Shown: positions 1-64,000 of the stretch, piece by piece | Layout: each line of letters begins with the position of its first letter | Position numbering within the stretch: the first letter of the stretch is position 1 | DNA from: Deltaproteobacteria bacterium | Lineage (GTDB): Bacteria; Myxococcota_A; UBA9042; DTJE01 | Direction of reading: 5' to 3' | DNA: 64,000 nucleotides | Assembly: GCA_029547805.1 (NCBI GenBank) | Contig: JAKPOP010000020.1 | Coordinates: 9,797 to 73,796, forward strand | The notes under the pieces: model-generated | What the model was told of the DNA's origin: nothing | Database searches by the model: none | The model's input: the letters and a program-made list of their open reading frames with translations, nothing else | Position numbers and translations under genes: made by a program

Positions 1-19
1 ACGGCCTTCGGGGGTCTCG

Positions 20-2671
20 ATGCGCACGACGTTCCGACCCGCAATCCTGACGGTGGGATGGGCCCTGGGCATGGTCTGCTGTGGTGGAGGGGCGACGGGA
101 ATCAGCGACCCCGGGACCGACATCCTGGGGGCCTACGAACTGGTCCAACCCGATTACGGGACGAAGGACCTCGGCCAGGACGAGAGCCGCGACCCCGTCG
201 TCGTGGTGGATGCGGGCACGGACCTCCCGGCTCCCGGGACCTTCGGGGCCCCCTGTCTTGGAAATGCCGACTGCGAGAGCGGCTTCTGCGTCGAGGGCCC
301 CGACGGCCCCGTCTGCAGCCGGACCTGCGTGCTGGAGTGCCCGGAGGACTGGGCGTGCCGATCCACGTTGATCGGGTCCGACGTCGTCTCCCTCTGCATC
401 CCCCTGGGGGCGACGCTCTGCAAGCCCTGCCGGGTCCACACCCAGTGCGGAGGCGGGCTGTGCCTCGAACTTCCCGACGGGACCTTCTGCGGCCGGGACT
501 GCGCGGTGGCGCCCTGTCCCTCCGGCTATGACTGCCTGGACCTGGGAGAGGGGGAGGAGTCGGTGCGACAGTGCGTGCCCCACAGCCGCGCGTGCGACTG
601 CATGCCGGCCAACGCCGGGGAGGTGCGGGCCTGCGCGTGGTTCAATCCCTTCGGGGCCTGCCTGGGAGAGGAACACTGCGACCCGGAGGAGGGATGGGTC
701 TGTGAGGCGCCGGTTCCCGAGGCGGAACACTGCAACGGCCGGGACGACGACTGCGACGGGCTCGTGGACGAGGACTTTCCGGAGGTCGGGGAGGACTGCT
801 TCGCAGGCACCGGGGCCTGCCGGGTCCGGGGCCGCTTCGTCTGCCTGTCCGACGGGACGGGCGTGCGCTGCGACGCGGTCCCCGGATCCCCGATCGCCGA
901 GACCTGCAACGGCATCGACGACAACTGCAATGGCCAGATCGACGAAGACTTCCTGGTGAACGGGGCCTACCGGTCCGACCGGGCCTGCGGGTCCTGCTTC
1001 GTGGACTGCACGTCGCTGTTCACGCCCCAGGGTCACAACGCCCGGGGACGTTGCGATGCCACCGGCGCCCAGCCCCGGTGCACCTACGAGTGCCTCGACG
1101 GCCATGCCGATGCCAACGGTTTCCGGGATGACGGCTGCGAACTGAGGATCCCGGAGACCACGGTCTTCGTCGCCACCCCGGAGAACGGCGGCCGCGACGA
1201 CCTCCAATGCGGAACCTGGGAGAATCCCTGCGCGACGATCTCCTTCGCCATCGATCGGGCCATCGAGGACATGTTCACGGAGGTCCGGGTCAGCAGCGGC
1301 GTCTACGGGGAGAACCTGACCCTGATCGGCGGGATTTCGGTGAAGGGCGGCTATAGCCCCGTGGACTGGCAGCGGGACCCCAAGGCCAACCCGACCATCC
1401 TCCAGGCCGTCTCGTCAGGACCGGTCGGCAGCCACCGCAAGGCCGTGATCGCCCGTGGGATCCGGCAGCCGACGGAGTTCTCGGGGTTCACCGTGATCGG
1501 GGAGAACGATGACCGCCCCGTGGCAGGCCAGGTCGGCAGCAATTCCTATGGCCTCTGGCTCAAGGATTGCTCCTCGGCGCTGGTGATCCGGGACAATGCG
1601 ATCATCGCCGGCCGAGGCGCCCCGGGAGGGGATGGGAGCCCGGGCATCACCGGGACCAACGGACAGGATGGTGCCCGGGGGGGCGACTGCAGGAACAGCG
1701 AGTCCTACACGTGCAGCGGCGTCGCGGCACCGGGAGGGGCCGGCGGCTCCAGCACCTGCGGCAGCGGCGGCGGGAAGGGCGGCGATGCGGTCTGCCCTGC
1801 CGGGCAGAACCAGATGCCCGCGGGATCCCGAGGCGGTGGCCCGAGTGGAGGGGCCGGCGGGGCCGGGGGATATAGCGACACGGTCTCCGATGCCTGCAAT
1901 GTCTGCAGTTCGGGCGGAAAGACCGACTTCGGGTACGACGGGGCACGGGGCGGAAACGGGGCCGATGGAACCGCCGGCAGCGGCAGCACCGATGGCCGGG
2001 GGGGCCTTGCGAATGACGAGTGGATCGGGGGAACCGCCGCGGCAGGAGGGTCCGGAGGCCCCGGATCCGGTGGCGGAGGGGGCGGGGCTGGAGGAGGCGT
2101 GGATTTCCTGTCCTCGGCCTGCACCTTCTACGACCGCACGGGGACCGCTGGCGGCGGGGGCGGTTCTGGCGGATGCGGTGGCACCGGTGGAGGCCCCGGA
2201 CTGTCCGGAGGCGCCTCCATCGCCGTCTTCGTCCTCCAGACCGACGGAGCCCCGACGGGACTCCCGGTGCTGTCGGGCAATCTCGTTGTCCGGAACCGGG
2301 GAGGCGATGGCGGCCAGGGTGGCGCTGGCGGAGTCGGGGGCATCGGGGGGTCCGGAGGTATGGCGGGCGAGGTGGCCTGCGCGACCAACTCGTCGGGAAA
2401 CCCTTACTGGTTCATGCCCTGCATTGGCCAGGGAGGCACCGGCGGCGACGGCGGACGGGGCGGGTCCGGTGGCGGTGGAGGCGGCGGCAGCGGCGGGGCC
2501 TCCTACGGCATCCTGGGAATCGGCCTGTCCGGCGGTTCCCCGGACTGGTGCTCGTCCTCCCGCTTCGAGGCCCTCGGCGGTGGGGGACAGGGAGGCCTCG
2601 GGGGACCCTCGAACGGCAATCCGGGCCGGGCCGGCGTGACGGGCGATGCGGCCGACTGCCGACTCCAGTAG
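20..2671 (+). CDS. Secreted modular protein. It has an N-terminal signal or lipoprotein peptide, Myxococcales-type Cys-rich repeats (CNGRDDDCDGLVDE, CNGIDDNCNGQIDE), a central pectate-lyase-like beta-helix segment and a long Gly-rich C-terminal region with scattered Cys.
   Basis: ATG at 20 is followed by a hydrophobic N-terminus (MRTTFRPAILTVGWALGMVCCGGG). CxxC/CNGxDDxCxG repeat motifs are visible in the translation. The long ORF has GC3-biased codons. The in-frame sequence upstream to the window edge has no stop, so the 5' end could extend, but the signal-peptide-like start argues for 20. Confidence 0.6.
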   Translation: MRTTFRPAILTVGWALGMVCCGGGATGISDPGTDILGAYELVQPDYGTKDLGQDESRDPVVVVDAGTDLPAPGTFGAPCLGNADCESGFCVEGPDGPVCSRTCVLECPEDWACRSTLIGSDVVSLCIPLGATLCKPCRVHTQCGGGLCLELPDGTFCGRDCAVAPCPSGYDCLDLGEGEESVRQCVPHSRACDCMPANAGEVRACAWFNPFGACLGEEHCDPEEGWVCEAPVPEAEHCNGRDDDCDGLVDEDFPEVGEDCFAGTGACRVRGRFVCLSDGTGVRCDAVPGSPIAETCNGIDDNCNGQIDEDFLVNGAYRSDRACGSCFVDCTSLFTPQGHNARGRCDATGAQPRCTYECLDGHADANGFRDDGCELRIPETTVFVATPENGGRDDLQCGTWENPCATISFAIDRAIEDMFTEVRVSSGVYGENLTLIGGISVKGGYSPVDWQRDPKANPTILQAVSSGPVGSHRKAVIARGIRQPTEFSGFTVIGENDDRPVAGQVGSNSYGLWLKDCSSALVIRDNAIIAGRGAPGGDGSPGITGTNGQDGARGGDCRNSESYTCSGVAAPGGAGGSSTCGSGGGKGGDAVCPAGQNQMPAGSRGGGPSGGAGGAGGYSDTVSDACNVCSSGGKTDFGYDGARGGNGADGTAGSGSTDGRGGLANDEWIGGTAAAGGSGGPGSGGGGGGAGGGVDFLSSACTFYDRTGTAGGGGGSGGCGGTGGGPGLSGGASIAVFVLQTDGAPTGLPVLSGNLVVRNRGGDGGQGGAGGVGGIGGSGGMAGEVACATNSSGNPYWFMPCIGQGGTGGDGGRGGSGGGGGGGSGGASYGILGIGLSGGSPDWCSSSRFEALGGGGQGGLGGPSNGNPGRAGVTGDAADCRLQ
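1600..2660 (+). repeat. Gly-rich low-complexity coding region (GGxGGxGG tracts) in the C-terminal third of the first gene.
   Basis: ggcggc/ggaggc codon runs are visible, and the translation is over 45% Gly. Confidence 0.5.
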
Positions 2672-2822
2672 CCCTCCGCCGGGTCCCGGGAGTTCGGAAA
2701 CGACAGGGGAATCACGAAGCCCCCTCGCACCCGCGGCGACGGATTTGGGGTCGCTCTCCCATTGACTTCCAGGGGGCATTGGAACAAGGTTCGACCGACG
2801 AGGCCCTTGCAAAGGAGCGGGC

Positions 2823-5800
2823 ATGAGACCCCGGTCGTTGTGGATCCTGTGCACCCCTGCATGGCTGCTGGTGGGATGCGGACCGGAGCCCGCCGGTATC
2901 GCCCCCACGCGGCCCGGCGGCGGTCCCCTGGTGGTGTGGGACGCCGAGGCCCGTCCCCTGCCGGAAATCCCCTTCCCGAACGACAGCGCCACGAGGCTCG
3001 ACCCCACCACCGCCACGGGCCGTCGGGTCAACGTGGCCCTGGTGGGCAGCACCCGGCTGGAAAACAAGATCCGGGAAAAGGCCAACGAACTCGATGGCTT
3101 CGGCACCTTCGCGCCCCTCTGGGTCTCCTTCACCGACGAGATCGACGTGACGGACTTCGCCCGACGCCATCGGGACAACCGGGATTTCACCGACGACGCG
3201 GTCTATCTGGTGGACATCGACCCGGCGTCCCCCGAGTTCGGTCGGCCGATGCCGCTGGACGCGGGCCAGGGCAACGTGCCCCTGGGACTCGAGTGGCCCT
3301 GGCAGTACTGGGACTTCGACCCCCATGCCGACTCGCCGCAACTGCTCTTCGAGACCCATGACGAGGACACGAACCACAACGGCATCCTGGACCCTTACGA
3401 GGACATCGACTTCGACGGCGTGCTGGATCGCCCGAACACCTTCAGCGGCCAGGACCCCGGTCCTCGGGGCATCGATGACGTGATTTCTTTCTGGGAGCGC
3501 CAGACCCGGACCTTGTTCCTGTGGCCCGTGGCGCCGCTCCGGGAGCACGGACGCTATGCGGTCGTGCTGACGGACCGCCTCAAGGACCCCCTGGGCCAGC
3601 CGGTCCGGTCCCCCTTCCCCTACGTGAATCCCCTGGACCAGACCGAGGCCCTGGCGCCCCTGGGGGACATCCTCAAACGCCCCGAGTACGGCGGCCTCAC
3701 ACTGGATCAGGTGGCCTTCGCCTGGACCTTCACCACCCAGACGATCACCCCGGAACTCCAGGCCATCCGCCAGGGTCTCTATGGCACCGGCCCACTGGAC
3801 TGGCTCCGGGAGTCCTTCCCGCCGGACCTGGAGCCCCGGCCCGTCCAGGACCCGGACACCGACGGCACGCCTCCCGAGAGACCCTACATGCTGCCCACGG
3901 ACGTCCTGATGCCCCTGATCGGGATCCTGGGCCCCCTGCTCACCTACCCCCCGGAGGTCGTCACGGCCCTCCAGGAGGACACGGCCCACGTGGACTACTG
4001 GGTCGTCGGGGAGTTCACGACGCCCTGGTTCCTGGTGGACCGGGACGGTCTGGCCACCCAGGCCTACCCGGCCGACGAGAACGAGTCCTTCGGCATCGAC
4101 CTCCGGAAGGGGTCGGCGTGGGTGGGGCCCCAGCGGGCCACGTTCCTCTGCTCCGTGCCCAAGGCCACGGACCAGCACAAGCCCCCCTTCCCGGTGATGG
4201 TCTATGGTCATGGGTTCAGTGGGGCGCCGTTCGAGGTCTTCGGCTTCGCGGGGCGGATGGCCCGCCTGGGATGGGCCCTCTGCGGGCTCGATGCCCCGGG
4301 ACACGGCCTGGCGCTGCCCTCCGACGAGGACATCGACTGGAACGGGCTGGTGACGGGCCTCGCGGGAGACCTCTACCTCAAGACCTTCTACCAGTCGTTC
4401 TCCATCGGCCGCATCCGGGACCTGGACAACGACGGCGTCCGGTCGTCCTTCGACAACGGTGGGGACTTCTGGTGCGCCGACATCAGCCACACCCGGGACA
4501 TGGTGCGGCAGGCGGTGGTGGACCACATGCAGTTCATCCGGATGCTGCGGAGCCTCGGCACCGGCGAGGCGGCCCCCTGGAAGGCCGACGCGAACGGAGA
4601 CGGCAACGCCAACGATCTGGCCGGGGACTTCAACGGCGACGGCATCGTGGACTTCGGGACCCCGGCGAACCCCTGGGTCCCCATCTGGGGCCAGTCGATG
4701 GGGGCCTTCATCGCCGAGATCGCCGCTGCGATGGACCCGGCGGTCTCCGCGGCGACCCCGGTCTCCGGCGGAGGCGGCCTGATCAGTGCCGGAATGCGGT
4801 CCACCAATCCCGGCGTCCCGGAGGGGGTCTGGATGCCGATGATGGGTCCGATGGTGGTCTTCACCCCGAAGGACGACGGAACGACGGAGATCGCCTGGCT
4901 CATCAACCACCTCCACCGGGAGTACCACCCGCCCCTCAAGGAAGGCGAGGACCGGCCCGAGGGCCGTCCACACTACTACCCCTTCGCCCGGGTGACCTCC
5001 CTGCAGCCCGGGGACACGGTGGTGGTCCGCAATCTCACGAATGGCGAGGTGCGCCGGGGGTTCCGGGCGCCGGTCCGGGAAGGACCTGCCACCACGGACT
5101 GCGCCGGGGACGCGGCCTGCCAGGCCGAGCGGGTCTCCTGCCAGGTGGACCCGGATCACCGCAACCTGCCAACCTGCGCCCGGTGGCGCGGATTTCGGGT
5201 CTCCCTTCCCTGCGACGCCCTGAGCGCCATCGAGAAGCGCGGGGTGCTGGGTCTCAAGGACGGCGACACCCGTCCCGTTCCCGTCTCGTGCCCCCCCGGG
5301 TCCTGGACGGTCCCGGTGGACGGCGATGGGAAGCCCACGGGTCCTGCGAACTGCGACACCCCCCCGGCCGGGGCCGCCGCGTCCGACCCGAAGCGATCCC
5401 TGCTGTTCGGGGACCAGGTCCGCATCGAGATCTACTCCGGCTGGGTCGAGGACCCGGAGAAGGCCACCCCGAAGGAGGTCGTGGACACCTTCCGGATCCC
5501 GGTGACCTTCGATGGGGCGATCTTTCCCGAGGGCGCCCCGCTGGTGGCCATCGGCCAGGGGCTTGGAAGGCCCCGGAACACCCCGGAGTTCCGTCGGCTG
5601 ATCGGGATTGCCGGGGCCCTGGTGGAACGGGGAGACCCCATCGCCTATGCCCGTACCTTCCCCAGGCGCCTGGACTGCGGCTGCGGGTATGACGAGTTGT
5701 CCTGTCCCGACGGTTCCTGTCCGAACCCCCAGGTGAACATGGTGATCTACCACGCGGTGGGGGACCCGAACGTCTCCATCGGGGCCAGCATGGCCCTGGC

Positions 5801-6326
5801 CCGGGGCGCCCGCATCCTGGAGTACCAGGGCGATTTCCCGACGCCCAATGACCTCCTGCTGGGGGCCCATGTCGAGGAAGCGGTGGAGGCCTATCGCCGG
5901 CACCTCAGCACCCGATGGACGCTGGCCGACTGGGCAGCGAACCGACCGTTCCTGAAGGATCCCCGCTGGCCCGACGAGTTCACGAAGGACCTCGCGGTGG
6001 ACCCCGCGGCGCCGTTGCCCCTCCACGCGGACCCCGACAACGTGGACGAGGGCCTGGATCCCTTCGGGGAGCCAGCGGTGCCGGGCTACGTCCGGGCGAC
6101 TCGCTGGACCCCCGATGGCTACCAGGGGCTCCGCTTCCCCTACACCTATCCCCTGGGGGCCCACGGCGTGGAGCCCTCGAATCCCTCCCGGCAGTTCAAC
6201 ATCAACAACTACTTCGAGAATCAGGCCGCCGTCTTCCTGGTCACCGGGGGGAGGACCTTGCTGGAGTCCCCGTGTCTGGCCGACTCCTCCTGCCCCCAGT
6301 TGCCCGACCCGATCCGCAAGCGCTGA
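2823..6326 (+). CDS. Large secreted lipoprotein of 1167 aa with an alpha/beta-hydrolase (esterase/lipase-like) core. The motifs seen are YGHGFSG and the nucleophile-elbow GQSMG.
   Basis: The lipobox is LLVGC right after the N-terminal hydrophobic stretch. The GxSxG motif GQSMG is preceded by HGF. The long ORF has consistent codon bias. The competing ORF 3521..5692 in another frame is Pro/Arg/Gly junk. Confidence 0.65.
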   Translation: MRPRSLWILCTPAWLLVGCGPEPAGIAPTRPGGGPLVVWDAEARPLPEIPFPNDSATRLDPTTATGRRVNVALVGSTRLENKIREKANELDGFGTFAPLWVSFTDEIDVTDFARRHRDNRDFTDDAVYLVDIDPASPEFGRPMPLDAGQGNVPLGLEWPWQYWDFDPHADSPQLLFETHDEDTNHNGILDPYEDIDFDGVLDRPNTFSGQDPGPRGIDDVISFWERQTRTLFLWPVAPLREHGRYAVVLTDRLKDPLGQPVRSPFPYVNPLDQTEALAPLGDILKRPEYGGLTLDQVAFAWTFTTQTITPELQAIRQGLYGTGPLDWLRESFPPDLEPRPVQDPDTDGTPPERPYMLPTDVLMPLIGILGPLLTYPPEVVTALQEDTAHVDYWVVGEFTTPWFLVDRDGLATQAYPADENESFGIDLRKGSAWVGPQRATFLCSVPKATDQHKPPFPVMVYGHGFSGAPFEVFGFAGRMARLGWALCGLDAPGHGLALPSDEDIDWNGLVTGLAGDLYLKTFYQSFSIGRIRDLDNDGVRSSFDNGGDFWCADISHTRDMVRQAVVDHMQFIRMLRSLGTGEAAPWKADANGDGNANDLAGDFNGDGIVDFGTPANPWVPIWGQSMGAFIAEIAAAMDPAVSAATPVSGGGGLISAGMRSTNPGVPEGVWMPMMGPMVVFTPKDDGTTEIAWLINHLHREYHPPLKEGEDRPEGRPHYYPFARVTSLQPGDTVVVRNLTNGEVRRGFRAPVREGPATTDCAGDAACQAERVSCQVDPDHRNLPTCARWRGFRVSLPCDALSAIEKRGVLGLKDGDTRPVPVSCPPGSWTVPVDGDGKPTGPANCDTPPAGAAASDPKRSLLFGDQVRIEIYSGWVEDPEKATPKEVVDTFRIPVTFDGAIFPEGAPLVAIGQGLGRPRNTPEFRRLIGIAGALVERGDPIAYARTFPRRLDCGCGYDELSCPDGSCPNPQVNMVIYHAVGDPNVSIGASMALARGARILEYQGDFPTPNDLLLGAHVEEAVEAYRRHLSTRWTLADWAANRPFLKDPRWPDEFTKDLAVDPAAPLPLHADPDNVDEGLDPFGEPAVPGYVRATRWTPDGYQGLRFPYTYPLGAHGVEPSNPSRQFNINNYFENQAAVFLVTGGRTLLESPCLADSSCPQLPDPIRKR

Positions 6327-6335
6327 CCTGTCGGA

Positions 6336-6614
6336 TCAGCCGAACCGATAGTGCTTGCGCACCGGTGCCAGGACCTTCCAGGTGCACTGGAGCCCCCGGG
6401 CAAAGGTCACCAGGTCCCCTTTCCCGAAACGGGCCCGCTCGGTGCCATCGGCCGCGACGACCTCCACGTCGCCGTCCAGAAACCAGCAGGTCTCCTCCTC
6501 GTCGTAGAACCACTCGAACTCGCTGACCTCCTTGGTCCAGATCGGCCATCCGCGGACCCCCAGCCGGTCCAGCAGTTCCGGTCCGGGGTCATGGATCACC
6601 TGGATGCGGCTCAT
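6336..6614 (-). CDS. Small cupin-fold protein (cupin_3/DUF861-like), about 92 aa. The start is at the internal MSRIQV.
   Basis: The motif is EVSEFEWFYDEEETCWFLDGDVEV...GDLVTFARGLQCTWKV. The Shine-Dalgarno GGGAGGG lies directly upstream of the internal ATG. The longer N-terminal extension would overlap the TPR gene's start region. Confidence 0.6.
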   Translation of the reverse strand: MSRIQVIHDPGPELLDRLGVRGWPIWTKEVSEFEWFYDEEETCWFLDGDVEVVAADGTERARFGKGDLVTFARGLQCTWKVLAPVRKHYRFG

Positions 6615-6794
6615 GGTCCCTCCCTCCTGAAGAACAGAAGGATTCTTCCATGCGGACCGACGGCTGAAAAGGCCCCGGGAGGACGCTGGCAGGATGCCCC
6701 CGACGTCGAGGGGCTTCCTGGTTCCGGGGACCTCCGCGAGGTGGACGATCGCCATGGCCCTGCTACACTTGGACAGCCCGGGCGGAGGGATGGG

Positions 6795-8498
6795 ATGATG
6801 GGGCGCGGGATTCCCTGGATGCTGGCGATGGTGACGGCGGCGGCGGCAGTGCCGTCCGCAGTCGGATCACCCCCGACGTATCGGCCCTTCCTGGTGCTGG
6901 CCCCGGGATCCGAGGCCCTGTTCCTCGACCTCCTGCGCAGCGATCGTCCCGGCCTCCCGAAGGGTTGGACCCTGGAATCGATCGGCATCGAAGGACACCG
7001 GGCCCGAGCGACCTGGCAGGGACCCGGAGGCCGAACCGCGACCCTGGACCTCCTTCCCCCGGGGTCCGAGGGGCCCCAAGTGGTGGGCCGGACCCCCTGG
7101 GCCACCCTCCGGGTGCCGGACCCCAGGGCGGCTCCCCCCCGGGGCCTGATCCGGGCGGTGCTGGACCGGTTGTCGAGGCAGAGACCCAGGATTCCCTGGG
7201 AACGTCGGGTGGACCCCCTGGCGGTCCCGGCGGAGACCATCAACCGCCCGCGCCTCTCTCCGGGTTCGGGACCGGGAGCCGCCGAACTGGAACAGGCGGC
7301 CCAGGACCTCCGGAACGGGGGTCGGGAAGAGGCCCTGACCCGGATCGAACGGGTCCTGGGAATGCAGGACCTGGACCGACAGGCGATCCGCTTCGGGGCT
7401 CGCCTGCTCCGGGGGGCGGGAGAGGCCGCCCGGGCCCTGCCGTCCTGGGAGCGGACCGTTGGCGCCACCGGCGCCGCCATCTCACCGGAGGAGGCCCTGG
7501 AGTTCGTGGCGACCCTGGAGGCGGCGGGCCGCACCGAAACGGCTGCCCAGGTGGCCCGGGAACAGGCCGCCCGGAATCCCGATCGCTTCCCGTCGCCGTC
7601 CTGCCTCCGGGCCGAGGCCCTGGCCCTGCTGATCCGGGAAGGGACGTCCGTGGACGCGATGGTGGGGAACGGCCCGTTCCCCCTGGACCCCTCTCGGGGG
7701 CCGGCGTCCCGCTGCGCCTGGCTGCTGCAGTTGCACCGGGACACCGCGAGGAAGGACGGCGATGCGGTGATTCGGACCGCCCGGGCGGCCCTGGAGGCCT
7801 TCCCGGAGGACCGGGACATCCTGTACCTGTGGGGGCATTTCTTCTTCGTGCAGCACCGACTGGACCAGGCCCTGGACCCCTGGGACCGCCTCGCGGCCCT
7901 GGAGCCCACCTATCCCTCTCTCATGAGCCTCTACGGCACCGCCTATCTGGTATCGGGACGATTGCAGAAGGAGGGCATCGAGGCCCTGCTGGACCGCCAT
8001 CGCAAGCGTCCCGACGACGCAGTGGCCGCCTACCTGGCGGGACTCGGGCTGTTCTACCAGAAGGAGTACCCCCGGGTGATCCCCCTCCTGACCCAGGCGG
8101 CGGCGGCGGTCCCCGAGGACCCGAGACCGGCGATGTACCTGGCGATGGCCTACTTCTTCACCGGCGATCGGGACGAGGCGGTCCGGATCCTGGAGGGCCT
8201 GGAGCGCTTCACCTGGCAGGAACCGGACATCAACTACTGCCGTTCCCTGGTCTATCGATCCACGGACCTCCCCCGGGCGATCCGGGAGATGGAGACCTTC
8301 CTCCGGGTCTTCGAGGGGGAGGACCGGGTCAGTTTCGGGCCCCAGAAGGTCCAGAAGGCCCGCAGCGACCTGGAACGCATGCGTCGGGGGGAGGTGCCGG
8401 AGGTCTTTCTGCCCCAGCCCGACGGCTGGGATGCGCCGGTCCTGGAGGTGCAGCAGCGAATCGCCCCGCCCCACCCGGAGGCCGGCCATGACCCGTGA
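6795..8498 (+). CDS. Secreted TPR-repeat protein of about 567 aa.
   Basis: The Shine-Dalgarno GGAGGG sits 5 nt upstream of ATG 6795. The N-terminus MMGRGIPWMLAMVTAAAAVPSAVG is a signal peptide. Multiple TPR-like helical repeats occur in the C-terminal two-thirds. The gene overlaps the next gene by 11 nt. Confidence 0.6.
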   Translation: MMGRGIPWMLAMVTAAAAVPSAVGSPPTYRPFLVLAPGSEALFLDLLRSDRPGLPKGWTLESIGIEGHRARATWQGPGGRTATLDLLPPGSEGPQVVGRTPWATLRVPDPRAAPPRGLIRAVLDRLSRQRPRIPWERRVDPLAVPAETINRPRLSPGSGPGAAELEQAAQDLRNGGREEALTRIERVLGMQDLDRQAIRFGARLLRGAGEAARALPSWERTVGATGAAISPEEALEFVATLEAAGRTETAAQVAREQAARNPDRFPSPSCLRAEALALLIREGTSVDAMVGNGPFPLDPSRGPASRCAWLLQLHRDTARKDGDAVIRTARAALEAFPEDRDILYLWGHFFFVQHRLDQALDPWDRLAALEPTYPSLMSLYGTAYLVSGRLQKEGIEALLDRHRKRPDDAVAAYLAGLGLFYQKEYPRVIPLLTQAAAAVPEDPRPAMYLAMAYFFTGDRDEAVRILEGLERFTWQEPDINYCRSLVYRSTDLPRAIREMETFLRVFEGEDRVSFGPQKVQKARSDLERMRRGEVPEVFLPQPDGWDAPVLEVQQRIAPPHPEAGHDP

Positions 8499-10476
8499 GG
8501 AACTGCGGGAGGTTCCCCCGTTCTCGACGCTGGACGACGACCTGGCACGCGCCCTGGTGGCCGAGGCCCGGGAGGTCCCGGCACCGGCGGGCACCGACGT
8601 CCTGGGCCAGGACGAGGTCCCCGACGGCCTCATGGTGGTGTTGGAAGGGGCGTTGCAATCCCTCTGGCGGGACCCCGATAGCGGTCTGGTGTTCCTGGGT
8701 GCCCGGCGGGTGGAGGGCGAGGCCGTGGGACTCCCGGAGGTGCTCCTGGGCCGGCCGTCCCGCTGGAGCCTCCGGGCGGACCGGGAGACCCTGCTGGCGC
8801 AGATCCCCGGGGAATCTCTCCAGGTCCTCTGCGCCGATGACCCCCGGATCGCGGCACTGCTCATGCGCCAGGTCGCCGAGCGCCTCCATGCCGAGGCGGT
8901 CCCGGGCCGGTCCCCGGTCGTGGACCTCTCCCGGGTGGTGCTGGACGAGCAGCTCTGGGGCCTGCTGCCCCTGGGGCAATGGCGCAAGTACCGGGCGCTG
9001 CCCCTGGCCCAGAACGGCCGGATACTGGTGGTCGGCTTCGTGGACCCTGGGGACCTCCAGGCGATCGACGACCTCTCCCGGCTGCTATCGGCCTACCAGG
9101 TCCGACCCGTGGCCCTGGACCGGGGAGAGTTCGACCGCTTCCTCCGGGCCCGGGTCGTCCCGGCCCTGGAACGCATGCGGCCCGAAGAGTCCAACCGGGA
9201 CCGGTGGTTCCAGTCGGTCTCGGGGAAGACCTTCGAGGTCTCCCTGGTGGAGGCCCTGCCCGGGCAGACCGCCGAGGAGAGAAGCCGGTCCGTGAGCGGC
9301 GAGCAGGTGGTGGCGCTGGTGAACCGGCTCATCGGAGAGGCCCTGGACCTGTCGGCCAGCGACATCCACGTGGAACCCTCCGAGCAGGAGATGACGGTCC
9401 GCTACCGGGTGGACGGACGCCTGAAGCGACGCCCCGAGTCCCTGGACATGCGCTTTCACGCGCCCCTGGTGTCCCGGCTCAAGGCCCTGGGACGCATGGA
9501 CATCGCCGAGAAGCGCCGTGCCCAGGATGGACGCCTGACCATCCAGCACGGCCGACGGACCATCGACTTCCGACTGGCCACCGTCTCGACGCGCTTCGGG
9601 GAGAAGATCGTGCTGAGGATCCTGGACCCGCAGACGATCCTGATCGACCTGGAGCGCCTGATCCCCTACGACCCGGTGTACCGGGCCATCAGCGGCATGC
9701 TGGAACAACCCCAGGGGCTGGTGATTGTCGCGGGGCCCACGGGAAGCGGCAAGACCACCACGGTCTACAGCGCCCTGCTGCGCCTCCGCCAGGACGAGAT
9801 CAACATCGTCACCATCGAGGACCCCATCGAGTACACGGTCGAGGGGGTCACCCAGGTCCAGGTGAACCACGGGGCCGGGATCACCTTTGCCACCGCGGTC
9901 CGCCACTTTCTGCGCCAGGACCCCGACGTGATCGTCGTCGGGGAGACCCGGGACTCGGAGACGGCCGGCACCACCGTCGAGGCCGCTCTGACGGGCCATC
10001 TGGTATTCACGACGCTCCACGCCAACGATGCCCTTGGAACCGTGATCCGCCTGCGGGAGATGGGGGTGGACCCGTTCCTGCTGGCCCATACCCTGATCGG
10101 GGTCGTCAGCCAGCGCCTGGTCCGGCGGTCCTGTCCGCACTGCCGGCAACCGGTGGTCTATCACCCGGACCTGATCCGCCCCCTGGGCATCTTCCCGCCG
10201 GAGGAGGGCCAGGGAGGGTTCACGTTCCTGAAGGGGTCCGGATGCGCCCTGTGCAACTACCAGGGCTACAAGGGCCGCGTGGGCGTCTTCGAGACCTTGC
10301 GGGTCGAGGACCGACTGCGCCCGTTGTTGACCGGCGCCTCCGCGATGTCCGCCGTCGAGGAGGCGGCCCGGGCCACCGGCGCCCTCTCCCCCCTTCGGGA
10401 ACACTGCCGCCACCTGCTGCTCAACGGCATCACGACCCCCGAGGAGATCGCTCGGGTCCTCTTCACGACCCGCTAG
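8488..10476 (+). CDS. GspE/PilB-family secretion ATPase. It has an N-terminal cyclic-nucleotide-binding-like domain, a T2SSE_N domain, and a Walker A/B ATPase with a C-terminal tetracysteine.
   Basis: The Walker A is GPTGSGKTT and the Walker B-like motif is VIVVGETRD. The Zn-binding motif is CPHC...CALC. The T2SSE_N-like segment is VVLDEQLWGLLPLGQWRKYRALPL...ILVVGFVDPGDL. The N-terminal roughly 120 aa have a cNMP-binding-like pattern (LMVVLEG...EGEAVGLPEVLLGRP...LRA). The ATG MTREEL overlaps the TPR gene's stop. Confidence 0.75.
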   Translation: MTREELREVPPFSTLDDDLARALVAEAREVPAPAGTDVLGQDEVPDGLMVVLEGALQSLWRDPDSGLVFLGARRVEGEAVGLPEVLLGRPSRWSLRADRETLLAQIPGESLQVLCADDPRIAALLMRQVAERLHAEAVPGRSPVVDLSRVVLDEQLWGLLPLGQWRKYRALPLAQNGRILVVGFVDPGDLQAIDDLSRLLSAYQVRPVALDRGEFDRFLRARVVPALERMRPEESNRDRWFQSVSGKTFEVSLVEALPGQTAEERSRSVSGEQVVALVNRLIGEALDLSASDIHVEPSEQEMTVRYRVDGRLKRRPESLDMRFHAPLVSRLKALGRMDIAEKRRAQDGRLTIQHGRRTIDFRLATVSTRFGEKIVLRILDPQTILIDLERLIPYDPVYRAISGMLEQPQGLVIVAGPTGSGKTTTVYSALLRLRQDEINIVTIEDPIEYTVEGVTQVQVNHGAGITFATAVRHFLRQDPDVIVVGETRDSETAGTTVEAALTGHLVFTTLHANDALGTVIRLREMGVDPFLLAHTLIGVVSQRLVRRSCPHCRQPVVYHPDLIRPLGIFPPEEGQGGFTFLKGSGCALCNYQGYKGRVGVFETLRVEDRLRPLLTGASAMSAVEEAARATGALSPLREHCRHLLLNGITTPEEIARVLFTTR

Positions 10477-11404
10477 GCGGACCCGGCGGGCGCCGCAACC
10501 AGAGGAACCACTGGTCGCAGGTGTCGGGGCCCACGGGCCGATGCCAGACCACCTCGAAGGGCCAGCGACGCAGGACCTCCAGGACCTGATGAGACGAGAG
10601 ATTGCGGCGATGCTGCCAGCCCCCCTGGGCCTCCCGATGGGACCGGCGCGCCTTGGTCCGGGAACGGACCAGCGGCAGGGGAAGCGACTCCACGATCAGC
10701 AGGTCCCCTCCCGGAACCAGGGCGTCCCAGAGGACCTGGAGGGCCCGGGGAACGTCCTCGAAGTGGTTCAGGCTTCGAAGGGCCATGGCCGCGTCGAAGG
10801 GCGGTTCCCGGCCGGGGTCGAAGGACTCGATGGTCCCGGGATGCACCGGCAGGCCGTCCTCCGAGGCCCGGTCCACCACGGCGGGGTCCGGGTCCAGTCC
10901 CAGGTACTGGAGGTCCCCGGTCCGCAGGGCCTCCGCCAGGGCCGATCGGTAGGGGACCGACCCCATGCCGACGTCCAGCAGGCGGCCGCGACGCCCCCGG
11001 ATCCAGTCCTCCAGCCACCGTTCGTCCTCGTGGAAGAAGGACACGGGGGCCGGGACATGGCAGGCGCAGCAGGTCGGAAGGTAGGGACACGCCCGACAGG
11101 CGGCGGCCAGCACCACCTGGCGGAGGTCCGACCCGAAGTCATCGACGGAGGGCTTCTGCGAGATGTCGAGGTAGAGTTGCCCGCAGTGGTGCACCACCTC
11201 GCGGATCTCCCGATCGTCGAAGTCGCCCGTATCGGTCCGGCAGAGGACCGATCGTCCCTCCAAACGGACCACCACGACCCGGCTGCTCTGGACCCGGGCC
11301 AGGCCCAGGCCCACGGCGGGGCAGTCCCGGGCATCGGGCGCGAAGCCCGGGAGTTCCCGGACCGGCACGTAGTCGAACTGGTTGCTCCGGAGGTCCTCGG
11401 CCAT
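10463..11404 (-). CDS. SAM-dependent methyltransferase (class I fold) with an N-terminal Cys-cluster domain (CRACPYLPTCCAC).
   Basis: The methyltransferase motif-I-like segment is LLDVGMGSVPY. The motif post I/II is LGLDPDPAVVDRA...ALRSLNHFEDVPRALQVLWDALVPGGDLLIVE. The gene starts 3 nt after the stop of the upstream radical-SAM gene. Confidence 0.65.
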   Translation of the reverse strand: MAEDLRSNQFDYVPVRELPGFAPDARDCPAVGLGLARVQSSRVVVVRLEGRSVLCRTDTGDFDDREIREVVHHCGQLYLDISQKPSVDDFGSDLRQVVLAAACRACPYLPTCCACHVPAPVSFFHEDERWLEDWIRGRRGRLLDVGMGSVPYRSALAEALRTGDLQYLGLDPDPAVVDRASEDGLPVHPGTIESFDPGREPPFDAAMALRSLNHFEDVPRALQVLWDALVPGGDLLIVESLPLPLVRSRTKARRSHREAQGGWQHRRNLSSHQVLEVLRRWPFEVVWHRPVGPDTCDQWFLWLRRPPGPPSGS

Positions 11405-11407
11405 CGA

Positions 11408-12331
11408 TCAGTCCTCGAAGGGGTCCACCTCGTCGTCGCCATGACGAGCCAGGTAGTCCCGGCGCACCCCTGGACAGACGTCCCGGGCCAGGCGGCATCG
11501 CTCGCATGCCGGGACATGGGCATTGGGACTGATGGCCGATTCCCAGAGGAAGAACCGGGAACCGGGCGTCACCACCAGGACCCGATCCTGGCGGAGGTCC
11601 CGGCAGAACTCCTCGTATCCCTTCAGGAAACACCGGGGGATGTGCCGGGAATAGACCGTGACGCCCAGGCGGCGGCCACGCTCGAAGGCCTCGACGATAT
11701 GGTCCCGCATCTCCCGGACCCGAGGCAGGGCGTCGGGAAAGGCGGCGGTCCGGTCCGACAGGGAGACCAGCCACAGGGCGAAGGTGTCGATGCCCCGGCC
11801 GGCCCAGTACTCCACGATGTCCCCCAGGTGCCGGTAGGTGTCGTTCTTGATGATCAGGTCCGCCACGGGGACATGGCCCAGGTCCACGAGATTCCGGACC
11901 CCTTCCTCCACGAGCCGGAGGCCGTCGGGCCGTCCCAGGATCGAGGCATAGAGGTCCGGGCAGTGGGCCATCACCGAGACGTGGAACCTGGTCACCCCGG
12001 CCTCGACGGTCCGCCGGGCGAACTCCCGGTAGGAGTAGAGCAGGCCGTTCGAAGAGACCTTCAGTTCCTCGAATCCCCGGTCCCGGGCCAGACGCGCCAG
12101 GGCCAGGAAATCCTTGCGAATCGTTGGCTCCCCTCCGCCGAAGGCCGCCTTCCGGATCCCGAGCGACCGGGCATGGGCCAGTTCCTGGATCACCTCGGCG
12201 GTGCTGAGATTGTGGCGGCGCATCTCCGGGGTGATGCTGCAGTAGTCGCACTGGACGTTGCACTCGTAGCCCAGGATCAGGTCCACCATCACGTCCGACA
12301 GGTCCTGCACCTGCCCGAGGCTCTCAGGCAT
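11408..12331 (-). CDS. Radical SAM protein with a C-terminal SPASM/twitch-like Cys cluster.
   Basis: CNVQCDYC (CxxxCxxC) lies near the N-terminus. GGGEPT is the SAM-binding motif. The C-terminal cluster is CERCRLARDVC. The start MPESLGQ overlaps the upstream gene's end by 8 nt. Confidence 0.7.
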   Translation of the reverse strand: MPESLGQVQDLSDVMVDLILGYECNVQCDYCSITPEMRRHNLSTAEVIQELAHARSLGIRKAAFGGGEPTIRKDFLALARLARDRGFEELKVSSNGLLYSYREFARRTVEAGVTRFHVSVMAHCPDLYASILGRPDGLRLVEEGVRNLVDLGHVPVADLIIKNDTYRHLGDIVEYWAGRGIDTFALWLVSLSDRTAAFPDALPRVREMRDHIVEAFERGRRLGVTVYSRHIPRCFLKGYEEFCRDLRQDRVLVVTPGSRFFLWESAISPNAHVPACERCRLARDVCPGVRRDYLARHGDDEVDPFED

Positions 12332-14621
12332 GCTGGTCCTCCTCCTCGAAGACGAAGAACCCGTCACAGGCCGGGGCATGGGGACAGACCCGACAGGGTT
12401 CCCGCCGGACCCGCCGGGAGGACAGGTACTCGAAGAGATTCACCGTCTCCTCGGTGACGAAGATCATCGACCGCCCGATCTTGCCCACGTCACCGACCAG
12501 GAAGCGCTCGTATCCCGGGAAGAGACAGAAGGGGGCGTTCACGACGAAGAGACGCATCGAGGCCCCGTGACGGTCCAGCACCTCCCGGATGGCCGCCGCA
12601 GCGCGCCCCTCCTCGGGCAGCACCTGCGCCCCGGCGGACCCGAAGGGGGTCAGCATCTGGAGGTTCACCTTGTCCACCCCCTCCTCCCGGATGCGTTCCA
12701 CCAGCGGCAACAAGCGGTCCACGTTGGCCCGGCAGACCGTCACGTTGACCCCCAGGTCCAGGGTGGATCCCCGTCCCCGGACCAGGTTCCGGAGCCCCGC
12801 CAGGGTCTCCCGGAAGGACCCGGGGCGGCCGGTGATGCCGTCGTGGACCTCGGGAACGTCCCCGTGGAGCGAGACCAGCACCGAGGTGACGCCGGCGTCC
12901 AGCAGGGCCCGGGCCACCGCCGGGTCCGCCAGGCGTCGGCCGTTCGTGGTGACGTTGATCTCCCGGTACCCGAGGTCCCGGGCCAGGCGCAGGGCCTCGA
13001 GCAGGTGGGGATGGAGGGTCGGCTCCCCGCCGTCGATGTCCAGGTGCTCGATGCCCGCCTCCCGGTGATGCCGCAGGATCTCCTGGAGTCGGGGCCAGGG
13101 GATGGGGCGTCGCACCCGGTTCGCCACCGCGCAGAACTCGCACTCGTTGATGCACTCGTAGGTGACGTTGATGATCACCTTCCGGGTGGTCGATGCCTGG
13201 ACCTTGCGCCGGAAGGCCTGGACCGCCGTCTCAAGCCATCCCTCGGGGATCGACGGCGGGCGAAACGCGGGCCGATGCTGGAACAGGGCCCCGTCGCCAG
13301 GCAGTCCCCCGTCGGCAGGCAGGAGACCCCGACGGAGGCACTCCTCGAAGAGACCCGTGCCCCGAAGCGGCGTGGCGAACTGCACCGCCGGTTCCGCGCC
13401 GAGTTCCTCGTAGTAGCGCCAGGCCAGGTCCAGGGTCGCCAGCACCGACTCGGGGGTCTCCCAGGGGAATCCCACCACGAAGTGCACCATCGTCGGCAGC
13501 CCCAGCCGGGCGGCCCCCTGGAGCACCCGCTCGACCTCTCGGAGGTCCTGGCGCTTCCCGATCAGGCCCTGGAGGTCCTCCTGGCTGGCCGACTCCGCCG
13601 AGACCGAGAGCCGGGAGACCCGTCGGGCCAGGGCGGGGAGCACGTCGTCCGGGAGGCGATCGGCCCGAAGCCCGTTGGGGAACTCCACCCGGAGGTCGGC
13701 CTGGCCGAAGACCTCCAGCACCTCCGGAAAGTCGGGCCTCAGGTTGGCCATCTCGTCCAGCACGATCAGGTTCCGGGCTCCCATGGCCCGGGCCAGCATC
13801 ACCCAGTCCCGCAGGACCGGCAACGGGACCCGCCGCTGGACCTTGCGCCCCGTCTCCCGCCACCCGGGATTGCTGGAGCAGAAGAGGCAGCGATGGGGGC
13901 ACCCCGAGGAGGTCAGCAGCGCGCGGGACCCGGCATCGATGCGAAAGGGATTCGCCCAGGTCCCATCCTCGAAACATCGCCACAGAAAGGCGCTCCAGTG
14001 TCCGCGGTCCAGGGCCTCCCAGAGCGGGAAGGGCGGCGGCACCTCCCAGTCGCCCGCCGGCATCCGGACCTCGGCCCGGGAGCCCTTGAGGTCCCGCAGG
14101 CGCCGGGGGTCATCGAAGGCGGCCTCCCCGGCCCACCGAAGAAATCCGTCCAGCACCGGGAGCGCCTCCAGCACGGACCCGTCGGGAGGGTCCACCGCGT
14201 GCATGCCCCCCACATCGGCATCGGCCAGCACCAGGGTCGCCCGGGGCCAACTCCGGCGCAGGGCATCGAGCAATCCGACGGTATCCGGATGCGGTGCCCA
14301 GGCCCGCAGGAAGGGCGAGTTTCCAACGACCACGACCGAGGGTTCCTCTGGTGGCATCGCCGCCAGGAGGTCCTCCTCCCCGACCCCGAGGCGCCAGCCC
14401 TCCCCTTCCCTGGACCGGCCGGCACCCGGCAATGCAAAGGCATCGACGACCTGGGCCCGCCATCCTGCCCGGGAGGCCCGGGCCGCGGCGAAGAGGAGTC
14501 CCAGGTCCGCAAACCACGGGTAGTCCACGAAGTCGGACGGCAGGTGCAGCGGAGGCTGGACGAACAGGATGCGATCCGGTGTCACGAGGGCCTCCGGCGG
14601 ACAGGCGGGCCGCCGAGGCAT
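12324..14621 (-). CDS. 765-aa fusion protein. It has an N-terminal B12-binding-like/Rossmann region plus a radical-SAM core, followed by a second complete radical-SAM/SPASM domain.
   Basis: There are two independent CxxxCxxC motifs, SGCPHRCLFCSS and TYECINECEFCAV. The second domain has GGEPTL and a C-terminal Cys cluster CRVCPHAPAC. Codon bias is consistent across 2.3 kb. Confidence 0.7.
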   Translation of the reverse strand: MPRRPACPPEALVTPDRILFVQPPLHLPSDFVDYPWFADLGLLFAAARASRAGWRAQVVDAFALPGAGRSREGEGWRLGVGEEDLLAAMPPEEPSVVVVGNSPFLRAWAPHPDTVGLLDALRRSWPRATLVLADADVGGMHAVDPPDGSVLEALPVLDGFLRWAGEAAFDDPRRLRDLKGSRAEVRMPAGDWEVPPPFPLWEALDRGHWSAFLWRCFEDGTWANPFRIDAGSRALLTSSGCPHRCLFCSSNPGWRETGRKVQRRVPLPVLRDWVMLARAMGARNLIVLDEMANLRPDFPEVLEVFGQADLRVEFPNGLRADRLPDDVLPALARRVSRLSVSAESASQEDLQGLIGKRQDLREVERVLQGAARLGLPTMVHFVVGFPWETPESVLATLDLAWRYYEELGAEPAVQFATPLRGTGLFEECLRRGLLPADGGLPGDGALFQHRPAFRPPSIPEGWLETAVQAFRRKVQASTTRKVIINVTYECINECEFCAVANRVRRPIPWPRLQEILRHHREAGIEHLDIDGGEPTLHPHLLEALRLARDLGYREINVTTNGRRLADPAVARALLDAGVTSVLVSLHGDVPEVHDGITGRPGSFRETLAGLRNLVRGRGSTLDLGVNVTVCRANVDRLLPLVERIREEGVDKVNLQMLTPFGSAGAQVLPEEGRAAAAIREVLDRHGASMRLFVVNAPFCLFPGYERFLVGDVGKIGRSMIFVTEETVNLFEYLSSRRVRREPCRVCPHAPACDGFFVFEEEDQHA

Positions 14622-14708
14622 TCTAGGAGAGCCCGTCCGGGTTTGTCCAACGCAGGCGGCGGGACGCGGGCATCCATGGGTCCAGGGCCCGCTCGCCAGA
14701 GAACACCC

Positions 14709-15995
14709 CTAGGGGGCTTCCAGGTAGGCCCGGGCCTCGGCAGCACCGCCGCCCTGAGGGAACCGTTCGAGATACCGGGTGAACCAGTACCGGGCATCTT
14801 CCCGGTTGCCCTTGCGGTGCCTCAGGCGCGCAATCCCGAGCATCGTCGGCCCGTAATCGGCATTCCGCCGCAGGGCCTCCCGGTAATGGCGCTCGGCACC
14901 CTCCAGGTCCTGCTGCTGCATTGCCAGGTCCCCCATCCGGCTCAGGGGTTCGACCCGGGTGGGACGCAACTGGGCCGCCCGCCGAAAATGGGCCATCGCC
15001 GCATCGGGACGGGTGGTCATGAGCCGATTGCCTGCCTCCATGTGGGCATCGTAGGTATCGGGCTCCTCGGGCGGCGACGGGTCCACCTGCCGTCCCTCCC
15101 GCGGTTCCGACCGGGAAGCCGGGCGGGTTCCAGGAGCAACCTCCGGTGCGACCTCACGCGTCGCCTCGCCCCCCGGGGGCGCCGCGTCCCCGGACGAGAC
15201 GCCGGGATCCTCGGCCGGGGGAATCCCCCGGTCCTGCCCTCCGACCGGGGCGTCCGGTCCTTCGGCAGCCGGTCCCCCGGCCAGGACCGGGTCCGTCGCG
15301 CCAGGGTCCCCCGCTCCTCCCACCAGGACCGCGTCGGGACGATCCGGGGAGGCGACGCCCTCCTCGCGTCCCAGCCGCCCGGCCCACCAGAGGGCCAGGG
15401 CACCGGCCGTCACCAGCACCGGGATCACCACCAGCAGCACCCGTTGCAACGGGAGGCTCCGGGATCCCCCTGGGTCCGAGGCCCACCACTCTCCCTCCAC
15501 GGCCTCCGCCGGGGCGGGGGCCGTTTCCCCTTGCGACCGGGTCGGCCCGTCCCCAGGGAATGCCGGACCGGAATCCGGAATCGATGCCGTCTGGACAGCC
15601 TGATCCTCCCGGGAGGGAAGCGGGGCCGTGGAGATCCGCTCCGTCGGGGCAGCGACCGGCTCCGGTGCCCGGGGACCCGGATCGAGGACCGGGGGGACCC
15701 ACTCGCCGGTCCGCCGGAGGTCCTCCGGACCCTCCGGGGGAGCCTCCGCGGGAACCCGGGCCGCCCCCCGGTCAGGGACGCCTCCGGCCGGGAACGACGG
15801 CGGCGTCGCGGGACCAGCGCGACCGGCCTGAGAGAAGTCCAGCAGGTCCGTGAGGGGATGCCAGGCCTGATCGGTCCCCAGGAACCGGTCGCTCCACTGG
15901 ATGCGGCCGCTCTCGATCCAACGCCGGGCGACCGATGCATCCTCGAAGCGCAGGAGCACCCCTTCGGAGGTCCGGATGAAGATGGGATTCCCCAT
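14709..15995 (-). CDS. Membrane-anchored protein. It has an N-terminal DUF4339/GYF-like domain, a Pro/Gly-rich linker, one transmembrane helix and C-terminal TPR repeats.
   Basis: The N-terminus is MGNPIFIRTSEGVLLRFEDASVARRWIESGRIQWSDRF. The transmembrane helix is LLVVIPVLVTAGALALWWAG. The C-terminal region has a TPR-like AxxxF/Y pattern. Confidence 0.55.
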   Translation of the reverse strand: MGNPIFIRTSEGVLLRFEDASVARRWIESGRIQWSDRFLGTDQAWHPLTDLLDFSQAGRAGPATPPSFPAGGVPDRGAARVPAEAPPEGPEDLRRTGEWVPPVLDPGPRAPEPVAAPTERISTAPLPSREDQAVQTASIPDSGPAFPGDGPTRSQGETAPAPAEAVEGEWWASDPGGSRSLPLQRVLLVVIPVLVTAGALALWWAGRLGREEGVASPDRPDAVLVGGAGDPGATDPVLAGGPAAEGPDAPVGGQDRGIPPAEDPGVSSGDAAPPGGEATREVAPEVAPGTRPASRSEPREGRQVDPSPPEEPDTYDAHMEAGNRLMTTRPDAAMAHFRRAAQLRPTRVEPLSRMGDLAMQQQDLEGAERHYREALRRNADYGPTMLGIARLRHRKGNREDARYWFTRYLERFPQGGGAAEARAYLEAP

Positions 15996-16004
15996 CGGGC
16001 CCCC

Positions 16005-16901
16005 TCACTTCGTGAAGAGCCAGAGGAAATACCCCCCCACGCCTGCCGCCCCGACGAAGAGGGCCCACAGCAGGGGTTTCAGCCACCCCCGGGAAGGGGG
16101 CTTCGAGGTATTGGCCACCTTGAAGGTGAAGCCCGTCGTGGGAGTCCGCGGCTGGGGAGAAACAGAGGACTCGGACGACGAGACGTCCGCGGCCCCATCG
16201 CCTCCCATGGCCCCCGAAACCGTGGGAATCGCCCCCGAGGAACCCCGCCCGGGCGACGTGGGAGCCCGGAAGGCCTGGGTCGGGCGACCACCGCGCTTGA
16301 TCTCCTGGAGAAAGGCATCCAGGGGCTTCCAGTCGCCTCCCGCGCGGCACACCTGATAGGGGGCCGGATTGTCCACCACCGCCGACCACGCGACCAGCAG
16401 GGCCGGGCTCGAGAACTCCAGCACCAGGCCCGTGGGAGACTTCACCATCCACTCCTGGCCGGAATCCTCGTTCGCGGACACCGCGGCCCCATCAGGGCCC
16501 TCGGGGCTGCCGGGGTCCCTCACCGCCGCGGAGGCCGGGGGCGGGGGGACCACTTCCACGGCTCCGGAGACCGACGCCCGGATCGGCGGAATGGAATCGG
16601 TGTCCCGTCGGACATGGGGCACCGGGCCGGTCCGGGGGGAGTTCCCCGACTCCCCGGAAGAACCGGGGGTCGCGCCTTTCCGGATTGCCAGCGACTGGGG
16701 CTTCCGGAAGGCCCCGCCGGTCCCCTCCGACACGCTCTCCCGGGTTCCCGAGGGGGCGCTCATCCGGGGCAGCGGCCGCCCGCCAGCAGGATGGAAGACC
16801 TGTTCCGCGCCGCAGCGCGGACACTTCAGCGGGCCTCCCGAAGCAGGCAGGGTTCCATCGGGTTCGAACTCGCCGAGGCAGTTCAGGCAAATGAGTTCCA
16901 T
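16005..16901 (-). CDS. Zinc-ribbon protein (CLNC...CPRC) with a DUF4339/GYF-like domain and a C-terminal transmembrane anchor.
   Basis: The internal start MELICLNCLGEFEPDG...KCPRCGAE gives two CxxC pairs. The later segment WMVKSPTGLVLEFSSPALLVAWSAVVDNPAPYQVCRAGGDWKPLDAF is GYF/DUF4339-like. The C-terminal hydrophobic tail is LLWALFVGAAGVGGYFLWLF. The longer 481-aa N-terminal extension is low-complexity and probably not translated. Confidence 0.45.
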   Translation of the reverse strand: MELICLNCLGEFEPDGTLPASGGPLKCPRCGAEQVFHPAGGRPLPRMSAPSGTRESVSEGTGGAFRKPQSLAIRKGATPGSSGESGNSPRTGPVPHVRRDTDSIPPIRASVSGAVEVVPPPPASAAVRDPGSPEGPDGAAVSANEDSGQEWMVKSPTGLVLEFSSPALLVAWSAVVDNPAPYQVCRAGGDWKPLDAFLQEIKRGGRPTQAFRAPTSPGRGSSGAIPTVSGAMGGDGAADVSSSESSVSPQPRTPTTGFTFKVANTSKPPSRGWLKPLLWALFVGAAGVGGYFLWLFTK

Positions 16902-17055
16902 CGTCCCATCCGTTGCCCGAGGTAACAGTAGCACCGGGACGGGGCGTTCCGCAAGGGCGAGGCCGGGGTTTTGGCACCAGACGCATTCCGATGCTACGCT
17001 GACCCGGGCCCGGGGTCCACCCGAGAGGGGCGTTCCGAGGCCAGAGGAGGAACCG

Positions 17056-19506
17056 ATGTCCGGAACGTCCAGGGTCTCGCCTCCTTCCCGGACCGGCGAA
17101 GTCCTTGGCGTCCTGCTGTCGCTGTTCGCGCTGCTCGTGCTGGTGGCGCTGGTCACCTCCGACCGCGCCGACGTGCAGGCGACGGTCGGGACCCGGACGG
17201 AAAACTTCCTGGGCCCCGTGGGTGCCCACATGGCGGACCTCTTCCTGTGGGCCCTGGGAATCGTCTCCTTTCCGCTGGTGACGCTGCTGGGATGGATCGG
17301 CGTCGGGGCCGTGATCGGGCGGCCTGTCCGCCTGGATGGACGCAATGCCTTCTCGGCCCTGGCCCTGCTCATCTCCCTGGCCACGCTGCTGCACCTGGCG
17401 GCGGGCTCGGTGGACCTCCTGGGATACCCGCCCGGAGGAACACTGGGCATCCACGCCGGAGAGGGCCTGTCGGTGCTCCTTTCCGACCGGGGGGCCGTGC
17501 TGGTCTCGGTCCTCGTGATCGTGATCTCCGGGACGCTGCTGGTGGATCGACCGGTCGGGGGGCTCTACCGGTTCGTCGGGAGGGCCCTCTGGCACCTGGT
17601 GCGCTGGCCGACCCGGACCTTCCTCTCCTGGTGGCGCAGGCCCCGGCCCACCGAACCGCCGATCCCCGTCGAGACGGAACCGGTGGTGGTCGCCGAGGCC
17701 TCCGATAGCCAGGAGGCGACCCGCCGGGAGGTACGCCCCCCGATGGACCCGCCGGCCACCTCGTCGACGGGACCGAGGCACTGGCCCGGCGACCCGGTGA
17801 CGTTGCCTCCGGCGGACCCGCCCACGGAGGACCTGCCGCCGGTGGTGGAGGTCCCCCTGCGGGACATTCCCATTCGCGGCGGTCCGCCGGCTTCCGACCC
17901 CGGTCCCGAGGAGGCCCCCCCGAGGACCCGGACCACCCAGGGACCTCGGATCGTGGTGACCCCCCAGAAGGCCCCGGCGGTCCAGGAGACCCTGCACCTG
18001 CCCCGGACCACCGCCCAACCCTGGGTGCCCCCTCCCCTCTCGCTGCTGGACAGCCAGGAGAGCCGGGGTCCCGTGGTCGATCCCGATTTCCTGAGGCGCA
18101 ACGCCGCGGTGCTGGAGCGGAAACTGCTGGACTACAAGGTCGAGGGAAAGGTCGTCGAGATCCACCCGGGCCCCGTGGTGACGATGTACGAGTTCCTGCC
18201 GGCACCCGGGGTCAAGATCAGTCAGATCGCTGCGCTGGCGGACGACCTCACGATGGCCCTGGAGGCCGTCAGCATCCGCATCGTCGCCCCGATCCCCGGC
18301 AAGGGCGTCGTCGGCATCGAGGTCCCGAACGCCGTCCGGGAGACGGTCTATCTGCGGGAGATCCTCGCCAGCGAGTCCTTCACGAAGACCCGCAGCAAGC
18401 TGACCCTGGCCCTCGGCAAGGACATCTTCGGGACTCCCGTCTCGACGGACCTCTCCCGGATGCCGCACCTGCTCATTGCGGGAGCCACGGGGGCCGGCAA
18501 GTCCGTGGCCATCAACGCCTTCATCCTGAGCCTCCTCTACAACGCCTCTCCCGAGGAGGTCCGCCTGATCCTGGTGGACCCCAAGGTGGTCGAACTGCAG
18601 GTCTACGAAGGCATCCCGCACCTGCTGCTGCCGGTGGTCTATGACCCGAAGCACGCCGCCGCGGCGCTCCGGTGGGCGGTCGAGGAGATGGAACGCCGCT
18701 ACCAGTTGCTGGCTCGCTTCAACTGCCGCAACCTCCAGTCCTTCAACCAGCGGGTGGACCGCCTCCAGCAGAACCGGCCGGACCTTCCCCTGGGGGTCGA
18801 TCTCCAGGAAGAGACCCAGGTCACCAGCGTTCCCGGGAACCCCGAGGAGGAGACCGACCCGGACCAGATGGAGCGCCTTCCCTACATCGTGATCGTGCTG
18901 GACGAGTTCGCGGACCTGATGATGATCGCCTCCAAGGACGTGGAGCACGCGGTGGCGCGCCTGGCCCAGAAGGCCCGGGCCGCGGGCATCCACCTCGTGA
19001 TGGCCACCCAGCGCCCCTCGAAGGAGGTCATCACCGGGCTGATCAAGGCCAACTTCACCACCCGGATCGCCTTCCGGGTCTCCTCGAAGATCGACAGCCG
19101 CATCATCCTGGACCAGGGAGGCGCCGACGCCCTGCTGGGCTTCGGCGACATGCTGTTCCTCCGGCCGGGGTCCTCGGTGCTGGAGCGGGTCCACGGACCC
19201 TTCGTGTCCGACGAGGAGGTCGCCCGGGTCACGGCCCACCTGAAGGCCCAGGGGAGCCCCGACTACCGCATGGAGATCCTCCAGGCCGCCGCGGAGGAGG
19301 CCGATAAGGAGCAGGACGAGGAGCAGGACGACCTGCTGGTGGAGGCCCAGGCCATCGTGATGGAGAGCCGGCGGGCCAGCATCTCGTTCCTGCAGCGCCG
19401 CCTCAAGATCGGGTACAACCGATCGGCCCGGATCATGGAGCAACTGGAGCGACGGGGAGTGGTCGGGCCTCCGGACAGTCGCGGGGAACGACAGGTCCTC
19501 GTCTGA
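17056..19506 (+). CDS. ftsK: DNA translocase FtsK.
   Basis: The Shine-Dalgarno GAGGAGG sits 4-5 nt before ATG. The N-terminus has four predicted transmembrane helices and is followed by a Pro-rich linker. The FtsK alpha/beta motor has Walker A GATGAGKS and Walker B VIVLDEFADLM. The C-terminal gamma domain winged helix is LQRRLKIGYNRSARIMEQLE. Confidence 0.85.
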   Translation: MSGTSRVSPPSRTGEVLGVLLSLFALLVLVALVTSDRADVQATVGTRTENFLGPVGAHMADLFLWALGIVSFPLVTLLGWIGVGAVIGRPVRLDGRNAFSALALLISLATLLHLAAGSVDLLGYPPGGTLGIHAGEGLSVLLSDRGAVLVSVLVIVISGTLLVDRPVGGLYRFVGRALWHLVRWPTRTFLSWWRRPRPTEPPIPVETEPVVVAEASDSQEATRREVRPPMDPPATSSTGPRHWPGDPVTLPPADPPTEDLPPVVEVPLRDIPIRGGPPASDPGPEEAPPRTRTTQGPRIVVTPQKAPAVQETLHLPRTTAQPWVPPPLSLLDSQESRGPVVDPDFLRRNAAVLERKLLDYKVEGKVVEIHPGPVVTMYEFLPAPGVKISQIAALADDLTMALEAVSIRIVAPIPGKGVVGIEVPNAVRETVYLREILASESFTKTRSKLTLALGKDIFGTPVSTDLSRMPHLLIAGATGAGKSVAINAFILSLLYNASPEEVRLILVDPKVVELQVYEGIPHLLLPVVYDPKHAAAALRWAVEEMERRYQLLARFNCRNLQSFNQRVDRLQQNRPDLPLGVDLQEETQVTSVPGNPEEETDPDQMERLPYIVIVLDEFADLMMIASKDVEHAVARLAQKARAAGIHLVMATQRPSKEVITGLIKANFTTRIAFRVSSKIDSRIILDQGGADALLGFGDMLFLRPGSSVLERVHGPFVSDEEVARVTAHLKAQGSPDYRMEILQAAAEEADKEQDEEQDDLLVEAQAIVMESRRASISFLQRRLKIGYNRSARIMEQLERRGVVGPPDSRGERQVLV

Positions 19507-19553
19507 TCCGGACCGCTGGGGACAGCCCCCTCAGGGAGACGGGACGGGGCAGG

Positions 19554-21020
19554 TCAGGGAGCCGGCGTCCGTCCGTAGAGGCGATCCCGAAGGGCCTGGA
19601 TGGTCCGAAGGACCGTGGTCCCGGTGGTGCGCCCGAGGGACATCGTCCGCTCGTACTCGTAGTTCGGGGAGTCCCAGTCCTCCTCCCGGACCATGTAGCC
19701 CACCTCGTCGTTGCCCAACGCCACCGTGAAGACCACGGGAGCCTGGGCCGTGGCGTCCATCTCCGCCACCAGCGGCGGCGCCGGCTCCCCGGGCACCGTG
19801 TGGAGGTCGAAGAGGGGGGCGCCCTGGTGCCGGGCCTGGACCACCGCCACCTCGGTCGGCAGGAAGATCTGCCGCCCTCGTGTCACCACGCTGCGCTGGA
19901 TCAGGCCCCGGTTTCCCATGTACTCGAACACCCAGTTCTTCTGCAGCAGTTCCAGGTCCTGGTGGTCCAGATGCAGGGAGATCCCCCCGGGCCCCACCGC
20001 CGGATCCGCCCGGTCCAGGGCCTGGGTCACCGCATCGGCGAGTCCATCGGCGACCCGGTGCATGAGGGCCAGGCGCTCCTCGATGCTCATGTGCTTCAGG
20101 AAGACGGTCATGATGTCCCGCTTGGGGTCCAGGGCCATCTTCTCCTCCCCGGGGTCGATGGAGACCAGGCCTCCCAGGGCCCCCATGACCAGGATCGGGA
20201 CCCCCAGGCCCCGTTCCTGCATCCGTCGATAGAAGGCACCGGCCCAGTCGGCGGACAACTGGTCGTCGTTCCAGAGGGCCTCCACGTGGCAGCCCCAGTT
20301 GGCCAGCACCGCGATGGGGGTCCCGTCCTCTCCCTGGACCTGGAGCACCCGGACCACGTCGTCCTTCTGGTTGGCGATGGCCGGATGGATGTTTCGGGAG
20401 AGGGTCGGGTCCACGAGCCCCTTGGCCACGCGAATGCGGGCCGGGCGCGCGGATCGGACCGCCTGGTCCACTCCCGCCGCGACGATGCGCTGGAGGGCCT
20501 CCATGTATTCCGGGACGCGGCCCGAGCAGACGGGGATGTAGCCCAGGCAGGCGGGCCCCCAGTAGCCGATCGTGTCCGGTCCCACGTGGTTGTGGATCGA
20601 CGCCACCACGACGTTCTGGGCCCATCGATCGGTGATCCTGGCCCGCAGCGACCGGGAGTCATCGTTGCCGTAGCCGATGGTGTCCAGTTCAATGAGCACG
20701 AAGGGGGTCTTCCCGTCGTCCAGATAGAGAATGTGGGCGAAGACCGGGTCCCGGACGCCACGGTTCTTGCGTCCCATGTCGAACCCGCCCAGGTAGATCC
20801 CCTCCCGGTAGGCCAGGTCCGTGGTGATGTCCACCATCGCCGCCCCGGCGTAGAGGATGCCCCGGCCCTCGGCGGCGATCCGGGCGTGGGCCTCGTCCAG
20901 CGCCCGGGTCGGCGTCGGCAGGCCCAACTGGTCCAGCCGCCCCTCCTTCACCTGCATCGACCCGCAGCACCCCGCTCCCACCCACACGACCGCTCCGATG
21001 ACCAGGATGGCTCGCCGCAT
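19554..21020 (-). CDS. Lipoprotein with similarity to the neutral/alkaline ceramidase N-terminal catalytic domain family.
   Basis: The Shine-Dalgarno AGGAGGA lies 3 nt upstream of ATG (MRRAILVIGAVVWVGAGCC, lipobox). The ceramidase-like motifs are AAMVDITTDLAYREG...GYGNDDSRSLRARITDRWAQNVVVASIHNHVGP (compare ATHTHSGP). The protein is shorter than canonical ceramidases. Confidence 0.45.
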   Translation of the reverse strand: MRRAILVIGAVVWVGAGCCGSMQVKEGRLDQLGLPTPTRALDEAHARIAAEGRGILYAGAAMVDITTDLAYREGIYLGGFDMGRKNRGVRDPVFAHILYLDDGKTPFVLIELDTIGYGNDDSRSLRARITDRWAQNVVVASIHNHVGPDTIGYWGPACLGYIPVCSGRVPEYMEALQRIVAAGVDQAVRSARPARIRVAKGLVDPTLSRNIHPAIANQKDDVVRVLQVQGEDGTPIAVLANWGCHVEALWNDDQLSADWAGAFYRRMQERGLGVPILVMGALGGLVSIDPGEEKMALDPKRDIMTVFLKHMSIEERLALMHRVADGLADAVTQALDRADPAVGPGGISLHLDHQDLELLQKNWVFEYMGNRGLIQRSVVTRGRQIFLPTEVAVVQARHQGAPLFDLHTVPGEPAPPLVAEMDATAQAPVVFTVALGNDEVGYMVREEDWDSPNYEYERTMSLGRTTGTTVLRTIQALRDRLYGRTPAP

Positions 21021-21267
21021 CGATCCTCCTGCCCGATGTCGCCCCCGTTGGCGACCGCCGCAACGATATCCCTCCCCGATGCCCCCGTAAATAGGGACCG
21101 TCACCGAATGACCCCACCGAACCCCTGGTTCCGCCGGAAGGATTTGCGGCGGCGCGCCGGACGTCGGGGCGCCTCGACGGGAGGCATTGCGGGGCCTCCG
21201 GCGTTACAATGCCTCGGCGCATCCCATCCGGACTTCCCGGAGGATGGAGCCATCCAAGGAGGGGACC

Positions 21268-23451
21268 GTGATTGGACGGCGGGTGTCACGGGTCGCGGCG
21301 CTGTGGATCACCCTGGCAACGGCCGCCTGCACCCGACTGGTCGACGACCGGCCCGAGGAAGTCGGCCCCCCGGACCTCCCTGGACAGGACCAGGGAGCGG
21401 CGGAACTGCCGGACACCGTCGAGGCAGAGGCGATCGAGGCCTGCCCCGGTGCCCTGCGATGCCCCTGCGAACAGGGCTCCGACTGCGACTCCAGCCTGTG
21501 CCTGGACTCCCTGGAGGGAATGGTCTGCTCCACCCTCTGCGGCCTGGGCCAGAGTTGTCTCCCGGGATGGCACTGCCTGGAGGTCTCGACGGGCTTCGAC
21601 CCGATCCACGGATGCGTACCGGCGGCCCCGAGCCTCTGTCGTCCCTGCATCAGCGACCAGGACTGCGCCCCGAAGGCGGGGGCCCCCGAGGGCCTCTGGG
21701 TCTGCATCTCCCACGGCGACGACGGAAGTTTCTGCGGGGCCCCGTGCCAGGAGGACCGGGACTGCCCCGACCAGCCGGTGGCCTTCCGATGCGATGCGAT
21801 TCCGCTGGCAGCCGGCGGGACCGTGCGCCAGTGCGTCCCGGCATCGGGGCAATGTCCCTGCACGGACAAGTTTCGGACGGCCCTCTTCGAGACCATCTGC
21901 CAGATCCGCAACGAACATGGGGTCTGTCCCGGACGGCGAACCTGCGATGAGGCGTGCCAGGGAACGGCCCCCGAGGCCGAGACCTGCAACGGCCTCGACG
22001 ACGATTGCGATGGCGAGACCGACGAGGACCTCCCGCCCCTGCCGTGCGAGATTCAGAATGCCTACGGGGCCTGCCCTGGCCGCCGCCCCTGCCTGTCGGG
22101 CAGCCTGGGTCCCTGCGATGCCCCGACCCCGGCCCTGGAGGCCTGCAACGGCCTGGACGACAACTGCGACGGCCGGACCGACGAGGAGTTTCCGGATCGG
22201 GACCGGGACGGGATCGCCGACTGCGTGGACCCGGACATCGACGGGGACGGCATCTTGAACGATGGGGACCGCTGCCCGTACGACCCCGACCCGGACCAGG
22301 CGGACAACGACGGAGACGGGCCTGGGGACGCCTGTGACGACGACGACGACAACGACGGGACGCCGGACCCTGCGGACCTCTGTCCCCGGGTCCCCGACCC
22401 CCCGGACGGGACCCCTGGGGACGCCGACGGCGACGGCCTGGGAGACCGCTGCGACTGCGATGCCGACGACGACGGCTGGTCCAATCCAGGGCTCACGGAC
22501 TTCGCCGGGACGCCCTGTTCCCTGACGAGCCCGGCCCGGGACAACTGCCCCCGGGTGTCCAATCCGGACCAGCAGGACACGGATCGCGACGGGACCGGGG
22601 ACGCCTGCGACTGCGACGTGGACGCCGACGGCATCCCGAACAACAACCCCGGCTGTCCCGAGGTCCAGACACCGGACAACTGCCGGCAGGTGCCCAACCC
22701 GGACCAGGCGGACGGGGATGGGGATCGGATCGGGGACGCCTGCGACTGCGACCTGGACAACGACGGCGTTCAGAATCCCAATCCTGGCTGTCCTGAACCC
22801 CTTCCGGCGGACGACTGCCCCCTGGTCTCCAACCCCGACCAGCAGGACACCGACGGGGATGGCGATGGGGATGCCTGCGACTGCGATGCCGATGGAGACG
22901 GCGTCCCGAACCCGGCTCCTGGATGTCCCGACCCGGGTCCCCTGGGCGACAACTGCCCCCTGGTCTTCAATCCCGACCAGCGGAACACCAGCGGGGGACC
23001 GTTCGGGGACGCCTGCAACCCCGACCTCGACGACGACGGGGTCCCGGTGGACCAGGACAACTGCCCGGCGGTCCCGAACCCGGACCAACGGGACGCCGAC
23101 GGCGATGGCCAGGGCGACGCCTGCGACTGCGACGGGGACGGGGACGGCTTCGGAAACCTGGGCCTGGACCTCGACGGTCGCCCGTGTCCGACCCCGCCGA
23201 TCCTGGACAACTGCCCTCGGATTGCGAATCGGGACCAGGCCGACCTGGACCGGGACGGCATCGGCGATGCCTGCGACTGCGACGTGGACGGCGACGGGGA
23301 CCCCCAGCCCAATTTCGAGTGCCCGACCCCGATTCCGGCCGACTGCGACCCCTTCGACCCGGAAGTCGCCCACCTCGCCCCGGAGCGCTGCCGGAACGGC
23401 GTCGACGACAACTGCAACGGCGTGGTCGACGAACCCGGTTGCGTGGAATGA
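21268..23451 (+). CDS. Secreted lipoprotein with an N-terminal Cys-rich region, Myxococcales CNGxDDDCDG repeats, and about 25 thrombospondin type-3-like Ca-binding repeats (DxDxDGxxDxxDxCP).
   Basis: The best start is GTG 21268 with AGGAGGGG 4 nt upstream (MIGRRVSRVAALWITLATAAC). Alternative in-frame starts are at 21187 (TTG) and 21244 (ATG). The repeated Asp-rich motifs CPxxPNPDQxDxDGDGxGDACDxDxD are visible throughout. Confidence 0.6.
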   Translation: MIGRRVSRVAALWITLATAACTRLVDDRPEEVGPPDLPGQDQGAAELPDTVEAEAIEACPGALRCPCEQGSDCDSSLCLDSLEGMVCSTLCGLGQSCLPGWHCLEVSTGFDPIHGCVPAAPSLCRPCISDQDCAPKAGAPEGLWVCISHGDDGSFCGAPCQEDRDCPDQPVAFRCDAIPLAAGGTVRQCVPASGQCPCTDKFRTALFETICQIRNEHGVCPGRRTCDEACQGTAPEAETCNGLDDDCDGETDEDLPPLPCEIQNAYGACPGRRPCLSGSLGPCDAPTPALEACNGLDDNCDGRTDEEFPDRDRDGIADCVDPDIDGDGILNDGDRCPYDPDPDQADNDGDGPGDACDDDDDNDGTPDPADLCPRVPDPPDGTPGDADGDGLGDRCDCDADDDGWSNPGLTDFAGTPCSLTSPARDNCPRVSNPDQQDTDRDGTGDACDCDVDADGIPNNNPGCPEVQTPDNCRQVPNPDQADGDGDRIGDACDCDLDNDGVQNPNPGCPEPLPADDCPLVSNPDQQDTDGDGDGDACDCDADGDGVPNPAPGCPDPGPLGDNCPLVFNPDQRNTSGGPFGDACNPDLDDDGVPVDQDNCPAVPNPDQRDADGDGQGDACDCDGDGDGFGNLGLDLDGRPCPTPPILDNCPRIANRDQADLDRDGIGDACDCDVDGDGDPQPNFECPTPIPADCDPFDPEVAHLAPERCRNGVDDNCNGVVDEPGCVE
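22180..23300 (+). repeat. Coding array of thrombospondin type-3-like Asp-rich repeats (a degenerate period of about 24-36 aa).
   Basis: The codon strings for DxDxDGxxDxCD and NPDQxDxD recur (gacggggacggc, aacccggaccag). Confidence 0.55.
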
Positions 23452-23579
23452 GGTCGGGCCGACGGGTACCGGTGCGCGGCAGCCCCCCCTCCCCGCCGGT
23501 TTCAGGACCTGGCACTTCCCCTTGACCGGCCCTTTCGCCGAGGCCTAGACTCCCGGCAGCATCTGGCAGGAGGTCCACC

Positions 23580-24476
23580 GTGTCCGACCCCGTCCGGATC
23601 GTCTTCGAACGCCCGCCATCCCTCGGTTCCGGATACCGCCGGGCCTTCCTGGACGCCCTCCTTCGGCGGAAGCGAGGCCCCACCACCGACCAGCCCCAGG
23701 AACCCCTGGAAGCGGCCTGCGATCACCTCGCCATCGACCCGGGGCAGGTCCAGGCCTACCGGCGGGTCTGCGGCTTCCCGGAGGGGACGGAGGTCCCGGT
23801 CACCTTTCCCCACATCCTGGCGGCCCCGCTGCACCTGGCCCTGTTGACCCACTCCCGGTGCCGGATCCCTGCCGCCGGGATCATCCATGCCCGCAACCTG
23901 ATCCGCCAGTTCCGTCCGCTGGCCCCGGGGCAGGTCCTGGCCGTCACCGTCCGGCTGGAGGGCCACCGGGAGGTCCGCAATGGCTACGAGGCCGACGTCC
24001 TGACGGAGGCCCGTGCGGAGGGCGAGGTCGCCTGGGAGAGCGTCACGACGGTCTTCGTCCGGCGGAAGTCCCCCGGGGCCCAAGGCGATTCCCCGGGGAA
24101 GTCCGCCACACCCCCCGGGGAGGGCCCGGCCGTCCGCCAGTCGCTCGAGGTCTCGCTCCCCCCGGACCAGGGGCGTCGATATGCCTCCGTGAGCGGCGAC
24201 TACAACCCGATTCACCTGTATCCCTGGTCCGCCCGGCTCCTGGGCTTCTCCCGGCCGATCATCCACGGCATGTGGTCCCTGGCGCGCTGCGTCGCGGCGA
24301 TCCCCGCTCCGCCCCTGCCCCAGGCCCTGGAGGTGGAGTTCCGCCGGCCCATCTCGCTACCGGGCAAGGTACGCCTGGAAGCGGGGGAGAGCGACGGCGG
24401 ATCCTTCTTCCGAATGGTCCACCCGGAGACGGGCAAGGCCTACCTGACGGGACGTTTCGTGCCGTTTGGGTCCTGA
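23580..24476 (+). CDS. MaoC-like (R)-specific enoyl-CoA hydratase/dehydratase hot-dog fold protein.
   Basis: GTG start with GGAGG about 8 nt upstream. The hot-dog/MaoC signature is SGDYNPIHLYPWSARLLGFSRPIIHGMW. Confidence 0.65.
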   Translation: MSDPVRIVFERPPSLGSGYRRAFLDALLRRKRGPTTDQPQEPLEAACDHLAIDPGQVQAYRRVCGFPEGTEVPVTFPHILAAPLHLALLTHSRCRIPAAGIIHARNLIRQFRPLAPGQVLAVTVRLEGHREVRNGYEADVLTEARAEGEVAWESVTTVFVRRKSPGAQGDSPGKSATPPGEGPAVRQSLEVSLPPDQGRRYASVSGDYNPIHLYPWSARLLGFSRPIIHGMWSLARCVAAIPAPPLPQALEVEFRRPISLPGKVRLEAGESDGGSFFRMVHPETGKAYLTGRFVPFGS

Positions 24477-24496
24477 GGTCCCCGGTCCGGTTCCGA

Positions 24497-25939
24497 TCAG
24501 GACCCGGCGTGGCGGGTCCGCCGGAGGAGACCCCAGGCGAGGCCCAGGATCCCCAGAATCCATGCAACACCTGCCGGCAGGGTGCCGGCGTGGCAACCGG
24601 ACTTGCCCCCACTGGAACTCGTGTCCCAGTAGGCCGACAGGTCCTTCGGTTGATACCCGTCCACCGCAGGGGTCGCGTCCTCGGCTGAAACGGCGTCCCG
24701 CTCCGAGGCCTCCGGCGTGGTCCCGTCTCCGGTCGAGGCCCCGTCCTCGCCGGCGGCCTCGTCCGCGCCTCCGGTTCCATCGGCCGGAGGCACCACCGTG
24801 TCGTCCACCCACCCGATCACCACGAGTCCCTGTCCTCCGGCCCAGCAGGCCCCCGGGTCTGCGCAGGCCAGCGTGATCAGTGCCCCGACGTTCTGGGTCG
24901 GCAGGTCCGGCACCTCCTGGAGCGCTCCTCCCTGGATCCGGAAGATCGTGTGCACCGACTGGTCCTGTCCGTAGGGGGCACTGGCGATCAGCCACCCGCT
25001 CTGGGCATCGAACATCCACAGGGCGTTGAGCCACTTCAGCGCCGGGGCCGGCTGGCCGTTCACCTGGAACGTCGGGGCCGGGACCGGGACGTCCTCCCAG
25101 TGGAGGCCACCATCGCGGGTCCGCCGCAGGAAAAAGCCCTGGAGCGTGTGACCCATCATCCAGCCGTCCTGCTCGCTCGTCATCCAGAGGCGGTCATAGG
25201 CCTCGGTCTGGCCCTGGAACAGCAACGTCCAGGTCTCACCCCCATCGGAGGTCTTGAGCAGCGCCCCCTCCGGTGCAATCGTCTCGACGCCCTTGTCGTC
25301 GGTTTTCGCATTGGCGTTCAGGGCGTAGCCGATGGTCGCGGTGGGAAAGGACATCTCCACGATGTTCATGAACCGGGTTCCGTCGGCGAGGGTCGGGACC
25401 TTCCACCCCATCTTGGCGCCCCCGTCGGTGGTGTGCAGCACCACGGTGGCTCCGTCGCACAGCCACAATTCCCGATCCGAGACCGGCACGATCCGGCTCA
25501 CGGTGCGGCCCATCAACTGGGTCGCCGGGGGCCAGGTCCAGGTCTTTCCGCCGTCGATGCTGGGGATCAGGTTGGTCCGGATGTCGATGCCCGCCGCCTG
25601 GCTCACGCTGTTGGCCATCGCGTAGCAGCGCCCCGAGGGGAAGCAGATCATGTCGCCGACGAAGAGGATGGCATCGGGCTTGTGGCCCTGGGCCGGCTGG
25701 ATGCTCCATCTGGACCCGTCGGAGGTGATCAGTTTCACGGGCGCCGCATTGTCGCTCCCGGGCTGCTTCTGGAGGCCGAAGGCCACCGCGTGGGTCCGGT
25801 CCACCGCACCGATCGACGTCACCGCGCTGTCCGAGTTGCCGTCACCGGCCTGCAGCACCCAGGGGGCGGCGAGCCCGGAAGACCCGGTCATCCACAGGCC
25901 CGCCACGACCGCCGCTGTCCAGAAGGTCCTTCCGTTCAT
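24497..25939 (-). CDS. Secreted BNR/Asp-box (Ycf48-like/sialidase-like beta-propeller) repeat protein with a MYXO-CTERM-type C-terminal sorting tail.
   Basis: Signal peptide at the N-terminus. The repeated SxDGGxTW motifs are IDGGKTWT, TDGGAKMGW and SDGGETWT. The C-terminus is SGCHAGTLPAGVAWILGILGLAWGLLRRTRH, which is Cys, a hydrophobic helix and an Arg-rich tail. Confidence 0.6.
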   Translation of the reverse strand: MNGRTFWTAAVVAGLWMTGSSGLAAPWVLQAGDGNSDSAVTSIGAVDRTHAVAFGLQKQPGSDNAAPVKLITSDGSRWSIQPAQGHKPDAILFVGDMICFPSGRCYAMANSVSQAAGIDIRTNLIPSIDGGKTWTWPPATQLMGRTVSRIVPVSDRELWLCDGATVVLHTTDGGAKMGWKVPTLADGTRFMNIVEMSFPTATIGYALNANAKTDDKGVETIAPEGALLKTSDGGETWTLLFQGQTEAYDRLWMTSEQDGWMMGHTLQGFFLRRTRDGGLHWEDVPVPAPTFQVNGQPAPALKWLNALWMFDAQSGWLIASAPYGQDQSVHTIFRIQGGALQEVPDLPTQNVGALITLACADPGACWAGGQGLVVIGWVDDTVVPPADGTGGADEAAGEDGASTGDGTTPEASERDAVSAEDATPAVDGYQPKDLSAYWDTSSSGGKSGCHAGTLPAGVAWILGILGLAWGLLRRTRHAGS

Positions 25940-25975
25940 CCCGTCCTCCCTCGTTGCCGGGCGGCCTGGGCCGTC

Positions 25976-26722
25976 CTACTCGTCCTCGAAGCCCAACAGT
26001 TCGTCCAGGTTCGGCACCAGCACGATCTCGATCCGCCGGTTCTGGGCCCGGCCCTCGGGGGTGTCGTTGGGGGCCACCGGGGAAAACTTGCCGTATCCCG
26101 CCGCCGAGAGGCGCTCCGGGGGCATCCCCATCTCGATCATCTGGAGCACCACCTCCCGGGCCCGGTTCAGGGACAGGGTCCAGTTGTACTCGTCGCCGCC
26201 CACGTCGTCCGTGTGGCCGGTGACCTGGAAGGCGCGCCCCTCGATGGACCGCAGCACGGAGGTCAACTGTGCCAGGGCCTCCAGTCCCTCGGGCTTCAAC
26301 TTGAACTTCCCGGAGTCGAAGAGCACCTTCTCGGCCATCTCCACGACCATCCGTCCCTTGTCCACCCGGACCTTCAGTTTCCCGGCCGCCACCATCTCCT
26401 GCAGTTTGCCCCGCAGTTCCCGCAACTTGGCCTTGCGCCGCTCCGCCTGCTGACGCAGTTCCTCCATCCGGGCCAGGGCCTTCTGGAGGTCCGCCGAGAG
26501 GGCGCTCCGGTCCCTCCCCAGCGCCGCCAGTTCCTCGGTGAGGCGGTCCCGCTCGCCCCGAAGGCCATCCCTGGCCTGGACGCACTCCGCCTTCTCCCGC
26601 TCGGTGGCATTCAACTGGTCCCGCAGGAGCCCGACGTCCTTCTGGTACACGTCCTTCGAGATCCCGCACGCCGCCAGGGGCAGCAGTGCCAGCCCCCACA
26701 TCCAGGTCCCTGTCCTCCTCAT
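25976..26722 (-). CDS. OmpA-family lipoprotein. It has an N-terminal lipobox, a coiled-coil segment and a C-terminal OmpA-like peptidoglycan-binding domain.
   Basis: The lipobox is LLPLAAC. The OmpA_C signature is FDSGKFKLKPEGLEALAQLTSVL...VTGHTDDVGGDEYNWTLSLNRAREVVLQMIEMGMPPERLSAAGYGKFSPVAPNDTPEGRAQNRRIEIVL. Confidence 0.75.
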   Translation of the reverse strand: MRRTGTWMWGLALLPLAACGISKDVYQKDVGLLRDQLNATEREKAECVQARDGLRGERDRLTEELAALGRDRSALSADLQKALARMEELRQQAERRKAKLRELRGKLQEMVAAGKLKVRVDKGRMVVEMAEKVLFDSGKFKLKPEGLEALAQLTSVLRSIEGRAFQVTGHTDDVGGDEYNWTLSLNRAREVVLQMIEMGMPPERLSAAGYGKFSPVAPNDTPEGRAQNRRIEIVLVPNLDELLGFEDE

Positions 26723-26726
26723 CTGT

Positions 26727-28403
26727 TCACCTCCCGTCGCCAGTCAGAAACGACCACAGCAACCCCAACAGAAAGAACCAGGCCAGCACCGCCGCGGTCC
26801 ATCCCGCCCAGGTGGACCAGGTGCCTCCCTGCTCCAACAGCACCACCGACCCGAAGAAGAACGCCGGGAACAGGACCGCCAGGATCACCCGGTTGATCAA
26901 CGTCCCCAGCAGCGCCCGCCGGGCCGGTTCCGCCGGGGATCGGACCTGGATGGCGAACTCCCCCTTGCGGATCTTCCGCAACACTCGCCGGATCTCGAAG
27001 GGGGCATCCTTCAACAGGTTCGCCAGGTCCATCGAGGTCCGGGCCACGGCCTGGGAGTGCTTCCTGGCGTCGAGCATCCGCTGCACGTAGACCTCGGTCA
27101 GGTAGGGACGGATGGCCTCCAGGGGGCGAAACTCCGGGTAGACCTGGTGGCCGAGCCCTTCCATCGTCGCCACCGACTTGCCCACCAGCAGCAGGTCCGT
27201 GGGCAGCATGACGTGGTGACGCACCGTCACCGTCGAGACCTCCTGGAGGAAACCCGCGACGTCCACATCGCCCAGTTGCACGTCCTGGTAGCGCACCAGG
27301 ATGGACCGGAGGTCCGTCCGGAGAACCCGGAGGTCCGTCTCGTCGGAGACGAGGTCCGCCTCGACCAGCTGGTCCACCACCATCTCCACGTCGCCGGTCA
27401 GGACCGCCACCAGGAACCCCAGGATCTCGTCGATCCGCCGAGGCTCCAGGGTGCCCATCATGCCGAAGTCCAGCAGCACGATGGTCCCGTCGGAACGCAC
27501 GAAGAAGTTGCCGGGATGGGGGTCTGCGTGGAAGAACCCGAATTCGAAGATGGACCGCATCGTGATCCGCATCCCCAGTTCCACCAGGGCCCTGAGGTCC
27601 ACCCCCATCGCCTCCAGGGCCTCTCGATCCGAGACCTTGACCCCCTCCACCCGCTCCATCGTCAGCACCCGCCGCCCGCTGGCCTCCAGCAAGGGCTCCG
27701 GGACCTTCAGGCCCGGCTCGTCCGCGAAGTTGCGGGCATAGCGCATCATGCTGTGGGCCTCGGTCCGGAAGTCCGTCTCCCGCCGGAGGGACTTCGTGAA
27801 CTCCTCGACGATGGCCAGGGGACGGAAGATCCGGGACTCGGGAATGCCCTCCTCGAGGCGATGGGCCAGAGTGCGCAGCAGGCGCAGGTCCGCCGAGATC
27901 TGCCCCTCCAGGGACGGCCTCTGGACCTTGATCACCACCTCGCGGCCGTCCCGCAGCACCGCCCGGTGCACCTGGGCGATGGAGGCCGCCGCGATGGGGA
28001 CGGGATCGATGCTCCGGAAGACCTCGTCCCACTCCCGCCCCAGGTCCTCGCGGATGGTCTCGATCACCCCCTCGAAGGGAAACGGCTCGACCTCGTCCTG
28101 GAGATGCCGCAGTTCCTCCACCAGGGAGACGGGCACCAGGTCCGGGCGCGTCGCCAGCATCTGTCCCAGTTTCACGAAGGTGGGGCCCAGTTCCTCCAGC
28201 ACCCGGCGGATGCGCCGCTCGATGGGCAGGTCCTGGGCAGGTCCCCGGCGCAGGACCCCCCGCCAGACCGACCGTACCCAGGCCAGGGGCCCCAGGCGCG
28301 CCGCCACGTCCGCCAGGCCGTGACGGGCCAGCACCCCGGCGATGCTCCGCAGGCGCCGGACCTCGCCCCAGTGCCAGGGCATCAGCATCGAGAGGACGCT
28401 CAT
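26727..28403 (-). CDS. ubiB: ABC1/UbiB-family atypical protein kinase (AarF domain) with a C-terminal transmembrane region.
   Basis: ABC1-family motifs are present: the catalytic-loop-like FFHADPHPGNFFV and the DFG-equivalent LLDFGMMG. There are C-terminal hydrophobic helices. The gene symbol reflects family-level assignment only. Confidence 0.75.
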   Translation of the reverse strand: MSVLSMLMPWHWGEVRRLRSIAGVLARHGLADVAARLGPLAWVRSVWRGVLRRGPAQDLPIERRIRRVLEELGPTFVKLGQMLATRPDLVPVSLVEELRHLQDEVEPFPFEGVIETIREDLGREWDEVFRSIDPVPIAAASIAQVHRAVLRDGREVVIKVQRPSLEGQISADLRLLRTLAHRLEEGIPESRIFRPLAIVEEFTKSLRRETDFRTEAHSMMRYARNFADEPGLKVPEPLLEASGRRVLTMERVEGVKVSDREALEAMGVDLRALVELGMRITMRSIFEFGFFHADPHPGNFFVRSDGTIVLLDFGMMGTLEPRRIDEILGFLVAVLTGDVEMVVDQLVEADLVSDETDLRVLRTDLRSILVRYQDVQLGDVDVAGFLQEVSTVTVRHHVMLPTDLLLVGKSVATMEGLGHQVYPEFRPLEAIRPYLTEVYVQRMLDARKHSQAVARTSMDLANLLKDAPFEIRRVLRKIRKGEFAIQVRSPAEPARRALLGTLINRVILAVLFPAFFFGSVVLLEQGGTWSTWAGWTAAVLAWFFLLGLLWSFLTGDGR

Positions 28404-28771
28404 CGGTCCTCCCCGGGGCCCGCGGCATCGTTCGCCGGGGCCTCCGCCCGTGCGGCCTCCCCTGGATCAGCGGGTGGGGGGTCCCCCACCGGCTCTCCGA
28501 TGGTCCTCCACAGGGTCGCCAGGACCTCCCCGAGGGGACCCGCCGCCGATCGCAGCCCCCGGATCGCCGCCAGGGCCGTCTCCCGATGGGCCCGACCCTC
28601 CTCCTCGCTCCGGACCAGGCGGGCCGCCACCTTCTGGCGAAGTCGTTCGCGGGCCTCGGGAGACAGGTTCCGGATCACCTCCGGCCGGGCCAGCACGGCA
28701 TCCAGCAGGTGCCGTCGCAGGGCCTCCGCCACGAGCGATTCCAGGCCTTTTTGCAGAGGTCCGCTCTCCAT
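28400..28771 (-). CDS. Hypothetical helical protein of about 123 aa, translationally coupled to the UbiB-family gene by a 4-nt overlap.
   Basis: The internal start MESGPLQKGLESLVAEALRRHLL has GGAAGGG 3 nt upstream. The longer ORF start overlaps the upstream glycosyltransferase gene in another frame and is rejected. No recognisable motif. Confidence 0.35.
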   Translation of the reverse strand: MESGPLQKGLESLVAEALRRHLLDAVLARPEVIRNLSPEARERLRQKVAARLVRSEEEGRAHRETALAAIRGLRSAAGPLGEVLATLWRTIGEPVGDPPPADPGEAARAEAPANDAAGPGEDR

Positions 28772-28794
28772 CGACCCTTCCGCGCCTCCCGAGG

Positions 28795-29493
28795 TCAGGA
28801 ATCCCGCAGATCCCGGCGCAGTGCCAGCATCTCCCGAACCACCCGATGCACGCGCCTCGTCGACAGCACCTTCGAGCGGCCATGGGCCCGAGGCCGGGGA
28901 GGATCCAGCGTCACGACGACCGGGCGCACTCCCCTGCGCATCCACCGCAGCGGCAGTTCCACGTTGACCAGGAAGGACTCGGACCGTGGCGTGACTCCCT
29001 CCAGGAGCCTGCGCCGGAACAGCATCGTCCCGGTGAACCGGCAGCGGTCGCCCAGCAGGGCCCAGGCCGTCGCCTGGAACCCCAGGGTCACGAGGCGCCG
29101 CAGCAGGCCATCGCCCCGATCCCGGTAGACCGACAGGACCAGGTCTCCCTCGCCGCGGCGTGCCAGCAGCCCCTCCAGGGCCTCCGGAGGCACCTGCCCA
29201 TCCCCCGGGAGCTGGGTCACCCACTCCCCTCGGGCGGCCTCATAGCCGCTCCAGATGGCCCGTCCCATTCCGAGGTTTTGGGGATGATGCACCACCGTGA
29301 CCCCCGGGTGTTCCGCCGCCAGCCGGTCCGCCAGGTCCCCCGTCCCGTCGGTGGATCCGTCATCCACCACCACCACCTGTCCCCCCTCGGGGCACACCCG
29401 GGCCAGCCAGCGGACGGTCGCCATCACCTGTTCCGGGAGGCTTTCCGCCTCGTTGTAGGCCATGATGACCACCGACAGGGACTCCCCACCCAT
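28795..29493 (-). CDS. Family 2 glycosyltransferase (polyprenol-phosphate sugar transferase-like).
   Basis: The Shine-Dalgarno GGGAGG lies 6 nt upstream of ATG (MGGESLSVVIMAYNEAESL). GT-A motifs are present, including VVVDDGSTDGT (DXD-like). Confidence 0.65.
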   Translation of the reverse strand: MGGESLSVVIMAYNEAESLPEQVMATVRWLARVCPEGGQVVVVDDGSTDGTGDLADRLAAEHPGVTVVHHPQNLGMGRAIWSGYEAARGEWVTQLPGDGQVPPEALEGLLARRGEGDLVLSVYRDRGDGLLRRLVTLGFQATAWALLGDRCRFTGTMLFRRRLLEGVTPRSESFLVNVELPLRWMRRGVRPVVVTLDPPRPRAHGRSKVLSTRRVHRVVREMLALRRDLRDS

Positions 29494-29638
29494 GCACGCC
29501 TCCCGGCGGCCTTCGATTCTACTCCAGAAGACCCGTGGGGACAGTGCCCTTTTTATCGCGGACAACCCCTTGTTTCATCGACCGTTTCTCGGACTCTCCA
29601 GACGTCGGCGAGGACGGTGATTCCGCCGATCGTGCGCG

Positions 29639-30415
29639 TCAGGAGCGACGCACCGACCGGGTGAAGAGAAGGCGAGCGTTCGCTCCAAGGATCGCCCGTC
29701 GGTCCTGGTCCGACAGGTCCAGGGACTCGATCACCGCCAGGAAGGACCGGGGCTCGTTGAGGTTGTGATCGCTGCCGAAGACCAGTCGCGATGCCCCCAG
29801 GCGTTGCACCGCGTGGGCGATCAGCCACGGCTCCCGGATGCTCTCGGTCCCCAGGGAGACCCAGGACAGGTCCCGCTGACGGAGGGTCTCCACCACTCCC
29901 GCGACCAGGGCTGGCGAGTCCCCGCCCATGTGGGCCAGCACCATCGGCATGCGCGGCAGGGACGCCGCAACCTCCAGGGCGATGGTCCAACCCGCCACCT
30001 CCTGCCATCGACCGCAGTGGACCACGCAGGGAATCCCCTGTTCCGCAGCCCATTCCAGGAAGGGCCGGAACGCCGGATCCCGGAGAGGCCTGCGATGAAA
30101 GGAGGGATGGAATTTCAGGGCCGCGATGGACGCCGCCTCCCGCTGCAGGAACCCCGGCAGGTCTTGGTCCTCGGGGTTCACCCAGGCAGCGAATCGCCAG
30201 CCCGGATCCCCCTCCTCCCGGATCGCCCGCAGGGTCTCGTCGTTGTCCCCCCGATCGGTCGGCATCACGAGGGCCTCCCGGATGCCTGCCCGGCGCAGGA
30301 TCGCAGCTGTCTCGCTCACCGTGGACCCGTGGCCCAGGAAGTCCGGGGTCCTCCAGGTCCCCACGTGGACATGGCCGTCGAAGACCTCGATGCCAGGCTG
30401 CCGGGTCACCACCAT
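29639..30415 (-). CDS. Metal-dependent amidohydrolase-family (TIM-barrel) protein.
   Basis: The HxH motif is VFDGHVHVG near the N-terminus. A later segment is HCGRW...HMGGD, with further conserved His/Asp. The start MVVTRQPG was chosen because the longer N-terminal extension is low-complexity. Confidence 0.55.
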   Translation of the reverse strand: MVVTRQPGIEVFDGHVHVGTWRTPDFLGHGSTVSETAAILRRAGIREALVMPTDRGDNDETLRAIREEGDPGWRFAAWVNPEDQDLPGFLQREAASIAALKFHPSFHRRPLRDPAFRPFLEWAAEQGIPCVVHCGRWQEVAGWTIALEVAASLPRMPMVLAHMGGDSPALVAGVVETLRQRDLSWVSLGTESIREPWLIAHAVQRLGASRLVFGSDHNLNEPRSFLAVIESLDLSDQDRRAILGANARLLFTRSVRRS

Positions 30416-30731
30416 CTCCCCCGCGTGACGGCCCCGATGGTACCCGAGAACGGCCGGCAGGCGAAGGTCCGACGCAGCAGCACCGCAGGCGGCGGGGCCC
30501 CGGAACGGCCTTGCCGCCAGGAATCCCGTGTCCCGGCGAGCGCGAGGCTGCGCCGGCGCCCACGCTGGTTCGAGAACGTGGGATCCTGGAACGACCAGCG
30601 CCCCCAACGACCCATGAAACCATCGTGGTTCCAGAATGTTGCTTCGGGTGGATCGGTGACTGTCCCTCTTGATTGACAGGAGCGGCAACGAGTCCCATTG
30701 TTCGGCCGGCCTGTCGGAGGCGAGGATCGCC

Positions 30732-31106
30732 ATGCCCACCTACGAATATCACTGCAACGCCTGTCATGGGGATTTCGAGGTGGAGAAGCGCATGTCGGAC
30801 CCGGTGGAACAGACCTGCGCCCTCTGCGGATCCCCCGACACCCAGCGGCTGATCAGCCACTCCTCCTTCGTGTTGAAAGGAAGCGGGTGGTACGTCACCG
30901 ATTACGCCCGCAAGAATGGGTCCGGGAATGGGTCCGGGGGCACCCATGGCAGAAGGCACTCCTCCAGCACCGATGGGGGTTCCGGCAACGGGGGGAATGG
31001 CGATACCTCCTCGACCGCCGGCGGGACCCCCACCGTGAAGACCCCGGACCCGGCGCCCGCCTCGAAGACCGGATCGAGTGCATCCCCGACGGGAGGCGCC
31101 GGGTAG
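30732..31106 (+). CDS. FmdB-family zinc-ribbon protein with a Gly/Ser-rich C-terminal tail.
   Basis: MPTYEYHCNACHGDFEVEKRMSDPVEQTCALCGS is the classic FmdB CxxC-x(n)-CxxC N-terminus. Confidence 0.6.
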   Translation: MPTYEYHCNACHGDFEVEKRMSDPVEQTCALCGSPDTQRLISHSSFVLKGSGWYVTDYARKNGSGNGSGGTHGRRHSSSTDGGSGNGGNGDTSSTAGGTPTVKTPDPAPASKTGSSASPTGGAG

Positions 31107-31290
31107 CGCCGATCCCGACGGACCTGGCAGCGCGACAGATCCGGGAGGGGAATCGCGCCCGGGAACGCAGAGCGGGGGAAGGCATTTTCCGGTTGACGGC
31201 GGAAGGCAGCCAAGGTAACCTTCCGCGCCCTGGGCCGGGATCCCGTTCCGACCCGCGGCAAGACAAGAACCGTTTACAGAGAGTGAAGCC

Positions 31291-31950
31291 ATGGCCATTG
31301 CAATCCTCGGAAAGAAGATCGGGATGACCCAGTTCTTCGACGACATGGGAAACAGGATCCCGGTCACCGTGGTCGAGGCGGGTCCCTGCCAGGTGTTGAA
31401 GGTGAAGACCGCCGAGGGGGCGGACGGCTACGACGCCGTGGTCCTGGGCCTGGGAAAGGCGCGCCTGAAGTCCCTCACGCGGCCTGAACGGGGCGTCTTC
31501 GCGAAATGGAACGTCGAGGCGCCGGAGGTGGTCCGGGAGATCCGGGTCTCCCCCGAGGAGGCGTTGCTCTACAGCCCGGGAAGTGCCGTGGACGTCTCCC
31601 TGTTCCAGGTCGGCGAGCGGGTGGATGTCACCGCGAAGTCCCGGGGACGCGGCTTCACCGGCGTGATGAAGCGGCACGGCTTCCACGGCTTCTCCCGGAC
31701 CCACGGCGTCCACGAGTACCAGCGCCACTCCGGGTCCATCGGATGCCGCACCACCCCCGGCCGCGTCCAGAAGGGCATGCGGATGGCGGGCCGTCACGGC
31801 GACCACCAGTTCACGATCCTGAACCAGCGGGTGATCGCCATCTACCCCACCCAGAACCTTCTCCTGATCGAGGGCGGCGTCCCGGGAGCCCCGAACTCCC
31901 TGGTGGTCATTCGCAAGGCCGTGAAGGTCCCGATCAAGAAGTCCGCCTGA
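31291..31950 (+). CDS. rplC: 50S ribosomal protein L3. The copy is divergent and located outside any S10-type ribosomal operon context.
   Basis: The full-length L3 alignment is visible by eye: GMTQ...GFTGVMKRHGFHGFSRTHGV...GSIGCRTTPGRVQKGMRMAGRHG...NLLLIEGGVPGA. The flanking genes are non-ribosomal. Confidence 0.85.
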   Translation: MAIAILGKKIGMTQFFDDMGNRIPVTVVEAGPCQVLKVKTAEGADGYDAVVLGLGKARLKSLTRPERGVFAKWNVEAPEVVREIRVSPEEALLYSPGSAVDVSLFQVGERVDVTAKSRGRGFTGVMKRHGFHGFSRTHGVHEYQRHSGSIGCRTTPGRVQKGMRMAGRHGDHQFTILNQRVIAIYPTQNLLLIEGGVPGAPNSLVVIRKAVKVPIKKSA

Positions 31951-32199
31951 CCCCGCGCCCTGAAGGCCGGTCCCTCCCGGGATGGCCGACCCGTCAAGAT
32001 GCCGCCCGTGTTGCCATCCGGAGGCTTCTGCTATCCTCCTGCCACCAGGGAGGACGATTGCGCGATGGCGTGTCTGGCAAACCGGCAGGGTCGACGGCCC
32101 GTCTCGCCACCCGGAAAGAGGCCAGGCGTCGTTGCCGTGAAGGCATCGTTGCCGGCCCGCAGGAACGGAGCCCGTGCCCTCTGTCCGGCCAGGACTGCC

Positions 32200-34164
32200 A
32201 TGTTTCGTGGGGCGGTCTGCGGGATTCTGATCGGGCTGCTGGCCTGCGCCACCCCCGATCCCGGGGTCCCGGTGACGGTGCTCCGGGGAACCGCCTACCA
32301 GCGGGGCGTCGAACACGGCCGGGTCCATGGCGACCGCATCCGGTCGTTCTACACCTTGCTGCTCACCAACTCCCTGATGCCCTACCTGAACCGGGAGCGC
32401 CCGGACGTCGCCTCGGTGCTCACGCGCTACCTGTCGCGGGAAGAGGGACGGGAGGACACGCCCTTCCAGCAGTGGCGCGACCGGTGCCTGGCCGACTGCA
32501 CCTACAATTGCTCCGAGACCTGCGGCTTCTCCTATCTGCTCATGAAGGAGAGCGCCGCCCGCCTGAAGGCCTTCATCCCGCAGGAGGCCCTCGACGAGAT
32601 GCAGGGGATCGCCGATGGCGCGGGACTGCCGTTCGAGAAGGTGCTGATCCTGAACACCTTCTTCGATACCCTGCTGTCCTTCCGGGCGATCACGGCCTAC
32701 ATCCGCCAGTCCCAGGCCCCGATGCTGGTCCGCGTGGAGGTCCCGGCGGCGGCAGGTGACGGGCGGGACAATGACGAGGACGGCCAGACCGACGAGGAGG
32801 GGGAAGGTCTGCTGGCCCCCTTCGAGCCCTTTCCCCACGCCACCTGGGTCGAGGTGCCGGGGGACGGTCCCGTCCGCCTGCGCCTCCATGACATCAAGCT
32901 GAGCATTGGCGTGGACAAGGGCGACGAACCGGGGGTGGACCCGGCCACCGTGCAGATCCGCTACAACGGGGTGATCTACCGTTCCCCTGAGGACCGGCCC
33001 TTCCTGCAGACCTTCCCGGTGGAGGGGGACCGGGAATCCCTGGACGTGGTCTTCGCTCCGCCCGGGGGCTTTCCCCCGGCGTCGATCCAGGTCCTGGAGG
33101 TCCAGGCCGGGGACTTCAATCGGATCGTCCGGCCGCCGCCCGTCCATGCCCGGTTCATGCGAGAAGAGCGCATCGCATTCACCACCGCTGGCGCCGGGCT
33201 GGCCCGGGCCGCAGTGCCGAATCGGGCACCGCCTGAGGTTCCGGTCATCCCCCCGTCGATCGCCTTCGCCGCCAGGGGCCGGGCGACCTCCGACGGCAGG
33301 ACGCTGCTGGCCCAGCACTTCGCCCTGCTGGACTCCAATGCCTCCCACCGCCACGCCACGGTCTTCGTTCACCTCCCCGAGGAGGGCATCCCGTATGCGA
33401 TCCTCGGATACCCGGGACTCGTCTGGGGACTCGCGGGACTCAACGCCGAGGGCCTCGCCTGGACCTTCACCCTCTCGGACTCGCTCAACAACCCGATGGT
33501 GGAGGCCTTCCTGAAGGACCTCTTCGAGGCGCGCCTCCTGGAGGAGGGCGTCCCCATCGGCATCCTGGGGAGGCAGGTCCTCTCCCGGCGGGGGAACACC
33601 GCAGGGGCCCTGGAGGACCTCGTGCGGGTGAAGGCCTCCTTTGGATGGAACGTGCTCGTGGCGGACCGGGACGGGGACCTGGCCGCCGTGGAGATGGACA
33701 CCAATCTCCAGGGACGCCCGGAGGGCGGTGCCTTCGTGATCCGCCCGCCGGAATCCGACGCTGCTGCCGCGTCGGATACCGGAAGCCAGGGCCCCAGCGT
33801 GGGTCCCGACGACCTGCGAATCGCCAGCCACTTCCAGCGGAACCGGGACGACCTGACCACCCGCGTGCTCGTCTTCGACATCCGCCCCCAGCGGACGTGG
33901 AGCACCTTCTGGTATCGCTCGATCCAGGCCCATGGGATCCTGGGGGAGCAGATCGCCGCCCGCTACGGGCGCATCGATCGGGACGAGGCCGTCGCGATCC
34001 TCCGGCAACCCGCGCTGGTGGACCCGCGGGACTCGATGATCGCCTCGGTGATGGAACCGGCCCAGGCGCGGATCTGGTACGCGATGGGGCAGGTACCCGC
34101 CACGGACGGGGAGTTCTTCCTGCTGGACCTCCGGGACTTCCTCCCGGAAAGGGGTTCCCCATGA
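32200..34164 (+). CDS. Lipoprotein with an N-terminal peptidase-C45/acyl-CoA:6-APA acyltransferase-like (Ntn-hydrolase) domain and a long C-terminal extension.
   Basis: The lipobox is LLAC. The N-terminal region GTAYQRGVEHGRVHGDRIRSFY resembles the C45-family N-terminus. The start is the in-frame Met before the signal peptide. The long upstream ORF extension is rejected. Confidence 0.5.
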   Translation: MFRGAVCGILIGLLACATPDPGVPVTVLRGTAYQRGVEHGRVHGDRIRSFYTLLLTNSLMPYLNRERPDVASVLTRYLSREEGREDTPFQQWRDRCLADCTYNCSETCGFSYLLMKESAARLKAFIPQEALDEMQGIADGAGLPFEKVLILNTFFDTLLSFRAITAYIRQSQAPMLVRVEVPAAAGDGRDNDEDGQTDEEGEGLLAPFEPFPHATWVEVPGDGPVRLRLHDIKLSIGVDKGDEPGVDPATVQIRYNGVIYRSPEDRPFLQTFPVEGDRESLDVVFAPPGGFPPASIQVLEVQAGDFNRIVRPPPVHARFMREERIAFTTAGAGLARAAVPNRAPPEVPVIPPSIAFAARGRATSDGRTLLAQHFALLDSNASHRHATVFVHLPEEGIPYAILGYPGLVWGLAGLNAEGLAWTFTLSDSLNNPMVEAFLKDLFEARLLEEGVPIGILGRQVLSRRGNTAGALEDLVRVKASFGWNVLVADRDGDLAAVEMDTNLQGRPEGGAFVIRPPESDAAAASDTGSQGPSVGPDDLRIASHFQRNRDDLTTRVLVFDIRPQRTWSTFWYRSIQAHGILGEQIAARYGRIDRDEAVAILRQPALVDPRDSMIASVMEPAQARIWYAMGQVPATDGEFFLLDLRDFLPERGSP

Positions 34165-35417
34165 GGAGGTTCCAGGAATCGGGCGCCAGGGACTGGCGTG
34201 CCACCCCCTTCCTGCCCGGAGTCCTCTGTGCCTGCCTCTGCCTGGCGGCCCCGGGGACCCGGGCCGGGGGTCTCACGGACACCCTGCCCCGAAACGCCTT
34301 CCTGCTGGACCTGTCGTATCACTTCGCCTGGCTCGGTGGTGCCTGGGATGACAAGGGTCGGTACGGCTCCCTGCTCCCCCCCCTCGATCGCTACGAGCCC
34401 GGCGGCAGCCTCCAGGGAACCCTGACTCCAGACGCCAGGGTTCGCTACCACATCACCCTGTTCCAGTTGCAGTTCGGCCTTGCCGAGGCCCTCTCCCTGG
34501 GCATCGGAATCCCGCTCGTGCTCCGGACCGACATCACCCCGGACCTCCGGTGGACCCCCGGGGACGTTCAACCCTTCCTGGGCCGGGCCTACACCGAGGA
34601 CGACTTCTGGCAATGGGCCGCCAGCATGGGACAGCCTCGGCCCGGGTCCTGGACCGGGAATCGCAATGTCCTGGGAGACGTGGTGCTGGGCCTCCGGCTC
34701 CGGTTCACCGATTTCCTCCGCAGGGCCCGGGACCTCGGGATCCAGGGCGCCGTGACGATCCAGGGCGCCCTGCCCACGGGCCGTCAGGCGGACCCCGAGG
34801 AGGTCGTCGCCGCCGGGACCACGATGTGGGACCTCCAGGCCCAGGGGGACCTGGGGGTCCATCTGGCGATGGAGAAGACCTTTGGAGGGGTCCTGGAGGG
34901 ACGGCTGACCCTGGGTCTGGACCTGTTCTACGAGGCCTTTCTTCCCCACCGGTACGCCTCGGCCTTCGGGCGCCGGAATCCCCTGCTCTTGAACTACGGA
35001 CCCTATGTCGGGAAGGCCTACTGGATCGACGGGGGAGACCTCGCCGGGGCTGCCCTCCAGGTGGAGGGGGTGATCTGGAAGGGACCGGCTCGGGCCTCCT
35101 TCGTGAGCGGGGGCAGCCTGGACCGGGCCCGATCCCTCCCGCCTCTCTGGACCGCCTCGGTTCGGCTGGCCAGCGCCTGGATCGGCCAGACCGACTTCAC
35201 CTCGCGATCGTCCGTCTGGGACGCGATGCAGGAGGAGAAATGGAGACCCGGCTACCGCAATGTACTGGTCGTGTCCACGGTCCTCAGCCTGCTGCGCCTG
35301 GGAGCCCCGTTGCAGGTCACCGCGGCCTGGCGTTCCACGAGCCTGATTCCCGGGAAGAACACCCGGGCCTCGGACAGCCTGTCGGTGGGCATCCGGATTC
35401 CGGGGACCTTCTGGTAA
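34161..35417 (+). CDS. Predicted outer-membrane beta-barrel protein with a signal peptide and a C-terminal aromatic residue (...GTFW).
   Basis: ATGA overlap with the upstream stop. The N-terminal signal is MRRFQESGARDWRATPFLPGVLCACLCLAAPGTRAGG. The sequence has alternating hydrophobic beta-strand patterns and ends in Phe-Trp, typical of OMPs. Confidence 0.5.
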   Translation: MRRFQESGARDWRATPFLPGVLCACLCLAAPGTRAGGLTDTLPRNAFLLDLSYHFAWLGGAWDDKGRYGSLLPPLDRYEPGGSLQGTLTPDARVRYHITLFQLQFGLAEALSLGIGIPLVLRTDITPDLRWTPGDVQPFLGRAYTEDDFWQWAASMGQPRPGSWTGNRNVLGDVVLGLRLRFTDFLRRARDLGIQGAVTIQGALPTGRQADPEEVVAAGTTMWDLQAQGDLGVHLAMEKTFGGVLEGRLTLGLDLFYEAFLPHRYASAFGRRNPLLLNYGPYVGKAYWIDGGDLAGAALQVEGVIWKGPARASFVSGGSLDRARSLPPLWTASVRLASAWIGQTDFTSRSSVWDAMQEEKWRPGYRNVLVVSTVLSLLRLGAPLQVTAAWRSTSLIPGKNTRASDSLSVGIRIPGTFW

Positions 35418-37993
35418 TGTCCCCACGGGCCCGACGAGGCAGATGGACCGGGCTGTCCCTGGTGCTTCTCTGCCTCCTGGGACAGGACGGGTGCGCCACC
35501 TCCCGTTACCTCACCTACCGGACCCGTCCCGACTACCCCCGGGCCGGGGACGACTCCCTGGCCATTCCGGGCCTCCGGGAGACGGTCCAGGCCTTCCTGG
35601 ACCCCTCGGGCATCCCCCACATCCAGGCGAAGAACGAGGAGGACCTGGCCCGGGCCACGGGCTTCTTCCAGGGCCGCTACCGCTTCTTCGCGATGGACAT
35701 GCTGCGGCGCCTGGCCCGGGGTCGGGTCTCGGAACTGGTCGGGGAGCAGTCCCTCTTCGAAGGGACGACGGTGGAGTTCGACCGGGCCATGCGGGGCTGG
35801 GGCATCGACCGGGACGTGGCCCGGGACGTCCAGGAACTCTCCCCAGAGATGCGGATGCTGCTCACGGCCTTCACCGAGGGGGTCAACGAGGCCCTCCGGC
35901 GGTATCGGCCCATGGAGTACCGGGTCCTGGGGGTCGTGCCCGATCCCTGGACCCTGGAGGACTGCTTCGCCATCGGCCGCCTCAACGCGTGGTCCGTCAC
36001 CCACAACTGGCAGCAGGAGATCTCCCGACTGCTGCTGGCCTGGCACGTGGGCCTGGACCGGAGCGAGGCGATCTACGGCAACGCCCCCTGGGCCGGCGGG
36101 ACCACCCTCCCCCCCTCGTCGCCTCCCCGGGAACTCCCCCCGGCCGTGGCGGCGGAACTCCGGGACCTGTTCCCTGCCCGTCCTCCCAGGGTCGCCCCGC
36201 CACGAAGCGAGGAGGCGCCCCTCCTGGACCCGGGCGGGCTCACGGGCGCCAGCAACTCCTGGGTGGTGGCCGCGGACCTGTCGGCATCGGGTCGTCCGAT
36301 CCAGGCCAACGACCCCCACCTGACCCACATGCTCCCATCCCTCATGTTCCAACAGCACCTCTCGGCACCGGGGATCGACGTCATCGGGGCAGGCATCGCC
36401 GGTCTTCCCTTCGTACTGGCGGGACACAACGGCCACGTCGCCTGGGGCACCACCTCCCTGGTGGGGGACGTGGTGGACCTCTTCCTGGAGCGCATCGACC
36501 CGGCCCACCCGGACCACGTGATCCGGGACGGCGTCCCCGTCCCCCTGGAGGTCCGGGAGGAAGTCGTGCGGGTGCGCCGCGGCAAGGCCCTGGAGGATCG
36601 CCGCTTCCGGATCCGGGTGGGCCCCCACGGCCCCCTGCTCAACGACCTCTATCCACACCTGTTCGACCCGGAGATGCCCCTGGTGGCCCTCCAGTGGGAT
36701 CCCCCGGGCATCGCCGACAGCCTGGAGGCGGTCCGGAAGGCGGCCCGGGCGACCACCGTCGGCGAGTTGCGGGAGGCCCTGCTGGGCATGATGTCCCCGG
36801 CCTCGGCATGGACCGCCGCCGACGACTCGGGGACCATCGCCTTCTTCGTCACCGGGGCCATCCCGGTCCGTCCCCGTCACCTGGGGACCTTTCCGGCCCC
36901 GGGGTGGGACTCGTCCTATGACTGGGCGGGGATCGTGAACCCCGCGACCCTGCCCCATGCCGAGTCCCGGCAGGGCTTTTTCGCCCACGCCAACAATCTG
37001 GTGGCGGACCCGCGCCAGAGCCCGGTGTTCCTCCACGTGGACACGGCCCCTTCGTATCGATACGACCGGATCGCCGAGTTGATCCGCTCCACGGGACCCC
37101 ACACCCTCCAGAGCCTCGCGGACATCCAGATGGACGTCCGCCTGAACCGGGGCAAGCGCCTGCTGCCTTTCCTGATCCAGGACCTCTCCCGCCGGGAGGT
37201 CCGCTGGTCCCCCCTGGAACGCAGGGCCCTGGACCTGCTCCGGTCCTGGGACTTCGAGGCGGGGACCGGATCGGTGGGCACCACCCTCTTCTTCTCCCTC
37301 TATCGGGAGGCCGTGATCCTGGCCATCCAGGACGAGTTGCCGCCCGAGGCCTATCGCTTCTTCCTCTCCCAGCGGTACTCGACCAACGTGGCGGACCTCT
37401 GGTTCGAGCGTCCCGACCATCCGGTGTGGGACGATCGGCGCACGCCCCGGGTCGAGATGCGTCGGGAGGTGATCCAGGAGGCCTTCCGAAGGACCATCCG
37501 GCGTCTCCAGCGAGAACTGGGGCCCAATCCCGAGGAGTGGCGTTGGGGCAAGGTCCACACCCTCCAGATCCGCCATGCCTTCGGGGGCCAGAAGGCCATC
37601 TCTCGGTTCATGAACCTGCGCCCCTCTCCGGTGGGCGGAGCCCTGGACTCGGTCTGGAAGTCCCACTTCGACCTGGGCAACGAAGACCACCCCTTCGCGG
37701 TGGTCGCCGGGCCCTCCTATCGGCAGATCGTGGACCTGGCGGACCTGGACCACGGCCTGTGGGTGAGCGACACGGGCATCTCGGGCTGGCCCGGCTCCCC
37801 CCAGTACGGGGACCAGCACGAGGCCTGGAAGCGCGGCGAGTTCCTCCCGATGATCTTCCGGTGGGACGAGGTGCAATCCCTGGCCCGGGCGACGATCCGC
37901 CTGCGGCCCCTGGAACCGGACGAGGAGCCGGAATCCGAGACGTCGCCCGAGGACGAGGGACCAGCCCCGGTTGACCAGGAGGAGACCCGATGA
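35417..37993 (+). CDS. Penicillin-amidase/AHL-acylase family (peptidase S45, Ntn-hydrolase) lipoprotein.
   Basis: TAATG overlap with the upstream gene. The lipobox is LLGQDGC. The conserved autoprocessing and nucleophile region is GASNSWVVAADLSASGRPIQANDPHL. The protein is 858 aa with codon bias throughout. Confidence 0.75.
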   Translation: MSPRARRGRWTGLSLVLLCLLGQDGCATSRYLTYRTRPDYPRAGDDSLAIPGLRETVQAFLDPSGIPHIQAKNEEDLARATGFFQGRYRFFAMDMLRRLARGRVSELVGEQSLFEGTTVEFDRAMRGWGIDRDVARDVQELSPEMRMLLTAFTEGVNEALRRYRPMEYRVLGVVPDPWTLEDCFAIGRLNAWSVTHNWQQEISRLLLAWHVGLDRSEAIYGNAPWAGGTTLPPSSPPRELPPAVAAELRDLFPARPPRVAPPRSEEAPLLDPGGLTGASNSWVVAADLSASGRPIQANDPHLTHMLPSLMFQQHLSAPGIDVIGAGIAGLPFVLAGHNGHVAWGTTSLVGDVVDLFLERIDPAHPDHVIRDGVPVPLEVREEVVRVRRGKALEDRRFRIRVGPHGPLLNDLYPHLFDPEMPLVALQWDPPGIADSLEAVRKAARATTVGELREALLGMMSPASAWTAADDSGTIAFFVTGAIPVRPRHLGTFPAPGWDSSYDWAGIVNPATLPHAESRQGFFAHANNLVADPRQSPVFLHVDTAPSYRYDRIAELIRSTGPHTLQSLADIQMDVRLNRGKRLLPFLIQDLSRREVRWSPLERRALDLLRSWDFEAGTGSVGTTLFFSLYREAVILAIQDELPPEAYRFFLSQRYSTNVADLWFERPDHPVWDDRRTPRVEMRREVIQEAFRRTIRRLQRELGPNPEEWRWGKVHTLQIRHAFGGQKAISRFMNLRPSPVGGALDSVWKSHFDLGNEDHPFAVVAGPSYRQIVDLADLDHGLWVSDTGISGWPGSPQYGDQHEAWKRGEFLPMIFRWDEVQSLARATIRLRPLEPDEEPESETSPEDEGPAPVDQEETR

Positions 37994-38580
37994 CCTCTCG
38001 TCTCCTCTGGCTGGTTCCCTGGGTCCTCGTGGCCGGCTGCTCCCTGACCCCCGGGGAATTCCCGGTGGAATCCGGGGAGATCACCTCGACCGGGGGCGCC
38101 GACGGCCTTCCCTCGGCCCCCGTGCGGGAACTCCCGGAACCGGATGGCGCCCCGGGGGGAGCCCAGGTCGGATCGGCCTGCGGAACCGGCGAGGAGTGCA
38201 AGACCGGCTTCTGCATGACCACCGAGAACATCGGGGGCTTCATCGCCGGCGCCTCGGTTCCCGGGGGCTACTGCTCGGGCCTCTTCTGCGCCGTGGACGG
38301 GTCCGACGATGCCTGCACCCCGGAGATGGGCGGCGTCTGCTTCAGCCTGTTCCCGTTCCTCGGGGAGTCCTTCGCCGAACAGGGAATCTGCCTGGCGCCC
38401 TGCCGGACCGACGACGACTGCCGCCCCTCCGACGACCAGGTGTGCTTCGACGCCAAGGAACTGGAGCAGGCCGGGCGATTGACCTCAGACCAGATGGCCC
38501 TCTACTACGGGGATCATCCGAGGGCCTGCCTCCCCAGGACCGTCCGGAATGCGGCGATGGCCCCGCCCGGGAGCCGCTAG
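37990..38580 (+). CDS. Small Cys-rich secreted lipoprotein with about 14 Cys.
   Basis: ATGA overlap with the acylase gene. The lipobox is LVAGC. Cys pairs are spaced regularly, consistent with a disulfide-rich fold. Confidence 0.5.
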   Translation: MTSRLLWLVPWVLVAGCSLTPGEFPVESGEITSTGGADGLPSAPVRELPEPDGAPGGAQVGSACGTGEECKTGFCMTTENIGGFIAGASVPGGYCSGLFCAVDGSDDACTPEMGGVCFSLFPFLGESFAEQGICLAPCRTDDDCRPSDDQVCFDAKELEQAGRLTSDQMALYYGDHPRACLPRTVRNAAMAPPGSR

Positions 38581-38616
38581 CCCGGGTTCCCCACCCGGGG
38601 CCCTCCTTCGAAATCC

Positions 38617-39471
38617 CTACGGCATCCAGGCCGGATCGAACCGTCCCTGGAAGACGCGGACCGCCGGTCCCTGGAGGAAGACCTCCGAAAGGTCCTCGGC
38701 GACGGTCAGCGTCAGCGTCCCCCCTGGAAGGTCCATCTGCAGCGGCTCCCCGGGCCGGGCCCGTCCGGTTCCCACGGCCGCCACCGCAGTGGCGCCAGCC
38801 CCGGTCCCACAGGCCAGCGTGACGCCGCATCCCCGCTCCCGGACGACGACCCGGAAGTGCCCGGGGCCCAGGGGCTCCACGAATTCCACGTTGGTCTTCC
38901 GGGGAAAGGCCGGATGTTCCGACAGCACGGCCCCGAAGGCCTCGGCCTCGGATACCGTCATCCCCTGGAAGATCACGAGGTGGGGATTTCCCATGCCGAC
39001 CCCGTGGCCCTCGAAGGTGCGCCCCAGGGCCTCGACCGTCACGACGCGACCCGTCGTGGCCATCGGGATCGCGTCCGGGTCGAGGGTCGGACGCCCCAGG
39101 CCGACGCGCACGGTCCGGACCTGGCCTTGATCATCCAGGAAGACCCGGCAGGGCTTCACGCCGGCCAGCGTCTCGATGGCGATCTCGTCCCCGGTGACGC
39201 CCAGGCAGTCGTGGAGATGCCGCGCGACGCAACGAATCCCGTTGCCGCACATCTCGGCCTCGGACCCGTCGGCGTTGATCACCCGCATGAACCACGGCGC
39301 CCGGGTCCCCCGCTCCACCAGCAGCACCCCGTCGGCACCGACCCCGAAGTGGCGGTCGCAGATCCGGGCGGCCGTTTCGGGAGTCAGCCACGGCGGACGG
39401 CCATCCAGGGCCTCCAGGACCACGAAGTCGTTCCCCGTCCCGTGGTATTTCCAGAACGTCGTCCCCTCCAT
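38617..39471 (-). CDS. dapF: Diaminopimelate epimerase.
   Basis: The Shine-Dalgarno GGGAGGAAGG lies 2 nt upstream of ATG. Conserved DapF motifs are present: GTGNDFVV at the N-terminus, plus the catalytic Cys regions MCGNGIRC and LACGTGAGA. Confidence 0.85.
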   Translation of the reverse strand: MEGTTFWKYHGTGNDFVVLEALDGRPPWLTPETAARICDRHFGVGADGVLLVERGTRAPWFMRVINADGSEAEMCGNGIRCVARHLHDCLGVTGDEIAIETLAGVKPCRVFLDDQGQVRTVRVGLGRPTLDPDAIPMATTGRVVTVEALGRTFEGHGVGMGNPHLVIFQGMTVSEAEAFGAVLSEHPAFPRKTNVEFVEPLGPGHFRVVVRERGCGVTLACGTGAGATAVAAVGTGRARPGEPLQMDLPGGTLTLTVAEDLSEVFLQGPAVRVFQGRFDPAWMP

Positions 39472-39579
39472 CGCCTTCCTCCCGGTCCTTGGCGGCGATG
39501 GTAGGGGCCTTCCGGCGTCTTGGCAATGTGCTCCCCGGGGACTTGCGCTACAATCCCCTCCCGACCCGCTGGAGGCCCC

Positions 39580-40158
39580 ATGGCCCTCTTGGACCCGCAG
39601 GTGCTGGATGGAATCCGAACCCTCCTCGAGGCCCTCGGGGACGACCCGAACCGTCCGGACCTCCAGGCGACCCCCTCCCGGGTGCTCGATTCCCTCCGGT
39701 ACCTGACCCGAGGCCAGCGGGAGTCCCTGGAGGAGGTCCTGGAGGGGGGCCTCTTCGAGGGAGACTACCGGGACCTGGTGCTGGTCCGGGACATCGAGTT
39801 CGCGTCCCTCTGCGAACATCACCTCCTGCCGTTCCTGGGCCATGCCCACGTCGCGTACGTGCCCGACCGCCGCATCCTGGGCCTGTCGAAGATCGCCCGG
39901 ATCGTGGACCACTTCGCGGCCCGGCTCCAGGTCCAGGAGCGCCTGACGACCCAGGTCGCCGAGTGCCTGACAGAGGTCCTCCGGCCCAGGGCCGTGGGGG
40001 TCGTGATCTCGGCCACCCATCTCTGCATGCAGATCCGGGGCGTCCGGAAGGCAGACAGCGAGGTGACCACTTCGGTCTGGCGCCTGGGCCCACAGGGCGG
40101 CCCGGAGGAACTGGAACGCCTCCGCCAGGAACTGGTCGCCAGCGGGACGCGCCGATGA
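39580..40158 (+). CDS. folE: GTP cyclohydrolase I.
   Basis: The Shine-Dalgarno GGAGG lies 5 nt upstream. FolE signature regions are CEHHLLPF and ATHLCMQIRGV. Confidence 0.85.
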   Translation: MALLDPQVLDGIRTLLEALGDDPNRPDLQATPSRVLDSLRYLTRGQRESLEEVLEGGLFEGDYRDLVLVRDIEFASLCEHHLLPFLGHAHVAYVPDRRILGLSKIARIVDHFAARLQVQERLTTQVAECLTEVLRPRAVGVVISATHLCMQIRGVRKADSEVTTSVWRLGPQGGPEELERLRQELVASGTRR

Positions 40159-40772
40159 CCCCACGGCCGATGACGCCCCGTCCTCCGCCCTGGCATCCCC
40201 CCGATCAGACCGGCCCGACGCTGGACCGGGTCCGGGAGGCCCTGGCGGCCCGGCGGGCCCGGGAGTCCCCAAGGACCCCGGACCTTCGCCCCGCGGCGGT
40301 GCTCGTGGCCCTGTGTCCCGGCCCCCATGGACTGGAGGTGCTGCTGACCCGGCGATCCCACGAGGTAGCGGACCACCAGGGCCAGGTCGCCTTTCCCGGC
40401 GGGGCCGTGGACCCCGGAGACCGGGACAGCCTCGCCGCAGCCCTCCGGGAGGCCAGGGAGGAGGTCGGTCTTCCTCCGGACCGCGCCCAGGTGCTGGGCC
40501 GCCTGGACGACTTCCCCACCATCACCGGCTTCCTCGTGACGCCCTGGGTCGTCCAGGTCCCCTCCTTCGAGGGGGTCCTCCCGGCCACGGGGGAGGTGGA
40601 CGCCGTCTTCCCCTTCCCCCTGGTCTGGCTGGCCGACGACCGCCACGTCCTCCGGGTCCCCTGGCGGCCGGGCGGCGTCCCCATGGAGGTCTTGTTCATC
40701 CCATACGGGGAGTTCCTGATCTGGGGGGCCACCGCCCGGATCCTCTGGCAATTCTGGGAGGTCGTTCGATGA
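40155..40772 (+). CDS. Nudix hydrolase of the CoA-pyrophosphatase (NudL-like) subfamily.
   Basis: ATGA overlap with folE. The CoAse Nudix motif is LLTRRSHEVADHQGQVAFPGG, followed by the Nudix box ALREAREEVGL. Confidence 0.75.
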   Translation: MTPRPMTPRPPPWHPPDQTGPTLDRVREALAARRARESPRTPDLRPAAVLVALCPGPHGLEVLLTRRSHEVADHQGQVAFPGGAVDPGDRDSLAAALREAREEVGLPPDRAQVLGRLDDFPTITGFLVTPWVVQVPSFEGVLPATGEVDAVFPFPLVWLADDRHVLRVPWRPGGVPMEVLFIPYGEFLIWGATARILWQFWEVVR

Positions 40773-41806
40773 CGCAGGACCCACGGAAGGAGGCCCTCTT
40801 CGACGGACCGGAGGCCCAGCAACTGGTAGGGGCCCTCAAGGGCGCCCGGACCCTGTTGTTGACCACCCACGAGGGCCCCGACGCCGATGGAATGGGGTCG
40901 GAACTGGCCCTCGCCCGGGCCCTGCGGCGCCTTGGAAAGCGGGTCTTCATCCGGAACGCCGACCCCCCGGCCCGCCGCTTCCAGTTCCTCAACGACGCTG
41001 GCGACCTGGTCGTCTTCCGCAACGAGGACATCCCCCTGGTACAGGAGGTCGACCTCGTCCTGCTGGTGGACACGGCCGAGCTGCGCCGAGCCGGACGGGT
41101 CGGGGAGGCGATCCGACGGCGCCAGGGAGCGACCCTGGCCCTGGACCACCACGCCGCCGGTTCCGAGACCCTGCCGGGACTCCTGGGCCCCGACTTCAGC
41201 AGCACCGGAGAGATGGTCGCGGGCCTGATGCCCACCCTGGGCCTGCCCCTGACCCCGGACCTGGCGACTCCCCTCTATGCGGCCATCCTGTTCGACACGG
41301 CCCAGTTCCGTTTCTGTCGGAACGACCCCGGGACCTTCCGGGTCGCTGCCGCCCTGGTGGAGGCGGGAGCCGACGCCGAGGCCATCGGCAAGCGCCTCTT
41401 CGGAAGCGCCCGGCGGGATGCCCGGGTGCTGGAGGCCCGCATCTTGAATGATGCCCATTTCGAGTGTGACGGGAGACTGGCCTGGGCCGCCGTCGAACCT
41501 CGCCACCTCCAGGGCCTGCAGGTGGACCGGGACGAGATCCGGTCCCTGGTGAACCTGATCGGGGACATCGAGGGCGTGGAGGTGGCCTGCCTGTTCAAGT
41601 CCGGAGAGTCCACCTTGAAGGTGAGCCTCCGCTCCCGGGGACGACATCCGGTGCTGCCGGTTGCCGAGGCCCTGGGAGGAGGCGGGCACCCCTTCGCCGC
41701 GGGGGCCGACGTCCCCTGGGACCTGGCCACGGCCATCGACCGGACCCTGCCTTCGCTGCGGACCATGCTGGAAGATGCCGGGGAGGCCCCTACTCCTCGC
41801 CCGTGA
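40769..41806 (+). CDS. DHH-family phosphoesterase (NrnA-like bifunctional oligoribonuclease/pAp phosphatase-type) with a DHHA1 domain.
   Basis: ATGA overlap with the Nudix gene. The DHH motifs are LLLTTHEGPDADGMGS and LDHH. The C-terminal DHHA1 signature is GGGGHPFAAG. Confidence 0.7.
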   Translation: MTQDPRKEALFDGPEAQQLVGALKGARTLLLTTHEGPDADGMGSELALARALRRLGKRVFIRNADPPARRFQFLNDAGDLVVFRNEDIPLVQEVDLVLLVDTAELRRAGRVGEAIRRRQGATLALDHHAAGSETLPGLLGPDFSSTGEMVAGLMPTLGLPLTPDLATPLYAAILFDTAQFRFCRNDPGTFRVAAALVEAGADAEAIGKRLFGSARRDARVLEARILNDAHFECDGRLAWAAVEPRHLQGLQVDRDEIRSLVNLIGDIEGVEVACLFKSGESTLKVSLRSRGRHPVLPVAEALGGGGHPFAAGADVPWDLATAIDRTLPSLRTMLEDAGEAPTPRP

Positions 41807-42287
41807 TGTCCTCGTCGGGGCGGTACTTGTCGGGCTTGATCGTGAGCACCATGCAGTGGGCCCGTCGGACGACCTTCTCGGTCTGACTGCCCAGCAGCAT
41901 GTGCTTCACGCCGGTGTATCCGTGACTGCCCAGCACGATCAGGTCGATCTTCTCCTGCCAGGCCATCCGGGCGATCTCCAGGTAGGGCTTGCCGGCCCGG
42001 ACCTCGATCCGCACCTTCCGGCGGTCCACCTCCGCCAGTCCGCCCTCCTCGAACAACTCGTTGACCCGGCGCCGGACCCCCGTCTGGATCCGCTCCATCT
42101 CCAGGGCCTGACGCTCGATGTCCTCGCCCTTGTCGAAGGAGGCGATGGGCTCGACCACATGGAGCACCGTCACGTCCGCCGCGTACTGCCGCGCCAGTTT
42201 CAAGCCGATGTAGAAGGCCTTCCGCGAGGTATCCGAAAAATCCACCGGGATCAGGATCTTGTCGATCTTCAAGGTCACTTCCATCAC
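41790..42287 (-). CDS. Universal stress protein (UspA family).
   Basis: The Shine-Dalgarno is GGGGAGG. The UspA pattern is KILIPVDFSDTS...VTVLHVVE...IDLIVLGSHGYTGVKHMLLGSQTEKVVRRAHCMVLTIK. Confidence 0.75.
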   Translation of the reverse strand: MMEVTLKIDKILIPVDFSDTSRKAFYIGLKLARQYAADVTVLHVVEPIASFDKGEDIERQALEMERIQTGVRRRVNELFEEGGLAEVDRRKVRIEVRAGKPYLEIARMAWQEKIDLIVLGSHGYTGVKHMLLGSQTEKVVRRAHCMVLTIKPDKYRPDEDITGEE

Positions 42288-42317
42288 CGCCTCCCCTGCT
42301 GGAGCACCCCTGACGAT

Positions 42318-43877
42318 TCAGAGGGGGATGTTACCATGCTTCTTCGGGGGATTGGAGTCCCGTTTCTCCCCCAGGGTCTCCAGGGCCAGGGCCAGGCGGC
42401 GCCGGGTCTCCCGAGGGGCGATCACCGCGTCCACGAATCCCCACTCGGCGGCCTGATAGGGATTCGCAAACCGCTCCCGGTAGGCCTCGGTCAGGGCCAT
42501 CCGGGTTCCCTCGGGGTCCTGCGCTGACTGGAGGCTCTTCCGGTGCAGGACCTCGATGGCCGCGTCGGGGCCCATCACCGCGATCTCCGCCGAGGGCCAG
42601 GCCAGGTTCAGGTCCCCCCGCATGTGGCGGGAGGACATCACGATGTAGGCGCCGCCGTAGGCCTTCCGCAGGATCACGGTCAGTTTCGGGACCGTGGCCT
42701 CGGCATAGGCATAGATCAACTTCGCCCCGTGGCGAATGAGACCGCCGGCCTCCTGGTCCACCCCGGGCAGGAAGCCCGGCGTATCCACCAGGGTCAGCAG
42801 GGGGATGTGGAAGGCGTCGCAGAACCGCACGAACCGGGCTCCCTTCACGCTGGCATCGACGTCCAGGCACCCGGCCAGGTGGTCCGGCTGGTTCGCGACC
42901 ACGCCGATGGTCCGCCCACCCAGGCGGGCAAAGGCGGTGACCAGATTCCGGGCATGGAGGGGCAGCACCTCCAGATAGCGCGCATCGTCCACCACCCGGG
43001 CGATCACCTCCCGGACGTCGTAGGGCCGCTGGGACTCGGTGGGGACCACGTCATCCAGCACCGGGTCAACCCGGTCCGGAGGGTCCTCGCTGGCGACCCG
43101 TGGCGGGTCCGACTGGTTGTTCTGGGGCAGGTAGGAGAGGAGTTCCCGGATCAACTCCAGGGCCCCCTCCTCGTCGGGGGCGGCGAAGTGCGCCACGCCG
43201 CTGCGACACGCATGCATCGCCGCGCCTCCGAGGGCCTCCTTGGTCACCTCCTCGTGGGTGACCGTCCGGATCACGTCGGGGCCGGTGATGAACATGTGAC
43301 TGCCCCGCTCGGTCATCACGACGAAGTCCGTGATCCCCGGCGAATAGACCGCGCCGCCAGCACAGGGGCCCAGGATGGCCGAGATCTGGGGGATCACGCC
43401 CGAGGCCAGCGTGTTCCGGAGGAAGATCTCGGCGTAGCCCGAAAGGGCCACGACCCCCTCCTGGATCCGCGCCCCCCCGGAGTCGTTGAGGGCGATCAGA
43501 GGGCAGCCGACCTTCAGGGCCATGTCCTGCACCTTGCAGATCTTTCGGGCGTGGGCCACCCCGAGGGACCCTCCAAGCACCGTGAAATCCTGCGAGTAGA
43601 CGCAGACCGGCCTTCCGTCGATGCGCCCGAAGCCTGTCACGACCCCGTCTCCCAGGAAGTCCTGGGACTCCATGCCGAAGTCGGTGCAATGGTGACGCAC
43701 GAAGGCGTCCATCTCCACGAAGGACCCGGGGTCCAGCAGCAGTCCCAGGCGCTCCCGGGCCGTCAGGTGCCCCTCGGCCTGCCGTCGCTGCTGCCGCTCG
43801 GGGCCTCCGCCGGCCTGGGCCTGTCGCTCCATCTCGGCCAGGCGGTCCAGTTGCCGCTGTCGGTCCGATCGGCTCAT
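42318..43877 (-). CDS. pccB: Acyl-CoA carboxylase carboxyltransferase subunit (propionyl-CoA carboxylase beta chain/methylmalonyl-CoA carboxyltransferase family).
   Basis: The carboxyltransferase N and C domains are present. Motifs are SGGARIQEG and GPCAGGAVYSPGITDF. The Shine-Dalgarno is GAGGAGAGAAGGA before ATG (MSRSDRQRQ). The longer upstream extension is rejected. Confidence 0.8.
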   Translation of the reverse strand: MSRSDRQRQLDRLAEMERQAQAGGGPERQQRRQAEGHLTARERLGLLLDPGSFVEMDAFVRHHCTDFGMESQDFLGDGVVTGFGRIDGRPVCVYSQDFTVLGGSLGVAHARKICKVQDMALKVGCPLIALNDSGGARIQEGVVALSGYAEIFLRNTLASGVIPQISAILGPCAGGAVYSPGITDFVVMTERGSHMFITGPDVIRTVTHEEVTKEALGGAAMHACRSGVAHFAAPDEEGALELIRELLSYLPQNNQSDPPRVASEDPPDRVDPVLDDVVPTESQRPYDVREVIARVVDDARYLEVLPLHARNLVTAFARLGGRTIGVVANQPDHLAGCLDVDASVKGARFVRFCDAFHIPLLTLVDTPGFLPGVDQEAGGLIRHGAKLIYAYAEATVPKLTVILRKAYGGAYIVMSSRHMRGDLNLAWPSAEIAVMGPDAAIEVLHRKSLQSAQDPEGTRMALTEAYRERFANPYQAAEWGFVDAVIAPRETRRRLALALETLGEKRDSNPPKKHGNIPL

Positions 43878-45316
43878 CTCGTCCTTCTCTCCTCGGCGGC
43901 CCGGTACAGGTCGTCGTATGCCCGGGCCGATCGATCCCAGGAGAAGTCCTGGGCCATCCCTCGCCTCTGGACCTGGTTCCACTGGTCGGGGTCCTTCCAG
44001 AGCCATCCGGCCCGGAGCAGGGCCCGCCCCAGGGCCTCCCGGTCGAACGACCGGAACCGGATGCCGGTGCCCCCTGCCGGGTCCTCGTCCACGTCCACGA
44101 CGGTGTCCGCGAGGCCCCCCACCGCCCGGACGATCGGCAGCGTTCCGTAGCGAAGCGAGAACATCTGGTTGAGTCCGCAGGGCTCGAACTCCGAAGGCAT
44201 CAGGAAGACGTCGGCCCCGGCCTCGATGCGGTGCGCCAGGGCCTCGTCCAGGCCGAATCGCACGGCGACCCGATCCGGGGCCTCCCGGCGAGCCGCCTCC
44301 CAGCGATCCTGGATCGCCTTGTCGCCGCTTCCCAGCACCACCACCGACCCGCCTGTCAGCAGCAGGTCCCGAAGGGCCTCGATGACCAGGTCGTGGCCCT
44401 TCTGGCGGTCCATTCTCCCGACCATGCCGAAGAGGGGCCCCCGGGGGACCGGGAGATCCACCTCCTGGCAGAGCGCCTCCCGGCAGGCGGTCTTGCCCGC
44501 CAGGTCCGCCGCCGAGTACCGGGCCGGGATCCAGGGGTCCGTCTCCGGGGACCAGACCTCCTGGTCGATGCCGTTGAGGATGCCCCGGAACCGATCCCCC
44601 AGGGCCCGAAGCACCCCGTCCATGCCCGCCCCCCGTTCCGGTGTCAGGACCTCCCGGGCGTAGGTGGGGCTGACGGTGTTCACCTGGTCCGAGAAGACGA
44701 TGCCCGTCTTCAGGCAGGAGACATTGCCGTAGAACTCCACCCCCTCCGGATGAAAGAGCGGCCCGGGGATGCCCATCTCCGAAAGGCTCTCCGGCGGGAA
44801 GTTTCCCTGGTAGGCCAGGTTGTGGATGGTGAAGACCCGCCGCGGATGCCCCTTGCCGGACAGGGCCAGTTGGAGCGGCAGCAGCCCCGCCTGCCAGTCG
44901 TGGCCATGGACGACGTCGGGCCGCAGATCCAGTTCATCGAGGGCCCGCAGCGCCGCGGCGGCGAAGAAGGCGAAGCGGACCCCGTTGTCCGGGTAGTCCT
45001 GACCCCTTGGCCCGTAGAGCGTCTCCCGGTCGAACCACTCGTCGCACTGCAGCAGCCACACCACGGTTCCCCGGGGCCGATCCGACCGGAAGACCTGGAA
45101 CCAGGACGTCCGGGCTCCGATGGTGACGGGGAACTCGATGTTCGTCTGGTGCAGGGCGAGTCCGGCATCCCGGACCATGCGATGCAACGGGGTGATCACG
45201 TGGGTGCGGTGCCCCAGGCGGGCCTGGGCCTCCGGCAGGGCCCCGACCACGTCTGCCAGGCCTCCGGTCTTGCTATAGGGGAAGACCTCCGAGGCCACGT
45301 GAACGATGCACCCCAT
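43874..45316 (-). CDS. glgA: Glycogen synthase (ADP-glucose type).
   Basis: The N-terminus SEVFPYSKTGGLADVVGALP carries the KTGGL motif. The C-terminal GT-B motifs are FLMPSEFEPCGLNQM. The Shine-Dalgarno GGGAGG lies 5 nt upstream of ATG. Confidence 0.85.
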   Translation of the reverse strand: MGCIVHVASEVFPYSKTGGLADVVGALPEAQARLGHRTHVITPLHRMVRDAGLALHQTNIEFPVTIGARTSWFQVFRSDRPRGTVVWLLQCDEWFDRETLYGPRGQDYPDNGVRFAFFAAAALRALDELDLRPDVVHGHDWQAGLLPLQLALSGKGHPRRVFTIHNLAYQGNFPPESLSEMGIPGPLFHPEGVEFYGNVSCLKTGIVFSDQVNTVSPTYAREVLTPERGAGMDGVLRALGDRFRGILNGIDQEVWSPETDPWIPARYSAADLAGKTACREALCQEVDLPVPRGPLFGMVGRMDRQKGHDLVIEALRDLLLTGGSVVVLGSGDKAIQDRWEAARREAPDRVAVRFGLDEALAHRIEAGADVFLMPSEFEPCGLNQMFSLRYGTLPIVRAVGGLADTVVDVDEDPAGGTGIRFRSFDREALGRALLRAGWLWKDPDQWNQVQRRGMAQDFSWDRSARAYDDLYRAAEERRTR

Positions 45317-45341
45317 CGCGCCTCCCGAGGGAGAGGAGAAG

Positions 45342-45683
45342 TCAGGAGGAGGGACCGCCTCCTGGCGCCGATCCGGCGGATGCCCGGTCGGCGGGACGCA
45401 GCAGTTGCCACTCGCCCCAGGTGCCTTCGCCCCACTGCCGATACCGGCTGGCCTGGAAGCCCCGATGGTCCAGTTCCGCCAGGAAGCGCTGGAGCAGCGT
45501 CTCGAAGTCCGGGGCATCCCGGACCACGAACTGCAAGAGGAAGTGATAGGGGTCCGAACACTGGGTCTCGGCGAAGAGGCGCGTCCTGCTCCGGTCGGTC
45601 CGGGCGAAGACGGTGACCTGGAAGACCACGGTCCTTCCGAGTTTCGAGGCCTCCAACTGGAAACGCCCGTGTTCCTGCATCAT
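45342..45683 (-). CDS. Small hypothetical protein of about 113 aa with a possible ferredoxin-like alpha+beta fold.
   Basis: The ORF lies immediately upstream of glgA and has GC3-biased codons. The start (MMQEHG) is uncertain and the Shine-Dalgarno is weak. No catalytic motif recognised. Confidence 0.35.
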   Translation of the reverse strand: MMQEHGRFQLEASKLGRTVVFQVTVFARTDRSRTRLFAETQCSDPYHFLLQFVVRDAPDFETLLQRFLAELDHRGFQASRYRQWGEGTWGEWQLLRPADRASAGSAPGGGPSS

Positions 45684-45891
45684 GCCGGGATTCTCTGTCC
45701 CCGGCGGCATTCCGTCAAGAGAACGGCCCTCCGAGTGCGTCGCGATACGGGAGCGGCCCCCTTCCCAGAGGGTCTTGCCGAACCGGACGGCCGAGGCCGG
45801 GGTCGGTCCTGGGAACAGGAAATCCTGTTCGAATCCCCCGGGATGGAAGTCTGGCCATTGACGTGCATCAGGCAATGCGATATTGGAAGAG

Positions 45892-46638
45892 ATGTCCAGA
45901 CAGGAACCAGGGGCCGCGCTCAAGAATGGGCGCCGCACGTTTCAGGGGGAAGGAGTGGACGTCCGAGGTCGTACCGGCGAGGCGAGACTTCCGTCGACCT
46001 TCCGCGCCAGGGTCTCCCTGTCCGACCGGCAGGGGATGGGCGTCGCGGTGAACCTGTCGAGCGAGGGGCTGTGCCTCCACACCGACCTCGTGTTTCGGAC
46101 GGGGCAGCAGGTCAACCTGGGGCTCGAGGTCCCGGAGGTCCCGGACGCCGTCTTGCTGTCCACGGAGGTCCGATGGGTGCGGGAGGTCTCCCCCCTGCTG
46201 GAACCGCTGTGGACCTACGAGGCGGGACTCCTGGTCCGGGATCCGCCCCCCCAGTACCTGGAACTGGTGGAGCAGTACTCCCGGCGCTTCCTGGACCAGC
46301 GGGACGACCCCCGCTTCCCACGGGAGATGCGGGTCCAGCTCTCTGGCCCGGGAACCTGGGAGATGACCTACGCCAGGAACATCGGCCGTCGGGGCCTCTT
46401 CATCCGGACCCGTCAGCCCGTCCCGCCCGGGGCCCTGGTGGAGATCCAACTCTACCTGCCGGGTCTGGACCGGCCCGTGCCCATGCGGGCCGAGGTGGTG
46501 CACCACGTGACCGCCGAGAAGGCGGTGTTGGTCGGAAGCGAGCCGGGTATCGGCGTCCGCCTGGGTTCCGTCCCCGAATGGGCCCGAGAGGCCTACCTGG
46601 CCTTCCTCCGGACCCTGGAAGCGGGCCCCTCCCGCTGA
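45892..46638 (+). CDS. Tandem PilZ-domain protein, a putative c-di-GMP receptor.
   Basis: There are two RxxxR...(D/N)xSxxG patterns. The first is RLPSTFRARVSL...VNLSSEGLCL. The second is RFPREMRVQLSG...ARNIGRRGLFI. The start is either TTG 45883 or ATG 45892. Confidence 0.5.
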   Translation: MSRQEPGAALKNGRRTFQGEGVDVRGRTGEARLPSTFRARVSLSDRQGMGVAVNLSSEGLCLHTDLVFRTGQQVNLGLEVPEVPDAVLLSTEVRWVREVSPLLEPLWTYEAGLLVRDPPPQYLELVEQYSRRFLDQRDDPRFPREMRVQLSGPGTWEMTYARNIGRRGLFIRTRQPVPPGALVEIQLYLPGLDRPVPMRAEVVHHVTAEKAVLVGSEPGIGVRLGSVPEWAREAYLAFLRTLEAGPSR

Positions 46639-46705
46639 CCACCGGTGCCAACTCCCGGACCGAAGGCCCGGACTCCAGCCCGAAAACGTGGCACAATCCC
46701 CGGCG

Positions 46706-48400
46706 ATGGAAGAGCGTCTCCCACGTCAGGCCTCCCTGCTGGCGGGCCTGGGCATTGGGCTCTACCTGGCGCTGCTGGTGCTGCCGCGCCTGGAACCCTG
46801 GACCTTCCTGTTCCGGGACGGGTCCTTCTATGCCCAGACCGCCCGGGCCCTGGAGCAGGAGGGGTCGCTTCGCCAGGAGAACGTGCAGCCCCGGTCCTGG
46901 TACGACGGGAGCCTCCCCTGGTACCGCAACGTCGATGACGCCTGGTCCAACGTATCGGTCGGGGCCGACGGGGAATGGTTCCCGAAGCATTCCTACCTCG
47001 CGCCGCTGCTGGCCCTGCCCCTCCAGTGGACCTTCGGCCCCTGCGGACTGCTGGCCTTCAACCTGACGGCCCTCTGGATTGCCCTGTTCCTGGGATACCG
47101 CCTGGCGGCGTGGACCTCCGGGGAAGTCCCGGCACTGGTGGCCCTGGGGCTCGTCCTGGCCTCCCCGCTGGTCCCCTGGGTCGCCTATGCCTTCAGCCAC
47201 GACGTGCTCTGCGGGGCCCTGGTGGCCGGGGCCGCCTGGTCGATGGCCACCAGGCGCCTGGCCTGGGCCGGCCTGGCAACGGGTCTGGCGCTCGTGGCAA
47301 AGCCCACCAACGCGGTGCTGCTGGTCCCGCTGCTGCTGGCCTGGTGTCCCGGGGGAGGACGCCGAGGACTCCTGCGATTCGCCGCAGGGACCTCCCTGCC
47401 CCTGGGGGCCTACGGCATCGCCAACTGGTGGATGTACGGGGCCCCCTGGGTCACCTCCTACCACCGAATCCTGACGGTGCGAAACGGGGTCCCGCAGATC
47501 GTCTCCTACGGGCAGGCCTTCGACGTCCCCCTGTCCCAGGGCATCCGGCGGTTCTTCCAGACCTCTGCCGAGGGAGAGGTCTGGTCGATGGCCTTCCCGG
47601 CGGTGCTGGCCTGGCTGGGAGTCCCCTGGATGGTCCGCCGGCACTGGCGGATCGCCCTGGGCCTGGCCGGTTCCCTGGCGGGCTTCGTGCTGGTCTTCGG
47701 CAAGTACCACTACGGCGGCGCCCGCTTCTTCCTGCCGCTGCTGGTGCTGGCCCCGGTGCCCGGGGCGGCCCTGCTGTCCGGGGTCGCCGGATTCCTGGAG
47801 GCGGCCTGGGAGTCGGTTCGGCACCGGACTGCCCCTGTCTCCCGAAGGTGGATGGTGGCCCTGGGACTGGTGCTGCTGGCCGGGCTGGCCGGGGCGACCC
47901 GCTGGTACCGAACCCGGGGGCTGCCCCTCGACGGGACCACCCTCGCCTCCTCGGTGGATCACCTGGCGGTCCGCCTGGGAGACGTGCCATGCGACTACTT
48001 CAATCTGGCCCATCGCCGGTGGGAGTGCAGTGGGCTCGATCGCAGCGCCGATCGGTTCACCGGGTCCCCGGCAGGAACGGAGTGCGAGGACTGGTGGGGA
48101 GGACAGGCGGTCTACCTGCCTCCGGGTCCACCGGGACGGGACCGACGCATCGACTGGCACCCCGCCTCGTCCGGGCGCCTGCTGCGGGTGCGCTGGGGAC
48201 GCACGGGCCGGGGTCCACCGCTGGAGATCCGGGTGCTGGTCCAGGGACAGGAGGCCTGGCGGCGCACGCTGGAGGAGGGGGCGGCCCGGGGCGAGGAAGA
48301 GGTTCCGATCTCCTGGGAGGCCGGGACGACCGTGACCGTGGAGGTGGGACCGGCCGGGGCGACCGGCGCGGTCTGCCTGGACCTCCTGCCGGTCCCCTGA
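46706..48400 (+). CDS. Polytopic membrane protein of the GT-C glycosyltransferase superfamily (ArnT/PMT-like) with a C-terminal periplasmic domain.
   Basis: About 11 predicted transmembrane helices. The first periplasmic loop carries the D-x-x-(F/Y)Y-A-x-x-A-R motif (FRDGSFYAQTARAL), reminiscent of the ArnT/PMT loop 1. The soluble C-terminal 150 aa follow. Confidence 0.55.
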   Translation: MEERLPRQASLLAGLGIGLYLALLVLPRLEPWTFLFRDGSFYAQTARALEQEGSLRQENVQPRSWYDGSLPWYRNVDDAWSNVSVGADGEWFPKHSYLAPLLALPLQWTFGPCGLLAFNLTALWIALFLGYRLAAWTSGEVPALVALGLVLASPLVPWVAYAFSHDVLCGALVAGAAWSMATRRLAWAGLATGLALVAKPTNAVLLVPLLLAWCPGGGRRGLLRFAAGTSLPLGAYGIANWWMYGAPWVTSYHRILTVRNGVPQIVSYGQAFDVPLSQGIRRFFQTSAEGEVWSMAFPAVLAWLGVPWMVRRHWRIALGLAGSLAGFVLVFGKYHYGGARFFLPLLVLAPVPGAALLSGVAGFLEAAWESVRHRTAPVSRRWMVALGLVLLAGLAGATRWYRTRGLPLDGTTLASSVDHLAVRLGDVPCDYFNLAHRRWECSGLDRSADRFTGSPAGTECEDWWGGQAVYLPPGPPGRDRRIDWHPASSGRLLRVRWGRTGRGPPLEIRVLVQGQEAWRRTLEEGAARGEEEVPISWEAGTTVTVEVGPAGATGAVCLDLLPVP

Positions 48401-48407
48401 CCCGCCC

Positions 48408-49115
48408 TCAGGTCCCTCCCTGGACCGGCGGGGCCTCCATCCGTTTCAACTGGTCCATGGCCAGCAGCAGTTCGGGGCGGTCCAGGGCCTCCCCCTTCAA
48501 CAGCCGGACCTCGGCGGTGGCGCCTCCGAACTGGACCATGTCCAGATGCTTCAACCGGGTCCGGGACTCCACCGTGCGCCCCTGGATCCGGACGGGCCCC
48601 GGGGCCCCCTCCACCGGGACCGCGAAGGTCCCGCAGGACCCGAAATTCTCCACCAGGAGCCAGGTCCCCTGGAGCCCTGGAACCAGGAGGTCCGCCCCGG
48701 GTCCCCCCAGCAGAAACTCGCGGCGCCGGCACAGGTAGGTCTGGGAGAGGTGACCCCCGGCGCCCTCGGGCGGCGTGACCAGCAGATGCACCGCCACGTC
48801 GGACACCGGGCCGCCCTCGGCGAGCCAGAGATGCACGTCCCCCAGGCGCATCACGCTGCCGACCTCCAGGTCGTCGGACCAGCGGTCCATCCGCTCCCCA
48901 TTGACAAAGACCGGGACCTCCTCGACCCGGCGCAGGTGGAACCTCCCCTCCACGAACGACAGCAGCACGTGGTGGGCCGCCACCGAGGGCAACTGGATGC
49001 GCACCTGATTGTCCTCGGCGGACCCGACGGCCACGACATTCTGCCGGATGCGGTAGCGATAGATGCGTCGCCCCGTGTCGATCAACAGCCAGTACTCGGC
49101 GGACGGATCGGCCAT
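48408..49115 (-). CDS. Protein with two FHA domains.
   Basis: The Shine-Dalgarno GGAAGGAGG lies 6 nt upstream. FHA-like G-R...S-xx-H...N-G patterns occur twice, including VAVGSAEDNQVRIQLPSVAAHHVLL...VFVNGERM. Confidence 0.65.
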   Translation of the reverse strand: MADPSAEYWLLIDTGRRIYRYRIRQNVVAVGSAEDNQVRIQLPSVAAHHVLLSFVEGRFHLRRVEEVPVFVNGERMDRWSDDLEVGSVMRLGDVHLWLAEGGPVSDVAVHLLVTPPEGAGGHLSQTYLCRRREFLLGGPGADLLVPGLQGTWLLVENFGSCGTFAVPVEGAPGPVRIQGRTVESRTRLKHLDMVQFGGATAEVRLLKGEALDRPELLLAMDQLKRMEAPPVQGGT

Positions 49116-49136
49116 CGGCGACCTCCTTCCGAAACC

Positions 49137-51809
49137 TCAGGACTTCAGCAGGGCCAGGGCCCCCACGAGCCGTTCCCGGGTCTCCTGGAACTGGGCCTCC
49201 TTTTCCCGCTCGGCCTCGACGACCTCCTCCCGGGCCCGGGCCAGGAAGTCCGGGTTGCCCAGTTTCCGCCGCACCGCCTCCAGATCCCGGTCCACCCTGG
49301 CCAGTTCCTTCTCCTGGCGGGCGATCTCGGCCTGCAGCCGATCCCGTCCCACCTGGACATAGCAGTCCGCCGTGTCCCCGACCTTCACGGCCGTCCCCTC
49401 GGGCCGTGCCACCTCCCGGGAGATGACCAGCGGACCGGTGCCAGCCAGCCGCTCGATGTCGCCCCGGTGGGCCTGGAGGTGGGCCTCGATGCGCTCCGAG
49501 AAGGGCCGGATCACCACCTCCGGACGTTCCGAGGGACTCAGGCGCACCTCCGATCGGACCGCCCGGATGTCCCCGATGACCCCGATCACCTCGTCCATCT
49601 CCCCGGCCACCTCCGGGTCCCGGGGCAGGTCATCCCCCCGGGGATAGGCGGCGATCATCACGCTGTCCGGCGCGCCCCGGAGCCAGGGTCTCAGGCGCTG
49701 CCACAACTCCTCGGTGACGTAGGGCATGAAGGGGTGCAGGGCCCGGAGGATCCGCTCCAGGGAGGCCACCAGCACCGCCTGGGCCGCCCGCCGGCGATCC
49801 CCACCCTCGGCCAGGGCCCCCTTGGCCAGTTCCAGGTACCAGTCGCAGAAGCGGTGCCAGGTGAACTGGTAGAGGCCCGAGGCGGCCTCGTTGAACCGGA
49901 ATCCCTCCAGGGCGTCCCGGGCGCCCTCCAGGGCCTCGGCCAGTCGCGTGAGCACCCAGGTGTCGGCGGCGGTCCGATCCACCTCCCGGGGGTCCGGGAG
50001 CGGTGTCGGGGCATCCTCGAGGTTCATCAGCACGAAACGAGAGGCGTTCCAGACCTTGTTGACGAACTCCCGGTAGCCCCGGAGGCGGTCCATCGACAGC
50101 TTGATGTCCCGCCCCTGGGCGGTCATCTGCGCCAGCGTGAACCGCAGGGCGTCGGCGCCGACCTCCTCGACGACCTCCAGGGGGTCGATCACGTTGCCCT
50201 TGGTCTTGGACATCTTGAGACCCTTCTCGTCCCGGACCATCGCGTGGAGATAGACCACCCGGAAGGGCACGTCCCCCATGAAGTGCAGTCCCATCATCAT
50301 CATCCGGGCCACCCAGAAGAAGATGATGTCGAAGCCCGTCTCCATCACGCTGGTGGGGTAGAAGGTCTTCAAGGCCGGAGTCTGATCGGGCCAGCCGAGC
50401 GTGCTGAATGGCCACAGGGCCGACGAGAACCAGGTGTCCAGCACGTCCTCGTCCTGCCGCAGCGAGGTGCCCCCGCAGGCGGGGCAGCGGGTGTCGGGAC
50501 CCGGGTCCTCGGTGTCCACCACCATCCCGTCGCAGCCCGGGCGGGTGCAGTACCAGACCGGGATCTGGTGCCCCCACCAGAGCTGGCGGCTGATGCACCA
50601 GTCCCGGATGTTCTCCATCCAGTTCATGTAGGTCTTCTCCCAGTGGGCCGGGATGAAGACCGTCCGCCGGTCCCGGACCGCCCGGATGGCCTCCTCCGCC
50701 AGGGGCTTCGTCCGGACGTACCACTGGAGGCTCACGGTCGGTTCCACCACGACGCCGGACCGCTGGCAGTGACCGACCCGGTGGGTGTAGTCCTCGACCT
50801 TCACCAGCAGGCCCTGGGCCTCGAGGTCCTCCACCACCCGCTTCCGGGCCTCCTCGCGGCTCAGGCCCCGATACCGTTCCGGCACCGCGTCGTTCATCCG
50901 GGCATGGGCGTCCAGGACCTGGATCATCGGCAGGCCGTGGCGACGGCCCGTCTCGAAATCGGCGAAGTCGTGGGCCGGGGTGATCTTGAGGGCCCCGGTG
51001 CCGAAGGAGAGGTCCACGGCCTCGGCATCGCCGATGACCGGGATCAGCCGGTCCGCCAGGGGCAGCCGGACCTTCCGACCGATCCAGGCGGCGTGGCGGG
51101 GGTCCTCGGGATGCACGGCGACCGCCGTGTCCCCGAAGAGGGTCTCGGGACGGGTGGTCGCCACCACGAGCCGGTCGCTGCCGTCCTCCAGTGGATAGGC
51201 GATGTACCAGAGGTGCCCCCGGACCTCCCTCTCCTCGACCTCCAGGTCCGACAGCACGGTCTGGATCCCCGGCGACCAGTTCACCATCCGCTGGTCCCGG
51301 TAGATCAGGCCCTCCCGGTAGAGTTGCACGAAGACGTGGCGCACGGCCCGGGAGAGCCCCTCGTCCAGCGTGAAGCGTTCCCGGTCCCAGTCCACCGACA
51401 CGCCCAGCGCGCACATCTGCTCGGTGATCCGGGCATGGGCCGCCTCCTTCCAGCGCCAGACCTCCTCCAGGAAGGCCTCCCGACCCAGGTCATGGCGGGA
51501 GACTCCCCGTCTCTGCAGTTCCCGCTCGACCACCATCTGGGTGGCGATGCCGGCGTGGTCCGTGCCGGGCAGCCACAGGGCGTTGAACCCCTCCATGCGC
51601 TTCCATCGCGTCAGGATGTCCTGGATCGTGAAGGTCAGGGCATGACCCATGTGGAGATGGCCCGTCACGTTGGGCGGCGGGATGACGATGCAGAAGGGTT
51701 CCCGGTCGCTCTGGTCCTGGGCGCGGAAATACCCGGCCTCCCGCCACCGCGGGTACCAGCCGGCCTCGACCTCCCGGTGGGAGTAGCCTTTCGACAACGG
51801 GTCCATCAT
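49137..51809 (-). CDS. valS: Valine--tRNA ligase.
   Basis: The HIGH motif is [13 protein letters not shown] and the KMSKS motif is KMSKTKGNV. An editing domain is present, with a C-terminal coiled coil. ATGA overlap with ftsY. Confidence 0.9.
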
Positions 51810-53002
51810 GCCTCCTGTCGCACGGGTTCGAACAGCGCCTCGGCGAACTCCCGGGGATCGAAGGGCCGCAGGTCCTCGACCCCTTCCCCGACCCCGACGA
51901 ACCGGATCGGCAGCCCCATGTCCCGGGCGATGGAGAGGACCACGCCTCCCTTCGCCGTCCCGTCCAGTTTGGCCAGCACGATGCCGCTCACCTGGACCGC
52001 CTGCCGGAAGATGTCGGCCTGCCGGACCGCATTCTGCCCCATCGTGGCGTCGAGGACCAACAGCACCTCGTGGGGGGCTCCCGGGACCGCCTTGCCCAGC
52101 ACGCGGTGGATCTTCTTCAGCTCGTCCACCAGGTTCACGTTCGTGTGGAGCCGCCCGGCCGTGTCGGCGATCAGGAGGTCATGCCCGTCCTGTCGGGCCT
52201 TCTTCGCCGCGTCGAACATCAGCGATCCCGGGTCCTGGCCAGGGTTGCCGACCACCACGGGCACGCCGACCCGCTCGCCCCAGATCGCCAGCTGGTCCAT
52301 CCCTGCGGCCCGGTAGGTGTCCCCGGCGCAGAGGAGGACCTTCCGTCCCCGATCCCGGTAGAAGCGGGCCATCTTCCCGATGGTCGTGGTCTTGCCGGTC
52401 CCGTTGACCCCGACCACCATGATCACCCCGGGGCCCTCGGCGCCGCCGGGGGCCTCGGGGGCGCCGTGGGGCAGCGGTTCCAGCCACTGAAGCGTCTTCT
52501 GCTGCAGAAACGCCAGCACCTGGGGCCCCAGGTCCCCGCCGGCGGGGCGGAACTCCCGCCGCAGGGCCTCCACCAGGTCCCCGGCGGTCCGGACGCCCAC
52601 GTCGGCGGTCAGGAGCACCTCCTCGGCCTGGGCCAGGAAGGCCTCGTCCAGGGTCTCCCGTCCGAAGGAGGACATGAGCCGGGCCACGAACCCCTCCTTG
52701 CGGGTCCGCTCCAGACCGGCCCCCAGCGGTCGCGCCGCCGGGACCTCGACCACCAGGGACGGCGGCGGGGGCTTCTGTTCGGCCTTGCGGCCGGTGGCTG
52801 CCCGAGGCGGTTCCGGGACCGGCTCCCGGGGCGTTTCCCTGGGGGGTTCGGGACGGACCGGCGGCGCCTCGACCTCCGGCGTCTCCGGTTGCTCGATGCC
52901 CCGGCCGAGGCGTTTCTTGCGGCTCATCCGGGACGCCGCCAGGGCCACCAGGACGGCAAATCCCAGGACCAGCACCAGCACGAAGATCGCGGACGGTTCC
53001 AT
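51806..53002 (-). CDS. ftsY: Signal recognition particle receptor FtsY, with an N-terminal transmembrane anchor.
   Basis: The NG domain is present: GKTTTIGK (G1), DTAGR (G3) and the GQ/TKLD-like motif [12 protein letters not shown]. The Shine-Dalgarno GGGAGGAG lies 4 nt before ATG ([11 protein letters not shown]). Confidence 0.85.
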
Positions 53003-53178
53003 CGGCTCCTCCCGGTCTTTCGCGGCGCGAATGGTAAGCGACCACCCCCGGACAATCAAGGCGTGCGCCCGGCCGGGACGTCGGACCGACCCAGGCGGAC
53101 ACCGATCGGCCCGGCAGGCCCTTGGCAGGATCGGCGGCGGCTCCTACACTTCGCCCGGGTCCCGAAGGAACGGCACGC

Positions 53179-54726
53179 ATGATCGGTGGCGGCGCCTCAC
53201 CAGTCCGGGAGTCCCCCTTTCGGGTCATTCTCGGGGTCGCTCTGGGACTCTCGGTGGCCTTCCTGCTGCGGAACCTCGAGGAGGCCCGCACCCTGGATCC
53301 GTCCCTGCTCCACTCCCTGCTGACCCAGGGGGGACCCCTGGCGATGACGCCCTATCGCCTGGAATCCTTCCCGCGGCCCCTGCTGATGGACCCGACCCTC
53401 GAGTTCGGCCTGATTGGATATCTGGTGGTCCTGATGATGGCCCCGGCGAAGTGGATGCTCGGGACCGCCTTTTCCCCCCTGGGAATCGCCCTGACCCGGT
53501 CCTTCGTGGCGATGATGAACCTCGCGGGCGGCCCGGTTCTCTATCTGCTGGCCCGGCGACGGGCGATCGGACCGGGGACATCCCTGCTCCTGGCAGGCCT
53601 GTACCTGGGCAACCCGTTCCTGCTGGACAAGGTCTCCTGGGACATCGTGGGGTGCCAGGGGACCTTCCTGATCGCCGCCGGTCTGGCCCTGGCCTCCTCC
53701 CGTCCGCGGCTGGCCATTCCGGCCTGGCTGCTGGCCGCCGGAGGCCACCCGGTCACGACCTTCGGGACCACGCTGTGGGCCCTCTGGGAGGCCCGGCGTC
53801 GCTGGCGGAATCGGCCCGGTTCCGATCCCGGTCCCTTCTGCATCGGGGCCGGCCTCCTGGTGGTGCTGTCGATCCTGTTCTTCCTGGACCTGTTTCTGCC
53901 GCCGCTGGTGGATCGCTACTCCGGCTTCTCCCTGACCTTCGCGGTCAAGGTGGGAGGCCCGGGACCCCTGGAGGCCCTGCCGGGCAACCTGGCCTCCCTG
54001 GTCGGAATCCTGGCCTCCTTCGCGTTCCTGCCCCTGGCGGCGCCCGGATGGCTGCTGCCAGCCATGCCCGACGGGCTGTACTACCTGGTGCTCGGCCCGA
54101 ACCACGGCAGCCTCCCGGGGACGGCGGGATGGCTGGCCCTGGCCTCGGTGGCGGGCCTGGGGCGGATCCAGCCCTGGATGGCCCGCCGGGAATGGCCGCA
54201 CTGGACCCGGTGGGTCGTCCCGTCAGGGGACCTCCGGCCCATGGTGGCCGCCGTGGCCGGAATGCTGCTGCTGGTGGCCAATCTCCACGGCGACCCCCGG
54301 AACCAGGTCCGACGCCTCTTCCATCCGCCCCAGTGGGACGGAGCCTGGGTCCCGGAGGTCGAGGCCCTCGTCCGATCGATCCCCAATGACCCGGAACTCT
54401 GCGTCGTGCAGGTACCCCTGCTCCCTCTCGCCCAGGGGCGGTGCCACCGGGTGGTCCCCTTCGATGCCTGGGCGGACCTGATGCCCTGGGACCGCCGACA
54501 GGCCCGCTTCCTGTTCCACGTGGACCTCTTCGACCCGGACCGCTTCAAGTCGCGCTGGACCCGGGACCACGAGGCCCTCCGGGAAGACCTCTGCCGGCTC
54601 TACCGAGGGGGGATGCTGGCCGTGCACCGGGCCGCCGGCGGCGCCTTGTTCGCAGGCCCCCCGGACAGCGGCGGAGGTGCCCCGCCCCGCCACCCCCAGA
54701 TGGAGTGGCTCTGCCGGTTCCAGTGA
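53179..54726 (+). CDS. Polytopic integral membrane protein (DUF2079-like), a possible GT-C-type glycosyltransferase.
   Basis: There are 10 or more hydrophobic helices. The Shine-Dalgarno GAAGGAA lies before ATG (MIGGGASPV). No catalytic motif was confidently recognised. Confidence 0.45.
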   Translation: MIGGGASPVRESPFRVILGVALGLSVAFLLRNLEEARTLDPSLLHSLLTQGGPLAMTPYRLESFPRPLLMDPTLEFGLIGYLVVLMMAPAKWMLGTAFSPLGIALTRSFVAMMNLAGGPVLYLLARRRAIGPGTSLLLAGLYLGNPFLLDKVSWDIVGCQGTFLIAAGLALASSRPRLAIPAWLLAAGGHPVTTFGTTLWALWEARRRWRNRPGSDPGPFCIGAGLLVVLSILFFLDLFLPPLVDRYSGFSLTFAVKVGGPGPLEALPGNLASLVGILASFAFLPLAAPGWLLPAMPDGLYYLVLGPNHGSLPGTAGWLALASVAGLGRIQPWMARREWPHWTRWVVPSGDLRPMVAAVAGMLLLVANLHGDPRNQVRRLFHPPQWDGAWVPEVEALVRSIPNDPELCVVQVPLLPLAQGRCHRVVPFDAWADLMPWDRRQARFLFHVDLFDPDRFKSRWTRDHEALREDLCRLYRGGMLAVHRAAGGALFAGPPDSGGGAPPRHPQMEWLCRFQ

Positions 54727-54741
54727 CCTGGGGAGGGGCCC

Positions 54742-56124
54742 TCAGACGTACCAGCGGGCCTTCTTCCAGAGGTGCACCCAGTTCTCGGGGCGGCGGACGT
54801 CCAGCAGCAGCCGCAGGATCCGCCGGGGGTTCAGATAGAACCCCAGATAGGCCTTTCGTTTCAAACCCACCAGGACCTCCCGGGGGATCTCGGGATGGGG
54901 CAGCCCGAAGGAGTAGAAGTCCATGTCCTCCAGCCCGAGGGTGCCCAGGGCCTCCAGGCCTCCCAGGCGGTTCCAGTCGGGGGTGCCCGGGATGGGCACG
55001 TAGGCCGAGAAGTGGGCCCGGTCCAGGGGCAGTTCCCGGGCCAGGCGGATCGTCTCCTCCATGCCCTCGACCGTGTCCTGAAAGTGTCCCAGGATGAAGT
55101 TGCCCGTCAGGCGGATCCCGGTCGTCCGACGAATCATCGCAAGGTTGTGCCGGATGTCGGCCACGGTCATCCGCCGGTTCATGCGCTTGAGCATCCGGTC
55201 GCTGCCGAAGTCGATGCCGAAGGTGATCGTGTGGACCCCGGCGGCCTCCATGCGCCGCATCAGGTCCTCGTCCACCTGGTCCAGACGCATCCCGTTCGGG
55301 AAGGACAGGGGGACCCTCCAGGGCGCCTCGGCGTAGGCCTTCATCAGGTCCATGGCCTGGTCCCGGTCATGGCCGAAGCAGTCGTCCAGGACCTGGATCT
55401 CCCGGGCGCCCCACTTCCGGACCAGTTCCTCCATCTCGGCCAGCACCCCGGCCGGCGACCGGAAGCGCATGCCGCGGCCGTGAATCACCCGGGCGGCACA
55501 GTAGGGGCAGGCGAAGGCACACCCCCGGCTGGTGACGATGGGGGCGACCGGGAAGCCCCGGGCCAGGCCGCCCACCGGGGCCATCGGATATGCCGAGGGG
55601 GGCATCAGGTCCCAGGCCGGCAGCCCCAGGCGATCCAGGTCGGGAGACCGGGCCGGAGGGCCCTGGCGAATCCCCTCGCCGTCCCGGAACACCAGGCCCG
55701 GCACCGAGGCCAGGTCCCCACCCCGCTCCAGCGTCCTCACCAGCGCCACCAGCGAGTCCTCGGCCTCCCCCCGGAGCACGAAGTCCAGGTTCGGATGGCG
55801 CGTCAGCAGCCAGTCGGGCAGCCCCGAGGCCAGGGGCCCGCCGGCCAGGGTCCAGGTCCCGGGCCGGAGCCGCTTCAGGAGCGCGAGGTCCTGACGGAAG
55901 GACCGGAGACCGTTGTTGAAGACCTGGAACCCCACGAGGTCCCAGGGGTCCGACAGCAGGCGCTGCGCCACCTCCTCGGTGACGCCGACCTGCTCCCGGT
56001 CCAGCAGCGCCACGACGTGCCCGGCCCCCCGGAGGGCCGTCGCCAGGTAGCCCAGGCCCAGTTTCGGGATCATCGCCGCCCCGCCGCTCCGGGACGGCGT
56101 CGGATAGACCAGCAGCACCCTCAC
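54742..56124 (-). CDS. B12-binding (class B) radical SAM protein.
   Basis: GTG start with GGGAGGA 6 nt upstream (VRVLLVYPT, a typical class-B N-terminus). The radical SAM motif is TSRGCAFACPYCAA, about 200 aa into the protein. Confidence 0.7.
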   Translation of the reverse strand: MRVLLVYPTPSRSGGAAMIPKLGLGYLATALRGAGHVVALLDREQVGVTEEVAQRLLSDPWDLVGFQVFNNGLRSFRQDLALLKRLRPGTWTLAGGPLASGLPDWLLTRHPNLDFVLRGEAEDSLVALVRTLERGGDLASVPGLVFRDGEGIRQGPPARSPDLDRLGLPAWDLMPPSAYPMAPVGGLARGFPVAPIVTSRGCAFACPYCAARVIHGRGMRFRSPAGVLAEMEELVRKWGAREIQVLDDCFGHDRDQAMDLMKAYAEAPWRVPLSFPNGMRLDQVDEDLMRRMEAAGVHTITFGIDFGSDRMLKRMNRRMTVADIRHNLAMIRRTTGIRLTGNFILGHFQDTVEGMEETIRLARELPLDRAHFSAYVPIPGTPDWNRLGGLEALGTLGLEDMDFYSFGLPHPEIPREVLVGLKRKAYLGFYLNPRRILRLLLDVRRPENWVHLWKKARWYV

Positions 56125-56242
56125 GTCCCGTCCTCCCGGTCCCGCCTGCCTCGCCAGGATGGTCTCTGCCCCTCGGGACACCTGTCGGTCATCGGAGACG
56201 CGAACTCCCCGACGCGCGTCACGAGCGACCCGACGTGAGATT

Positions 56243-57646
56243 CTACTCCTGAGGTGCCTCGGGGGCCCACCCGACCAGCAGCATCATCAGGTCCCTGGAC
56301 CTCCGGGCCAGATCCAACTTGCTCGGAAAGACCTTGTAGAGCATGGCTGCCCGCCCGACATCCCCATAGAACCGGATCCAGGCGAGCCGATAGAGGCTCT
56401 TCATCACCACGTCCGGAACCTCGCTCAGGTTCACGGGGTTCAGGAAGTAGTCCTCCTGCACCTGCTCCAGGGCGATGTGGCGCTGTCCATGGACCTCCTC
56501 CCACAGTTCGGTCCCGGGCATCGCGACGACCCGGAAGAAGAGCGCCGAGTGCAACGGGGACCGGCAGGCGAAATCGACGGTCCGCCACATCTGGTCCAGC
56601 CGTTCCCCCGGGAACCCCATCATGAAGAAGCCATTGGAGAAGATCCCCCGGCGGACCGCCTCCTCGATGGCCTCCCGGGCGGCGTCGAGGTCCAGGTTCT
56701 TTCGGATCCGGCGCTGCATCTCGGGGTCGCCCGACTCGATGGCAAAGGACATGAAGGCGGTCCGAACCCGGGCCATCAGCCCGATCAGGTCCCGGCCGAG
56801 CCGGTCGGACCGGACGCCATTCGGAAAGGCGGGGCGCAGATATCCACCCATCCGGAGCAGGGTCTCGAGGACCTGGGAGGCCCAGGCCTGATCCACGTTG
56901 AAGTTGTCGTCCAGCACCTCCAGGACCCCTTCCCCCAACTGGTGCTGGATCACCTCCAGTTCGGCCTGGACCGATTCCAGGGGCCGCCGTCGCAGCCGTT
57001 TGCCGTGAATCTCGTGGCAGTAGGAGCATCGCCAGGGGCATCCCCGGGTGGTCAGGATCGTCGCGTAACGCCAGGGACTGGGGATGGACATCGACTTCCG
57101 TCGCGCATAGTCCTCCAGGTCCACCAGGTCCCAGGCCGGAATCGGCAGGGTGGCCAGGTCGGGCATCGGCGCCCGGCCCGGGTCCCGGTCCTCCCGACCC
57201 CGGACCAGGACTCCCGGCAGGTCCGGCGGATCGGCCCGGTCGGCCAGGGCCTCCATGAGGGGCGTCACGACGTCCTCCCCCTCCCCGACGACCACCGCGT
57301 CGGCCCCGCTGCGATCCAGGGTCTCCCGGGGCATCGCCGTCGCCTGGGGGCCGCCCACGACCACCGGAACCCCCGGGGCGATGGACCGGATCCGCTGGAT
57401 CTTCTTCCGGGCCGCCTCCAGTTCGAAGGTCAACAAAGAGATGCCGATGGCCTCGGGCCGGAACTCCCGCAGCATCGAATCGATGGCCGGGCCAGGGTGT
57501 TGGTACAGGCGCAGGTCCAGGATACGGACCTGGTGGCCGCTTCGACGAAGCACCGCCGCCAGCGACAGGAGCCCCATGGGCGGCACCAGGCTCGACTGGT
57601 AGGCCCGCAGGCGAGAGGGCTTCAGTAGCAGGATCCGCCGACCCAT
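56243..57646 (-). CDS. B12-binding (class B) radical SAM protein, a paralog of the adjacent gene.
   Basis: The start MGRRILLLKPS lies after AAAGGAA. The radical SAM motif is TTRGCPWRCSYCHE. The domain order matches 54742-56124. The much longer ORF (to 58984) is an artefact overlapping the RlmI-like gene. Confidence 0.7.
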   Translation of the reverse strand: MGRRILLLKPSRLRAYQSSLVPPMGLLSLAAVLRRSGHQVRILDLRLYQHPGPAIDSMLREFRPEAIGISLLTFELEAARKKIQRIRSIAPGVPVVVGGPQATAMPRETLDRSGADAVVVGEGEDVVTPLMEALADRADPPDLPGVLVRGREDRDPGRAPMPDLATLPIPAWDLVDLEDYARRKSMSIPSPWRYATILTTRGCPWRCSYCHEIHGKRLRRRPLESVQAELEVIQHQLGEGVLEVLDDNFNVDQAWASQVLETLLRMGGYLRPAFPNGVRSDRLGRDLIGLMARVRTAFMSFAIESGDPEMQRRIRKNLDLDAAREAIEEAVRRGIFSNGFFMMGFPGERLDQMWRTVDFACRSPLHSALFFRVVAMPGTELWEEVHGQRHIALEQVQEDYFLNPVNLSEVPDVVMKSLYRLAWIRFYGDVGRAAMLYKVFPSKLDLARRSRDLMMLLVGWAPEAPQE

Positions 57647-57732
57647 CGCTGTTCCTTTCGGATCGGAGGATACCGGAAATGCGACTCCCTGGGAAGCAAC
57701 AAGCGGCCTTCCCCTAGTCGATCGGGCGGATC

Positions 57733-58896
57733 TCACTCCAGAGACAGCAGGACCGCCTTCAGGTACTCCCCCTCCGGGAAGGCCGGGTGGACCGGGTGAT
57801 CGGGTCCGGCACCCCGGACCTCCAGCAGGCGCACCCTCCGGTGGGCCCGGGCCGCCGCATCCCGGAGGACCTCCAGGAAGAGGTCCCGACGCATCGCCGC
57901 GCTGCACGAACAGGTCAACAGGAGGCCCCCGGGGCCCACCCTCTCCATGGCCGCCCGGTTCAGGTGGAGATAACGTTCGGCCGCCGCCGGCAGGTCCCCC
58001 CGGCTGGCGGCCAGTTTGGGCGGGTCGCAGACGACCAGATCCCAGCGGTCGTCCCGGGCCAGGACCTCCCGGACGTCGGCCTGGAGAAACTGCACCGGCA
58101 GGCCGTTCCGTGCCGCCGCCTCCCGCCCCAGGGCCAGGGCGGGCGCCGAGGTATCCACCGCAAGGACCTCCCGGGCGCCCCCGGCGGCGGCCTGGAGCGC
58201 AAAGGCCCCCGAGTGGCAGTAGAGGTCCAGCACCCGACGTCCCGTCGCCAGCCGCCGAACCAGGGCCCGGTTCTCCCGCTGGTCGCAGTAGAAGCCGGTC
58301 TTCTGGCCCTTCCAGGGGTCCGCCAGCAGCCGCAGCCCCCCCTCCAGCACCTCCACCGGATCCCGGTCCGGGGCCTCCGGCAGCGCGGCCATCCCCTCCT
58401 CCCTCCGGAGGGCCGGCGGCACCCGGTGGACCACCTCCCGGCTCCCCGCCACGTCCCGGAGGATCGCATCGATCTCGGTCCGGTACCGCTCGGTCCAGAA
58501 GGCGGTGTCCGAGGCCACCGCAACATCCCCCAGGAGGTCCACCGACAGCCCCGAGATCCCGTCGCCTTCGCTGTGCACCACCCGCCAGGCGGTGCAGTCC
58601 GGCGACGGGATCCCCAGGGCCCTGCGGACGGCCACGGCCCGCTCGATGCGCGTCCGGATGACCCCCGCCGGGTCCTCCGGCAGCCCCTCCTCCGAGGCCC
58701 AGCGGGCCAGACGGACCCGGTAGAGAGAGGTGGGATGGAACCACCCCCATCCGATCCGGCGATCCTCGGCGTCCACCACCTCGACCCAGTCCCCGGCCGC
58801 CGGGTCCCCTTCCACCGACGCCACGGCGCCGGAAAAGACCAGGGGATTTCCATGCCAGAAGGGTCGCGCCCTCCCCTTTGCCAGCCGTACCTTCAT
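57733..58896 (-). CDS. rlmI: PUA-domain SAM-dependent methyltransferase of the RlmI/RlmK (23S rRNA m5C) family.
   Basis: The Shine-Dalgarno AGGAGGG lies 4 nt upstream. The N-terminus MKVRLAKGRARPFWHGNPLVFSGAV is typical of RlmI PUA domains. The SAM motif is VLDLYCHSGAFAL, with DPPK in the catalytic region. The gene symbol is assigned at family level. Confidence 0.65.
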   Translation of the reverse strand: MKVRLAKGRARPFWHGNPLVFSGAVASVEGDPAAGDWVEVVDAEDRRIGWGWFHPTSLYRVRLARWASEEGLPEDPAGVIRTRIERAVAVRRALGIPSPDCTAWRVVHSEGDGISGLSVDLLGDVAVASDTAFWTERYRTEIDAILRDVAGSREVVHRVPPALRREEGMAALPEAPDRDPVEVLEGGLRLLADPWKGQKTGFYCDQRENRALVRRLATGRRVLDLYCHSGAFALQAAAGGAREVLAVDTSAPALALGREAAARNGLPVQFLQADVREVLARDDRWDLVVCDPPKLAASRGDLPAAAERYLHLNRAAMERVGPGGLLLTCSCSAAMRRDLFLEVLRDAAARAHRRVRLLEVRGAGPDHPVHPAFPEGEYLKAVLLSLE

Positions 58897-59064
58897 CCGC
58901 CCTCCTGGACCCGAGTCCCCTCCGGCGACCCGGATCGACCGATCCGTCTTGTTGGCCCTTCGCCCGCGCCGATCCTACGATCATTTACCGGGGACGTCGC
59001 CCCGGGGGTTCGCCTCGCCCGTCAACAGGCGGCCTCCCGGGCGGTGATCGATGGGAGGTCCTCG

Positions 59065-59631
59065 ATGGGTGCCGGCAGGAGTCCCGTTCCGGTGATGCTG
59101 CTGGCCGGCCTGGTCGGCACCGCGTGCGCCACGACCCAGGCCCCCGCGACCCGGACCACGGCCCCTCGCACGTCCCCGTCCCTGTCGGACCGGGTCGCCG
59201 CCGGCCAGAGCCCCTCGGCCTCGGACCGCTGCCGCCAGCTGCTGCCCCTCATCGAGGAGGCGGCCCGGGAGTTCCACCTGGACCCCTCCCTGCTGGTGGG
59301 ACTGGTCCGGACCGAGTCGAACTTCCGCCACGATGCTCGAAGCCCCGTGGGCGCCCTGGGCCTGACCCAGGTGCTCCCGACCACCGCCCGGGCCAAGCAG
59401 TGCGGGAACCTCCTGGACCCCAAAGAAAACCTGCGCTGCGGCGCCAAGGTGCTCCGGGCCTTCCTGGAGTGGTATCGGGGAGACCTCTATCTGGGCCTGT
59501 CGGGCTACAACGCCGGCCACGGCCTCCCGAACCGGGCCTCCCGGGACAAGACCCTGCCCGGGAACGTCGACTACGTGGAGTCGGTGCTCTGGGGGGCGGC
59601 CCGGTTCCAGCGCAAAGGCTGCGCCTTCTGA
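59065..59631 (+). CDS. Lytic transglycosylase (SLT-domain) lipoprotein.
   Basis: The Shine-Dalgarno GGGAGG lies 6 nt upstream. The lipobox is LLAGLVGTAC. The SLT catalytic region is ESNFRHDARSPVGALGLTQV and GYNAG. Confidence 0.65.
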   Translation: MGAGRSPVPVMLLAGLVGTACATTQAPATRTTAPRTSPSLSDRVAAGQSPSASDRCRQLLPLIEEAAREFHLDPSLLVGLVRTESNFRHDARSPVGALGLTQVLPTTARAKQCGNLLDPKENLRCGAKVLRAFLEWYRGDLYLGLSGYNAGHGLPNRASRDKTLPGNVDYVESVLWGAARFQRKGCAF

Positions 59632-59691
59632 GTGCCCCCCAGGCGATGACGGTCGGGATCCGCTCCCCCGGTCCGAGTCACCCGTGCCCCG

Positions 59692-60096
59692 TCACTCGGC
59701 GTAGAGCAGCAGGAAGGCGGCGACCTTGCGCTTCATCGCCTCGCTGTCCGTGTAGCCGTCCACCGTGTAGGCAATGGACCCGTGGCGCCGCACCGTCCCG
59801 TTCGGCTCGATCTCCCAGGCGATGGACCCCTGCTTCCGGAGATGGCGACCGTCGATCTCCGCGACGATGCTCCCCCGCTGCCGCAGGTACGGGCCGTCGA
59901 ACTCCAGCACGATGCTGCCCCGTTCCCGGACGTAGCGCCCGTCGAACTCGGCCACGATGCTCCCCCGCTGCCGCAGGTAGTTGCCATCCAGTTCCGCGAC
60001 GATGCTCCCCTGCTTGCGGATGTAGGGACCGGCGGAGGCCTCGAGGGCCGGAAGGAGGCATGCCAGCACTGCGAACGCCGTGACGACGCGCTTCAT
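59692..60096 (-). CDS. Small secreted protein of 134 aa composed of five or six tandem 13-residue repeats (Y-[LIV]-R-[KQE]-[QR]-G-S-I-V-A-E-[LFI]-D-G-x).
   Basis: The Shine-Dalgarno AGGAGGGG lies 3 nt upstream of ATG. The signal peptide is MKRVVTAFAVLACLLPALEASA. The repeats are obvious in both protein and DNA (39-bp period). Confidence 0.55.
   Translation of the reverse strand: MKRVVTAFAVLACLLPALEASAGPYIRKQGSIVAELDGNYLRQRGSIVAEFDGRYVRERGSIVLEFDGPYLRQRGSIVAEIDGRHLRKQGSIAWEIEPNGTVRRHGSIAYTVDGYTDSEAMKRKVAAFLLLYAE
59740..60024 (-). repeat. Tandem array of 39-bp coding repeats (five clear copies plus degenerate flanking copies) within the small secreted-protein gene.
   Basis: Direct reading shows gtcgaactccagcacgatgct... 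and gtcgaactcggccacgatgct... units repeating every 39 nt. The encoded peptide repeat is YxRxxGSIVAExDGx. Confidence 0.7.
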
Positions 60097-60127
60097 GGTC
60101 CCCTCCTGATCCGATCGGGTGCACCGG

Positions 60128-62323
60128 TCAGTAGACCCCGGTGATGGTGCCTCCGATGGCGTTGAACTTGATCCCGATGGAGGCCGACTCGGGCTGCCCG
60201 TCCCCATCCCCGTCGATGTCGGGCTCCACCAGGATCTCGATCAGGCTCAGGATGGTCCCCTTGTCCACCGGGATGTCCGGCGGCCACTGGTCGTCGGGAA
60301 TCGCGGTGATGGCGTCGATGATCTGCTGCTTCGGAACCGCGCCGCCCAGGATGCCCGCCATCGCAGCGATCTTGCCCCCGGACAGGGTCACCGTCGCCTC
60401 GACCTTCGTGGCGTAGAGGTCCACGTGGAGGTTGATCCCCGCCACGAGCGGCAGGTCGAAGGGGAACCGGTACTGTCGCCCGCCGGCAGTCAGCTTGTTG
60501 CCGACGATCTTCGCGTTGTCCAGCGTCACCAGGGGGTTGCAGTCCTTGTCGAAGATGTTGTGGTCCACGATGTACTTGCAGGTCTGGGTCTTGAAGTCGC
60601 AGGTGGGGTTCGTGGGGTCCAGTTTCCCGGCATAGAAGGCCAATGTGTAGGTCCCGCCGTCGGTCCGGAAGTTCCGGTGCTCGAACAGCAGCACGATCTG
60701 GCCTTCGTCCATCGCCTTCTTGATGCCGTCGTTGGCCACCGGCAGGCCCGCCACCGGGCCCAGGGAGTTGTCCACGCCGCAGCAGCAGTTGCTGGAGGGG
60801 GCGCAGGTCGAGGCGTTGTCGTCGAGGTTCAGGCCGTTGCCTGCCTGTCCGTTGTCGGCGATGGACATCGCCACGAACTTGTTCACGACCGGGGAGAAGG
60901 TCGGCTGGCAGACGCAAGGCGAGGTATCGGCGACGCAGACCCCCGCCTCGCAGTGGTCGTTGATGCTGCACTCCAGGCCGTCGTCGCAGGAGATGCCATC
61001 CTGGGCCTCGTGGAAGCACTTGCCCCTGTCACACCAGTCCCGGGTGCAGGAATTGCCGTCGCTGCAGTTCTTCGAGACGCCGGCGCAGAAGCCGTCGCTG
61101 CACGTGTCGTTGACCGTGCAGGCGTTGCCGTCGTCGCAGCGGGCCGTGTTGGGCTCGTTGAGGCACCCCTGCCCATCCTCGGTGCAGAAGTCGTTCGTGC
61201 AGGGATTGCCGTCGTCGCAGCGACTGACGCCCCCGTCGCAGCAGAAGTTCGTGGCCAGGTCGTGCCAGCAGCCCGTGATGGGGTTGCACCCGTCCTCGGT
61301 GCAGATGTTGCCGTCGTCGCAGGTGTCCGGCAGGCCCCCGCAGACCCCGTTGAGGCAATAGTCCTCCAGCGTGCAGGCGTTCCCGTCGTCGCAGGGGGTG
61401 TCCGAGAGGGGCGTGTGGACGCACCCGCCCAGTTCGGGCTTGCACTCGTCCAGCGTGCAGGGGTTGCCGTCGTCGCAGGAGGCCGAGGGGAGGATCACGC
61501 AGCGCCCCTGGCGGCAGGTGCCCACCTTGCAGGGGTCGTCCAGCACGCAGGCCGGTCCAGTGACGGCCTCGTGGGAGCACCCTGTCGGCTCGCTGCACCG
61601 GTCGGTGGTGCAGGGGTTGCCGTCGTCGCAGTCGTTCGCCACGACGTTCTGAGGCACGCAGGCCCCGTCCTGGCAGGTCCCGATGGCTGCCAGTTCGCAG
61701 GCCGCCAGGGCCCCGGAGGGGTCGCACTCGGCCTCATTTTGGGCGGGGCTCCACTCCCCGGGCTTCGCCGGGTTGCAGACCTGGCAGGGGACCTCGGGGT
61801 TCGGGTCGTCCTTCGGGTGGCAGATGCCGTGAATCAGGCACGCGTCCTTCTTCACGGTGAAGCGGCAGTTGCCCTTGCCGTCGCACTGGTCGTCGGTGCA
61901 GGACCGACCGTCATCGCAGGTATAGGCCGTGCCGCCCTCGCAGGTCCCCGTCGCCGAGCACCGCTCACCGTACGTGCAGGGATCCCCGTCATCGCAGGGG
62001 TCCCCGGGAAGACAGGCCCCCCCCGGGTCGTGACCCGGATCTCCGACCGGGACCTCCCCGCCGCCCGGGTCCTGGGGCGACAGGTCCGGCTCGACGTCGG
62101 AGCCGCCAGGGTCCCCGGACGGGTCCGTGCCCAGGTCGTCCCCGGACGGCAGGTCCCGGGAGACATCCTCCGGGACATCGCCAGGCCCCGACACGTCCAG
62201 GACGTCCTCCGTCGTGGTTCCCGGGTCCGTCCCGGACAGGTCCGTTCCAGGGCTCGAGGACCCACTGCAGGCGATCGCCCACCCGAACACCGCCGCCAGG
62301 ACCACCAGTCTCAGCCGTCGCAT
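60128..62323 (-). CDS. Cysteine-rich repeat lipoprotein. It has about 20 copies of a Myxococcales CxDGNxCTxDxC-type motif and a C-terminal Cys-free domain.
   Basis: The Shine-Dalgarno AAGGAGGTG lies 5 nt upstream of ATG. The lipobox is WAIAC. The repeats CDDGNPCTLDEC, CDDGNACTLEDYC and CDDGNICTEDGC are visible. The C-terminal roughly 230 aa lack Cys. Confidence 0.6.
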   Translation of the reverse strand: MRRLRLVVLAAVFGWAIACSGSSSPGTDLSGTDPGTTTEDVLDVSGPGDVPEDVSRDLPSGDDLGTDPSGDPGGSDVEPDLSPQDPGGGEVPVGDPGHDPGGACLPGDPCDDGDPCTYGERCSATGTCEGGTAYTCDDGRSCTDDQCDGKGNCRFTVKKDACLIHGICHPKDDPNPEVPCQVCNPAKPGEWSPAQNEAECDPSGALAACELAAIGTCQDGACVPQNVVANDCDDGNPCTTDRCSEPTGCSHEAVTGPACVLDDPCKVGTCRQGRCVILPSASCDDGNPCTLDECKPELGGCVHTPLSDTPCDDGNACTLEDYCLNGVCGGLPDTCDDGNICTEDGCNPITGCWHDLATNFCCDGGVSRCDDGNPCTNDFCTEDGQGCLNEPNTARCDDGNACTVNDTCSDGFCAGVSKNCSDGNSCTRDWCDRGKCFHEAQDGISCDDGLECSINDHCEAGVCVADTSPCVCQPTFSPVVNKFVAMSIADNGQAGNGLNLDDNASTCAPSSNCCCGVDNSLGPVAGLPVANDGIKKAMDEGQIVLLFEHRNFRTDGGTYTLAFYAGKLDPTNPTCDFKTQTCKYIVDHNIFDKDCNPLVTLDNAKIVGNKLTAGGRQYRFPFDLPLVAGINLHVDLYATKVEATVTLSGGKIAAMAGILGGAVPKQQIIDAITAIPDDQWPPDIPVDKGTILSLIEILVEPDIDGDGDGQPESASIGIKFNAIGGTITGVY

Positions 62324-62366
62324 CGCGCACCTCCTTGCCGGGGGGTCGCCCCCGCTCCCGTCCCAT

Positions 62367-63992
62367 TCACGGATGGCCCACGTTCCCCGAAACGATGTTG
62401 TAGGCATGGCGCCTCAGGACCTCCCGGATCTCGATGGCGATCTTCGTGTCCGGCGGGAGGCCCGGCATCAGGCCCGAGAGGTCAAACTCCGGCAGCGGGA
62501 AGGACCCCAGGGTCTGCCCGGTCAGCGAGGCCAGCAACTGGGGCAGCAGCACGTTCCGGATCAGGTTCCCCAGGACATCCTCGGCCCCCACCAGTCCCCC
62601 CGACAGGCTCGCGATCTCGACGTCCAGGAAGGAGGGCTGCTGGACCGCGATGGCGATCTCCTTGCCGGTGGGCGTGTCCGCGGTGGTCAGGCTCGCCTCG
62701 GCCTCCATCGTGGCGAACAACTGCATGTCGACCGGCGACCCGAACAGTTTCATCTGCACCTGGATCCCCAGGTCGCCCATCTGGAGCATCAGGCGGGCCT
62801 CGTCGTTGCACGCCGACAGGATCGGCGGCAGCCAGAAGTCCAGCGAGACCTGGAGGTCCGTGATGCCGTAGGACGACAGGTCCACGCCCGCCAGCAGGTC
62901 CGGTGGCAGGGGCATCGTCAGGCTCCCGGCCCAGTAGAGCCCGAAGGGGATCTGGTTGAAGAAGTCGTCGTGGAGGCCCATCTCCAGAGCCGGCGGGGTC
63001 GGGTTCGGGGCACCGGCGGGGAAGGTCGGCCTCGGCTCCGGGACCCCGGTCAGGCACGAGGCCCGCCCGATGGACCCAAGCACCGTGTGCTCGACCCCAT
63101 GAGGGGCCACCACCGTGGCCGCCAGGCCCAGCAGGCCCCCGTCCGGGGTGAACTGGATGGAACTGAAGCGGCTCCGGAGACCCAGCGTGACCGGGCTGCC
63201 GCCCGGGAAGAAGGCCGGGACCTCGAAGTCGGTGTTGATGGCCAGGCCCGCCAGGGCCTCCTGGAGGGCGGGGATCAGCGACGCAATCTGGTCCCGGAAG
63301 GCCGCCTCGATCTGGTCCGCAAAGGTCCCTTCGAAGAAGTTGATCAGCCAGTTCAACAGGAAGCCCCAGACCCCGCTCAGGTCGATGTTGAGCCCCTGGA
63401 TCTGGACGTCGGTCCCCTGGGCGGTCACGACCGGCTGCCCGGTGACCGGGTCCAGGGAGATCAGCAGCGTCGTGTCGATCACGATGGCGGTGGCGGAGAC
63501 CGTGCCGCTGAAGTCCGGGCACCCGAACCCGGAGGTCGGCACGCTGACGTCGGCCCGGAAGTTGGGGATCACGGCGTGCATCTTGAGGCCACCGTCCACC
63601 GGGACCAGGTCCACCGTCGGGGTCCCGTAGCGGATGTTCGTGACGTTGACCCGGTAGTCGCACCAGCCGAAGGACCCGGTGGTGACCGGGTTCTGGATCA
63701 GGGCGTTGAGGTCCATCGACTGGATGTAGAGGGTCAGGATCGTCGCGATGTCATCGACGTCCGAGGTGTCGTTGTCGTCCCAGACCTCGGGCCCCAGGAA
63801 CAGCAGGATGCCGTCGGGGACCTGGGACTGCTGGGGGTTCGCCTGGTCCACCGGGTACCACTGGTGGCTCAGGTAGTAGGACTGGACCACGTGGTCCTTC
63901 AGGCCCATCACGTCCTCGGCATCGATCACCAGGGGATTCATGCCCTGGCGGGAGGGGATGTCCACCTGGAAGGACCGGTCCACCGGGTTCAC
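62367..63992 (-). CDS. Large hypothetical secreted protein, 5'-partial. The ORF runs to the window edge without an upstream stop.
   Basis: GC3-biased ORF of over 540 aa with a 44-nt gap to the downstream Cys-rich lipoprotein gene. No recognised motif. The annotated GTG at 63992 is probably internal. Confidence 0.4.
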   Translation of the reverse strand: MNPVDRSFQVDIPSRQGMNPLVIDAEDVMGLKDHVVQSYYLSHQWYPVDQANPQQSQVPDGILLFLGPEVWDDNDTSDVDDIATILTLYIQSMDLNALIQNPVTTGSFGWCDYRVNVTNIRYGTPTVDLVPVDGGLKMHAVIPNFRADVSVPTSGFGCPDFSGTVSATAIVIDTTLLISLDPVTGQPVVTAQGTDVQIQGLNIDLSGVWGFLLNWLINFFEGTFADQIEAAFRDQIASLIPALQEALAGLAINTDFEVPAFFPGGSPVTLGLRSRFSSIQFTPDGGLLGLAATVVAPHGVEHTVLGSIGRASCLTGVPEPRPTFPAGAPNPTPPALEMGLHDDFFNQIPFGLYWAGSLTMPLPPDLLAGVDLSSYGITDLQVSLDFWLPPILSACNDEARLMLQMGDLGIQVQMKLFGSPVDMQLFATMEAEASLTTADTPTGKEIAIAVQQPSFLDVEIASLSGGLVGAEDVLGNLIRNVLLPQLLASLTGQTLGSFPLPEFDLSGLMPGLPPDTKIAIEIREVLRRHAYNIVSGNVGHP

Positions 63993-64000
63993 GATCAGGG

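Follow-up and report, generated by a model that had tools for sequence, protein, structure and literature searches.

What do the radical-SAM genes between positions 10463 and 16901 of this sequence from an uncultured myxobacterium form, and on what do they act? The window, that is, the whole 64-kb stretch of DNA analysed, carries on its minus strand five co-directional ORFs, g1–g5. All five were confirmed at the predicted positions, and for this contig the public annotation calls the same genes. A gap of 9 nt separates g1 from g2, g3 and g4 overlap by 8 nt, and g5 begins 3 nt past the g4 stop. The features, all on the minus strand, are as follows.

16005..16901, minus: g1, 298 aa; N-terminal CxxC...CxxC, a domain of about 55 aa common to g2, C-terminal TM helix; divergent from ftsK
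14709..15995, minus: g2, 428-aa membrane protein; N-terminal domain of about 55 aa, disordered linker, one TM helix, C-terminal TPR repeats
14620..14649, minus: predicted sigma-70-like promoter of g3–g4–g5 (TGGACA, 18 nt, TAGAAT)
14585..14597, minus: g3 start signals read from the sequence (GGAGG Shine-Dalgarno, 5-nt spacer, GTG), in agreement with the public 753-aa call
12324..14585, minus: g3 (ORF from an alternative ATG, 12324–14621); Rossmann-like N domain, class-B-type radical-SAM core, HxsC/MoaA-type radical-SAM core and 4-Cys C-terminal domain
14052..14573, minus: Rossmann-like domain of g3, residues 17–190 (numbering from ATG 14621); secondary structure alternates beta/alpha in the AF2 model
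13332..13928, minus: g3 radical-SAM core 1, residues 232–430, C241-x3-C245-x2-C248; Pfam PF04055, 59.1 bits with the N half alone
12522..13181, minus: g3 radical-SAM core 2, residues 481–700, C490-x3-C494-x2-C497; best Pfam stretch 484–615
12366..12527, minus: candidate auxiliary-cluster site at the g3 C terminus, C699...C743-x2-C746-x5-C752; four Cys invariant in 21 homologs
11408..12331, minus: g4, 307-aa HxsC/MoaA-type radical-SAM protein; Pfam PF04055, 74.6 bits
10463..11404, minus: g5, 313 aa; Cys-rich N domain, residues 1–130 (11015–11404), and class-I SAM methyltransferase (10463–11014)

The locus had been read as an operon of five genes. The actual unit comprises three, g3–g4–g5 (10463–14585, minus strand), with its own predicted promoter, while g1 and g2 travel separately. 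The likely start of g3 is GTG 14585 (753 aa) rather than ATG 14621 (765 aa), which leaves a g2–g3 spacer of about 123 nt that contains the promoter. The latter is the sole promoter-like site within 10200–17300, where shuffled sequences lead one to expect 0.2, and a TAGAAT-like −10 box just upstream of g3 is conserved across loci of the window's lineage (type B) whose upstream genes differ.

The claim that the 765-aa fusion holds two complete radical-SAM cores is borne out by Pfam, by invariant motifs and by the AF2 model. On whole g3, the Pfam Radical_SAM profile scores 127 bits in two stretches (cutoff 29.5); C241/245/248 and C490/494/497 are invariant across 21 homologs with identities down to 47%; and the model (pLDDT 87.6, pTM 0.85) displays an N-terminal Rossmann-like domain followed by two separate cores. 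Foldseek matched the N half to AprD4, MgmA, TokK and TsrM (E 1e-13 to 1e-10), with a TMt of 0.68–0.70 between AprD4 (6fd2) and the whole N half. The best NCBIfam neighbours of core 1 are likewise all B12-binding/radical-SAM families, that is, class B, all of them far below cutoff. In the model, the N half has the two-domain fold of the class-B enzymes, a Rossmann domain plus a radical-SAM core, and residues 17–190 are a candidate for the type of Rossmann-like domain that binds cobalamin in them. It differs from these enzymes in that the Pfam B12-binding profile has no match in g3, even when the N half is searched alone, in that sequence identity is only 13–17%, and in its fusion to a second radical-SAM core. 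AprD4 itself works without cobalamin.

The C half of g3 was matched by Foldseek to BlsE, SkfB, viperin and MoaA, and its best NCBIfam models are HxsC4 (110 bits) and then HxsC (84.6 bits), both below cutoff. The gene downstream, g4, encodes a radical-SAM protein, as its Pfam score shows, and is a paralog of this C half; its best models, also below cutoff, are HxsC4 (75.8 bits) and MoaA-archaeal (75.7 bits). Across 42 homologs, its residues C24/28/31 and C234/276/279/286 never vary. Contrary to the prediction of a SPASM-like cluster in g3 and g4, Pfam SPASM matches neither protein. The four invariant C-terminal cysteines of each amount to one auxiliary cluster, which suggests, at the level of sequence, a twitch-like rather than a full SPASM arrangement.

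That g5 is a class-I SAM methyltransferase with a Cys cluster was confirmed by matches to Pfam Methyltransf_11/12/23/25 (Methyltransf_11 at 39.6 bits, cutoff 21.2) and by the invariance of C103, C106 and C112, to which C28 may be added. The AF2 model of g5 has a pLDDT of 91.8, and TIGR04085, the SPASM-domain model, weakly matches residues 43–116 (E=0.025). The g5 N domain is preceded by a module of about 300 aa in 54 of 106 representative clusters, 52 of these proteins being 520–670 aa long, and by one of about 470 aa in 2 of 106; the shorter module is a radical-SAM domain in every case checked. Single ORFs that join a radical-SAM domain to a g5-like protein occur at L039, L061, L071 and L047, L044 carries a fusion of the g3 N half to g5, and P0169 is a fusion of g3 to a g5-like protein. 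Such natural fusions constitute Rosetta-stone evidence that the parts work together.

The association of the three radical-SAM domains with the methyltransferase, as predicted, is genuine, tight and kept across genomes. In 43 of 43 related loci where g3 is 44% identical or more and enough sequence follows it, g4 lies directly 3′ of g3. Identity of g3–g5 tracks that of the flanking genes, which argues for vertical inheritance, and the conserved gene order from ftsK to the T2SS-type ATPase provides the trio with a stable core-genome setting. As estimated from dN/dS, g3–g5 (0.14–0.21) are as tightly constrained as the core genes beside them (0.12–0.13 for ftsK and the T2SS-type ATPase).

Whether the system is undescribed, as had been proposed, has two answers. 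No model in Pfam, NCBIfam or PADLOC specifically names g3, g4 or g5, and the three families have no dedicated NCBIfam or Pfam model. In other lineages, however, g3–g4 orthologs belong to an expanded His-Xaa-Ser (HXS) system. Haft and Basu reportedly predicted the HXS system HxsABCD in 2011. Later experiments established that it defends against phage: its periplasmic effector, HxsA, is matured by HxsB, HxsC and HxsD, and HxsD forms the core complex with HxsC (Li et al. 2026, PMC13128918). About 28 of the 61 scorable loci with g3 homologs have HxsB and/or HxsD within 10 kb, mostly in one same-strand block. The set comprises a His-Gly-Ser repeat protein, HxsA4 (NF038313, 143.7 bits, cutoff 55), HxsB (506 bits, cutoff 370) and HxsD (55 bits, cutoff 50), and His-Gly-Ser repeats were found in 21 loci. 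In 13–14 loci, which make up type B, g5 adjoins g4 downstream; HxsA, HxsB and HxsD are missing within ±10 kb of every one of them, and adjacency to g5 and adjacency to HxsD/HxsB are mutually exclusive among the loci.

The trio resembles HxsABCD in its HxsC/MoaA-type radical-SAM enzymes and in the co-operonic orthologs, and both probably perform radical-based post-translational modification. It differs in that the window lacks HxsA, HxsB and HxsD, adds a class-B-type radical-SAM domain and a methyltransferase, and offers a core-genome, vertically inherited setting; the HxsC model scores only 84.6 bits with g3 and 39.4 with g4, against a cutoff of 267.9. Described HXS systems have four genes and are 99.7% from Pseudomonadota (PMC13128918), whereas the trio occurs in Myxococcota MAGs. 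Also close is the ‘type 4’ variant, known solely as curated NCBIfam models (HxsA4 NF038313, HxsC4 NF038332, HxsD-like NF038315). Type-A relatives of the trio carry HxsA4 and an HxsD-like protein, both above cutoff, and HxsC4 is the best or joint-best family for the g3 C half and g4. Scoring 110 and 75.8 bits where that model has its cutoff at 500, neither is HxsC4; the radical-SAM proteins r617, r626 and r345 of type-A operons likewise fall below cutoff. Two complete CxxxCxxC cores in one polypeptide and one pathway are also found in FbiC, the CofG–CofH fusion that makes the F420 precursor. Its radical-SAM subfamilies are unrelated to those of g3, and it acts on small molecules without a methyltransferase partner. 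A literature search for two-core radical-SAM fusions by that phrase returned only an F420 paper.

Our preferred reading, to which we assign a probability of roughly 0.5, is that g3–g4–g5 branched off from HXS-type maturases, is inherited vertically, and both modifies and methylates a target whose gene lies elsewhere. Domain content, conservation, linkage, fusions and purifying selection are observed; how the parts assemble, what they catalyse and what they act on we infer as follows. The trio would be driven by its own promoter, and four catalytic modules may assemble into one complex: the class-B-type domain of the g3 N half, the HxsC/MoaA-type domains of the g3 C half and of g4, each with one putative 4-Cys auxiliary cluster site, and g5, whose Cys-rich SPASM-like domain could serve for docking or cluster binding. 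Each radical-SAM domain would reductively cleave SAM and then abstract hydrogen from the target, putatively a protein or peptide, leading to its cross-linking, oxidation or C-methylation, and g5 would contribute a methyl group. A protein target has a biochemical precedent in HxsB and HxsC, which mature the protein HxsA (PMC13128918). The machinery may have originated from multi-radical-SAM ‘type-4’ HXS systems, whose orthologs elsewhere are co-operonic with HxsA4, HxsB and HxsD; in the myxobacterial lineage, these would have been lost, a methyltransferase placed after g4 instead, and the trio passed on vertically. An ancestral HXS context is argued from an NJ tree, which is rough, and this counts against the HXS-offshoot reading, as do the absence of HxsD, the failure to find a substrate gene, HxsC/HxsC4 scores far below curated cutoffs, solved-structure neighbours that are mostly small-molecule enzymes, and the nitrogenase-like context of L037 and L066. 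A His-x-Ser repeat was sought in every frame of the 64-kb window and similarity to HxsA, HxsB, HxsD or the HxsA leader throughout it, in both cases with negative results. The predicted absence of a small precursor ORF was upheld, the spacers holding neither a precursor nor a conserved short ORF.

Alternatively, the trio might tailor not a protein but a small molecule, cofactor or metallocluster, for instance a nucleoside, a sugar, a tetrapyrrole, a lipid or a cofactor derived from Fe-S. Its link to HXS operons in other lineages would then mean that it supplies a group or cofactor, or merely that the genes are paralogous. This is possible, if on balance unlikely. The nearest solved structures include such small-molecule enzymes as the AprD4 diol dehydratase, the BlsE decarboxylase, MoaA, viperin and GDGT-MAS, and the methyltransferase domain of g5 resembles natural-product and quinone methyltransferases. 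Profile and spacer searches of the unit detected no precursor, RRE, HxsD, protease or exporter, and the core-genome location is stable. At L037 and L066, g3(–g4) homologs adjoin NifH/NifDK-like genes and further radical-SAM and B12 proteins rather than HXS genes. However, the setting in which the family occurs most often is an operon for protein maturation that carries HxsA4, HxsB and HxsD, HxsC4 and HxsC are the top family-level matches of the g3 C half, and the peptide modifiers SkfB, SuiB and PqqE are structural neighbours too. Moreover, the neighbours of the trio across loci include no other conserved biosynthetic genes.

A split HXS anti-phage system, in which hxsA4, hxsB and hxsD would lie at other sites of the genome and g3–g4–g5 would serve phage defence as extra maturases, appears doubtful. 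It would suit the orthologs in HXS type-4 operons, the demonstrated defence role of HXS (PMC13128918) and a MAG whose g3-family genes occupy two different places, L037 and L048. It is at odds with the absence of HxsA, HxsB and HxsD from the window and from all type-B surroundings, with the mutual exclusion of g5 and HxsD/HxsB adjacency, and with the conserved ftsK–T2SS-type ATPase synteny and a divergence matching that of the flanks, which are unlike defence islands.

It is improbable that the radical-SAM enzymes have g1 and/or g2 as their substrates or scaffolds in a five-gene maturation system. In the window and in L003 and L005, all five genes point the same way and lie near one another, and g1 and g2 share, as their alignment shows, the conserved domain of about 55 aa and have long disordered regions. 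This domain had been labelled GYF-like/DUF4339, a label that does not hold: Pfam GYF_2/DUF4339 is absent even at E<=10, including in 10 homologous domain sequences, and the search for any Pfam family was negative. The Zn-ribbon match in g1 is sub-threshold (16.8 bits vs 30.3), whereas TPR_2 scores 39.9 bits in g2. Neighbourhood comparison does not bear out a conserved set of five, since g1–g2 keep to ftsK and many trio loci lack them. Thus, g1 is syntenic with ftsK in L003, L005, L010, L038, L043, L044 and L048 (in L064, g1–g2 are present and no ftsK match was detected). In L038, L043, L064, L044 and L048, shikimate-pathway genes intervene and g3–g5 lie 6–7 kb from g1–g2, although L044 and L048 retain just g5 and the N half of g3. 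The trio occurs without g1/g2 in L004, L007, L008, L025 and L035, and type-A loci lack both genes entirely. Furthermore, g1 and g2 evolve faster (dN/dS 0.30–0.38; g2 0.38). The separability of g1–g2, together with the conserved −10 box before g3, makes them unlikely substrates, and they are probably neighbours outside the module.

Finally, a decaying, now functionless remnant of an HXS-type cluster is very hard to credit: compared with type-A loci, HxsA, HxsB, HxsD and several radical-SAM paralogs have been lost, L044 and L048 are reduced further and L037 may be frameshifted, but the ORFs are intact, the cluster cysteines are all invariant, dN/dS equals that of the housekeeping neighbours, and the trio persists in relatives down to about 44% identity.

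The window has a G+C content of 70%, and its sequence is that of a contig from a Myxococcota MAG (P0001 at 100%, Logan SRR5007359). All five minus-strand ORFs of the original prediction are present as described, between a divergent ftsK gene and a convergent ATPase gene.

Genes of the locus in the window
8431-10476, plus, T2SS/T4P-type ATPase gene, convergent, with a 14-nt overlap with g5
10463-11404, minus, g5, Cys-rich domain and class-I methyltransferase
11408-12331, minus, g4, radical-SAM protein
12324-14621, minus, g3, two-core radical-SAM fusion, ORF from the ATG at 14621
14709-15995, minus, g2
16005-16901, minus, g1
17056-19506, plus, ftsK, divergent gene bordering the five-gene block

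A gap of 9 nt separates g1 from g2, g3 and g4 overlap by 8 nt, and 3 nt lie between g4 and g5; the g2–g3 spacer measures 87–123 nt, depending on the g3 start chosen. This spacer contains a sigma-70-like promoter (TGGACA, 18 nt, TAGAAT; 14649-14620), the sole site of its kind in 10200-17300, against 0.2 expected from shuffles. A −10 box resembling TAGAAT occupies the same position before g3 in the type-B loci, that is, those in which g5 follows g4, and it is kept irrespective of the upstream neighbour (g2, aroC or a divergent gene for a 'GYPDCCA'-motif protein). Since in the window this box and the ATG at 14621 overlap, g3 most likely starts at the GTG at 14585, which is preceded by GGAGG and gives 753 aa, as in the public annotation. 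The 753-aa form is on the public record, from which the exact 765-aa protein is absent.

A search for riboswitches and other RNA elements before g3 (Rfam, 10000-17500, E≤1) returned chance matches only. The small ORFs in the g2–g3 (14586-14708) and g1–ftsK (16902-17055) spacers are not conserved, in agreement with the original statement that no precursor ORF is apparent, and Tandem Repeats Finder gave no peptide-repeat candidates close to the locus. A precursor peptide gene in or beside the maturase operon, the mark of a RiPP gene cluster, is not found at the g3–g5 locus. In L025, a related locus, a His-Gly-coding repeat upstream of g3 was rejected as a candidate, being without a start codon and not conserved in L007.

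The synteny of g1-g2 with ftsK and the promoter before g3 indicate a unit of three genes, g3-g4-g5 (the trio), in place of the five-gene operon first proposed, and this definition of the module is well supported. We retrieved 74 loci with g3 homologs, from Myxococcota, Binatia, 'Deltaproteobacteria', Thermodesulfobacteriota and other taxa, and labelled their genes by tblastn; all 74 come from MAGs, and no cultured organism carries the trio. Wherever the g3 homolog is at least 44% identical and there is room downstream, g4 lies within 400 nt after it (43/43 loci). Direct succession of g4 by g5 is seen in 13–14 loci (type B: the window, L003, L004, L005, L007, L008, L010, L025, L035, L036, L038, L043, L064 and L067). 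Only a subset of these have g1-g2, always near ftsK; in L038, L043, L064, L044 and L048 the pair is 6–7 kb away from g3, the gap being filled by shikimate-pathway genes (aroB, aroA/E, aroK, aroC).

In Myxococcota MAGs g1-g2 are conserved as a pair, transcribed away from ftsK, and they may have a role in the cell envelope or in division. Their products have in common a conserved domain of ~55 aa with invariant Phe, Trp and Leu. This domain had been labelled GYF-like/DUF4339, a label that we abandon because Pfam finds neither GYF_2/DUF4339 (PF14237) nor any other family in g1, g2 and 10 homologs; PF14237 gave nothing at E≤10 in these sequences, although very weak matches could have been lost to the HMMER filters. 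In six type-B loci, the window not being one of them, g3 is immediately preceded by the divergent gene for the ~290-aa 'GYPDCCA' protein (minus strand, L004 4447-5307, L035 76-1062 and L038 8970-9836; also L043, L064 and L067), which has a weak DUF483 match (E=0.039).

The Pfam family Radical_SAM (PF04055, cutoff 29.5 bits) matches full-length g3 in two stretches (127.2 bits, the best stretch being 484-615) and its N half alone with 59.1 bits. Cysteines C241/245/248, C490/494/497 and C699/743/746/752 are invariant in an alignment of 21 sequences reaching down to 47% identity. The AF2 model built on this alignment (pLDDT 87.6, pTM 0.85) comprises a Rossmann-like domain (17-190), radical-SAM cores 1 (232-430) and 2 (481-700) and a small C-terminal domain. 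Foldseek neighbours in the PDB are the class-B-type AprD4 (TMt 0.68-0.70), MgmA, TokK and TsrM for the N half, and BlsE, SkfB, viperin and MoaA for the C half; a sequence-profile search of the PDB agrees with them. The double Pfam match, the invariant cysteines and the AF2/Foldseek cores therefore refute the notion that the second CxxxCxxC is incidental, and the two-core fusion originally predicted is borne out. Both g3 cores and that of g4 score above the gathering threshold and carry a CxxxCxxC motif, the properties by which radical-SAM membership was judged domain by domain. The modelled N half has a putative B12-type Rossmann fold, as in class-B cobalamin-dependent radical-SAM enzymes, yet it does not match PF02310, which two other window genes matched in the same Pfam search. 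About 40 kb from the trio, two adjacent minus-strand genes (54742-56181 and 56243-57733) each have Pfam B12-binding and Radical_SAM domains; this class-B pair is weakly similar (26–32%) to the g3 N half.

With 74.6 bits on PF04055 (cutoff 29.5), g4 is a paralog of the g3 C half (~27–30% identity), and its invariant cysteines are C24/28/31 and C234/276/279/286. The SPASM label originally given to g3 and g4 finds no support in Pfam, whose SPASM model matches neither protein. SPASM domains have seven or eight C-terminal cysteines for auxiliary [4Fe-4S] clusters and twitch domains about three or four. The four invariant C-terminal cysteines of g3 and of g4 would be compatible with one auxiliary cluster each, so that 'twitch-like' appears the better description. 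On the models of GTP 3′,8-cyclase MoaA (TIGR02666/TIGR02668, cutoff 325) g4 reaches 75.7 and g3 74.3. The third protein, g5, is a class-I SAM-dependent methyltransferase (Methyltransf_11, 39.6 against a cutoff of 21.2; Methyltransf_12 and _23 also above cutoff), and Foldseek matches it to many such enzymes (E ~5e-9). Its N domain of 130 aa, with invariant C28, C103, C106 and C112, has a weak, below-cutoff match to the SPASM-domain model TIGR04085 (E=0.025). Kinship of this domain with HxsD or with the SPASM of HxsB was rejected (hhalign probability <1%), and Foldseek gave no fold class for it, the methyltransferase domain dominating the matches.

Natural fusions join g5 to radical-SAM proteins. 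In L039, L061, L071 and L047 an HxsC-like radical-SAM protein and a g5-like module occupy one ORF; translation, family matches to each half and a frame-aware check verified such ORFs, and a candidate in L003 was rejected on account of a stop codon seen in translation. In P0158 the radical-SAM part fused to g5 ends in the C-terminal Cys motif of g4, and P0169 is a g3::g5-like fusion. In L044 the g3 N half runs in frame into g5, the g3 C half and g4 having been deleted; L048 also lacks these, and a single stop separates its g3 N half from g5. The syntenic site between ftsK and the ATPase gene retains just these two modules (L044 10001-12415, L048 10001-12397). Among 1.84 billion representative proteins, the g5 N domain matched only 106 clusters: it follows a ~300-aa module in 54 (52 of these proteins being 520–670 aa long) and a ~470-aa module in 2, is stand-alone and g5-like in 26, and the other 24 are short fragments, probable N-truncated fusions and two long proteins. 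Judging from sequence, the fusions and this distribution mark the g5 module as a dedicated partner of this radical-SAM group.

In type-A loci (for example L009, L011, L014, L017, L018, L028, L031, L033, L042, L059, L061 and L071), orthologs of g3, about 45–50% identical to that of the window, and of g4 lie inside an operon of the His-Xaa-Ser system HxsABCD (HXS). The same-strand order is r617, r626, r345, g3, g4, HxsD, HxsD-like, HxsB; a divergent upstream pair encodes a 129-aa protein ending in 15–25 His-Gly-Ser repeats and a TAT-signal protein.

HXS family matches in type-A loci
HxsB, TIGR03978, 506 bits, cutoff 370
HxsD, TIGR03976, 55 bits, cutoff 50
HxsD-like, NF038315, 59.6 bits, cutoff 41
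Repeat protein, NF038313 (HxsA4), 143.7 bits, cutoff 55

His-Xaa-Ser repeats are present in 21 related loci. The HxsA4 gene is regularly followed by that of a ~225-aa twin-arginine-signal protein (L002/L009 850-5070 and other type-A loci) with no Pfam or NCBIfam match, and the pair is duplicated in some loci. More distant g3 homologs (35–40% identity; L047, L052, L055, L057, L058) are also near HxsB, HxsD and HxsA. The best NCBIfam families of the g3 C half are HxsC4, then HxsC, far below cutoff: g3 scores 110.2 on HxsC4 (NF038332, cutoff 500) and 84.6 on HxsC (TIGR03977, cutoff 267.9), and g4 75.8 and 39.4, its HxsC4 score being level with that for MoaA. As type B falls among HXS-linked clades in a rough NJ tree, we infer that the HXS context may be ancestral to the g3 family. 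Described HXS systems have four genes, 99.7% of them in Pseudomonadota; HxsB, HxsC and HxsD mature HxsA, which is processed at its N terminus and altered by +8 Da on SHRSS, and matured HxsA blocks phage DNA entry from the periplasm (PMC13128918). Two Anaeromyxobacter-like loci (L007 4393-10175, L025 11300-15687) have g3-g4-g5 and four more HxsC-like radical-SAM genes on the opposite strand, one of which reaches 324 bits on HxsC4 (cutoff 500); HxsA, HxsB and HxsD were not found within these contigs.

Our preferred reading, to which we assign a probability of about one half, is that g3-g4-g5 are transcribed apart from g1-g2 and that their products would form one complex with four catalytic modules and an origin among type-4 HXS maturases, which would both modify by radical chemistry and methylate a target encoded outside the operon. 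By analogy with the family context, a protein or peptide target would be favoured. The same context speaks against action of the trio on a small molecule or cofactor, a possible, if doubtful, alternative for which it can be argued that the structural neighbours AprD4, BlsE, MoaA and viperin act on small molecules, that HxsD and any precursor are absent, that the genes have a core-genome setting and that g3 stands beside NifH/NifDK-like genes in L037 and L066. In L037 (1-13200; same MAG as L048) g3-g4 stand last in a same-strand cluster that encodes a NifH-like ATPase, a pair of proteins resembling nitrogenase component 1, a protein of 999 aa that Radical_SAM matches in two stretches, and a B12-binding protein; in L066 NifH/D/K-like genes (10800-13600) lie ~8 kb from g3. 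This nitrogenase-like neighbourhood is a third, rare context of the g3 family.

It is unlikely that the trio belongs to a split HXS system with the remaining HXS genes elsewhere in the genome. (HxS)x3 is missing from all six reading frames of the window (64 kb), neither HxsA4 nor its leader had a tblastn match there, HxsB (TIGR03978) and HxsD (TIGR03976) are absent from it, and ±10 kb of every type-B locus likewise hold no His-x-Ser repeat and no HxsA, HxsB or HxsD. When HxsA, HxsB, HxsD, the TAT-signal protein and the extra type-A radical-SAM proteins were used in tblastn at E≤5, only g3 and g4 were matched in the window. Across loci, adjacency to g5 and adjacency to HxsD/HxsB are mutually exclusive, and PADLOC defence models detected only generic viperin-like radical-SAM similarity. 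More improbable still is the original idea that g1 or g2 are substrates, which conflicts with the synteny and promoter data. That the trio is a remnant is scarcely credible given its dN/dS relative to L003 (g3 0.19, g4 0.14, g5 0.21; ftsK 0.13, T2SS-type ATPase 0.12): it is not decaying. In identity to L003 and L005 the trio follows its flanking genes, a sign of vertical inheritance within a core region, unlike a defence island.

The enzyme classes of the trio and its HXS link are already known. No model in Pfam, NCBIfam or PADLOC names g3, g4 or g5, the PDB profile search found no close solved structure, and text searches covering HXS/Hxs and two-domain radical-SAM proteins gave no description of the family. 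HXS was recognised as a defence system only in 2026, and its radical chemistry, which changes the Ser-His-x-Ser-Ser motif by +8 Da, still awaits a solution. The HxsC type has given rise to large assemblies: in MAGs of Binatia and delta-proteobacteria, up to six or more radical-SAM proteins surround an HxsA4 repeat protein. The trio, a reduced set of such enzymes, survives alone, under strong selection, in a core-genome setting; through it the chemistry of the group could be approached more simply, and it would be a case of parts exchanged between defence and housekeeping machinery. It is tempting to speculate, tentatively, that a Myxococcota lineage turned part of the HXS anti-phage machinery into a housekeeping complex of a two-core fusion, a second radical-SAM enzyme and a Cys-domain methyltransferase; some cellular protein or cofactor, encoded elsewhere, would receive from it a new radical-plus-methyl modification. 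Such a complex would imply a new radical-SAM enzyme family with a substrate class unseen so far for HxsC-type enzymes. Elsewhere in the window, a plus-strand gene (21112-23451) encodes a thrombospondin type-3 repeat protein and contains a 135-bp tandem repeat of 3.7 copies at 22539-23046.

What the first reader, a model, noticed from the sequence alone, without database searches (positions are those of the whole stretch)
39580..41806. folE, CoAse-type Nudix, DHH phosphoesterase operon with two ATGA overlaps, a possible complete GTP to dihydroneopterin route
GTP cyclohydrolase I is start-stop coupled to a Nudix hydrolase carrying the CoA-pyrophosphatase signature (LLTRRSxxxxxHxGQVAFPGG). That Nudix is in turn coupled to a DHH/DHHA1 phosphoesterase. 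In the folate pathway FolE's product, 7,8-dihydroneopterin triphosphate, is first stripped of pyrophosphate by a Nudix enzyme (NudB in E. coli). The monophosphate is then removed by a phosphatase that is still unassigned in most bacteria. This operon would supply both steps using non-canonical family members. The Nudix is of the NudL-type rather than NudB-type, and a DHH phosphoesterase serves as the missing monophosphatase.
Basis: inference. Interest (0 to 1): 0.55.

Follow-up and report, generated by a model that had tools for sequence, protein, structure and literature searches.

The report
Conserved folE, Nudix, DHH gene trio
Three tightly packed genes (GTP cyclohydrolase I, a CoA-pyrophosphatase-type Nudix hydrolase and an NrnA-like DHH phosphoesterase) form a module that is kept, and sometimes fused, across an uncultured Myxococcota-related lineage; it may supply the two unassigned dephosphorylation steps after FolE in folate synthesis, but a CoA-to-AMP clean-up role fits the two enzyme families about as well.

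Summary
folE (39580-40158), a NudL/CoA-pyrophosphatase-type Nudix (40155 or 40170-40772) and a DHH/DHHA1 phosphoesterase (40769-41806) lie head to tail on the + strand. ATGA overlaps are common in this window, even between unrelated genes, and the first one depends on the start codon chosen.

The module is real. Of 13 related lineages examined (GC 50-71%, flanks often unrelated), 8 have folE-Nudix-DHH, 2 have folE-DHH, 1 has folE next to a Nudix::DHH fusion, and 2 have the fusion without folE. All these DHH domains form one clade (100% bootstrap), separate from ordinary NrnA. The Nudix tree agrees. At least 7 diverged fusion clusters exist. None of 159 other NudL or DHH loci shows the link.

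CoA pyrophosphatases release 3',5'-ADP (pAp), a reported NrnA substrate, and both proteins keep their family signatures.

Gene context favours dephosphorylation of FolE's product (about 0.4). Family chemistry favours CoA to pAp to AMP (about 0.3). An independent pabB-nudL pairing in Gammaproteobacteria adds a second NudL-folate link. Nothing is proven; enzyme assays would decide.

The parts
39451..39579 (.). Divergent intergenic region between dapF (- strand) and folE (+ strand), with a GGAGG Shine-Dalgarno at 39571-39575.
   Evidence: Sequence read. One sigma-70-like site on the - strand at 39526-39498. No Rfam riboswitch, including THF or preQ1 classes, at E<=5.
39580..40158 (+). folE, GTP cyclohydrolase I (192 aa).
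   Evidence: Pfam PF01227 E=2.1e-62. TIGR00063 scores 192.7 against a cut-off of 181.6. Matches T. thermophilus FolE 1wm9 at 3.8e-52, with the CEHHLLPF and HLCM..RG motifs aligned.
40155..40772 (+). NudL/CoA-pyrophosphatase-type Nudix hydrolase. It is 205 aa from ATG 40155, or 200 aa from ATG 40170.
   Evidence: PF00293 E=5.7e-16. NF007980 CoA pyrophosphatase scores 116.9 bits against a cut-off of 134. Matches D. radiodurans CoA pyrophosphatase 1nqy at 2.3e-22, AtNUDT11 at 2.1e-17 and NUDT7 at 3.2e-14. Start-codon ambiguity.
40341..40403 (+). CoA-type (UPF0035) motif LLTRRSHEVADHQGQVAFPGG.
   Evidence: It fits LLTxR[SA]x3Rx3Gx3FPGG (motif as quoted in bioRxiv 10.1101/2020.01.31.929182) except for Arg->Ala. 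The aligned DR1184 sequence ([21 protein letters not shown]) also lacks that Arg.
40398..40472 (+). Nudix box, GGAVDPGDRDSLAAALREAREEVGL.
   Evidence: R98, E99, E102 and E103 are invariant in a 24-sequence alignment.
40769..41806 (+). NrnA-like DHH/DHHA1 phosphoesterase (345 aa). It belongs to a distinct clade that is always linked to folE, to a NudL-type Nudix, or to both.
   Evidence: PF01368 E=3.1e-11 and PF02272 E=3.6e-11. NrnA model NF053633 scores only 63.3 against a cut-off of 350. Matches Rv2837c/CnpB 5jju at 2.2e-28. Clade supported at 100% bootstrap. Catalytic and phosphate-binding residues H34, D38, D40, D101, D126, H127, H128, D176, S286, R288 and GGGGH303-307 are kept. GGGGH lies at 41675-41689.
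41790..42287 (-). Universal stress protein gene, convergent with the DHH gene and overlapping its 3' end by 17 nt. It is a frequent but not constant neighbour.
   Evidence: PF00582 E=6.3e-31. Usp is downstream in L003-L005, L086, L088, L089 and L090. It is absent in L001, L171, L172, L174 and L177.
38617..39450 (-). dapF (diaminopimelate epimerase), the divergent upstream neighbour. Context only.
   Evidence: TIGR00652 scores 243.6 against a cut-off of 114.65.

Best explanation
The three genes form one operon, and its products act in sequence on FolE's product.

1. FolE converts GTP to 7,8-dihydroneopterin triphosphate. This is established family chemistry.
2. The NudL-type Nudix removes pyrophosphate to give the monophosphate. 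This is inferred.
3. The dedicated DHH/DHHA1 paralogue removes the last phosphate to give dihydroneopterin for folate or another pterin. This is inferred.

Shown here:
- The Nudix and DHH proteins are one functional unit. They are adjacent, repeatedly fused, and have congruent trees.
- That unit has stayed attached to folE since before its main branches split.

Not shown: either substrate.
For: **Conservation of the trio.** folE-Nudix-DHH occurs with overlaps or gaps of at most 16 nt in 8 lineages. Nudix identity runs from 46% to 94%, locus GC from 50% to 71%, and flanks differ: L001-L005, L086-L088, L091 and L172.

**Architectural variants that keep pairwise links.**
- folE-DHH without the Nudix: L171, L174, L175.
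- folE abutting a Nudix::DHH fusion, with unrelated flanks (FadE, LiaF-like, PgsB/C): L177, L178.
- Fusion without folE: L089, L090.

folE is adjacent in 11 of the 13 lineages examined.

**Phylogeny.** All these DHH domains form one clade (100% bootstrap), separate from ordinary NrnA-likes. The nearest outgroup sits in the classical rbfA-DHH-truB operon. folE linkage occurs in both major sub-clades, so it is most simply ancestral. The Nudix tree is congruent.

**Fusions.** At least 7 diverged full-length fusion clusters exist among 1.84 billion representatives.

**Independent NudL-folate link.** pabB is immediately upstream of nudL in E. coli, Proteus, Alteromonas and Marinomonas.

**Pathway gap.** The DHNTP pyrophosphatase is missing from most genomes, and the monophosphatase is still called 'non-specific' (PMC1971073, PMC4161248). 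A pyrophosphohydrolase plus a phosphoesterase are exactly the two enzyme types needed after FolE. A Nudix in a fol cluster has a precedent in L. lactis FolQ (PMC1971073).
Against: **Nudix.** It keeps the CoA-type motif and all family-invariant residues. Its best structural and HMM matches are CoA pyrophosphatases. No NudB model appears among its NCBIfam hits.

**DHH.** It keeps every NrnA-type catalytic and phosphate-binding residue. Only one position (E104) is clade-specific, so there is no sequence sign of a new substrate. No DHH/DHHA1 enzyme is known to me that acts on a pterin phosphate.

**Context.**
- No folB, folK, folP, queD, queC or queE among 30 neighbouring genes scanned.
- No THF riboswitch.
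- Two fusion lineages lack folE.
- The association is absent from 80 other NudL loci and 79 other DHH loci, so it has a single evolutionary origin.

**Not checked.** I could not check whether these genomes already have a nudB/folQ gene, or a folate pathway at all.
Confidence: 0.4

Rival explanations
1. CoA turnover with pAp clean-up. The Nudix is an ordinary CoA (or acyl-, oxidised or dephospho-CoA) pyrophosphatase. It yields 4'-phosphopantetheine plus 3',5'-ADP (pAp). The DHH/DHHA1 partner is a dedicated pAp 3'-phosphatase that gives AMP. folE is only co-transcribed.
For: - Both proteins keep their family signatures.
- The products of NudL-type enzymes are 4'-phosphopantetheine and 3',5'-ADP (bioRxiv 10.1101/2020.01.31.929182).
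- NrnA-type proteins have been reported as pAp phosphatases and complement cysQ (cited in PMC9757072).
- pAp is described as a by-product of CoA metabolism (abstract of PMC8268124).
- Fusion of the two domains fits channelling of a toxic intermediate.
- Two fusion lineages have no folE nearby.
- This reading needs no new activity for either family.
Against: - It leaves unexplained why folE has stayed attached in both major branches while flanks turned over.
- It leaves the independent pabB-nudL pairing unexplained.
- Careful assays found pAp hydrolysis by NrnA, CnpB and Pde2 weak or undetectable next to CysQ (PMC9757072).
- E. coli NudL is a slow CoA hydrolase (bioRxiv 10.1101/2020.01.31.929182).
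- None of 80 other NudL loci has a DHH neighbour.
- I found no paper linking CoA pyrophosphatase with NrnA.
Confidence: 0.3
2. RNA 5'-end processing. The Nudix removes dephospho-CoA-type caps from RNA and leaves a 5'-monophosphate. The NrnA-like enzyme, a 5'-3' exonuclease on short 5'-phosphorylated RNAs, then degrades the products.
For: - NudL is listed as a CoA-RNA decapping enzyme (PMC11253889).
- NrnA needs a 5' phosphate and prefers RNAs of 2-4 nt (PMC9757072).
- Ordinary NrnA-likes sit in the rbfA-truB-pnp RNA operon.
- In 24 of 80 NudL loci a PolyA_pol/CCA-type nucleotidyltransferase lies immediately downstream.
Against: - The original NudL study could not detect CoA-RNA decapping (bioRxiv 10.1101/2020.01.31.929182).
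- The folE linkage is unexplained.
- The DHH clade here has left the RNA-operon context.
Confidence: 0.08
3. No shared pathway. Three housekeeping genes with separate roles (folate or queuosine precursor supply, CoA housekeeping, nanoRNA degradation) are kept together only as an expression unit.
For: - ATGA-coupled pairs of unrelated genes occur in the same window: ftsY/valS and glgA/carboxyltransferase.
- Much of the surrounding synteny is also conserved among the closer relatives: ABC1-GT2-amidohydrolase-L3-dapF and Usp-carboxyltransferase-glgA-valS.
- B. subtilis folE (mtrA) shares an operon with the unrelated TRAP gene (my own knowledge).
Against: - Recurrent, long-lived Nudix::DHH fusions are hard to reconcile with unrelated functions.
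- The trio survives complete turnover of both flanks (L172, L177).
Confidence: 0.12

Closest known systems
Lactococcus lactis folKE-folP-folQ(ylgG)-folC cluster, and E. coli NudB (dihydroneopterin triphosphate pyrophosphatases)
   Same: A Nudix gene sits next to folE. The proposed reaction is the same: DHNTP to DHNMP plus PPi. FolQ was itself assigned through gene clustering (PMC1971073).
   Different: The Nudix here is of the CoA-pyrophosphatase (NudL) subfamily, not the small MutT-like FolQ/NudB type. No NudB model is among its NCBIfam hits. No other fol gene is nearby. The known clusters contain no partner phosphatase.
CoA pyrophosphatases: E. coli NudL, D. radiodurans DR1184, NUDT7, AtNUDT11
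   Same: The closest sequence relatives. NF007980 is the best model. Matches 1nqy at 2.3e-22. The UPF0035 motif, the Nudix box and the C-terminal WGATAR are kept.
   Different: The score is below the NCBIfam equivalog cut-off (116.9 against 134). The motif Arg is replaced by Ala. The gene is locked to folE and to a DHH enzyme, or fused to the latter, which none of 80 other NudL loci shows.
NrnA / CnpB (Rv2837c) stand-alone DHH-DHHA1 nanoRNase/pAp phosphatases
   Same: Same two-domain architecture and size. All catalytic motifs and GGGH are kept. Best PDB matches at 2e-28.
   Different: It belongs to a separate clade (100% bootstrap). It scores 63 bits against a cut-off of 350 on the NrnA equivalog model. 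Its gene context is folE/Nudix rather than rbfA-truB.
E. coli pabB-nudL gene pair
   Same: A NudL-type Nudix sits immediately downstream of, and co-oriented with, a folate-synthesis gene. The pairing is conserved in Proteus, Alteromonas and Marinomonas.
   Different: The partner belongs to the pABA branch, not the pterin branch. There is no DHH gene. The function of the pairing is unstudied as far as my searches show.

Membership tests
GTP cyclohydrolase I (FolE, TIGR00063) | Score at or above the curated equivalog cut-off. | tested here: met
   192.7 bits against a cut-off of 181.6. The same holds for the folE next to the fusion in L177, at 192.6.
GTP cyclohydrolase I (FolE, TIGR00063) | Zinc and catalytic motifs: Cys-x-His-His, and His-x-Cys before RG. 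| tested here: met
   CEHHLLPF and HLCMQIRG align with the same motifs of T. thermophilus and other solved FolE proteins.
CoA pyrophosphatase (NudL type, NF007980 / PROSITE UPF0035) | Score at or above the curated equivalog cut-off. | tested here: not met
   116.9 bits against a cut-off of 134. It is nevertheless by far the best model (next best 28.7 bits). E. coli NudL scores 357.9.
CoA pyrophosphatase (NudL type, NF007980 / PROSITE UPF0035) | Motif LLTxR[SA]x3Rx3Gx3FPGG upstream of the Nudix box. | tested here: inconclusive
   LLTRRSHEVADHQGQVAFPGG has all fixed positions except Arg->Ala. The aligned sequence of PDB 1nqy, deposited as a D. radiodurans CoA pyrophosphatase ([21 protein letters not shown]), also lacks that Arg. 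Clade members vary at this position.
CoA pyrophosphatase (NudL type, NF007980 / PROSITE UPF0035) | Nudix box with REx2EE catalytic glutamates. | tested here: met
   R98, E99, E102 and E103 are invariant in a 24-sequence alignment.
CoA pyrophosphatase (NudL type, NF007980 / PROSITE UPF0035) | Hydrolysis of CoA to 4'-phosphopantetheine plus 3',5'-ADP. | not testable with these tools
   Requires an enzyme assay.
Dihydroneopterin triphosphate pyrophosphatase (NudB/FolQ type) | Sequence membership in the NudB/FolQ subfamily. | tested here: not met
   No NudB model is among the 11 NCBIfam hits at E<=0.01. MutT-type models score 29 bits or less.
Dihydroneopterin triphosphate pyrophosphatase (NudB/FolQ type) | Activity on DHNTP. 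| not testable with these tools
   Requires an enzyme assay or complementation of an E. coli nudB mutant.
NrnA (bifunctional oligoribonuclease/pAp phosphatase, NF053633) | Score at or above the curated equivalog cut-off. | tested here: not met
   63.3 bits against a cut-off of 350.
NrnA (bifunctional oligoribonuclease/pAp phosphatase, NF053633) | DHH motifs I-IV plus the DHHA1 GGGH and Arg phosphate site. | tested here: met
   H34, D38, D40, D101, D126, H127, H128, D176, S286, R288 and G303-H307 are conserved both in this clade and in 120 other NrnA-likes.
NrnA (bifunctional oligoribonuclease/pAp phosphatase, NF053633) | Placement within the ordinary NrnA clade and its usual RNA-operon context. 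| tested here: not met
   The protein belongs to a separate clade at 100% bootstrap. The nearest outgroup lies between rbfA and truB, whereas this clade lies next to folE and/or a Nudix.

The most novel reading that the evidence does not exclude
The module is a dedicated GTP-to-dihydroneopterin route.

- NudL-type Nudix enzymes would be a second, unrecognised family of dihydroneopterin-triphosphate pyrophosphatases. This would also explain the conserved pabB-nudL pair and the residual folate synthesis of E. coli nudB mutants.
- This DHH clade would be the first specific dihydroneopterin-monophosphate phosphatase, a step attributed to 'non-specific phosphatases' for decades.
Probability: 0.3. 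Interest if true: 0.8.

Novelty: new variant of a known kind. Interest (0 to 1): 0.58.

Why it matters
The two steps after FolE are among the last loosely assigned reactions of folate synthesis. The pyrophosphatase gene is unknown in most genomes. The monophosphatase has never been assigned to a specific enzyme (PMC1971073, PMC4161248).

A conserved, repeatedly fused Nudix-DHH unit locked to folE is a concrete, cloneable candidate for both steps.

If the unit instead proves to be a CoA-to-AMP device, it would be the first dedicated bacterial coupling of CoA breakdown to pAp removal. It would also speak to the disputed pAp-phosphatase role of NrnA-like proteins (PMC9757072).

Either outcome gives a function to a distinct DHH clade. 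It also bears on the unresolved role of E. coli NudL.

Tried and rejected
**Searches that led nowhere.**
- Riboswitch upstream of folE (THF, THF-II, preQ1): nothing in Rfam at E<=5 or at gathering thresholds.
- Other folate, queuosine or CoA genes in the window: none among 30 ORFs scanned with Pfam.
- Generality of the link: 80 NudL loci from GTDB genomes and 80 DHH loci from metagenomes were screened by tblastn. The only hits were L091, which has the full trio, and one folE 3.5 kb from a NudL in an NC10 genome.
- L092, a DHH at 44% identity without partners, looked like a fifth architecture. Its best match is an outgroup NrnA-like.
- The Mur-ligase-like gene near the folE-fusion locus looked like folC. 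It is PgsB.
- The PanE-like gene upstream of one fusion scores below its cut-off.
- Specificity-determining positions in the DHH clade: only E104 passed, which is uninformative.
- Literature searches for CoA pyrophosphatase with NrnA, Nudix-DHH fusion, folE with DHH, nudL with pabB, and NuCoA found nothing relevant. The DR1184 structure paper is not held.

**Not attempted.** Structure prediction was not run. The tool returns no coordinates, so it could not discriminate substrates.

**Weighting.** Early in the work I favoured the CoA/pAp reading outright. I lowered it after finding folE-DHH loci without the Nudix and a folE-fusion locus with unrelated flanks.
Full report
**1. The observation**

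The + strand of 39580-41806 carries three consecutive ORFs with coding-type GC3.

- The first (39580-40158; GGAGG at 39571-39575) is a full GTP cyclohydrolase I. Pfam PF01227 gives E=2.1e-62. TIGR00063 scores 192.7 against a cut-off of 181.6. The CEHH and HxC motifs align with solved FolE structures.
- The second (40155-40772) is a Nudix hydrolase. Its best NCBIfam model by a wide margin is CoA pyrophosphatase NF007980, at 116.9 bits and just under the 134-bit cut-off. Its best solved relatives are the D. radiodurans CoA pyrophosphatase (2.3e-22), Arabidopsis NUDT11 and human NUDT7.
- The quoted signature is at 40341-40403. It fits LLTxR[SA]x3Rx3Gx3FPGG (motif as quoted in bioRxiv 10.1101/2020.01.31.929182) except for one Arg. 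The aligned DR1184 sequence also lacks that Arg.
- The third (40769-41806) is a stand-alone DHH/DHHA1 protein. It is closest to Rv2837c/CnpB and NrnA structures (2e-28), but scores only 63 bits against a 350-bit cut-off on the NrnA equivalog model.

Both ATGA junctions exist. Two points limit their weight.

- The Nudix has a second in-frame ATG at 40170. Relatives at 80-84% identity start at the equivalent position, so the first overlap may be an 11-nt gap.
- ATGA overlaps are ordinary here. They also join ftsY to valS and glgA to a carboxyltransferase.

No intrinsic terminator-like site lies inside the trio, and no Rfam element precedes folE.

**2. Setting**

The window is 70% GC. A DHH protein 100% identical to this one, and a member of the 90% cluster of the Nudix homologue P0002 (84% identical to the window Nudix), are labelled 'Myxococcota bacterium' by NCBI.

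- Upstream lies dapF, divergently oriented.
- Downstream lie a convergent Usp gene (17-nt overlap), a carboxyltransferase and glgA.
- Thirty further ORFs across the window gave no folB, folK, folP, queC/D/E or CoA-synthesis gene.

**3. Conservation**

Exact-protein look-ups of homologues gave thirteen lineages with four architectures.

| Architecture | Lineages | Loci |
|---|---|---|
| folE-Nudix-DHH | 8 | window, L001-L005, L086-L088, L091, L172 |
| folE-DHH, no Nudix anywhere in the locus | 2 | L171, L174, L175 |
| folE abutting a Nudix::DHH::DHHA1 fusion | 1 | L177, L178 |
| Fusion without folE | 2 | L089, L090 |

- In the first group the junctions are tight. Nudix identity runs from 46% to 94%.
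- In the third group the flanks are FadE, LiaF-like and PgsB/C genes. The folE there scores 192.6 bits on TIGR00063.
- Locus GC ranges from 50% to 71%.
- Flanks are shared among the closer relatives but are completely different in L172 and L177.

Outside this group the link disappears.

- None of 80 NudL-type loci from GTDB genomes has a DHH gene within about 6 kb or an adjacent folE. One NC10 locus has folE 3.5 kb away.
- Of 80 DHH loci from metagenomes, only L091 has partners.

**4. Phylogeny and fusions**

- In a neighbour-joining tree, all folE- or Nudix-associated DHH domains form one clade with 100% bootstrap support. The clade is separate from other NrnA-likes.
- The nearest outgroup lies in the classical rbfA-DHH-truB-rpsO-pnp operon.
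- Inside the clade, a fused group (97%) holds both the folE-linked fusion P0393 and the folE-less fusions.
- An unfused group (100%) has a further fusion, P0252, as its sister (92%).
- folE linkage is therefore present on both sides of the deepest split and is most simply ancestral.
- The Nudix tree recovers the same main groups, although deep nodes and the monophyly of the fused group are weakly supported there.
- An exhaustive phmmer search of 1.84 billion cluster representatives found seven full-length fusion clusters at 38-73% identity. All carry the NudL-type motif.

The Nudix and DHH parts are thus a long-standing functional unit. This is the most secure conclusion of the work.

**5. What the unit does**

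Two readings compete.

*Family chemistry.* NudL-type enzymes split CoA into 4'-phosphopantetheine and 3',5'-ADP (bioRxiv 10.1101/2020.01.31.929182). NrnA-type proteins have been reported to dephosphorylate exactly that nucleotide (reviewed in PMC9757072).

- It needs no new activity.
- Both proteins keep every family-wide residue, and only E104 is specific to the DHH clade.
- Weaknesses: careful assays find pAp hydrolysis by NrnA, CnpB and Pde2 poor (PMC9757072). E. coli NudL is a slow CoA hydrolase. The persistent attachment of folE is unexplained.

*Gene context.* FolE's product is a triphosphate ester. The next two pathway steps need a pyrophosphohydrolase and a phosphoesterase.

- The first enzyme is unknown in most genomes, and the second has never been specifically assigned (PMC1971073, PMC4161248).
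- All four architectures are what one expects of three genes of one pathway.
- There is a second, independent link between a NudL-type Nudix and a folate gene. pabB lies immediately upstream of nudL in E. coli (3-nt gap), Proteus, Alteromonas and Marinomonas.

I weigh context slightly above family precedent.

| Reading | Weight |
|---|---|
| Folate/pterin route (DHNTP to dihydroneopterin) | about 0.4 |
| CoA to pAp to AMP | about 0.3 |
| RNA decapping plus nanoRNase | 0.08 |
| No shared pathway | 0.12 |
| Something not yet thought of | remainder |

These weights are judgement, not computation.

**6. Comparison with known systems**

By function, the closest analogue is the L. lactis folKE-folP-folQ-folC cluster, where a Nudix next to folE is the DHNTP pyrophosphatase. 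That Nudix belongs to a different subfamily, and no phosphatase partner is known.

By sequence, the proteins are a NudL-type Nudix and an NrnA-like DHH enzyme. Both fall below the curated equivalog cut-offs, and the DHH belongs to its own clade.

I found no paper describing a Nudix-DHH fusion, a folE-DHH link or a functional pabB-nudL link. The library lacks most subscription journals, so absence there is weak evidence.

**7. Verdict**

- The module is real, old and specific.
- Its assignment to the GTP-to-dihydroneopterin route is the best three-gene explanation but is unproven.
- A family-consistent rival remains close behind.

The question is now directly testable with two or three recombinant proteins and two E. 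coli mutants.

Noticed in passing
L176 (E. coli K-12 NC_000913.3 1894805-1896748); L075, L044, L056, L053: pabB lies immediately upstream of, and co-oriented with, nudL in E. coli (3-nt gap), Proteus, Alteromonas and Marinomonas. This is a second, independent neighbourhood link between a NudL-type Nudix and folate synthesis. No paper in the library discusses it.
   Followed up: partly
L006-L085 (for example L058 6477-7745, L039 4929-5921, L021 2181-2732): In 24 of 80 NudL loci, mostly alphaproteobacterial, a PolyA_pol/CCA-type nucleotidyltransferase lies directly downstream on the same strand. Hsp33 lies upstream in 19 loci, and a second, divergent Nudix in another 19. The NCBIfam A-adding tRNA nucleotidyltransferase model also has a DHH-like N-terminus, which the window DHH hits weakly.
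   Followed up: partly
L057 (NC10 bacterium) 5689-10587: A NudL-type Nudix lies 1.2-3.5 kb upstream of a glycosyltransferase, two PTPS genes and folE. The cluster resembles a pterin-glycoside cluster.
   Followed up: partly
window 51806-51809 (-), 43874-43877 (-), 37990-37993 (+), 34161-34164 (+): ATGA start-stop overlaps join ftsY to valS and glgA to a carboxyltransferase, which are functionally unrelated pairs. They also link the AAT-like, penicillin-amidase and 196-aa ORFs. The carboxyltransferase probably starts at 43877 (519 aa, as in relatives), not at 44006.
   Followed up: yes
window 31999-38580 (+): An AAT-like gene, a penicillin-amidase-like gene and a Cys-rich 196-aa ORF lie between the L3-like gene and dapF. 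They are absent from that position in relatives such as L001, L171 and L174, and partly present in L005.
   Followed up: no
window 31291-31950 (+): A 219-aa protein matches only part of the ribosomal L3 model (profile positions 210-288). It stands alone, away from any ribosomal operon, and is conserved at this position in relatives (L001, L171, L174).
   Followed up: no
window 10463-14621 (-) and 54742-56181 (-): A methyltransferase and two radical-SAM genes, one a 765-aa protein with two radical-SAM stretches, lie in a row. A separate B12-binding radical-SAM gene lies further on. Their function was not examined.
   Followed up: no
window 8431-10476 (+): A type II/IV secretion ATPase (T2SSE) carries N-terminal cyclic-nucleotide-binding and MshEN domains.
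   Followed up: no
window 40155-40184: An imperfect 15-nt tandem duplication (ATGACCCCACGGCCG / ATGACGCCCCGTCCT) gives MTPRP-MTPRP at the Nudix N-terminus. It is shared with the 94%-identical P0001 but not with relatives at 80-84% identity. It creates the first ATGA overlap.
   Followed up: partly
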